A stretch of 30,962 nucleotides of DNA from Macrostomum lignano (taxonomy: Eukaryota), in contig NIVC01004934.1 of the NCBI GenBank assembly GCA_002269645.1, positions 1 through 30,962 of the forward strand, written 5' to 3'. A program made the translations under genes and the position numbers. Shown here piece after piece: positions 1-30,962 of the stretch; the stretch's first letter is position 1; each line of letters opens with the position of its first letter. The notes beneath the pieces were generated by a model. It had not been told where the DNA came from, ran no database searches, and was given only the letters and a program-made list of their open reading frames with translations.

Positions 1-2
1 CT

Positions 3-1265
3 TTGTTTCTACTATACGACAGTGTTCATTTGATGAAGAATATTCGCAACAACTGGTACACCCAATCGCACAGACAACTTGAGTTCCAGTCAATATCAGA
101 CAGCGGAGTAACTAGTATAGCTAAATGGAATGATATTATTGAAATTGAGGAGCGATCGCGTGGTCACGTAGTTCGACCAACTACGCTCAGTCCGGTGTCT
201 TGCCACCCGTCACCATTGGAACGACAGAAAGTTTCACTAGTGCTTGATGTGTTCAATGATAAAACGGTTGCTGCTCTTCGTTTGAATAATCGTCTTGAAA
301 CAGCGGATTTCGTTGAAAGTGTACTAAAATTCTGGAAAATCGTAAACTGCAAGTCGCCATCTGCATACGTCCTACTTAATGACAAATATAGAGAGCCAAT
401 TAAGTCAAACGAGTGCTACTTGGTGAGTTTGTTAATAATTAACAACTGTTAGATGAATATGCACACCTTTGTTTTTTATTAAAATCGACAGTGATTGTAC
501 TAAACCTTTCAGGTGAATGCCAGTCGGACCGACTCGAGGGAGAGTTTTCCATTTATCGTCAAGGTCATGGAGGCTGCTATTACATATCAGTGGATCAGAT
601 TATGGCTAGTGCTCGCCTCCGCCGCATGCAGCTCTATGCGCAGCTTCAAGCTTCGCCACCAGATCACTCGCCATCCGCATGTTGTCAGCATGATGTCACC
701 GATGAAGAGACTGTCAGTTTTGACGAGCTAAGTTTATCCGTTGCTCGAATTTCTACCGAAGAAAAAGCCTCTCTTTACTACATTTGTGGCTACGTTTCAC
801 ACAAAGAAAATTTGCCTGACCGAACAATTGCAACAAGTTTGCCTGGTCTGGATACTTCCACTGCTTGTAGTGAGTTCACCACGCTTGTATCTCGAGGGAA
901 ACTGAGCCATCCGCCTGAATGGTTAGTTGTCTTTGCCTGCTTCTGTTATGCCCATTCTATTGGTTCTGGGCAGCGTTGTGTTAACAGTTCCGTGCTTGTA
1001 TTTGAAAAAATCTTCGAAAAATTTTTTTATGTTTAACTGGACCGAGATCTGCTGCGTGGAGTGTCTCGAAGACTGGCCAACTCCATCTATAAAGGCATGG
1101 GGCCCGTTCTATAAAGCCAGCGTAAGATAAGATCGTTCGACGTACGATCGAACTTACGCTACGACAGCTTTATAGTACGACCCCATGGTGCGCAGAGATT
1201 CCGAGACGTCCAGACAATCAACCACCGTTTGCTCTCGCCAAATCCGCAAACTGAAGCCTAGCTGA
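3..1265 (+). mobile_element. Degenerate P-element/THAP9-type DNA transposase, C-terminal part (runs off window start)
   Basis: Motifs LYDSVHLMKNIRNNW, QSDRLEGEFSIYRQGHGGCYYIS, LYYICGYVSHK and SRGKLSHP match the P/THAP9 transposase family. After the TAA at 1034-1036 the same frame continues LDRDLLRGVSRRLANSIYKG, and a RQIRKLKPS* tail ends near 1265. The segment between 452 and 510 cannot be spliced in frame, so it is deleted or decayed. Confidence 0.8.
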
Positions 1266-1529
1266 ATGTTTCTTTCAAACACCTGCATATTTTCAAACTT
1301 TGTTATAGCCATCTATGTTTTCCTTATACAGTTATGTACGGAGTTTTCCGATTCGTTGCATATCGTACTTTTCAATTGTCATTTATAATTCTTATGCTGG
1401 GAATATTTGCATATATTTATTGTTTGTATAACTGTAAAATAATTATTATAGCGCAAAACTTTTATAATTATCTATCACTTAGTACTTGCTTCTTTATCCA
1501 AAAGGCTTATTAAAAAACCATAGACACAG

Positions 1530-2165
1530 CTAAAGCAAACGGCCTTTTCTAGAATTTCTGCCATTCGCGAGTGCAGCGTCCTGAGTTGTTAAGTAGTCCT
1601 TGGCCTCGGCATGCTTGGCTTCATCAGCTTTCCGCTCCTCGCAACGGAGGATCGTCAGCTCAGTCAGACCAATGTGGATTGTGGACTTAGGCGGTAGGCG
1701 CTTAGCCCAGTCGTCGGAGAGCCCTAGGATCACCGTAGCCCCCTTCTCCTTGCGGGAAGTGGCGTGGTACAGGAGCCCTTTGACTTCGAGGTCAGGGTGC
1801 AGCTTCAGCAAGATTTGCCTAAGCTGATCTCCGGACTTAATGGCACTGCCGGCCGGGATCCAGACGCGAAAGCGCTGGGTTTTTGTCGCTCGCCCTTGCT
1901 GGCGAAGACGAGCTTGCCGAGCTTCTTGGGCCAGTTCAGCTTTGGCAGAAGCTCGCGTAGATTGCGGCTGCTCTCCTCCGAGTTGCACCAGATGAAGATG
2001 CAGCCGTCGGTCTTGACAGACTTGACCACGCTCACGGGCGGCCTGCCAGGAGCTGGTTAATGAGCGCAGTATCAATGGTGCGCCAGGCACTGTCGAGCTC
2101 GTCTGCCGTGAGGTCTTGCTCTTCCCCGAAGACGATGACCGCCGGTTGGAGCTTGACCTTTGAGA
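1530..2165 (-). mobile_element. DUF4780-like gag/ORF1 fragment of a non-LTR retrotransposon (R1/LOA-like), two frameshifts
   Basis: Joining frames (shifts near 2035 and 1878) gives PAVIVFGEEQDLTADELDSAWRTIDTALINQLLAG / VKTDGCIFIWCNSEESSRNLRELLPKLNW / QRFRVWIPAG...LKLHPDLEVKG...GATVILGLSDDW...IHIGLTELTI. This follows the DUF4780 pattern G-x-C, RVWIP, hP-x-L, terminal hG-x-h. Confidence 0.6.
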
Positions 2166-2169
2166 CGTG

Positions 2170-3855
2170 TGTGTGTTAACCTACGACCGGGGTCCCAGCC
2201 CGCCGAGGGCGGCCGACTCCAGAAAGGTGCACTTCTCTATCAGGTTAGTCCATAAGTCACTCGGACAAAGCTGCGTCAGATAGGCGCAGGGCAGTTGAAG
2301 AGGTGGGCCACCGTTTGGGGCTCAAGGCCGCCGCAATCAGGACAAACCGCGGCGACGCCAGGGTTGAGCCTCGAATAAAAAAAAGTCTCGGAGAAACGGG
2401 CAGAAACCGGAGCGAAGCTGCGCCAGCGTGCACCGCACACGGCGGGGAGGCGAACTTCGGAGCGGTGGATCTCAGATCGTTGCGCACGAATGACGCGGTT
2501 CGGTGGCAAACTGTCCAGCATGGCCTATAGTGCCTGCGTGTGTTGGGCCCGCTTGGCGCGATACCAGGCTGCAGCCAGCGTCAAGGACATCCGGGGCTGG
2601 AACCGAACCCAATCGGCGTTAAAATGCTCAGCAGTGAAGATGGAGGCTTTCATGAGTCTACGCAGAGGTGGCAGACAGGAAAGATGGTGGCATGGATGTT
2701 CCGGGCGTCTGGTGCGGAGCTTGAACTGGAGCGAAAGGAGCTGGTTGTGTTGGCGGACGGTGAGCAACTGAACTTCACTGTGTAGATCCGTTTCAGAGGT
2801 AAGGGCTGTGCAGCCGGTGATGCTGCGACTCGCCGCATTCTCGACCGATTGAAGCCGAGTCCAGGACGAGTTCGAGATGATGGGCCCCAGACCGGCGCAG
2901 CGTTGTCGAGCAGACTTCTGCCAAGAGCTTTAAAGGTGTCAGCAAAAGTTCCTTGCAGCAGCCCAGGATGAGGCGGCGAGGCAACGTAGCAGGCTGTTTC
3001 TTTTCCGAGTTTTCTCCACAAAGATGGAGACGTGTCTCGCGAAGGAGAGTTTGGGGTCGAAGTCACGCCCAGAGTTTTCGGATGGAGGACCTGCGGCAGT
3101 GGGGAGCCGTTTATGAAGACATTAAGCTGGCAGAAGTATTCGCGCTGGTCTGGACTGAACAGAGTGGCCGTACACTTTGATGTAGAACTCTGGAGCTTGC
3201 GCGACTCGAGGAACGGAGCGAGTTCAGCGAGATAGTGATTCAGTTGTTGTTCAATGGAATTGCAGCTTGGGGACGAGGCGGCAACGGTAAGATCGTCAGC
3301 GTAGCCGATTAGCTTAGTAGTCGGATTGATGGGCACGGGAGCCTTAGCCAGATAAAAGGCGAAAAGAAGCGGGCTGATGGCGCTGCCCTGTGGTACTTCA
3401 ATGCGAACCTGCCGCCACTTGGACTTAGAGTCTCGCATGAAGGTCCGGGCTTGTCGTCCAAGAATATAGTTGGCGAGCCAGGCCTTAACAGAGTTCGGAA
3501 GATCCGATTCGGCGAGGTCGGAGAGTAATTTGTAATGGTCAACGCAGTCAAACGCCATCCGAAGGTCGATCGCGCCAACGCCGGTCCTGGCCGGGGGTTT
3601 CGACAGGCAGAATCCCGAGCAAATCTGCTCGACCAGTTGGCAGAGGGCGGTCATGGTTGAGTGGTGCGGGCGGAAGCCATGTTGCCAGGCAGGAAGCTGA
3701 AGATGGTCAGTCAGAAGCGGTAGCAGGATCTTCTCCAAGATTTTGGCGAGCGGCGACAGGAAGGAGATCGGGCGGTACGACGCGCCATCGTCCTGCGGTT
3801 TGCCATCTTTCAGAAGGGGACAGATTAAGGACTTCTTCCAGACCGCAGGGATCTC
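2170..3855 (-). mobile_element. Non-LTR retrotransposon (I/Jockey-group-like) ORF2, 3' part: RT, thumb and C-terminal CCHC; frameshifted
   Basis: EIPAVWKKSLICPLLKDGK...SYRPISFLSP, QHGFRPHHST, AIDLRMAFDCVDH, VPQGSAISPLLF, YADDLTV, downstream LDNAAPVW, MLTVRQHNQLL, CPDCGGLEPQTVAHLFNC, and a short (AC)n-like tail near 2168-2178. Confidence 0.95.
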
Positions 3856-4266
3856 GATACCCTCCGCACCAATAACCCGTCGGACCCGTCGGACCTACAA
3901 GCGCAAATCAATTCGAGCCTCGAAGCGGAGAAACGGGACCGCTGGAACAAATTCCTCCTTGAGAACGGCAACCAGCCCAGGATCTGGTCCACTTTTAAAA
4001 AGCTGGCCAGACGCCCGAACGCAGATAAAATGTCATACTAAAGTTCAACGAAAAACCGGCCCTTTCTGGTGCCGAAACTGCGGACCGGCTCAATTGTCAG
4101 TTCACGAGGCCGCGCCTTCACTGCTCCAACCCGCAGATGCGTGTCGTCCGTCGACGTATTAAGGCCCTACCTCGCGCCGCCGGAGACGCTCCTGTCTGTT
4201 CGGCCGATGGCATCGAGCATGCCATCAAGCGGTCCAAGCTCTCCAAAGCCATCAGCCCGGACGGAA
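3856..4266 (+). mobile_element. Inverted 5' segment of the same LINE ORF2 (linker just upstream of the RT)
   Basis: The plus strand reads DTLRTNNPSDPSDLQAQINSSLEAEKRDRWNKFL...IWSTFKKL / NVILKFNEK...ADRLNCQFT...RVVRRRIKALP...IEHAIKRSKLSKAISPDG. This sequence normally lies immediately upstream of IPxxWK, but here it is in the opposite orientation. Confidence 0.85.
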
Positions 4267-4268
4267 CC

Positions 4269-4516
4269 CCCCTATTGAGAGTCAGCCTGTCTCAGAAATC
4301 CCCATTGAGAGACAGTCTGTCTCAGAAATCCCCATTGAGAGTCAGTCTGTCTCAGAAATCCCCATTGAGAGTCAGTCTGTCTCAGAAATCCCCATTGAGA
4401 GTCAGTCTGTCTCAAAAATCTCCATTGAGAGTCAGTCTGTCTCAGAAATCCCCATTGAGAGTCAGTCTGTCTCAGAAATCCCCATTGAGTCAGTCTGTCT
4501 CAGAAATCCCTATTGA
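4269..4516. repeat. 30-bp minisatellite, about 8 copies
   Basis: Unit CCCCATTGAGAGTCAGTCTGTCTCAGAAAT repeated in tandem; one copy is shortened. Confidence 0.97.
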
Positions 4517-5519
4517 ACTGCCCGAGCGGCTGACTAAGCCGCCGTGTGCCGAAAGCCCCCAGCCTCAGCGCTTGGGAGAACACGGGTGCCGAATTACGAG
4601 GCCTGAGTCGTGAAAGTAACTATTTTATTTTTAGTACGAACTACATAGTAGCTAATACAACAAGGCAGAAGCTAAAGTTATTTATTTATTCACACTATTT
4701 ACGAGCTTAAGCATAAGGTACGGAAAAGTCAAGACTTTTAATCACCGATTTCATTAGAAAGTACCTTAAAATCACAGACAGGCATTGCACAAACAAAAGC
4801 CGAAATGCAGATCAGCTGATTTCTAGTATTTTCTGCACAGTGTATTTGTAATTTTATTATTCTGAGCGCTTGCGCATCATGCTCAAATTGATACTGAAAT
4901 ATTTAGCTATAATCATTAGTCATGCCAATATCGCAGTTATAAATTTTACATCTAAACAGAGTTGGTGAGAATTAGCAGGTTTCTTTTGTCTGATTAAAAC
5001 TATTTGATTAGAAACAAAAATACCATTGAATACTGTCACTCTATCTACTCACATTTTGGAGAATTCGGCTCATACACTGAAGCCAGTGCAAAAACAGATA
5101 ATGATGGCGTCCACGCTATTAATTCGAGTTTTAGGATATGAGAAATAACAATTCGACAGTAATTGGACTTGCGATATCAAAGCAATTTAATACTCGTACA
5201 CTGACTGGGCTGGCTTAGAAATTTAGATTAATTGTGAGCGGATTGAATGCATTGAGCGAATGGTGGGTCAGGCTTGAGAATACTAATTTGGTTTGATTGC
5301 AGTACAGATAATCGTAAATCACAGGTTAAACAGGGGCGGGATACAGCTTAGCTACTTATTGTTGATAGTTCTGACTAAAAAATCCGAGCAGAGGAACGGA
5401 AAGAGCATTTTCTAGAAAACAAATTCAAGGCTACTTGCCAAAATTAAATGAGAAGGAGTGTTTATTTAGCGAGTTTCCAAGCCCAGATCTCCAAGATCGC
5501 TGGTGATTGAACTGCGAGC

Positions 5520-8500
5520 TCACTGGATCAGCCACTGCTGTGCAGATACCGTGAGGACAGCCAGAGAGCAGACGGCTCCAGCACTGAGCCACGCCAGATC
5601 CATCTTTAGTTGAGCCGACGATTTCGTCTGCGTCGAGTTTCGTGACGACGACTTGGCCGTGGAATTGGTCTTGTTCGGGTCATTTGCCAAAGTTTGCGCC
5701 ACGGTCCGGTGGACGTGCGAAGTCAATTGTTTGGTGGTCTGCGTATGATGTACAATATGTACATTGCGTATGGGCATACTGAACTTATGGTTTGTCACGC
5801 TGGTCAATGTTCTGGCCATAGTGGAAGGGAGTAGGCCTAATCGCTTTTCGTCTTCAGCGGCCAAGGGCTTCTCATCTTGAATGTACAATCTATCGATAGA
5901 CACACTGGACACGTTTGCAGCGGATATGGCAATCACTTTTATAAACATCGGAGGTTCATTGAGAGCCATATACTGATTGTAGATGTTCAACGAAGATTGG
6001 TTGGTGACAGCCAGTTCCGGACAGGAGTAATATCCGTTTACAGCGGTGCAGTTTCCACCTGTTTCTCTGTAGCGAAGACTGTAGACAGGCACATCTGTTG
6101 GAGTCAATTCGGATGAACATGAGCGTTAAAAAGAGTGAAATGTGCATGACAGCTGTGCAACAAATACTCGTATTTGGGGCACTGTTTGCTCTTTGAACCA
6201 GATGCCAAAATGTGTTTTGGTTTTATGAAAAAATATTTTTCAATAAAATTCACATTTCAGCTTGTACTTTAGCAGAGCTGCTTCAAGCGTTACACCTACC
6301 TGCTTTAGGCGGGAGTAGACCAGACGGATCTTTAACTGGATTCCATTTGATCTCAATTATTTTACTCGCATAATCTTTTCTGCTTATATAGATCGCCATG
6401 CTTGGCTTAGGAACAATACGACGTCTGTCAAAGTTGGGGTCTTCCGCCTGAACAGTCAAGGTGCCGCCAGACAATTGCATTTGGAACGGGAACGTGATAA
6501 ACACATCGACAGCGTATTGACGAGCTTTCTGTACTGCATAGAGTGGTACCATGGCACTGTATGCTCCTCTATCTGTACAAATGAAGTATGAGCAATATGC
6601 CTTTTAAATCGCTGTTTAACAACAATAGTTTTTGTAAAGCTGCTACTGAATTTTTAGTCTTCACTTACTGTAATATTGTTCAGATAGATTAAATCGAGCC
6701 ACTTCCTTGTTGCTTGCTGTGACAACTGCGTATATTTGATACTTGTGTTGAATCTGAGATCTTGGTAACAGGTTCACGAAGACACCGATTCGAGTATCAT
6801 ACTTGACCATTGTCACATTATTTGGCTTCACCCTACACGTAGTATCTCTGGGCAGTAAGGCAAATTGTCTTCCTGTGATAACTATAGTCATTGTTGAGGC
6901 CGCCTGTCTGCGAATCCGGCGTGCGAGACCGACTGCGAGATTCGTTAGCGTCCACTTTCCGCTCTGTTGGAGTGGCGGGTTACTATTGTTTGGGAATCCT
7001 TAAAGTTGACGGTTCTTAGTACTCGTAATTAACTGCCTAAACTATACCCCCCATTTCGAATTTTTTGCTCCTGAAAGAGCATATTTAGAATTTAGTAACA
7101 CACTGTTACAGTAGCTGTTAAAATATTGGCTTTTTGCTTTGGCACGTAAATTGGCTCAACTGACCTCTACCTCTGCGTCAGGAATTTGCATTGTCACGGA
7201 TCCGACTGCAACATCAACTGTACAAACGGCACTGCTGCCTCCAGAGCAATTGAAAGTCCTACCGCTCGGCGACCGAAACATGAGGCGCAGAGAGCCAACC
7301 TTGGCGGGATCGCTTGGCAGAAACAGCGAGAAGACGAGGTTGCTGCGAGTACTGACGTCGAATTCCACCGGATACGCAGGTCAGAGGGAACTTGCCTCGA
7401 ATCCAGCTGTGGGAACAAGGAACAGTTCGTACGGAGTCAAACTAAGATGGAAGACAATCGGAATGCAACCAGTGCACTACCTAAGCGCATTTGATTTATT
7501 TAGTAACTTAACTAGACACAACACTAAAAATAGTTTGTCGCTTAAGTAGGTTATGTGACTGATTTCAGAAGAATCCCGTTGAGCATATTTTCATAATGCT
7601 GCAGGATCTCATTGGAGCTCTAATCTCACCCATTTCTCCCCTATCTCTATATCATCTCTCCTCCATCTCTCCCTCGCGTATTTTCCATCTTTTGCATCCT
7701 CTCTCCTTTATTTTACTTATCAATTTAAAATTTAAACTTTCATTTTTAATTTCGACCGATACTTGGTAAGCAAAATAAAGGTAGATCAAAATGAGAGCTA
7801 AAGCTCAAAGAGGGTCCTGATATCTTAGCCTGATATAATAGCTGGCTTTCAGAGTTTTTACGTTACGTTAAAACATCATTTACGTTGGGATAATAACAAT
7901 AGCGACTGTAAAAAGTGAAAGGCTGCTTATTGCTAGTGTTAAGAAGACACTTATTTGCTTCAGTAATTAAGTAACATAATGCATTACTACGTTTTGGCTT
8001 TCACGGCCCCCTGAGAATTTTATCCCCGGTCAACAGCAGACTTAAACCCTTACTCAGACAAAAAGAATTTGGCTGTTGTCGATGAATACAATAATAGATG
8101 GTGAAAGAAGCGAAAAGTAATAAATTTTTGTCGAGCAAGCTTCACAATAGAATTCACCCCAACTCACGACGACGGTCTTGTTCACGCCAGCGAGACCAGA
8201 CTGTAGTGAGGTGAACTCCAGTATTAGTTTGGACGCTGCAAGCTTGCTGTCGACCGGACTATATAGCTTGCGACCGTCCGTGACGTCGGCAAGAAGCGAC
8301 ATCCGCATGTCCGCACTGTCACCGAACCGAATGGTGTCGACTCTGAGGCTCGTTTTCGATATCGCATCGATGGTAGAGTTCAGCTTGCTGCTGCAGCCTT
8401 CCTGACCATCTGAGACCAAAAGTATCTGACCACTCGATCGATGAGTTGGACTTGTTACGTTCTCACCTAGCAGCTGGGTGATTTGATTGAGAAGTAGGGG

Positions 8501-10888
8501 ATTCAGTCAGTGGTACCTGACCTGGACTATGGCTTGACTAAGAATCTGACTGTGCGTAAATCTGTTAAATGACCAAATCACTGACCTTCATAGCCTCTTG
8601 AACAGCTCCACCGATGCAGGTGCTTCCTCCGGCAGTCAGTTTCGAGACGGATTGCATCAGCTGACGTCGAACAGCCGGTGAGTCAACCAGGATGAAATTT
8701 TGCAGCACAGTGGGTCCGCTAGTAAAGCTGATCAGGGCGCACTCTGACCCGGTCTTCAGAGTGAAGGCAATGTAATTGTTCACTGCATTAATCAAATTTT
8801 GCATTCGGTTGTCCTGAATGGGTCCAAAATGAGTTAGAATGAGTTATTGGTGGATAGTAATCTTTGTGTACTTTTGAAATTGACTTTTTAATTGAATAAA
8901 TATAGTCACCTCTTTTGAGCATGTCATTATGAAAAAACTCTTCCACTTGATCCCAAAAATTTGAAAAGGTTACAAAGTTACAAAGAGCAGAGCATGGAAA
9001 GGAAGTGATGCAACTGAGACAAAGCAAGCGGCTTCTCACCGAACGCATGCTACTCGATGTATCCATGACGATCACAACACGGTCTCTTTTGGGTTCAACC
9101 ACTAGACGAAAGTTGAACTTTGAGTTCACTATAGTAGCAGAGCTGATAGGCCGTAGAAAATCCTCGTGGTCTCTGATGACCTCCGCAGCGCTGCGTGCAT
9201 TGCAAAATTTGTTGAGTAAGTTGTCGGCATCCTTGTTGTGCCTGTGCCTGGTGTCGGAGACCTTAAAGTCCGCATCGCAGAAGCGGGTCACTCCGGCGCT
9301 GTAGGGCTCGAACAGGAACGAGGCAACGTTGGAGTACGCAGGCTCGGTCACCACGATTTTGCAGTTGGGTTCGCCGAATTTGCAGCTGCGTCCGGTTTGA
9401 TTGCCGCTGGCCACTTCCAGCTTCACCTGCAGGTCCGGGTTGCAGGAAGAGAGCCTGGGAAGAACTCTGTTATACGAATCCTTGCTCTTCTGTATCGGGT
9501 TACTCAATGGGTCTTCGCTGAACAGGCCCCAGCGGAACTGCGAAAAGTACAGAGCCATAGTCCTGGCCACCGCTGTGGGATGTGCGGATCAGGGTGGAGC
9601 CGTGGCAGCAATGGGGAAAAGCGTGGCTTGTTAAAGTTGAGGGACTTTTTTAACTCAATCAAGTTTCTTAATTGTTTTGTCTCGACATGAAAATATTTGA
9701 AGAAAAAAATGTTAGCTGCTCATACTTTTCCGCTTCAGTTCTTTTATTCATGGCAGTGGATGAAAATACACTAGATTAGCTACACATTTAACCGTTTAAT
9801 TTAAAATTAACTGTTTAATGATTCTATTTCGGCAAGTAGATCTTCAATTTTATTTTCTATATTTAGCTACTTCAACCATTATTCAATTTCGTCAATAGGA
9901 TATTCTATTTCATGCAAAATAGAATAGGATATTTTATTTCATTTTCTTGATGTTTTTATTTTTTCAAATACATACTGAGGAGGTTTTTTTACGGACAAGT
10001 TGGGCCTGATTTTTTGTTGCATTTCTTTAAGTTTGTTCTCTTCACCAATTTTGTTCCATTCATAACAGTCATGTACATGTACAAGGCAGGAGAGGGGAAA
10101 TTGAATGGGAAATCTGCATGCGGGAGCTAAATGTAGCTAAATGCACTTAATGCAGAATGGTGAAATTGAATGTCATCTTGCCGGAATGGAATGTGAGCTT
10201 TGTTGAAGTTGAACTGAAAATGTGTAGTTAGTATTTTTTATCTATATATAGTTTTATCTAACCTAGAGAATCTATTAAGCATCAACAATATGAAGCATCA
10301 AGAGAATTCTTACATTTGTAGATGTTGCTGGACTCGAGACTCTTGGTCGAGAGTTTCACTTTTTCTGCTTGAGCTCCGCAGAAGAAGTCTTCCCACACTA
10401 CACCCTCATCAGACTCCTTGATGTCTGGAGAGACAACGAAATCCGCGTTCTCTGGCCGCTGCCACGTCGCTGGGTGCAGCTGAAGCCTCGAATTGTTCGA
10501 TTCGGCGAGCTTCTCACCCAGACTGTGCGGCAGCAGCACGCTGACCTCGCCGAAGCCGAGACGGCGGCCCACAGTATGGGTGAGCTTCTCCAAGATGTCC
10601 GAGGCCTCCCGAAGGGCGGTCTGAAAGGTCAAAGCAGCACTGGATATTCTCCCAGACTTCAGTTTCAATATCACACAATCCTAGCGTATTATGCCTCACC
10701 TGCAGCACATGAAGTAGATGAGCATAGTGCTTCTCCTGCACGTTGCCGTCTGCAGGTATTTGCACAAAGACTAGCAAGTCGTTATAGTAGCCGTCATCAG
10801 CGAGATGCAGTTTGCTTGACGCATCGAGCTGGATGCAAAAAGCAGCCAGAAAAGTCATGAAGATTGTGCTGACGTTTTTTAGCCTCAT
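5520..10888 (-). CDS. CLCA: CLCA-family (calcium-activated chloride channel regulator-like) secreted/membrane-anchored protein, ~990 aa, 9 exons, with a degenerate protease motif
   Basis: GT-AG exons: 10888-10700, 10620-10314, 9572-9040, 8813-8586, 8473-8168, 7406-7171, 6963-6669, ~6600-6300, 6094-5520. Domain order: signal peptide; CLCA N-terminal domain (GYYNDLLV, FGEVSVLLP, RWGLFSE, VTRFC, HNKDADN..NKFC, EVIRDHEDF); vWA (RVVIVMDTSSSM, GGSTCIG, LLVSDGQE); beta domain (FRSPSG, DAESGKWT); SGGTLTV plus FnIII-like (IEIKW, YSLRY); Ser/Thr stalk; hydrophobic C-terminus. There is a 1-nt frameshift near 7375 and the exon 7/8 phase is unresolved. Confidence 0.92.
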
Positions 10889-11354
10889 GTTTAAGGATTC
10901 TGTGCAGATAAAAGTTGGCAGAATTTCTATACTGAGCGTTGGCTCTGCAACAGATGAACTGGGGCTGGCAGGCAACTCAGCTCGAAGCGAAGCCGCTCCT
11001 CTCGATCTCGACCTGTACTCGCCTCAGAGCCATGGGAGTTTCAGCCACAGACAGAAATTCTGCTGAGCTGCCGGCTTAAAGCTTCGTGCATAAATTTATT
11101 GCTGTATAAAAGTACTTTTAGACGAAACTCCAAAACAGGGCGGCTCGAGCGGCAGTAAGCGGCAAATAGTCTATGGGCCTGAGGGCGGTCAGGCTTAGGA
11201 AACAGGTTCAAGTTGAACTTGGGATAACAAAATATCAAAGCAGACAGTGCTTTTCAGTGAAAGAGTGAGGAAAGAACAAGATGTACTTTTATTAATCGTT
11301 GTCATTCTTGAAATTACTTTAATAACAAATTAAGCCATGAGAATCAGGCAATGA

Positions 11355-11700
11355 GGCAAACAAAGCGGCGTTTGGCGAGCAAGAGGCGGATAAGCTGCGC
11401 GGCAGCATAAATAGGCAGGCAGCCTCACAGTTTAAACCCGTTTGAAATGGTGGCTCCTTCATGTTTAACATGATGGCACTTTTATGTTTGAAATGGTGGC
11501 TCTTTTATGTTTGACATGGTGGCTCTTTCATGTTTGAAATGGTGGCTCTTTTATGTTTGACCCTCACAGTTTAAACCCCATCACCCCGCACCACGTACAT
11601 TGGCAAGCGACTGAACGCGCAGAGTAGTGGACACAATAAACCATGAGGATCTGGAAAGGCAAGAAGGCAAACAAAGCGGCGTTTGGCGAGCAAGAGGCGG
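11355..11700. repeat. ~36-bp direct repeat pair downstream of the tyrosine recombinase (possible DIRS/Ngaro terminal repeats)
   Basis: GGCAAACAAAGCGGCGTTTGGCGAGCAAGAGGCGGA occurs at about 11355-11390 and 11667-11701. The repeat is seen directly; the DIRS interpretation is inference. Confidence 0.7.
11440..11561. repeat. 23-bp tandem array (~5 copies) flanked by a 17-bp direct repeat
   Basis: Unit GTTTGAAATGGTGGCTCTTTTAT; CCTCACAGTTTAAACCC occurs at 11423-11439 and 11562-11578. Confidence 0.92.
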
Positions 11701-11814
11701 AGAGCGCAACGAAGCGTTAAAGTGGGAGCAGAAAACAAACACCCAACCCCAAAGAGGATAAGACAGTTAGAGTAGAGACGGGAAAATTAAAAACGCGACA
11801 CCATCTGACCGACC

Positions 11815-12425
11815 GCCCGAGACTTGCGGGCAACAGAATCACCGTCACTGAAGAAGTAGCGCTTCACACAGTCAGAGCGCCAGTCACCCAGGGCCATGAT
11901 ATCAGGCAAGGCCACCCACCCCTTCCTGCAGGGCAAAGCTGGCCCCACCGCGCCGCAGGCTGTGGCCGGAGAAGGTGGACGGGTTGAAACCGCAGTTACG
12001 CAGTGCCTGCCGCAGAAGCGGGGTCAGCATACGAGGCTTCAAACGCAGCCTCCGCGAGCCCACGAGGTAGGAGAACAACGGGACGGTGGCGCCGATGCAG
12101 GCCGCACCGGCCAGGTAGGGCAGCTGCACCGTGCGGACACGCTGGCCGAACTGGTTGGTCTTGGACCGCTGCAGCTGCAGCACCAGCCCAGAACCGGAAC
12201 AGGACAGATGGCTAGAGCGCAGCAGGTCGCCGACTCGGATCAGCTCCCACCAGGCCACCAGAAAGGCGGCGCAGAATGCAGACCACAGCTAGGTTCGGAG
12301 CGAAGCCTCGACGGGCCGCAGGGTCGCTCGCAAGCCGCCGCAGGTGAGCAGGCTCGAGCGCCGTCGCCTGCTTGGTCTGTAGCCCCAGGAAGCGCCGAGC
12401 GCCCCTTAAAAGGAACTGCAGCCGT
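11815..12425 (-). mobile_element. Tyrosine recombinase of a DIRS/Ngaro-type retrotransposon, 5'-truncated and frameshifted
   Basis: LLRGARRFLG...Q; AFLVAWWELIR (catalytic R); RSKTNQ (K); FSGHSLRRGGASFA (HxxR); after a frameshift, IMALGDWRSDCVKRYF (W and catalytic Y). Confidence 0.88.
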
Positions 12426-12579
12426 GCCGCATATCAGACAGGGTAAAAACAGAGCCCAGCAGTCCCTACACTATAGCTTTAGCACAGATACAGTGATTTG
12501 AGTTGATAAGTATAATAAGCTTGTTATATCTGCTGAGCTCATCTGCTGAAATCGTTCTGCCCGTTTACATGCGTGCAGC

Positions 12580-13125
12580 GTTTGTGTTCCGCACTACACC
12601 CAGATGGCCATCGACTCGCGCACCCTGCTTAGCCCGCCGCCACTCTCTTTCACTGGAGTGCCACACGAAGTAGGACGACACCTCCGTGTAGAGCAAGGAC
12701 CCAGCAAACTCTTCAATACGGCACAGCTTGAAAAATGGCGTCCACGTTGAGTCCCTCTTAAAACAAAAGCGTTCTCGCTTTTTATCTTGCGATACCTTCG
12801 TTAAAATACACGACCTGCTCCTCCGACTTGTGAACGTATAATCGGATGACCGCCATAAACCTGTTGTGCACCTGACCAGAAAGTGGAAGGAAAATATACA
12901 GCCTTAAAGTTTCGATGGAAATTCAATTTATACTTTGACGAGGTGTTCACAGCTCTGGTTAAAAGAGCCAATAATAATTAGAATGCGAATTACTTCAAAG
13001 CCCAAGATGGTATTCACGGCTTCCATTAGACCAATTTAGCGCACGGACAGGTACTCCTTGATCTCATCACGCGGCTCATTTTCTGCCATTTGCGTCTGCT
13101 GCTAATTAACCACTGCCTGCTCTCT
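12580..13125 (-). mobile_element. Helitron Rep/Hel fragment (region between Rep and helicase), decayed
   Basis: Decayed frames read PRDEIKEYLSVR..EAVNTILGFE, HNRFMAVIRLYVH..EQVVYF, TPFFKLC..EEFAGSLLYTEVSSYFVW..REWRRAKQGARVDG. These match the Helitron patterns DEI..Y...R, RL.VHL..Q.V.F and FA..LLY.EV..Y+.W. Confidence 0.8.
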
Positions 13126-13329
13126 CGGTTCAGTAGAATTCTTATTGGCATCGACTTTGAGCAAACACGAGCAATCTGAGCAAACATGAACGCACGGCAT
13201 ACAAGTGGAGGAGCAGACTAAATATGAAAACGCGCTAGCACCCACACGTGCACCCCGCCCCCCGCAACACACGCAACCCCGGACGCACCCCCCGAGCCAA
13301 GCGAGCCACCTCACCCCGCAGTTTAAACG

Positions 13330-14150
13330 CCCTTACCACCAACACAGTGGCAAGGGTAACAGGAACTCTTTCTGAAAGCCCTTGCTGCATTCGCCATTTT
13401 CCATGCAAGGGCACACCGGATTCTCCTGCCGCAGGGGCCATGGATCATGTGCGTCTTCACCAGCTCATAGAGCACGGGCTGCTGCTCTGAAATCTCGGCA
13501 GACACGATGTCATCGTATCGGTCCGGAGTCACCCGCTGACCGCTCGTGAGCCATAGCATATTATGGATAATTTATTTCGCAAAATATGTTTTAAAATATC
13601 TCGCAGACTTACTAAATGTGTTCACCAGATGGTCGACGGTCAGGGTGAATCACAATTCGCGCATCTCCCAACTGCGGATCATGGCTGATTCGATGAGCGA
13701 CTGCCTTCAGGCTGTGGACATAGCCGTTGCACTCGTGAAGCAGCGTCTGCAGCAGCTCCGGTAGCTCTGGCTTCACCTTCTGGCTGAGACTCTGGCGGCT
13801 TTCAAGTTCGCGATCGTTGAAATACACCTGCCAGCCATGGGGCTCAGCTGAATCCTCTGCAAACAGCGGCGCCGTGTTGTGATGCAACTGGCCGCTGATG
13901 ATGAAGCTGGGACTCCAGTCTGGTACCAACCGCAGTTTGGCTCCCAGCGACGTCAGGTGCAGCCCCGAGTTGTAACTTCTAATGTTGGTTAGGAACTCGG
14001 CACTCATTCTGCGCCGCCCCAGGTACAGATCCGCCAGCACTTGAAGCACTGTGCGTCTGGGCAGCTTCACCTCGCCTTTGGCGTAGCAGAAATTCCTCGT
14101 CTCAGAGCACCAAAGTAATGCACCGCATTGGTCGCATGCTCTGTCCATTG
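13330..14150 (-). mobile_element. Helitron Rep N-terminal fragment with an internal deletion removing most of the HUH core
   Basis: MDRACDQCGALLW..E...GEVKLP, FLTNIRSYNS...TSLGA, ISGQLHH, QVYFND, ECNGYVHSLK, IVIHPDRRPSGEH, joined across a short AT-rich stretch to LWL..VTPDRYDDIVSAEI..VLYELVKTHMIHGPCG. Confidence 0.9.
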
Positions 14151-17129
14151 GGCCACAGTTATGGACTGGCGCTTCAGGCCTGATTATAAGAGTTAGAAAT
14201 CTGAAGTTTAGCCTAAATTAGGAGATAGGTGGAAATTTATTAAATATGCCTAGGTGCAGTGAAGGGCGAGGCAGAAAAGCACAATGAGACCCCTAGATAG
14301 CTATTAGAAGGGTAAACAGAAGCAGCATTAAGACGATTAATCAACTGTCAAGTCAGATATGAATGACCGAATCTAATAAAGCCTCCCTTCCATTCCAGTG
14401 AGTAGCAACACTCCGCCGCAGGCACAATGGCGCTCAAACTGGCCGGGAAAAGCAAACCGAGGAGAGGCCCGACTTAGACAGCAATGACGTCAAAAAGAGC
14501 AATCGGCCCGTGGCACGCGTCAGAACCTGGCGAACTTTGGAGGAGAATCGCACGGCCCGCCTACGGACTTCTATCGAACCTGAAGCGGCCCAAGAAGGCG
14601 AGATCAACCCCAAGTAGCTTGACAACCGAGAGAGAGAACTGTCTAATCATCCATGGACAGAGTTAAGAGAAGGAAAACTAAGCTCTTTTTCCTGTAATCT
14701 ATTGTGATAAATAGGCAATTAGATAAATAGCATGCACGGCGAGCAAATAATTAGGCCCTAGACAAACCTACTTGGAGCGTTTGGAGATTTTAAAGCTATT
14801 AATCCTAATCGCCTATCGCCGGTCGGCGAGTCCTACCAGTCTTTCTCCAATAGCCGCAGGTACAGTACAAGAAAATAAAGAACACGAGGGAACACAAACC
14901 GAAAGATTTAGAGAGTGATAATCCTATATGATACAAACTGATAATTGGCTAGACGATTTAATTTGATTATTCAGGCTACAGGATTCAAGCAAATTAGCGG
15001 CGCAGATAATTAGACTGATGATAACGAATAATAACGATTAATAATAATGATTATATTACGCACTGACAAGCGGATCTCAGCTTGAAGAAGAAGAAGGAGG
15101 CACCGAACACAGGACCACGGAGAAAGACTCCTATCCCCTGGCCTAAACCAGAACCTACACTCAAACGAGAGCCCTGCCGAATCGACCGTTCAACGGAGTA
15201 CCGACTAAATTCTATCGGCACTGCCCTTCAGTGTAACACTGAGGCCCTCGGGGTCGAGGCCGCGTACTTGATCAGATCCGACAGTCTCTATCTAACCGCG
15301 CTTGATAGCGACGACTTCAGACAGAAATTTGCCGTAGACGTTACGCCACAAGACTAAAGCGGTTGGGCGGGAACAAAAATATGGACCGGGGGTGATGAAT
15401 TCAGGCGCCTCAAAGCGCGAACCAAAGGGAAACAGCTAGGCCACCGGCCGGGAGACAAGACAAAACCGGGGAAGAGAGGAGAGAGGAGAGAAGGCGAGAT
15501 CCGATTGCCAAAACACACTTTCATATATAGTCAGAGTCACAACCCCTCAAAACCCCCCTCAAGCCGGGTGGTGGTCGTCTGGCCGGCCGCTTGCTTAAGC
15601 CGAATTGCACTGTGCCCGCGGCGCCGGGTAGAATTGAAACTTGCCGCGTGCCAGGGTCCAGGCCGGTTCTGATTGGCTGACCGCGCAAAGCTGGGGTTCG
15701 CAGAAAACTCAACCCTCCGCTGAGTCACAAATGACGTCTGACTTCTAGCCTGTTTACGCAAAATCGATTCTAACTAGCAAGGAAAAAGTACACCAAAAAG
15801 GTATGACTAAACTAAAGCAAAATAACAATTCAATAACAATAATGCAAAACCTAACTAATAGAATACAAGGCTATCGCAAAAGATGCTCACACTACACTAT
15901 CTATCCCAAAATTTATCCAACTCAACGCATAGATTTGCAAAACCCGGAATAATCTCTAACCCACACACTTCAGTTTAAATGAAATTTTATTTTTATAAAA
16001 CAACTTGAGTTCGATAACGAATAAACTATGATGACCAGTCACGCCAATGACCTACCTATTTTGAGCAGGTCTTGCGCCAAAATGACCTAAGATACACTCT
16101 GCAGAGTTAATCTTGGCGCCTCTGCATCTACATTGGGCTCAGAAACTGGAATCGGATTAGCAAAACGTAATGACTCAATGCTCATGACGTAAAAGAATTC
16201 GGACGATTGTAATCGGCGGCTGCAAAGAGGACATACAGTACTGCAATACACTACCATTCGCTTGACAAATCACCAGATCAACATTAAAACAACGATCAAT
16301 CAATACTGGAAATATCTGCTCTATACGGCTCGGCAGAGCGTGTCTTAAAGATGCTGCATCGGTCTCAAGTGGAGTGCCCTGCAACTGGTCACACACTGCA
16401 CTGCATGAAATCACCAGGAATGCAAATTATACGCAACGCATCAAAAATTACGACAGATGGTGTCGCCAACTTACTATTGACAAACCTGAAATATCAAATA
16501 TCAAACCGGAAATAAATTTCTTTTATTTGCATCGAAAGAGCAGTTGCAAAGTGAAATAAACCGTTTATTTGCACCGATGGAAAAAATGAAATTTACACTG
16601 AGACCATAGACGTTTGCCCGGGGCATGGGGGATACATTGTACATAACTTTATTTGCCGGTTCTTAAAATAGTGACGAATATATTTTATGCTATTCTACTT
16701 TCTTTAAAGCTAGTCTGTCATGTAATAGCATTATAAACAAAAATTATTAGAAAACGATTTGATCAGTAAAAGATTCTTTAAAACCGATTCTCATGCATCA
16801 ATTTTCTTCGAAATCAATCGCAAAACTTAGTATTCTTAGAAACCGATCGCATATGCTGATATTCTTAGAAGGCGAAGAAGCGAATGTAGATTCTATTCAA
16901 AATGCTGATCTCATAAATAAAATTCTTGGAAACCGATCTCGTAAGTATGATGATAAATCGCATGAAAAAATCTCAGAAACAGATTCTAGTTTTTTTCTTT
17001 TTAACCTATGTACCAAATAAACGTCAGCTAAGGCACAATGGGGGAATGGGCACACTGATCATTATTTAACGATCACTAAATATATAGCTCAGATGGTAGA
17101 ATGGATCTGAGACTGAAAAGAGGCAAGGA

Positions 17130-17680
17130 CGCTCCTGCAGCTTCCTCTGAGGGAACTGGCACTCGGCATGGCTCACGTAATCTACCGACCCGTCTGGCCC
17201 AAGGACTACTAAATGAAGTGTTCCTAGTGATCCTTGGTCTGGCCCCGGGTGCTCATCAAACGGATGAGGAGTCCTCGAGTGACCCGGTTGCTCTATGCCA
17301 GTGGACAACTGAGCATCTGTGGTGCAAAGACCTACGCAGACGCCGCCAAGGCTGGTCGTCGATTTCTGGCTATGCTACGCCGAAGAGTGCCGGCTCAACT
17401 GCTGCCTCTTAAAGCTGCTTGCGTGCGGATAAAAATAATTAGTGCACAGGGGAAGCTTGACTAATCTAATCTATTGTCATGGTCCATGCAGCTTATACGG
17501 GATTCGACCTAGCGCAATGTATGAACCCGAATCATTTTCTGCACTAAATTGTAAGCTTCGATTCTGCAAGTGCCTGTTACGAGCTATGTATGGTTCCATA
17601 GTTCTCAGTGGAGCCCAATCTGCCCATCAGTTGCATTCCGACTATGAGCACTCATCAATACTCACAAAAGACCCAAACAT
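17130..17680 (+). pseudogene. Divergent TATA-binding-protein-like (TBP fold, two repeats), disrupted
   Basis: Repeat 1: LQLPLRELALGMAHVIYRPVWP[insert]RVLIKRMRSPRVTRLLYASGQLSICGAKTYADAAKAGRRF, compared with TBP LDL..IA...EYNPKRF..VIMRIREPRTTALIFSSGK...GAK. Repeat 2: MYEPESFSAL...GSIVLSGAQS, compared with YEPELFPGL...SGKVVLTGAK. A 45-nt insertion carries stops, and there is a frameshift near 17460. Confidence 0.75.
17200..17236. mobile_element. 37-bp TIR mini-element (CAAGG...CCTTG ends) with an 8-bp TSD
   Basis: CAAGGACTACTAAATGAAGTGTTCCTAGTGATCCTTG is flanked by GTCTGGCC at 17192-17199 and 17237-17244. Confidence 0.8.
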
Positions 17681-17699
17681 CTCAAACAAACATCTGTGG

Positions 17700-18330
17700 G
17701 TGATCCAGGGTGTCATAGAGGACTTCAGTCTCAGCGGGATTCTGACTGGTGCAGGGGGCTGTCGGGGCATACACGCAAACAGCATGCAGGCGCCTGTCCT
17801 TCAAGGCAAAGGCCGCTTGCCCAAGGCGCTCAGTCGGGAACTGGATGTCCAGCAGGGCTTTGGACGCAGCGGCCGAGAGCAGCCAACAAAAATCACCGAC
17901 GCGCCGCGGCGAGGCTTGGGCGGCCTTGAATTGCCACCCAAGGCCCAGGTCTGCGCTTTCGTCCGTGGTCCTGCGATGCTCTTGGACAGCCAGAACTGAG
18001 ATTCCGCCAACCGGGTCAGCTCCTGCAGCTTCCACGGGTGGCTGAGGGTACGGGTGTTAAAGGTGGCGAGCCGAATCTGGGCCAGAAGAGCTGGTGGTCG
18101 GCTCGTCTCTCGGTCCACTCCGCTTACGCGTGTATTGCGGGAGCCGGCTGGGGTGGAGGTGCTGGCCCTCGAGTCCTGGCGGGTTCGTTCGACGGGCACT
18201 GGTGCGGAGCTCTTTGCGTTAAAGCGCTTCCGGTGACGCGCAGAGGGTCACCTGTGAGTCGCCCGTGGGTGACAGCGACACCGATGGCACCTGGCCTGCG
18301 CTCAAGCCGAAGGTGGGCGACCAATTTCCA
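17700..18330 (-). mobile_element. RTE-type non-LTR retrotransposon: putative leader plus APE endonuclease N-half, 3'-truncated
   Basis: QIRLATFNTRTL...LQELTRLAESQ / GISVLAVQEHRR...GW...LLS...TERL...VCVYAPT...ETEVLYDTL, typical of RTE-clade APE. Confidence 0.85.
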
Positions 18331-18473
18331 CGCAACTTGGCGTGAGAATTATAGCCAACTAGCAATTAACAGCCAACAAAGAATGGAATGCACATTTTGA
18401 ATAAACTACATGCAGCTTCTGACCTCAACCTTGACATCTCAGCGATTCTCCCTAAGCTTTAGCATCTCAGCAA

Positions 18474-20271
18474 TTATTGCCCCCCGAAACAGCTTGCTGA
18501 AACAAAGCAGATTTTTTTCTTTTTGTGAAGTATTCGTTTCGTGCTCTTCTTCAATGTGCTGGTGCCACGTCGAGCCATTTTGCAATGGGCCTCAGACTGC
18601 ACCCCGCTCTTGCCAGAGCTGCCAGGGTTGGCAGTAGCCTTCCCTTTTTGGCAGACTTTCCTCGGCGCATCTTGAGCTTGAGAGCACCCCACTGGAAAAA
18701 GGATCCGTTAAGGTACCGACTGGCCCAAGCGTTTTAGAGGCCGAGGACAATTGAATTGCCCGTTTTCCCCCCTGCGGAACTTGCGGTGATACACCAGTCC
18801 ACTAGCAGGGAGGTCGGGATGGTGTGCCGTGGTTTTGGCCTCAGCAGCCGCAGCAGCATCTCCAGGGGGCGCCGCCGCTGAACTGCTGAAGCTTCCACCG
18901 ACCGGCTTGTCTGGTTGTCTTGGGAATCCAGTCGCTTCAGCACTCATAGTGAGCGCCGCCGCTTTGGCCCCCGCAGCTTCCTTCTTGGCCTGCCGCTTAG
19001 CGCGTTGCTTAGCGCGTTTGCGCTCAAGCCGAGCCCGTTGAGCTTCGTCGGATCTGCCAGATTTGGCTGGTCATTTAGACTCAGAGCTCGCGGTTCCCTT
19101 AGATCCACCAGCAGAGCTGGCAGGTTTTTGGATACTTTGGGTTTGGTAGCTCTGGTCGGATCTGCCTGCAGAGCTAGTCGGTCCTCCCTTTGCCACAGTT
19201 GAATCAGTCGGTTGGGATCGACCAGTAGGGCCGGCCGGTCCTTCGGACTGAGATTGGGGTTTAGAAGGGTCCACGTCCCTAGATATAGTTTGCTTATCCA
19301 TAGTCTTCTCGAAGGCCATGATAAAGGTTGGTGGGCTACAATCGAAGAGGCGCGGTACCCACCCGGCCGCTCCAACTGACCGGGCAGTAGGCCAAAAGAA
19401 CCCTCAAGGCTGGCCCGACACCAGGAGGGACAACTCCCCGGCCTTCCAGCCCATCGGCACGGTCGAACACCTTAGGCATCAGAGGGTACCGTTGAGCAGT
19501 ACCATGGCCTCTGGATCGGCTTGCGAGACAGGGTGGGGGGTCTGCGGCTGCTAGAGGCAAATAGAGGGTGCAGAACTCCCACCAACCTCTTCACCATGCT
19601 GAAGATGGGGCAGGCGTGAAGCATGGCAGACCTTAGCCAATGGGCCTGGCCTATCTCATCATGAAGTTGGATGGACGGAGGCATTCTTGTCGGTGTTCAT
19701 TGGCACCTCAGGTGGGGGGTCTGCGGCTGCTAGAGGCAAATAGAGGGTGCAGAACTCCCACCAACCTCTTCACCATGCTGAAGATGGGGCAGGCGTGAAG
19801 CATGGCAGACCTTAGCCAATGGGCCTGGCCTATCTCATCATGAAGTTGGATGGACGGAGGCATTCTTGTCGGTGTTCATTGGCACCTCAGCGACTCCTCC
19901 TTCGGAGTGGCTTGCAGCGCCTGGCCTGTCCAGTGTAATTTTCATCCCCTGGCTCAAATCGCCGAAATCAGAGTTCTTCGCGGCGGAAGCTTGTTCTTAG
20001 TCTTGTTTGATGCGCGCAGCTCTTCTGCGGCCTTAATCACCTTCCACCGGTTGTTTTCTTGCTGGCGAGAGTCCTTGCTCTGCACTCTATGCCCTCGGTG
20101 CGCAATTGGCAACCTACTGCCAGTAGTTTCACATTGATCGCACACAAGCCGACGTGTCACGCTGCACGAGTCCCTCTCATGATGCCTGGGTGATACACCA
20201 CCTAAAAGGCAGACCTCACAGCTTAAGCAAACTTCGTACAGCTCTTTGTCGCCACTTTTGAAGGTCTTCAT
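18474..20271 (-). pseudogene. Decayed long reading frame: Cys/His zinc-knuckle-like region followed by a low-complexity basic tail (possible gag-like ORF1)
   Basis: CEVC..HHERDSC...CDQC...HRGHRVQSKDS, then collinear frames rich in S/P/K/A (e.g. AQRARLERKRAKQRAKRQAKK) broken by stops. The family assignment is weak. Confidence 0.35.
19532..19889. repeat. Tandem duplication of 179 bp
   Basis: 19532-19710 is repeated at 19711-19889 (GGTGGGGGGTCTGCGGC...TTGGCACCTCA) and looks identical by eye. Confidence 0.95.
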
Positions 20272-20544
20272 TTTGAGAAAATTTTCAGAAAGAAGCTGAG
20301 ACTTGATTATTTGAAGCGTTGGTTATAAACCAGTCCAGCTATAGATAGATTATCATTAAGTAATTGACCCAGTCGACTTATTTACTAGTTATCAGAGTGT
20401 AAAATTTTTGTAAAGCAAGACCAGCCAGTAAACATTGTACAGTGCATGCAAACACAAACAGCTAAATTCAGGCTAATCGAAGTCCCTAAGCTGACAATTA
20501 GGCTGCAGCAGTCACTCCTATCTGCCCAGTAATAAAAATTCAAG

Positions 20545-22475
20545 TAAGACCTCATGGAGCATGCAGATTCTCATACTGCTGCAGGACCTCATGGAGCATG
20601 CAGAATCCCATACTGCTGCAGGACCTCATGGAGCATGCAGATTCTCATACTGCTGCAGGACCTCATAGAGCATGCAGAATCCCATACTGCTGCAGGACCT
20701 CATGGAGCATGTAGAATCCCATACTGCTGCAGGACCTCATAGAGCATGCAGAATCCCATACTGCTGCAGGACCTCATGGAGCATGTAGAATCCCATACTG
20801 CTGCAGGACCTCATGGAGCATGCAGAATCCCATACTGCTGCAGGACCTCATGGAGCATGTAGAATCCCATACTGCTGCAGGACCTCATTGAGCATGTAGA
20901 ATCCCATACTGCTGCAGGACCTCATGGAGCATGCAGAATACCAAACTGCTGCAGGACCTCATGGAGCATACAGAATCCCATACTGCTGCAGGACCTCATG
21001 AAGCATACAGAATCTCATACTGCTGCAGGACCTCATGGAGCATGCAGAATCTCATACTGCTGCATGACTTCATGGAGCATGCAGAATCCCATACTGCTGC
21101 ATGACTTCATGGAGCATGCAGAATCCCATACTGCTGCAGGACCTCATGGAGCATACAGAATCCCATACTGCTGCAGGACCTCATGGAGCATGTAGAATCC
21201 CATACTGCTGCAGGACCTCATAGAGCATGCAGAATCCCATACTGCTGCAGGACCTCATGGAGCATGCAGAATCCCATACTGCTGCAGGACCTCATGGAGC
21301 ATGCAAAATCCCATACTGCTGTAAGACCTCATGAAGCATACAGAATCCCATACTGCTGCAGGACCTCATGAAGCATACAGAATCCCATACTGCTGCAGGA
21401 CCTCATGGAGCATGCAAAATCCCATACTGCTGTAAGACCTCATGGAGCATACAGAATCTCATACTGCTGCAAGACCTCATGGAGCATACAGAATCCCATA
21501 CTGCTGCAGGACCTCATGGAGCATACAGAATCCCATACTGCTGCAGGACCTCATGGAGCATGCAGAATCTCATACTGCTGCAGGACCTCATGGAGCATGC
21601 AGATTCTCATACTGCTGCAGGACCTCATGAAGCATGCAGAATCCCATACTGCTGCAGGACCTCATGGAGCATGCAGAATCCCATACTGCTGCAGGACCTC
21701 ATGAAGCATACAGAATCTCATACTGCTGCAGGACCTCATGGAGCATGCAGAATCTCATACTGCTGCATGACTTCATGGAGCATGCAGAATCCCATACTGC
21801 TGCAGGACCTCATGGAGCATACAGAATCCCATACTGCTGCAGGACCTCATGGAGCATACAGAATCCCATACTGCTGCAAGACCTCATGGAGCATACAGAA
21901 TCCCATACTGCTGCAGGACCTCATGGAGCATACAGAATCCCATACTGCTGCAAGACCTCATGGAGCATACAGAATCCCATACTGCTGCAGGACCTCATGG
22001 AGCATACAGAATCCCATACTGCTGCAAGACCTCATGGAGCATACAGAATCCCATACTGCTGCAGGACCTCATGGAGCATACAGAATCCCATACTGCTGCA
22101 GGACCTCATGGAGCATACAGAATCCCATACTGCTGCAAGACCTCATGGAGCATACAGAATCCCATACTGCTGCAGGACCTCATGGAGCATACAGAATCCC
22201 ATACTGCTGCAAGACCTCATGGAGCATACAGAATCCCATACTGCTGCAGGACCTCATGGAGCATACAGAATCCCATACTGCTGCAAGACCTCATGGAGCA
22301 TACAGAATCCCATACTGCTGCATGACTTCATGGAGCATGCAGAATCCCATACTGCTGCATGACCTCATGGAGCATGCAGAATCCCATACTGCTGCATGAC
22401 TTCATGGAGCATGCAGAATCCCATACTGCTGCATGACTTCATGGAGCATGCAGAATCCCATACTGCTGCAGGACA
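20545..22475. repeat. 37-bp satellite array, about 52 copies
   Basis: Unit GCATGCAGAATCCCATACTGCTGCAGGACCTCATGGA with point variants. The ORFs over it are repeat artefacts. Confidence 0.98.
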
Positions 22476-22724
22476 TGCAGAGTGCAGGAGCGCCAACGAC
22501 TCCAGGGGATCACCAACCCTTGCACACTCTCTGAAGCAAAACTCGCGAGCTTTCAGTGCCATGGAAAGCAAAGCAAGCGGGACCGCACAACTTTATATTT
22601 TAATGGTTTTTGCAATACCCAGGCGAAGCCGCTTGACTTGCACTTTAAGCAAGCTCAGTTGAAGAGTTTTTTGCCCACAGACTGCAAGCACTTAGCTACA
22701 GGGGCCCATAGACGGGCTGGCATT

Positions 22725-22850
22725 TCAGACAGGATAAAAGCAGAGCCCCCAGCAGTACCTGCAAATTTCACAGATACCGTGAGTTGAGTTGCTAAGGAAT
22801 AAATTTGTTACACCTGCTGAGCTCATCTGCTGAAATAGTTCTGCCTGTTG
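22725..22850 (-). repeat. ~130-bp dispersed repeat also present at 12435-12570 (possibly Helitron-derived, with an intron-like segment)
   Basis: Both loci share AGACAGG.TAAAA.CAGAGCCC...CACAGATAC.GTGA.TTGAGTTG...CTGCTGAGCTCATCTGCTGAAAT.GTTCTGCC. Confidence 0.75.
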
Positions 22851-22959
22851 GATCACTCGGCTTGATCTCTGAGAATTGGTAAGTCTGCTAACTAGCTCTC
22901 TTGACATTTTTATGGCTTCCTTTGTCCTACTACATGACTGACCCTGACAGGTCAGGATG

Positions 22960-23851
22960 CAAATTGCAAGTCAGTGCCAGTTCCTTCTGTCTGTCTCTTC
23001 CGCATCCCGCATCCGCATCCCTCCCCAAACTCTCTCCTATCTGTCCCAACTCCTCCCCATCTCTCTCCTATTCTCACCCCTATTTTCCCCATCACTTCCC
23101 CACCTCTCTGGCATCTCTCTGGCATCTCTCTCATCTCTTGCTTATCTCTCCCTCAACTCTCCACAACCTCTCCCCATCTCTTCCCAGTCTCTTCCATAAT
23201 CTCTCTGCCATCTCTTCCCCATCTCTTTAGCATCCAAATACTAAAAATGGTTTGTCGGTAGGTATCTATCTCTGTGATCGATTAGAGAAAAAACGGCTCA
23301 ACCGATTTTCTTCGAATATCTTCTAACTTCCTCTCCTATTCTCTCTCCCATCTTTTCCCCATCTTTCCCAAACTCTCCCATCTTTCCCCATTTCCCATCT
23401 CTTTCTAATCTCTCTCTTATTCTCTCTTCCATCTCTCTAATTATCTCTCTTATCTCCCCCTCAACCCTCCCATCCATCCCGTCTCTCCCCAATCTCTCGC
23501 CATCTCTCTCCCATTTCGTGCTAATATCTTGCCATCTTTTCCCCATCTCCCCCCGTCTCCCCCATTTCGCTCCTTCTCTCTCATCTTTTTCTCTTCTCTT
23601 GCCCATCTCTCTCCCCTTCTCTCTCCCATCTCTTCCCCATCTTTGCCATTCTCTCTCATTCTCTATTTTACATGTATCTCTCCTCAGTTTCTCGTCTCCA
23701 CCTATATATTCTCTTTCCCATCTCTTTCCCGTCTCTCTGGCATCACTTCCTCATCTCTCTGACATCTCTTCTCCATCTCTTTCCCATTCTCTCTTTTATC
23801 TATTTTCCATCTCACTCTTATTCTCTCCCTCCAATCTCTCCCTATCTCTGC
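22960..23851. repeat. CT-rich polypyrimidine low-complexity tract (left part)
   Basis: Near-continuous (CT)n/CCCATCTCT-like sequence. Confidence 0.9.
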
Positions 23852-24690
23852 CAAGGACTACACCTTTTTACGTTCGATTTTGAACAAAGTCCAGTTCTAA
23901 AAAAACTAGCGGAAATTCAATTCAGACAATTCAGACTGGGGCAACAAACCCCAGTTCAAAACATTATGCAACCGAAGCAAGTTTTAGCCATAGACAAAAT
24001 TGTCCCCAGTCTGAATTGCCTGAATTGAATTTCTGCTAGAACTGGACTTTGTTCAAAATTGAACCAAAGACGACTTAAGTAGAAGGACGGGAAACCTCGT
24101 TTCTTAGAAAAGTTTTGAAGGCACTTTTTCCCGAAAAAATACACTACGGAGATTGGAAATTTTCATTTTTTCAGCACAAAAATTGCTATTACTTTTGATA
24201 GGAGGCAGATCCAGTGTTCATCTTTTGATATGTTGTGCCTTTTTTATTGCTCTATCGATATTTATAAATCTTTTCGTTCAGATTATTTTATCGGGAGGAA
24301 GTGCCTTCAAAAATTTTCTAAGAAACGAGGTTTCCCGTTCTTCTACTTAAGTCGTCCTTGAATTGAACGTGAAAAGGTGTACTAAAGTAACATATACTCG
24401 TATATAGGACGCTACACTCGAAATATATGGTAAATGTTTTGAAGGCAACTTTTCGCCGAAGAATTACCTTACAGAGATAGGAGGTTTTAATTTTTTCATC
24501 ACAAAAATTGTTATTGCTTTTGATAGGAGAAAGACCCAATGTTTATCTTTCGATATGTTGTGCCTTCCTTATAGCTCTATTGGGATTCATAAAGCTTATT
24601 TATTTATAGTGTATTTTTTGGCGAAAAGTTGCCTTCAAAACATTTACCATAGATTTCGAGTGTTGCGTCCTTCTACTTAAGTAGTCCTTG
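23852..24690. mobile_element. Composite CAAGG-ended foldback/MITE (P- or hAT-superfamily-like), 8-bp TSD
   Basis: Starts CAAGGACTAC (23852) and ends GTAGTCCTTG (24690). Flanks are ATCTCTGC (23844-23851) and ATCTCTGT (24691-24698), a 7/8 match. Internal inverted arms lie at ~23878-23945/24000-24060 and ~24390-24460/24619-24670. Confidence 0.8.
24065..24360. mobile_element. 296-bp MITE nested in the element above, perfect 8-bp TSD
   Basis: Terminal inverted arms of ~60 bp run CAAAGACGACTTAAGTAGAAG... / ...CTTCTACTTAAGTCGTCCTTG. The TSD AATTGAAC is at 24057-24064 and 24361-24368. Confidence 0.9.
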
Positions 24691-24698
24691 ATCTCTGT

Positions 24699-25255
24699 CT
24701 GTGCAGATTCAGGCACAGTCATTGCCAGTTCCCTTCTGCCTGTCTCTCCAATCGCGCACTCAACCTTCCCCAAACTCTTCCCCATCTATACCATCTCTTC
24801 CCCTTCTCTCTCCCATTTTTTCTCGATCTTTACTCTATCTCTCCAATCTCCCCCATCTCTCTCATCTCTCCAACTTTCACCCATCTCATCTCCTATCTCT
24901 CCTTCAACACTCCCCATTTTTACTCCATACCTCCCATCTCTCTCGAATTTCCCATTCTCGCATTCTGTTCCCATCTCTCACTCCTTTTGTCGCCCATTTC
25001 TCTCTCATCCCTCTCTCATCTCCCTCATCTCTTCCCATCTTTCTCGCATTTCTCCTCCATCTCCCTACCATATCTTTCCCGTATCTTTCCCATATCTCAC
25101 GTATCTTTTCTCTACTGTCTCTCGATTTTCCCTCCAACTCCCCATCTCTCTCCCATTCTCTCAGCCATCTCTCACCGTCTTCCTTCCCCCGAGTTCTCCA
25201 CCGTCTCTCCCCTCCGTCCCCCAACTCTTTCCCGATCTCTCCTTCAACTTCACCT
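24699..25255. repeat. CT-rich polypyrimidine low-complexity tract (right part)
   Basis: Same composition as 22960-23851; resumes after the MITE. Confidence 0.9.
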
Positions 25256-25504
25256 TCATTGTAGGAGGGCATACTTTATGAGATGTTGCCCGCATTGCTA
25301 CCCACACGGAATGCACCTGGGTTACCGACCCATGGTGCAAGCTTGTTAAATGTCTGTTTTTATTTAAAACTGCAAGCACAAGGCATATTTATGAACAGAT
25401 AAACCTACGCCCACATTGCAGACTTGGGATTTCTACTGAAGCACAGCTAGCTCATCGAGCAGACCGACTGCAGTCCCAGAGACCAAGTTAAAGACTCAAT
25501 CAGC

Positions 25505-28500
25505 ATGAGGCATCTCGCTGCTGCATTCGCATTGCTGGCGGTGTCGCTCTGCTCAGCTGTGGCTTTGCCGGTCGCGTTGGCGCCCTTTCTATCCAAGGCT
25601 GCCATCATGACTGTAGCCAGAGACGCTGCCATTAACTCTGTCGTAAGCTCGCTTGTAGACAAAGTCTTGAACGGCGGCGGCGGCGGTGGCGGCGGCGCTG
25701 GTGGCGGCGGCGGCAATTTGATCACCAGCTTGGTCAATTTGAGAAAACAGAACGAAGAAACGCTCAACGAGATGATGAAGTCTGTCGGCACCGCACCGAA
25801 TCCGCTCATCACCCAGGAATCGATGAATAAAATGGTCAAAGACTGGTCCCTCCAACCACAGAAGGCGGGAACTCGCTCCATCAGCCTGCAGGCCGATCAG
25901 GGCTTTAACGGACTCGGAAACTACCAGCCTCCAGGATGGGTGATGACGGAGACTTTGAGCGGCCCAGCGAACAAAATACCGCAAATGACGGACGAGAAAG
26001 TACCGGTGTATCAATATCCGAAGGGAGTGGGTCCGATGCTGATGAACGGCTGTACGGGTCAATTCTATTCAAAAAGTAGTCCCTGCAACTCCAGCAAGCT
26101 CGCTGCTCAGGGACACGCAGTCTGCCCGAACCTCCTGGAAGCCGCCGCCTACGTGGGCGTAGGTTTCGACGGTCGCGGCTTCTACAAAATCGAGAGCCGC
26201 AGGGCCAGCCTAGTGCAGCGTTACTGCTCCAACAAGGCCAGCTTCCAAAAAAAGACGTTCCCGACTCGATGAACGTGTTCGGCATCTTTGAGACTACGGC
26301 AGAGACCAAGTCCTTCCAGTCTGGAGGGGAATACATGAACTACATCAGAGAGAAGGCCGGCCTGTCAAAACAGAGGAATCTATTTCGCAGTGAGGCCAGC
26401 AAGCACAGCACTTCCGTTTCAGCAACTATCAGCGCTTTTAGCATTTCCTCTGCTTCAAGTGCGACCGGTTACGGCGAATCGTCCTCGGTAAAATCTGGTG
26501 AATCGGTCTCGGAAAATGTTCAGACTGAGAGTTCCAATATGCGGCAGGGGGCTTCTAATACCTTTTTCGCCATCATGTATGTCAGCGTCATCATGTACGA
26601 GATCACTCTGGATGATGTGAAGCCGCAAGACATCAACTTGGCTGCTCTCAAGGACTACATGAGCTTGCCGGAGTCCTACTACTCGGTTGGCGCTGACGTC
26701 AAGTACCAGAACTTTCTGCTTCGCTGGGGCACGCACTTTATTCGGTCTGGAAAGTTTGGCGGCCAGTTGAAGATCACAAAGACTGCGAAGATGAACAAAG
26801 TAAAGTCTGTGGCGGAGTTCGCCAGCATCGCCGAGACAGAGTTCCAGTCAATGTTTGCGTCACTGCAGTCCAGGCACCTGCAGACAACAAGCAAAGTTAG
26901 CACTCCTTTTTATGGCGGACAGATAAAGTCTGAACATCAAAGCTCATCGGCAAAATCCGGAAATAGTCGCGTCAGCACAATGAACCAGAAAAACCAGCTA
27001 TCTCAGAGCTCAAGCCAATCCGAGTTCACTCAAACTAGCGTCGAAGCTCAAGGAGGAACGCCGGAGATCGCGGAGGCTCTCGTCGACTTTTACACGCCAT
27101 CGTTCAAGTCTTTGTATCACAAATGGATCGTCTCAATCAGCGACTACGTGAAGCCGTTCGAGTTCCAGCTAAAGCCCATCGACCAGCTGTTCAATATGAA
27201 CATGGACGACCTTTTCCTGTCTGGGAACTTCGATTTTGGCTGCATGGGAGGGCTGGCAGCAGTAACAAAGTAAAGATTTTGGTGGAGCCTGGAACCAATC
27301 GCAGATACCATCTTGATGAGCAGACTGAATTCCGAGACAACCGGACTGAGACTAGACTAGTGAAGACCTACTGCAAGTACAGAGACCTGAATGAGTTCAA
27401 GACTGATCTGGACAGGCGAACAATCTCTCTGGAGAAAGCAGTTGCGGTCTACATGGCAGAAGGTCCGTTTCCGACGTCAACCTACGAGCTGGAAGCTGGG
27501 CAGTCTGGCTGCGAAGAGAAGACCTTGGCTCAAATCGACACACTGGACTCCAAGTCAAAGCCTCTGACTTTTCTGCAGCTCAAAACAGCGCCGTTTCTAA
27601 TTTCATTTGACCTGCCTGAGGAGATACCAAATTTGCTGCAAAGACAAGCAAAGTACGCTGTGGTCTATCGAGGAGACAGATGGTTTGCCACTGAGCCAGG
27701 AAGCCATCTTGCTCACTTGTATGACGGTTGCCAATTGGGCAACTACAAGCTTGAAGAGCGTAAGAGCAAACCAAAAATCTGCATTTGGAACATTATCCTC
27801 ACCTATGAGAACAACACGGCTTTTTCTACATTGACCACAATGACTTTTCTGCATCTAAACGCCGCAACCCGTTGATTCCGGGCTGGATGTCTGGCTTAAC
27901 CGTGGCCAGAGCTTCAAGTCTGAGCATATCGAAGGACCCTGCCTCGACTCCCGAGTCAGTGCCGTGCAACGTGAAGTGGCTAAACTCCCACAGACTCGAT
28001 CCCAGCAAGAATGAGAGCTGTCTGCACTTTACGGCCGCCACTGAGGGAGACATCTTTGTGATTTTTGCATCCATTCCAAGAGATCAGTCAACGTGGTACT
28101 ACCTGCAGATCAATGCAGAGGGTGTTCTGTTTTACAAGCAATGAAGCTGAAAAAGCGCGACGAAAATAGGGGCATGGGGACACTGGGAGACAGGAACCTG
28201 TACCAGTCCTACTTTGTGTGCGTACTCCAGTCCAGTGGCTCAGTTCTGATGCAGTTTGGAAAGGCAGATGCCACAAGTGAAGTCGGCACTGTCTACTCTG
28301 GCTACAAGTTTCCGCAGGACAGCCAGTACAGTCGTTTATCTTTCTATACATTTGGCGCAGGCTCAAGGCCAGTGTCTCTGATGGACATTCGACTCACCAA
28401 GCAGATGCCAAAGGTTCGATGCTTGAATAATAACTACAAACAGGTGGATGGTCACTGCGTCCTTGACTGTCATGCAGAGTGTATCGACTGCACTTTAGCA

Positions 28501-29340
28501 AATGATGACACCAGCTGTTTCCAGTGTCGCAATGTCCGGATTGTGACGAAAAGTTATACTGGTGACTTAGTAGTAAAATGCTTACCAGTGTGTCCGAGGG
28601 GCTTCCAACTAAGCGACAGGGCTGAGAAGCTGTGTGTTCCATGCAGCCCTGGCAGCTTCAAGAACTCAACAGGCAACCAGAACTGCACGCCATGTGATCC
28701 TGGTACCTTCACCGAGTCTGAAGCACAAACAGAGTGCAAAAAGTGCAGCCCAGAACTTTTACTGCCAACTGGAGATCTCAAACGTGCAAGAAGTGCGCAG
28801 AGGGCACGTCAGCGGCCTCAAAAGGATCTGTTTTGTGTAGGCCCTGCAGCCCCGGCTCGTTCGCGCAAGTTGGTCAGGCACAATGCACTCCCTGTCCGCT
28901 CGGCCAGTTCAACAGCGTAGATGGACAGTCTCGGTGCCAGCTGTGCTCTGTGGGCTATTTTGCTGCCACCGGGCCTCACTTCTTGGATCCGTGTCCCAAC
29001 GGAACAACAGTACAGCGGGCTCAGCGAGTTGCGAAAACCACTGCAGAAGGGGAGAGTTCAGTCCGAGCAAAGGCATCCCATGCAGAAAGTGTTCGGCCGG
29101 TACATTTGCAGCCAGTATGGGCGCGAAACTGCACATTGTGCCCCGCAGGCACATTCGGTCAAGAGACGGCCAGTCGGCATGCACAGAGGCTCCGGCAGGA
29201 TCGTACGTCGGCATGCACAGAGGCTCCGGCAGGATCGTACGTCCCACTTGCTGGATCGACAAGCAGCACTCCGTGTCGATGGGCACCTTCAACCCGTAAA
29301 CTGGAAAGTCCAGACGTCTGACTGCTCTCAGAAGGGGCAG
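25505..29340 (+). CDS. Secreted MACPF (perforin-like) multidomain protein with C-terminal furin-like and GCC2/GCC3 (ephrin-receptor-like) Cys repeats; apparently intronless; frameshifted in this sequence
   Basis: Signal peptide MRHLAAAFALLAVSLCSAVA; poly-Gly; YVGVGFDGRG..(D)VPDSMNVFG; exact MACPF signature WGTHF-x6-GG (WGTHFIRSGKFGG); Ser-rich TMH-like segments; PFEFQLKPI; then CHAECIDC and repeated C-x2-C-x-PG(S/T)F-x8-C. Frameshifts near 26250, 27255, 27868, 28140 and 28750, more after 28990. The true 3' end is uncertain. Confidence 0.88.
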
Positions 29341-29531
29341 CATATAGGTGATAAAGTTTGCCGAAGTCGCAGTGTATGGAGTGTGACCCTCGACTTTTGG
29401 TAACAAAAGCTAATTGGAAGCTTCGGTTTGGAAACTGACTCAGATTTGACTAATTCTTCATCAGCATGAATTTACTGCAGCAAACACAGCAATCTGATTT
29501 GTGAGCTTTTTTACCATTGCTAATTCTGCCT

Positions 29532-29805
29532 CGCATTCTCCGCCATGCAAATTACATGATTCACTTTAAATCAGCTCTGATTCTCCCTCACATTCTCCGC
29601 ATGCAAATTACATGATTCACTTTAAATCAGCTCTGATTCTCCCTCACATTCTCCGCCATGCAAATTACATGATTCTCTTTAAATCAGCTCTGATTCTCCC
29701 TCACATTCTCCGCCATGCAAATTACATGATTCTCTTTAAATCAGCTCTGATTCTCCTCACATTCTCCGCCATGCAAATTACATGATTCTCTTTAAATCAG
29801 CTCCA
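29532..29805. repeat. ~57-bp tandem repeat, about 5 copies
   Basis: Unit CACATTCTCCGCCATGCAAATTACATGATTCTCTTTAAATCAGCTCTGATTCTCCCT. Confidence 0.95.
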
Positions 29806-30528
29806 TTCTTTTCTTCTAGAATCAAATCAAAATTCCTAAATCCCTAATTAAAATTCGTCTTCGATTTATGATCTGCTCTAATTATTTTAATTTGATCTCC
29901 AACTACTTTTGGTTTGTAATAGCTGGCATATTACACGCAATTTATTTACAATCACTAATGAAGATGAGTATAGAGGAAATTCCCACCAGTGCTTCACCTG
30001 TAATATCAGTACCAATATCGTACCTGTAATATCCTACCGATAATGGGTAGATAAATCCGAACTAAAAATCTCGCATACTAGTGCTAATGCTTTGTTTTAT
30101 GAATCATTATTTCTGTGGAATTTCATTTCCTACCAAACAGTTTAATCGTAACCAGCTGATGTACCTGGCAATACCATCTCTATTTACTTCACAAAGTTAA
30201 ATATTGAGCATGCAAATCGAATTAATATCTTAATACATTGGTGCGACCAATCCAGACCAATTAATTACACCGCAAACAGTTTTGCATCTCTGTGCAATAT
30301 AATTCATTTTGAGGTCAGGTGTGACCTTCATTCATGAAGTACTTCAAAGTAGTTAAAAAATATGGGGCGCAAAAATGCTTTGGATGAGCAGCTAGCTCGG
30401 TGAGACCAGCCACTCTCAAGGTTTGTTTTAATCAGAAAAGAAAGACGAGCTGCCAATGCTCATGAACTCCGGTTCGACGTAAAAATTTCAAATTGCCCTT
30501 TTGACATGACTAATGACTAATTGACATG

Positions 30529-30686
30529 CACGAGCTGCAGGCCTGTCCCGGACTCGCAGTGGCTGTATGTGATCGAGAAGTCCCTAAAGACTGAGAAGCG
30601 GAAGGGGAAATTCGCTATCTGGTCAAGTGGGCCGGCTACGACCCGACTGGCTGGGTAGACGACAAAGACTTAAGAAAAGTTTAGCT
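30529..30686 (+). mobile_element. Chromodomain with preceding ELQ motif (Polinton/Maverick integrase C-terminus-like), frameshifted
   Basis: HELQ / PVPDSQWLYVIEKSLKTEKRKG / RYLVKWAGYDPTGWVDDKDLRKV*. Confidence 0.7.
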
Positions 30687-30722
30687 GGTTGATTCAACTG
30701 TCATTATTTGTTCAATCGTACT

Positions 30723-30954
30723 ATGAAGAATATTGCCATCAACAGTCAACATGCTGAAGCACTCCTAGTGTCTTTTATTTTCACCTGTCTTCACCTATTT
30801 ACTTAAATCGAAATGTGGACTATGAGGCAGGTCTGGCTGCATGGTTCAATGTTGACAAGCCTTACTGCATCACTGTCTCAGATGGAAGAGAGCATGAGGC
30901 CCTTGTCCTGATCAAACCTGATCAATTTGGTCTCGATGATGCTGCTCAGGAATA
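30723..30954 (+). mobile_element. Polinton/adintovirus-like minor capsid (penton) N-terminal remnant
   Basis: MKNIAINSQHAE / LSSPIYLNRNVDYEAGL..WFNV...DG...VLIKPDQFGLDD resembles the penton N-terminal pattern PI.L...YE+GL...W.N+...IP.G.Y, and lies directly after the chromodomain. Confidence 0.5.
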
Positions 30955-30962
30955 GCGATGGT

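What the first reader, a model, noticed from the sequence alone, without database searches (positions are those of the whole stretch)
9520..9572. CLCA with the HExxH zinc-protease motif replaced by LYFSQ: a candidate pseudo-protease
Seen: exon 3 begins SVARTMALYFSQFRWGLFSE. Established: CLCAs read R-x-F-V-H-E-W-A-H-L-R-W-G-V-F-D-E, and this HExxH metalloprotease self-cleaves the protein, which is needed for TMEM16A regulation in human CLCA1. Anchoring on RWG, both His ligands and the catalytic Glu are lost (H>L, E>Y, H>Q). The flanking Cys scaffold, the vWA MIDAS (DTSSS, T, D) and the splice phases are retained. Inference: an uncleaved, adhesion- or mucus-type CLCA under selection for a non-catalytic role.
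Basis: partly seen in the sequence, partly recalled or inferred. Interest (0 to 1): 0.7.

Follow-up and report, generated by a model that had tools for sequence, protein, structure and literature searches.

The report
Flatworm CLCA with dead protease site
This is a gene of the flatworm Macrostomum lignano from the CLCA family of self-cleaving zinc proteases that has lost its zinc-binding catalytic residues and the loop it would cut; inactive CLCAs of this kind are already described, so it is a clear but fairly ordinary example.

Summary
A 9-exon minus-strand gene (10888-5520) encodes a CLCA-family protein: Pfam CLCA_N at 57.7 bits, plus a VWA domain. Exon 3 starts at 9572 and reads SVARTMALYFSQFRWGLFSE, with LYFSQ (9552-9538) in place of HExxH.

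The third zinc ligand (D167>S), Y169 (>D) and the Met-turn Met (M238>L) are also replaced. The ~40-residue loop that holds the autocleavage site in CLCA1 is missing. The structural second-zinc site (E168, C187, C250, H255), the Cys scaffold and the VWA MIDAS are kept.

The window is a whole 30,962-bp contig of Macrostomum lignano. The dead site is shared by a monophyletic clade of paralogs in that species (LYFSQ, LHFSQ, LFFSQ, RELSI). The same genome also has canonical HEWGH paralogs that keep the loop.

dN/dS is 0.39-0.42 against the distant paralog and 0.65 against the nearest, so the gene is constrained but weakly. No alternative exon supplies HExxH.

Two caveats apply. This copy has a 1-nt deletion in exon 6 that truncates the annotated protein, and it could be real or an assembly error. 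CLCAs with substituted active sites were already described by Lenart et al. 2013. Verdict: a real pseudo-protease and a new member of a known kind, of modest interest.

The parts
5520..10888 (-). Whole CLCA-family gene. It has 9 exons with all introns GT-AG, an ATG at 10888-10886 and a TGA stop at 5522-5520. The conceptual product is about 983 aa.
   Evidence: Exon model and splice sites. tblastn of M. lignano paralogs covers every exon. Pfam finds CLCA_N plus VWA. It is the only CLCA gene in the window.
10700..10888 (-). Exon 1 (63 codons, ends in phase 0). The N-terminal hydrophobic stretch MRLKNVSTIFMTFLAAFCIQLDA looks like a signal peptide.
   Evidence: The signal peptide is inferred by inspection; no predictor was run.
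10314..10620 (-). Exon 2 (307 nt, ends in phase 1), encoding the N-terminal beta-sheet part of the metallohydrolase-like domain.
9040..9572 (-). Exon 3. It holds the active-site helix remnant, the Cys-rich C-terminal subdomain of the protease-like domain, and the start of the VWA domain (MIDAS DTSSS at 9063-9049).
9511..9552 (-). LYFSQFRWGLFSED, the counterpart of the CLCA1 motif HEWAHLRWGVFDEY. Changes: H156>L, E157>Y, H160>Q, D167>S (9519-9517), Y169>D. Kept: R162, W163, G164 and E168 (9516-9514).
   Evidence: Alignment and site table, hmmalign tabulation and coordinates. Ligand identities come from the CLCA1 cryo-EM preprint.
9313..9315 (-). Leu at the position of the Met-turn Met238 (ASFLF against ASIMF/Y).
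   Evidence: In the survey, Leu at this position occurs in 21 of 54 substituted sequences against 1 of 96 intact ones.
9238..9444 (-). Retained ligands of the structural second zinc site: Cys (C187 equivalent, 9444-9442), Cys (C250 equivalent, 9279-9277) and His (H255 equivalent, 9240-9238). E168 also belongs to this site.
8168..8813 (-). Exons 4 (8813-8586) and 5 (8473-8168), the rest of the VWA domain. MIDAS Thr is at 8621-8619 and MIDAS Asp at 8410-8408.
   Evidence: Pfam VWA_2, VWA_3 and VWA. Alignment to the CLCA1 VWA crystal structure 6pyo. Coordinates.
7165..7406 (-). Exon 6 (242 nt, not a multiple of 3). One G is missing between 7375 and 7374 compared with the paralog (CTGCGGTATCC against CTGC-GTATCC). 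Read literally, the frame hits TGA at 7196-7194. With the shift, the frame continues open to the normal stop.
   Evidence: The NCBI model PAA46316.1 ends at this premature stop.
6300..6963 (-). Exons 7 (6963-6669) and 8 (6572-6300), the BSR and inhibitory-domain homologues. At 6498-6484 (..VFI-TFPF-QMQLSGG) beta6 runs almost directly into beta7, so the ~40-residue extension with the autocleavage site is absent. The DNGAGAD Ca2+-loop is also absent at about 6690-6672.
   Evidence: Alignments, spacing count of 45-47 against a median of 87, and the role of the loop.
5520..6094 (-). Exon 9: an FnIII-like domain, a Ser/Thr/Asn-rich stalk and a C-terminal hydrophobic segment (LAWLSAGAVCSLAVLTVSAQQWLIQ) that looks like a membrane or GPI anchor.
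   Evidence: The anchor is inferred by inspection.

Best explanation
The gene belongs to a Macrostomum lignano-specific clade of CLCA paralogs in which the metzincin-type protease domain is catalytically dead.

All three ligands of the catalytic zinc (H156, H160, D167), the general base E157, the nearby Y169 and the Met-turn Met are replaced. The inhibitory-domain loop, which in CLCA1 sits in the active site and is cut there, has been deleted.

The parts that give the fold and bind ligands are kept: the disulfide scaffold, the structural second-zinc site, a complete MIDAS in the VWA domain, the BSR/ID/FnIII-like domains, a signal peptide and a C-terminal hydrophobic anchor.

The most likely product is a single-chain cell-surface glycoprotein that does not self-cleave. 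It would act by binding, through metal-dependent VWA contacts with the dead protease domain as a scaffold or substrate-like decoy, alongside the catalytically intact CLCA paralogs encoded in the same genome.

Shown: homology, the residue losses, the loop deletion, the shared ancestry of the loss, and purifying selection across the clade. Inferred: absence of catalysis and of self-cleavage, surface location, and a binding role.

The copy in this window additionally has a 1-nt deletion in exon 6. That is either a very recent disabling mutation or an assembly error.
For: - **Family membership.** CLCA_N scores 57.7 bits and the VWA domain is present. The VWA aligns to CLCA1 structure 6pyo with the MIDAS residues kept.
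- **Catalytic residues.** The site table gives H156L, E157Y, H160Q, D167S, Y169D and M238L, with E168, C187, C250 and H255 kept. The roles of these residues come from the CLCA1 cryo-EM preprint.
- **No hidden motif.** No HExxH occurs in any frame of the gene region.
- **Loop deletion.** The beta6-beta7 extension with the cleavage site is absent in the window gene and in paralog A, P0004, P0009 and P0016. It is present in every canonical CLCA aligned, including the M. lignano canonical paralogs P0031 and P0172. Anchor spacing is 45-47 residues against a median of 87 (range 60-108) in 46 intact CLCAs.
- **Shared ancestry.** The clade is monophyletic in 100 of 100 neighbour-joining bootstraps, and its nearest neighbours all carry HExxH. 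P0031 and its relatives are M. lignano proteins with HEWGH...D.
- **Selection across the clade.** Omega against the P0004 gene is 0.39 overall and 0.42 for the protease-like domain (range 0.29-0.57). The 9-exon structure and intron phases are identical in that paralog.
- **Selection against the nearest paralog.** Omega is 0.65 (0.53-0.82). Introns carry 12 indel events in 617 aligned nt, against 2-3 in about 1.9 kb of exons. The window lineage is not accelerated: 37 against 32 lineage-specific replacements, p = 0.63.
Against: - Nothing here tests catalysis, cleavage, zinc content, expression or location.
- Omega against the closest paralog is high (0.65; VWA 0.85). For exon 3 alone its range includes 1.
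- dS against P0004 is near saturation (0.9-1.2), so that omega is rough.
- The only structure model was useless (pLDDT 34), so the geometry of the former active site is unknown.
- The exon-6 frameshift means the protein as encoded in this assembly stops after about 590 residues.
- The neighbour-joining tree is a simple distance tree. Support for P0031 as the sister group was not assessed.
Confidence: 0.8

Rival explanations
1. This particular copy is a decaying pseudogene. The exon-6 deletion is real, the protein is truncated after the VWA domain, and the unusual motif has no present function in this locus.
For: There is a 1-nt deletion relative to the paralog in exon 6, with a premature TGA at 7196-7194. 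The NCBI model of this contig is truncated there. Omega against the nearest paralog is relaxed at 0.65. The gene sits among transposon remnants and satellites on a short contig.
Against: - This is the only lesion. All splice sites, the start and the stop are intact, and 447 codons downstream of the shift stay open.
- Omega downstream of the shift (0.61) is no higher than upstream (0.74).
- The lineage shows no rate acceleration against the intact paralog.
- Exons carry far fewer indels than introns.
- The contig shows a second frame change, at an A7 run in an unrelated MACPF gene, which suggests assembly indels. Models from the other assembly are full of frame hops.
- The dead motif long predates this lesion, because intact paralogs share it.
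Confidence: 0.35
2. The protein is still processed, but in trans. Catalytically intact CLCA paralogs (P0031 type) or other proteases cut it, so it functions as a cleaved two-chain CLCA despite its dead site.
For: M. lignano encodes canonical CLCAs with HEWGH, D167 and the loop.
Against: The segment that carries the canonical cleavage site is deleted in the whole inactive clade, so there is no homologous site to cut. No data on processing exist.
Confidence: 0.08
3. The domain is still a hydrolase that uses a non-canonical set of residues, for example the retained E168/C187/C250/H255 metal site.
For: A four-ligand zinc site is fully conserved.
Against: In CLCA1 that site is structural and sits at the base of helix alphaC. 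It is conserved equally in active and inactive CLCAs. No general base or open coordination position is evident. The Met-turn and substrate loop are lost.
Confidence: 0.03
4. The missing HExxH is an artefact of gene modelling: a wrong exon, a wrong frame, or an alternative exon 3.
For: The public models of this family are poor, with chimeras, frame hops and a 17-nt non-canonical micro-intron in PAA46316.1.
Against: - Six-frame search finds no HExxH anywhere in 5400-11100. The single HExxH in the window, at 2654-2640, lies outside the gene and next to stop codons.
- The motif lies inside one continuous Pfam alignment.
- The same junction and motif occur in at least 8 independent paralog models from two assemblies.
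Confidence: 0.01

Closest known systems
Canonical CLCA proteins (human CLCA1, CLCA2, CLCA4; 'CLCAsin' metzincins)
   Same: Same domain order: signal peptide, metallohydrolase-like CLCA_N domain with Cys-rich subdomain, VWA with a complete MIDAS, BSR, inhibitory-domain homologue, FnIII-like domain and C-terminal hydrophobic tail. The R-W-G turn, E168 and the structural zinc ligands C187, C250 and H255 are conserved.
   Different: H156, E157, H160, D167, Y169 and M238 are all replaced. The ~40-residue beta6-beta7 extension with the autocleavage and inhibitory loop is deleted. The DNGAGAD Ca2+ loop of the inhibitory domain is deleted in this subgroup. Identity to canonical CLCAs is low: about 72 bits at best for a 310-position profile.
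CLCA_N domains with substituted active sites (Lenart, Dudkiewicz, Grynberg and Pawlowski 2013, PMC3650047)
   Same: This is the same phenomenon: CLCA homologues whose HExxH is replaced in a conserved, lineage-specific way, with several independent origins. In my survey, 54 of the 150 sequences that cover the motif are substituted. These come from Ciona, Homarus, Petrolisthes, Watersipora, Saccoglossus, Ptychodera, Orchesella, Amia and a sea urchin.
   Different: The commonly reported changes are partial and polar (H1>R, H5>K, E>Q; for example REWAK, HQWGH). Those I could measure keep the cleavage loop, with spacing of 72 or more. The flatworm clade replaces every catalytic position with L/Y/F/S/Q and has also lost the loop. 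I did not find a flatworm example described in that paper's text.
Catalytically inactive ADAMs (for example the LQxxL or HQxxH ADAMs of sperm-egg interaction), named as an analogy in PMC3650047
   Same: They are metzincin-fold ectodomains that lost the HExxH zinc site and persist as membrane-anchored binding proteins next to active paralogues.
   Different: They belong to a different family (M12 reprolysin against CLCA_N). They bind through disintegrin and Cys-rich domains rather than a VWA MIDAS. This is an analogy only, and nothing was tested here.
M. lignano canonical CLCA paralogs (P0031 = PAA61566.1, P0171, P0172, P0173)
   Same: Same species and same architecture. P0031 is the nearest non-clade neighbour in the neighbour-joining tree.
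   Different: They keep HEWGH, D167, the Met-turn Met, the DNGAG loop and a ~40-residue beta6-beta7 extension.

Membership tests
CLCA family (homology and architecture) | CLCA_N domain (PF08434) above Pfam's gathering score | tested here: met
   57.7 bits against a cut-off of 25.6, E 1.7e-15, residues 30-306 on profile positions 4-261 of 266.
CLCA family (homology and architecture) | VWA domain with a complete MIDAS (DxSxS...T...D) directly after CLCA_N | tested here: met
   VWA_2, VWA_3 and VWA all match. Alignment to the CLCA1 VWA structure 6pyo keeps D-T-S-S-S, T and D.
CLCA family (homology and architecture) | BSR, inhibitory-domain and FnIII-like regions C-terminal of the VWA | tested here: met
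   There is no Pfam hit, but the region aligns block by block with 14 CLCAs (SPSG.., G.W..Y.V.V, SGG, PP..I.DL, W...GDD-like).
CLCA family (homology and architecture) | Structural second zinc site (E168, C187, C250, H255) | tested here: met
   All four residues are conserved. The site is defined in bioRxiv 10.1101/2025.10.18.683246. Metal binding itself was not tested.
CLCA family (homology and architecture) | Secretory signal and C-terminal membrane or GPI anchor | tested here: inconclusive
   Hydrophobic N- and C-termini were seen by inspection. No predictor was available.
Active CLCA metalloprotease (metzincin 'CLCAsin') | HExxH: two His zinc ligands and the Glu general base | tested here: not met
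   LYFSQ at 9552-9538. No HExxH occurs elsewhere in the gene.
Active CLCA metalloprotease (metzincin 'CLCAsin') | Third zinc ligand Asp167 and Tyr169 of the G..DEY motif | tested here: not met
   FSED in place of FDEY: D167>S and Y169>D.
Active CLCA metalloprotease (metzincin 'CLCAsin') | Met-turn methionine (M238) | tested here: not met
   Leu at 9315-9313.
Active CLCA metalloprotease (metzincin 'CLCAsin') | Inhibitory-domain beta6-beta7 extension carrying the autocleavage site | tested here: not met
   Deleted. The beta6-to-FnIII spacing is 47 residues against a median of 87 (minimum 60) in 46 intact CLCAs.
Active CLCA metalloprotease (metzincin 'CLCAsin') | Self-cleavage or proteolytic activity | not testable with these tools
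   This needs expressed protein.
Substituted-site (inactive) CLCAs, as in Lenart et al. 2013 | CLCA_N domain with a replacement at H, E or H of the motif | tested here: met
   All three positions are replaced.
Substituted-site (inactive) CLCAs, as in Lenart et al. 2013 | The substitution is conserved across related sequences, that is, not a one-off lesion | tested here: met
   LYFSQ occurs in at least 4 paralog types, LHFSQ in 2, LFFSQ in 1 and RELSI in 3. The clade is monophyletic in 100 of 100 bootstraps.
Substituted-site (inactive) CLCAs, as in Lenart et al. 2013 | Maintained by purifying selection | tested here: met
   Omega is 0.42 (0.29-0.57) for the domain against P0004. It is weaker against the nearest paralog, 0.65 (0.53-0.82).
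Plain pseudogene (this copy) | Frame-disrupting lesion | tested here: inconclusive
   The assembly has one 1-nt deletion in exon 6. Whether it exists in the animal cannot be checked without reads.
Plain pseudogene (this copy) | Neutral evolution (omega about 1, accelerated lineage, indels as in introns) | tested here: not met
   The omega range of 0.53-0.82 excludes 1. Lineage-specific changes are 37 against 32. Exon indels are far rarer than intron indels.

The most novel reading that the evidence does not exclude
In one flatworm lineage, a CLCA duplicate lost in concert both halves of its intramolecular enzyme-substrate pair: the catalytic zinc centre with its Met-turn, and the inhibitory loop that is cut. 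It kept the structural zinc site and the MIDAS, and then expanded into a family of at least 10 surface proteins next to still-active paralogs. That would be a natural experiment separating the proteolytic and non-proteolytic (VWA and scaffold) functions of CLCAs. The coupled loss of the loop has not, to my knowledge, been reported for inactive CLCAs.
Probability: 0.55. Interest if true: 0.4.

Novelty: new member of a known kind. Interest (0 to 1): 0.3.

Why it matters
CLCA biology is split between a protease role (self-cleavage, possibly mucin processing) and a binding role (VWA-dependent regulation of TMEM16A and similar channels). A clade that has erased the protease centre and its own cleavage loop, but keeps the MIDAS and the fold, shows that the non-catalytic part can be maintained alone. 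M. lignano is a transgenic, RNAi-amenable animal in which active and dead paralogs could be compared.

For genome annotation, these proteins should not be labelled as metalloproteases or chloride-channel regulators by homology alone. The public models of this family in M. lignano are fragmentary or chimeric. Beyond that, the case adds one more lineage to an already described pattern.

Tried and rejected
- **Word-indexed protein searches.** The full-length query returned only four M. lignano proteins. A 210-aa query across the frameshift, meant to find an intact allele in read-derived assemblies, returned nothing, even though known paralogs contain the region. A four-sequence profile again returned only M. 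lignano proteins. The exhaustive representatives search was what gave the family survey.
- **First representatives submission.** I repeated it with paralog rows.
- **PDB search.** A profile of the protease-like domain found no solved structure. Only the CLCA1 VWA (6pyo) matches by sequence.
- **AlphaFold2 model.** The intact paralog P0004 with a 6-sequence alignment gave mean pLDDT 34 and pTM 0.29, which is unusable. I therefore ran no fold search and make no claim about active-site geometry. Canonical CLCAs could not be added to the alignment under the tool's input rule.
- **Regex spacing count.** It mis-anchored for the window and P0002. I counted the window spacing by hand from the alignment (47 residues).
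- **Ancient inactive subfamily.** I considered whether the clade descends from an old REWAK/FSE-type inactive CLCA subfamily shared with other phyla, and rejected it. Its nearest neighbours by distance are all HExxH proteins, and its neighbour-joining sister is the canonical M. lignano P0031.
- **Second CLCA copy in the window.** tblastn finds none.
- **Literature.** A search for this gene or for flatworm CLCAs found only a 2012 list of ion-channel homologues.
Full report
**What is at the coordinates.** The feature lies on the minus strand. Three-frame translation and inspection of splice sites give a 9-exon gene. The exons are 10888-10700, 10620-10314, 9572-9040, 8813-8586, 8473-8168, 7406-7165, 6963-6669, 6572-6300 and 6094-5520. 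Every intron is GT-AG, the start is an ATG and the stop is TGA. Exon 3 starts at 9572 in phase 1 and reads S-VARTMALYFSQFRWGLFSED, so LYFSQ is at 9552-9538. The conceptual protein of about 983 aa matches Pfam CLCA_N (PF08434) at 57.7 bits against a cut-off of 25.6, over residues 30-306 in one stretch. It also matches VWA_2, VWA_3 and VWA. Its VWA aligns to the crystal structure of the human CLCA1 VWA (6pyo) with the MIDAS residues in place.

**Where it comes from.** The closest proteins are all from the flatworm Macrostomum lignano. One of them, PAA46316.1 (BOX15_Mlig016365g2, 531 aa), is recorded on a contig of exactly 30,962 bp and is identical to the window's exons 3-6. The window is therefore a whole contig of assembly GCA_002269645.1. 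It holds only this one CLCA gene.

**How complete the loss is.** I numbered an alignment of the window protein, four M. lignano paralogs and 14 other CLCAs on a mammalian CLCA1 fragment. That fragment's residues 156, 157, 160, 168, 169, 187, 238, 250 and 255 match the published human numbering. The CLCA1 cryo-EM preprint assigns the following roles:
- The catalytic zinc is held by His156, His160 and Asp167.
- Glu157 is the general base, with Tyr169 nearby.
- Met238 forms the Met-turn.
- A second, structural zinc is held by the Glu of DEY, Cys187, Cys250 and His255.

The window protein has L, Y, Q, S, D and L at positions 156, 157, 160, 167, 169 and 238. It keeps R162, W163, G164, E168, C187, C250 and H255. 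A six-frame scan finds no HExxH anywhere in 5400-11100.

**The substrate loop is gone too.** In CLCA1 the autocleavage site (Gly694|Ala695) lies in a long extension between strands beta6 and beta7 of the inhibitory domain, and that extension plugs the active site. In alignments of the C-terminal halves, every canonical CLCA has 40-75 residues between the '..Y.V.V' strand and the '..R..SGG.F' strand. The window protein, paralog A, P0004, P0009 and P0016 go from one strand to the next in about four residues (..VFI-TFPF-QMQLSGG, 6498-6484). The spacing from the DGxYS motif to the PPxxIxDL motif is 45-47 residues in the clade, against a median of 87 (range 60-108) in 46 HExxH-bearing CLCAs. Other substituted CLCAs keep 72 or more (the window value was counted by hand). 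The window, paralog A and P0004 also lack the DNGAGAD calcium loop of that domain, whereas P0009 and P0016 keep it. Loss of enzyme and intramolecular substrate together is the strongest sequence-level argument that these proteins are not self-cleaved.

**Family context.** An exhaustive profile search of 1.84 billion representatives found 237 relatives. Apart from the M. lignano fragment P0010 (103.5 bits), the non-Macrostomum relatives score about 72 bits or less, so the clade is very divergent. The 150 sequences that cover the motif comprise the hits, their cluster members and the window protein. Of these, 96 have HExxH and 54 do not. The substituted ones come from tunicates, crustaceans, a bryozoan, hemichordates, a springtail, a bowfin and a sea urchin. 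This pattern is already published. Lenart et al. [quoted passage not shown] Leu at the Met-turn position is found in 21 of the 54 substituted sequences but in only 1 of the 96 intact ones, which fits real loss of function.

**Within M. lignano.** The dead-site proteins (LYFSQ, LHFSQ, LFFSQ, RELSI) form a clade in 100 of 100 neighbour-joining bootstraps. The clade's nearest neighbours all carry HExxH. Its sister in the tree, P0031, is itself an M. lignano protein with HEWGH...D, the Met-turn Met and a full-length loop, and it has three close relatives. The flatworm therefore has both active-type and dead-type CLCAs, and the dead type arose by duplication within the lineage.

**Selection.** A second contig (L001) carries paralog A (the gene behind P0002, exons 3-9 intact) and the P0004 gene in tandem. 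The P0004 gene has the same nine exons and intron phases as the window gene.
- Against P0004, Nei-Gojobori omega is 0.39 overall and 0.42 for the protease-like domain, with a bootstrap range of 0.29-0.57. dS is about 0.9-1.2, so this estimate is approximate.
- Against paralog A, omega is 0.65 (0.53-0.82). By region it is 0.57 for exon 3 (0.30-1.16), 0.85 for the VWA, and about 0.6 for the remaining exons.
- Intron divergence (K = 0.28) is close to dS (0.245). Introns carry 12 indel events in 617 aligned bases, while about 1.9 kb of well-aligned exons carry two or three.
- With P0004 as outgroup, the window lineage has 37 private replacements and paralog A has 32 (p = 0.63).

Together these results show long-term purifying selection on the dead domain and relaxed but real constraint since the last duplication. 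They give no sign that the window copy has been drifting as a pseudogene.

**The frameshift.** Exon 6 is 242 nt long. Compared with paralog A, the window lacks one G (CTGCGGTATCC against CTGC-GTATCC, between 7375 and 7374). Read literally, the frame ends at TGA 7196-7194, which is where PAA46316.1 ends. With the shift, the remaining 447 codons are open and align to the paralogs. I cannot tell whether the deletion is real.
- In favour of an assembly error: it is the only lesion. Downstream omega (0.61) is no higher than upstream (0.74). An unrelated MACPF gene on the same contig changes frame exactly at an A7 run. Models from the other assembly hop frames repeatedly.
- In favour of a real lesion: the site is only a GG dinucleotide, and the gene sits among repeats on a short contig.

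I put the chance that it is real at about one in three.

**Mechanism.** The best-supported reading is a secreted, membrane- or GPI-anchored, single-chain CLCA-like glycoprotein. Its metzincin domain serves as a zinc- and disulfide-stabilised scaffold, and its VWA MIDAS binds a partner. It would act beside catalytically competent paralogs, either as an independent binding protein or as a decoy. The residue losses, the loop deletion, the conservation and the selection are shown. Lack of catalysis and of cleavage, surface location and a binding function are inferred.

**What failed.** Two of the three word-indexed protein searches were uninformative. No solved structure of the protease domain is in the PDB copy. 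The AlphaFold2 model built from six close paralogs was unusable, with pLDDT 34.

**Verdict.** This is a real and well-defined pseudo-protease CLCA. It is a new member of an already described kind, a flatworm-specific clade that is unusually thoroughly decommissioned. The copy in the window may itself be broken. Interest is modest.

Noticed in passing
window 7374-7375 (exon 6, minus strand); premature TGA at 7196-7194: There is a single-base deletion relative to the paralog (CGG>CG) that shifts the frame of exon 6. The NCBI protein PAA46316.1 stops at the resulting stop codon. All downstream exons stay open in the shifted frame.
   Followed up: yes
window 10384-10400 and 10700-10722 (minus strand): The deposited model PAA46316.1 starts at an internal out-of-frame ATG (MLIYFMCC...). 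It reads exon 2 in the wrong frame and returns to the true frame through a 17-nt 'intron' with non-canonical ends (ta...tc). This looks like an artefact of mapping a paralog's transcript. The true ATG at 10888 gives an open frame with a signal peptide.
   Followed up: partly
window 25505-29400 (+): A second gene encodes a signal-peptide-like start and a MAC/perforin domain (PF01823, 55 bits, ORF 26269-27273, with the W-G-T-H-F...G-G signature). It is followed by Cys-rich ephrin-receptor-like/TNFR-like repeats (28093-29321). The MACPF reading frame changes exactly at an A7 run (26247-26253) with no intron signals. That is either a frameshift or an assembly indel.
   Followed up: partly
window 2650-3738 (-): This is a reverse-transcriptase ORF (RVT_1, 80.8 bits) from a retrotransposon remnant just downstream of the CLCA gene. 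The only HExxH string in the whole window (2654-2640) lies at its edge, next to stop codons.
   Followed up: partly
window 20548-22474; 29523-29803; 4270-4516; 11440-11560: These are tandem repeats: a 37-bp satellite with 52 copies (it creates long artefactual ORFs), a 57-bp repeat with 5 copies, a 30-bp repeat with 8 copies and a 23-bp repeat with 5 copies. The 57-bp unit is also present as a multi-kb array in L001 (17-23 kb), next to the paralogous CLCA pair. A strongly C-rich stretch (GC skew about -0.5) lies at 23-25 kb.
   Followed up: partly
L001 1-3931 and 10001-15269 (contig NIVC01002494.1): Two dead-site CLCA paralogs lie in tandem on the same strand, about 6 kb apart: the P0002-type gene and P0004. 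A third CLCA-like C-terminus lies on the opposite strand at about 24996-25190. The chimeric UniProt model P0001 suggests that, in the other assembly, a window-type copy directly follows a P0002-type copy. The family is therefore organised in tandem clusters.
   Followed up: partly
window ~6672-6690 (exon 7 end, minus strand) and the homologous positions in L001: The DNGAGAD calcium-binding loop of the inhibitory domain is deleted in the window gene, paralog A and P0004. It is retained in the more distant dead-site paralogs P0009 and P0016. The clade therefore seems to have lost CLCA features stepwise.
   Followed up: partly
window 11902-12258 (-) and 13612-14148 (-): These ORFs have the look of mobile-element proteins (a ...GHSLRRGGAS... 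stretch reminiscent of tyrosine recombinases, and a Cys-rich N-terminus). Neither has a Pfam match at E<=0.01, so their identity is open.
   Followed up: partly

Follow-up and report, generated by a model that had tools for sequence, protein, structure and literature searches.

The window analysed here is a stretch of Macrostomum lignano DNA of 30,962 nucleotides, which carries a single colinear, intronless gene on its plus strand (25505-29300). Its product begins with a signal peptide and a poly-Gly tract, continues with a MACPF domain, an unassigned domain of about 200 aa and a beta domain, and closes with a furin-like Cys unit followed by GCC2/GCC3 (Ephrin_rec_like) repeats. These features had been listed for the interval 25505-29340 in an earlier reading made without database searches (the sequence-only reading), and all of them were located there on the plus strand, the signal peptide as judged by eye. 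Using tblastn and a frameshift-aware alignment, we found 61% amino-acid identity between the window copy and M. lignano paralogs over about 1220 aligned positions; since this alignment remained colinear across every frame change, the gene pieces are not chance ORFs. The dN/dS ratio between the window copy and its closest paralog was about 0.15 (with saturated dS), which indicates that the copy was a constrained coding gene during most of its history.

The ATG start codon opens a signal-peptide-like N-terminus, MRHLAAAFALLAVSLCSAVA (25505-25564, +; ORF list and translation, judged by eye), and comparable hydrophobic N-termini were observed in the intact homologues P0006 and P0010 and in the L001 ORF. 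A (GGC)n microsatellite at 25670-25717 (+; TRF, period 3, 14 copies) encodes the poly-Gly tract. The tract had been correctly recognised, but its description as a pro-region did not hold: poly-Gly is missing from the paralogs and is therefore regarded as lineage-specific low complexity rather than as a conserved pro-region. Ahead of the MACPF domain lies a family-conserved N-terminal region (QKAGTRSISLQADQGFNG...YQPPGW...MNGC; 25859-26140, +), delimited by alignment to the L001 ORF, P0001 and P0004, for which a Pfam search returned no family.

The MACPF domain itself (26141-27216, +; Pfam PF01823) is divided by frameshift 1 at about 26246. The ORF at 26269-27270 matched PF01823 with an E-value of 1.6e-14 (55 bits versus a cut-off of 21.5), and the stitched protein with 49 bits. 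The MACPF signature, WGTHFIRSGKFGG (26725-26763, +), matches W-G-T-H-F-x6-G-G exactly, as had been read from the sequence. Its G-T-H-[FY]-x6-G-G core was present in every relative inspected, with either W or Y in the first position, and the signature and a second GG motif were strictly conserved across phyla. With an intact paralog as the query, phmmer searches of PDB chains yielded weak matches to C7 and perforin-1 near the signature (E 0.06-0.4).

Two Ser/Thr/Gln-rich segments occupy the TMH1 (26377-26580, +) and TMH2 (26845-27057, +) positions. The TMH-position segments are 66-99 aa long and correctly placed, with S/T/Q/N/G/A making up 56-66% of their residues. Flatworm copies exhibit a Gly/Ala-rich, zipper-like stretch in the TMH position, and TMH1 of the window copy differs from that of intact relatives in lacking this Gly/Ala-rich part. 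The beta-periodic hydrophobic moment of the segments was not above that of shuffled sequences (z from -1.3 to +0.3, in a comparison that had no positive control). As no amphipathic periodicity was detected, it is from family membership that we infer MACPF-family proteins of this type to be pore-formers.

The MACPF domain is followed by a family-specific alpha/beta domain of about 200 aa, here called the mid domain (27264-27871, +; alignments A1 and A2), which is entered via frameshift 2 (about 27250) and interrupted by frameshift 3 (about 27818). It is characterised by a conserved RRxSLExAxxVYxxEGP helix and two conserved Cys residues, and AF2 predicted a beta-hairpin, a long helix and a small sheet, with a pLDDT mostly between 80 and 94. 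Pfam and Foldseek searches identified the MACPF domain, the Ephrin_rec_like repeats and a lectin fold, whereas the mid domain had no match in Pfam or among PDB sequences. The combined mid+beta module likewise retrieved nothing from the PDB, whether the search started from a profile of the module, from an intact paralog or from the first 985 aa of that paralog.

The beta domain (27959-28401, +), which contains the motifs HFTAATEGDIFVIF..WYYLQI..SYFVCV..MQFG, is broken by frameshift 4 at about 28139. An AF2 model based on a 6-sequence alignment reached a pLDDT of only 50.8, and a 25-sequence alignment, giving a pLDDT of 83.6, was used instead. Foldseek, run on the whole model with matches driven by the sandwich, returned galectins-1, -2 and -7, legume lectins and LamG domains (probability about 1.0, E 1e-4 to 8e-4, TM to target 0.55-0.59). 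The model shows a ConA/galectin-like beta-sandwich, a predicted fold that the beta domain of this family has in common with galectins, legume lectins and LamG domains. The segment had been proposed to be FAMeT-like or lectin-like. The lectin-like part of that proposal agrees with the modelled fold, while the FAMeT part is limited to sub-threshold matches to Methyltransf_FA (PF12248), the N-terminal domain of farnesoic acid O-methyltransferase-like proteins. These matches were obtained in 3 of 25 relatives and were near full length (profile positions 3-127 of 140), all scoring below the gathering threshold (15-21.5 bits versus 24.2); Pfam detected no PF12248 match in the window copy or the M. 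lignano paralogs. They make the original guess reasonable, and faintly suggest that the beta domain might be a distant relative of the FAMeT N-terminal domain.

Downstream, a furin-like, Cys-rich unit (CLNNNYKQVDGHCVLDCHAECIDC...CLPVCPRGFQL; 28414-28611, +) was recognised in the translation by its Cys pattern only; it is kept in the paralogs, and no Pfam model scored above threshold on it. The Ephrin_rec_like (GCC2/GCC3) repeats (28630-29296, +) are heavily disrupted. PF07699 matched the window copy with E-values down to 5.7e-13 (48.9-49.1 bits versus a cut-off of 23.1), and seven stretches of the stitched protein. Pfam, AF2 and Foldseek together bear out the claim that this MACPF protein carries a GCC2/GCC3 stalk and a C-terminal beta domain of lectin fold.

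The frameshifts that had been noticed in the gene are real in the given sequence: alignment to paralogs revealed about ten frame-disrupting lesions in 3.8 kb. The frameshifts number about nine, and a tandem duplication of 34 bp is present as well; all are given here on the plus strand. Frameshift 1 (26246), with one base lost in an A7/G run where CCAAAAAAAG meets ACG, moves the reading from frame 2 to frame 1, and frameshift 2 (27250) corresponds to one base lost in a GGG run (ATGGGAGGGCTGGC). One G is lost at frameshift 3 (27818), between ACGG and CTTTTTC, where paralogs have TGFF (compared with P0005); at frameshift 4 (28139), between TACAAG and CAATG, where YKAMK is expected; and at frameshift 5 (28753), between AGCCCAG and AACTTTT, where SPGTF is expected. 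Further frameshifts were placed in the Ephrin_rec_like repeats at about 29000, 29126, 29157 and 29278. The tandem duplication, which is perfect and also shifts the frame, lies in a Cys repeat at 29173-29243 (TRF, 2.1 copies, 100% matches, score 142). The single-base events were all or nearly all deletions, with at least four G-after-G contractions at points where a paralog fixes the expected residue. Programmed frameshifting is implausible because the sites, about nine in number, have no shared motif. An in-frame TAG at 27806 was dismissed as an artefact, the guide sequence carrying a deletion there.

The gene ends in a TAA stop located within a repeat, after CPMGTFNP (29297-29299, +), and no substitution-type premature stop was found in the 3.75 kb upstream of it. 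About 330 C-terminal residues of the closest paralog are absent from the window copy, and a tblastn search with the L001 C-terminus against 29200-30962 gave nothing significant. Moreover, several conserved Cys residues have been replaced: by Phe (about 28982, by eye) and by Ser (in GSTSSTPC, by eye) in the repeats, and by Ala in CTEAPAGSY, the last of these changes also being flagged as lineage-specific in the relative-rate comparison.

We consider that the window copy is probably a recently inactivated pseudogene, with a probability of about 0.55. The frameshifts, the losses of conserved Cys and the missing C-terminal recognition part make it unlikely that this copy is a working effector. The alternative is that the gene is intact in the animal and encodes a functional secreted MACPF protein of about 1,260 aa with a short Cys-repeat tail, the 1-nt frameshifts, and perhaps the 34-bp duplication, being consensus errors of an assembly that is poorly polished in this paralog-rich region; we regard this as quite conceivable, with the odds somewhat against it. 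The 1-nt deletions do lie at short homopolymers, mostly G runs, and single-base contractions of G runs are a classic residue of long-read consensus errors. However, the Cys replacements, the TAA within a repeat, the loss of the C-terminal residues and the 34-bp duplication are lesions of a non-homopolymer kind. Each frame segment is highly conserved at the protein level, as the dN/dS value reflects, and internal nonsense substitutions are lacking, both of which would fit an intact gene. So would the relative-rate test, in which the window lineage showed no excess of amino-acid changes (69 versus 64, p = 0.66), although possible decay of the comparison copy confounds this test.

The surroundings of the gene bear on both explanations. 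UniProt models of the neighbouring gene family (P0168) depart from the window by frameshift-like stretches, from which it follows that indel discrepancies between M. lignano assemblies exist, and the 57-nt repeat directly downstream contains homopolymer-length variants. In contrast, the 37-nt array at 20548-22474 exhibited 0% indels, and the exons of the adjoining CLCA-like gene (99-100% identity to M. lignano A0A1I8G4I5) showed 0 frameshifts over 1,569 nt, where 3-4 would be expected at the rate of the MACPF locus (P about 0.02-0.05). This frameshift-free neighbour favours a real pseudogene. The search for an annotated or transcript-derived protein more than 66% identical to the window copy found none, which also speaks against an intact gene, and an exact look-up of two window ORFs in public assemblies returned nothing. 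Two sister copies are decaying as well: L001, which has an in-frame stop in TMH1, and P0007, which is fused with a retrotransposon RT/RNase H.

To place the locus among other proteins, 5.8 billion proteins were searched with a 786-aa core query; a mid+beta profile (383 positions) collected 198 cluster representatives, 49 of them at E<=1e-30. A search for the same domain order in other genomes had been recommended, and the core was indeed found in Branchiostoma, the hemichordate Glandiceps, Lingula and Nematostella, which together with Macrostomum represent five animal phyla. Within Macrostomum, A0A1I8J970 and BOX15_Mlig021963g3 have the same colinear core at 52-61% identity to the window copy. 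Cross-phylum identity was 30-35% for the Branchiostoma proteins (XP_035696659, C3YB58 and others), Lingula XP_013392189, Nematostella A7RF41 and A7RF42, and Glandiceps XP_077985079. The mid+beta pieces of the window were 52-68% identical to the first sequence of alignments A1 and A2, and the order MACPF, mid+beta, Cys-rich repeats was the same in the window copy, P0001, P0006 and the amphioxus proteins.

In six long matches, Pfam placed a MACPF domain upstream and Ephrin_rec_like repeats downstream, the latter accompanied by CTLD, SRCR, F5/8C, SUEL, HYR, Sushi or EGF domains; Kringle and hevein modules were likewise found in the family. In the relatives named above, the reading frame is complete and a recognition module (Kringle, CTLD, SRCR, F5/8C, SUEL or hevein) stands at the C-terminus, whereas the window copy, as assembled, has neither. 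All long matches checked were annotated "uncharacterized", no Pfam model covers about 380 residues of the family, and in the literature on MACPF in Macrostomum, flatworms, amphioxus and Nematostella we found no paper on it. The architecture, considered unfamiliar in the sequence-only reading, is thus uncharacterised but not rare. Judged by these comparisons, the locus is a paralog in an unnamed, ancient eumetazoan family of large secreted MACPF proteins.

Membership of the gene in the MPEG1/perforin-2 family appears highly improbable. The window gene is essentially intronless, as is MPEG1, and M. lignano is credited with 13 MPEG1 genes in PMC10781884. However, an intact paralog compared with all PDB chains by phmmer gave only the weak C7 and perforin matches and no match to MPEG1, and the MACPF domain is followed by the mid domain, the ConA-like sandwich and Cys repeats. 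Moreover, the intact paralogs terminate in a Kringle or galactose-binding-like domain, with no C-terminal transmembrane or other terminal hydrophobic helix visible, nor any short cytosolic tail. The MPEG1 reading was rejected on the missing PDB match and the different domains behind the MACPF domain.

Perforin-1 and complement C6-C9 are built from a pore-forming domain and a C-terminal targeting domain, a general design that the window family would share. Common to these proteins and the window family is a MACPF domain bearing the Y/W-G-T/S-H-F/Y-x6-G-G signature, and the two TMH clusters have putative counterparts in the window family, but the EGF/C2 modules of perforin-1 and the TSP/LDLa modules of C6-C9 are absent from the latter, and sequence similarity is marginal (E 0.06-0.4, as above). 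Unlike perforin-1 and C6-C9, the window family would achieve targeting through the lectin-fold sandwich, the Cys-repeat stalk and variable modules. The same concept, a MACPF domain delivered by a carbohydrate- or peptidoglycan-binding module, is found among aquatic invertebrates in apextrin (MACPF and ApeC) and in Pomacea PV2 (a MACPF chain and a tachylectin chain), as described in PMC8361754 and bioRxiv 10.1101/2019.12.23.880021. The lectins differ, being ApeC and tachylectin in those proteins and a putative ConA/FAMeT-like sandwich with GCC2/GCC3 repeats in the window family; no Pfam match to ApeC or tachylectin was obtained in the window protein or ten relatives. Ciona Ci-MACPF1 (TSR, MACPF and EGF) was set aside as unrelated in architecture, and the amphioxus complement C6-like proteins as having an architecture that differs from that of the window family.

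Intact members possess a fixed core, composed of a signal peptide, the N-terminal region, the MACPF domain, the alpha/beta domain of about 200 aa, the predicted ConA/galectin-like sandwich, the furin-like unit and the GCC2/GCC3 repeats. The recognition module that follows at the C-terminus is interchangeable and can be of the C-type lectin, SRCR, F5/8C, SUEL lectin, hevein chitin-binding, Kringle, Sushi/HYR or EGF type. Once secreted, they could bind surface glycans or microbial patterns through the sandwich and the variable module, carried on a rigid Cys-repeat stalk; the MACPF domain would then oligomerise, and the two helical clusters would refold and damage or perforate the target membrane, possibly in defence or in prey/predator interactions.

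It is also conceivable, though in our view unlikely, that intact members are non-lytic and use the MACPF fold for matrix/adhesion, signalling or opsonin-like pattern recognition. Roles of this kind have been proposed for astrotactins, BRINPs and Torso-like, animal MACPF proteins that are not known as pore-formers. The very large size of the family proteins, with their extended stalks and with modules of the ECM type (EGF, Sushi, HYR and Kringle), would be consistent with such roles, as would the unusually polar TMH-position segments, with their lack of amphipathic periodicity and the zipper-like stretch of the flatworm copies. However, the periodicity result is a negative one from a comparison with no positive control, both TMH-position insertions are kept at roughly canonical length, and the strict conservation of the signature and the second GG motif also argues against a non-lytic role. 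In addition, the C-terminal CTLD, SRCR, hevein, SUEL and F5/8C modules belong to types that typically bind microbes or glycans.

In animals, the principal pore-forming effectors in immunity and among toxins are MACPF proteins, whose accessory domains determine the target. As a tentative proposal, of which we are far from confident, the family might constitute undescribed pan-eumetazoan pattern-recognition pore-formers, or 'modular lectin-perforins', which would extend from cnidarians to cephalochordates, would have disappeared from vertebrates and multiplied in amphioxus and Macrostomum, and would form an invertebrate immune effector arm parallel to complement, perforin and MPEG1. On this proposal, the mid domain might represent a new fold through which binding of the target activates the MACPF domain. 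The window copy alone adds little to this, reflecting either the birth-and-death turnover of family members within the duplicated genome of M. lignano or a problem of assembly quality. The family as a whole, from sea anemones to amphioxus, combines a conserved MACPF core with a predicted sandwich of lectin fold, a rigid stalk of Cys repeats and pattern-recognition modules that can be swapped. If its intact members are lytic, they would offer a simple model for the shuffling of recognition modules onto a perforin engine, and would be candidates for an immune effector of both Macrostomum and amphioxus.

The plus-strand ORFs between 25505 and about 29300 changed frame successively (2>1>0>2>1>0>2>0, from ORF listing and translation). 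They encoded a signal-peptide-like N-terminus, a poly-Gly stretch corresponding to a (GGC)n tract detected by TRF (25670-25717), and a MACPF domain identified by Pfam in the ORF at 26269-27270 (E 1.6e-14). Translation placed the exact MACPF signature, WGTHFIRSGKFGG, at 26725-26763, and Ser/Thr/Gln-rich segments at the positions of TMH1 (26377-26580) and TMH2 (26845-27057), the two MACPF segments expected to refold into membrane hairpins. Ephrin_rec_like (GCC2/GCC3) repeats were found by Pfam in ORFs spanning 28600-29300. This whole set, from signal peptide to Cys repeats, had been proposed by the sequence-only reading and was borne out by ORFs, Pfam and TRF. Directly upstream of the start codon, a CT-rich, microsatellite-like low-complexity tract (23045-25300; periods 9-34, GC skew down to -0.70) yielded long spurious Ser/Pro/Leu-rich ORFs.

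A 786-aa core query matched only four proteins in a collection of 5.8 billion sequences, and the best two, A0A1I8J970 (1296 aa) and BOX15_Mlig021963g3 (1221 aa), both belong to Macrostomum lignano. With tblastn, these two gave colinear matches to the window running through every frame change. A purpose-written frameshift-aware alignment, guided by the genomic ORF of the closest paralog (L001, on NIVC01004190.1), covered 25727-29273 with 61% amino-acid identity and needed nine frameshifts, consistent with the earlier view that frameshifts had to be repaired. The window copy was uninterrupted by introns, and the paralog contained one of ~97 nt near its 3' end. Judged from these comparisons, 25505 to ~29300 is a single gene, colinear with its relatives. 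The two loci also shared an interspersed repeat (window 19428-19836, L001 2649-3009; 82-88% identical).

Local inspection located single-base losses at about 26246 (A7/G run), 27250 (GGG), 27818 (GG), 28139 (G), 28753 (G), 29000 (AA), 29157 and 29278 (C), as well as a +1/-2 event at about 29126. A perfect 34-bp tandem duplication was detected by TRF at 29173-29243; in the terminal repeats, Phe, Ala and Ser had replaced three conserved cysteines, and a TAA at 29297, within a repeat, ended the reading frame. Downstream of this TAA, no counterpart to the paralog's C-terminal ~330 residues was found in the window. Directly after the truncated gene lay five copies of a 57-nt tandem repeat (29523-29803), which vary in homopolymer length (CCGCC/CCGC, CTCCC/CTCC); such changes are of the type seen in the frameshifts of the MACPF gene. 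The window copy (26377-26580) also lacked the Gly/Ala-rich part of TMH1 found in other flatworm copies. In P0001, P0006 and the L001 ORF, this hydrophobic stretch of ~35 aa (GGxGxxxGAxxGAxAGGPxxAxxGAxxGGAxGG) gave a weak Gly-zipper Pfam match, unusual for MACPF.

On the minus strand, a CLCA-like/VWFA gene (8171-10888, at least five exons, possibly reaching ~5520) was 99-100% identical to M. lignano A0A1I8G4I5, which identifies the window as M. lignano genomic DNA. Its exons (10888-10697, 10626-10315, 9573-9058, 8813-8586 and 8491-8171) were separated by ~70, ~740, ~245 and ~95 nt; the gene, 82-85% identical to its paralogs, was used as a frameshift-free control. The window was repeat-rich, with several tandem arrays and a reverse transcriptase: an RVT_1 retroelement fragment (2653-3738, minus strand, E 1.4e-22) adjoined a plus-strand ORF of SLSQKSPLRV repeats (4137-4613), and a 37-nt array (20548-22474; 52 copies, 95% matches) was open in several frames, which gave rise to spurious ORFs as long as 343 aa (e.g., 21368-22399).

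The window locus is probably dead, and we assign a probability of about 0.55 to its being a real pseudogene. An origin of the frameshifts in the assembly rather than in the genome, which we consider possible if less probable, fits poorly with the CLCA-like exons of the same window, where no frameshift occurred in 1,569 nt against 3-4 expected at the MACPF-locus rate (P 0.02-0.05), and with the 37-nt array (1.9 kb), which showed 0% indels. Such an origin is favoured by the 1-nt events, essentially all deletions, in which the missing base is a G adjoining a G wherever the paralog dictates the lost residue, and by the absence of internal nonsense substitutions; however, the Cys substitutions, TAA, duplication and 3' truncation are not homopolymer lesions. 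A relative-rate test also revealed no extra amino-acid change on the window lineage (69 vs 64, p 0.66), although the comparison copy is perhaps decaying, which weakens the test. Protein-collection searches and exact ORF look-ups found no annotated or transcript-derived protein matching the window copy.

Sister copies were visibly decaying, which likewise speaks against an artefact. L001 (~8924-13766) kept a frame that runs on from the signal-peptide ATG and is interrupted once, by an in-frame stop codon within its TMH1 region (SSQSA*KNSQ), so that the annotated protein, P0002, is N-terminally truncated and begins inside the MACPF domain; this locus, too, could be a pseudogene, or could contain an assembly error. 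In the P0007 gene model (UniProt A0A1I8JDZ1), a retrotransposon RT/RNase H is fused to the mid-beta-Cys part of a family member, suggesting that a TE inserted into a further M. lignano paralog. Inactivation of the window copy, if real, would be recent relative to the duplication, given a dN/dS of ~0.15 with saturated dS against the paralog.

To describe the family, the segment lying after MACPF and before the Cys repeats was turned into a profile (alignment A1) and compared with 1.84 billion cluster representatives; 198 proteins matched at E<=1e-3, of which 49 reached E<=1e-30. In long matches, this mid+beta module occupied residues ~570-950; in six of them, Pfam placed MACPF before it and Ephrin_rec_like together with C-type lectin, SRCR, F5/8C, SUEL lectin, HYR, Sushi and EGF domains after it. 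The M. lignano paralog ended in a Kringle (Pfam). Cluster look-ups traced members to Branchiostoma floridae and B. belcheri (many genes), the hemichordate Glandiceps talaboti, the brachiopod Lingula anatina, Nematostella vectensis (A7RF41, A7RF42) and M. lignano; each of these members carried the annotation 'uncharacterized protein' or 'MACPF domain-containing protein'. From this spread, the architecture goes back to the common ancestor of cnidarians and bilaterians and is widely distributed among marine invertebrates. As no paper was found by topic or accession, the architecture is undescribed, and the window locus is a new member of an uncharacterised MACPF variant; the 'unfamiliar architecture' of the sequence-only reading thus holds for the literature searched, but not for its distribution, with 198 mid+beta representatives and the same core in five animal phyla. 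PMC10781884 reports 13 'MPEG1' genes in M. lignano; MPEG1 identity was rejected, since no sequence match to MPEG1 structures was obtained and the domains following MACPF differ.

AlphaFold2 modelled the mid+beta module confidently (pLDDT 83.6, 25-sequence alignment). The first ~215 residues formed a mid domain with a beta-hairpin, a long helix, a small sheet and two conserved Cys, for which no relatives were found in Pfam or by sequence in the PDB. The C-terminal ~150 residues formed a beta-sandwich resembling galectins, legume lectins and LamG domains (Foldseek; probability ~1.0, E ~1e-4, TM to target up to 0.59), and three relatives matched positions 3-127 of 140 of Methyltransf_FA (FAMeT N-domain) at 15-21.5 bits, below the 24.2 cut-off. 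The fold thus supports the proposed FAMeT-like/lectin-like nature of this segment, and the sequence does so weakly.

Of the effector originally envisaged, the lectin-fold domain stood; the window copy is probably dead, and the TMH-position segments were very polar, with beta-amphipathic periodicity not above shuffles (no positive control was run). These segments leave room for a non-lytic role of the family, which we consider unlikely. MACPF superfamily membership, the lectin-fold sandwich and the Cys-repeat stalk are established for the family, homologues have a secretory-type N-terminus, and relatives carry recognition-type C-terminal modules. At the end of the Branchiostoma members P0015, P0033 and P0023 lie hevein-type chitin-binding domains in tandem (Chitin_bind_1, E 1.7e-11 in an amphioxus member), which could point to fungi, arthropods or chitin in the gut as targets. 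As a pore former, the protein would be secreted, its sandwich and C-terminal module would bind glycans or microbial surfaces, and its MACPF domain would next oligomerise and perforate the membrane.
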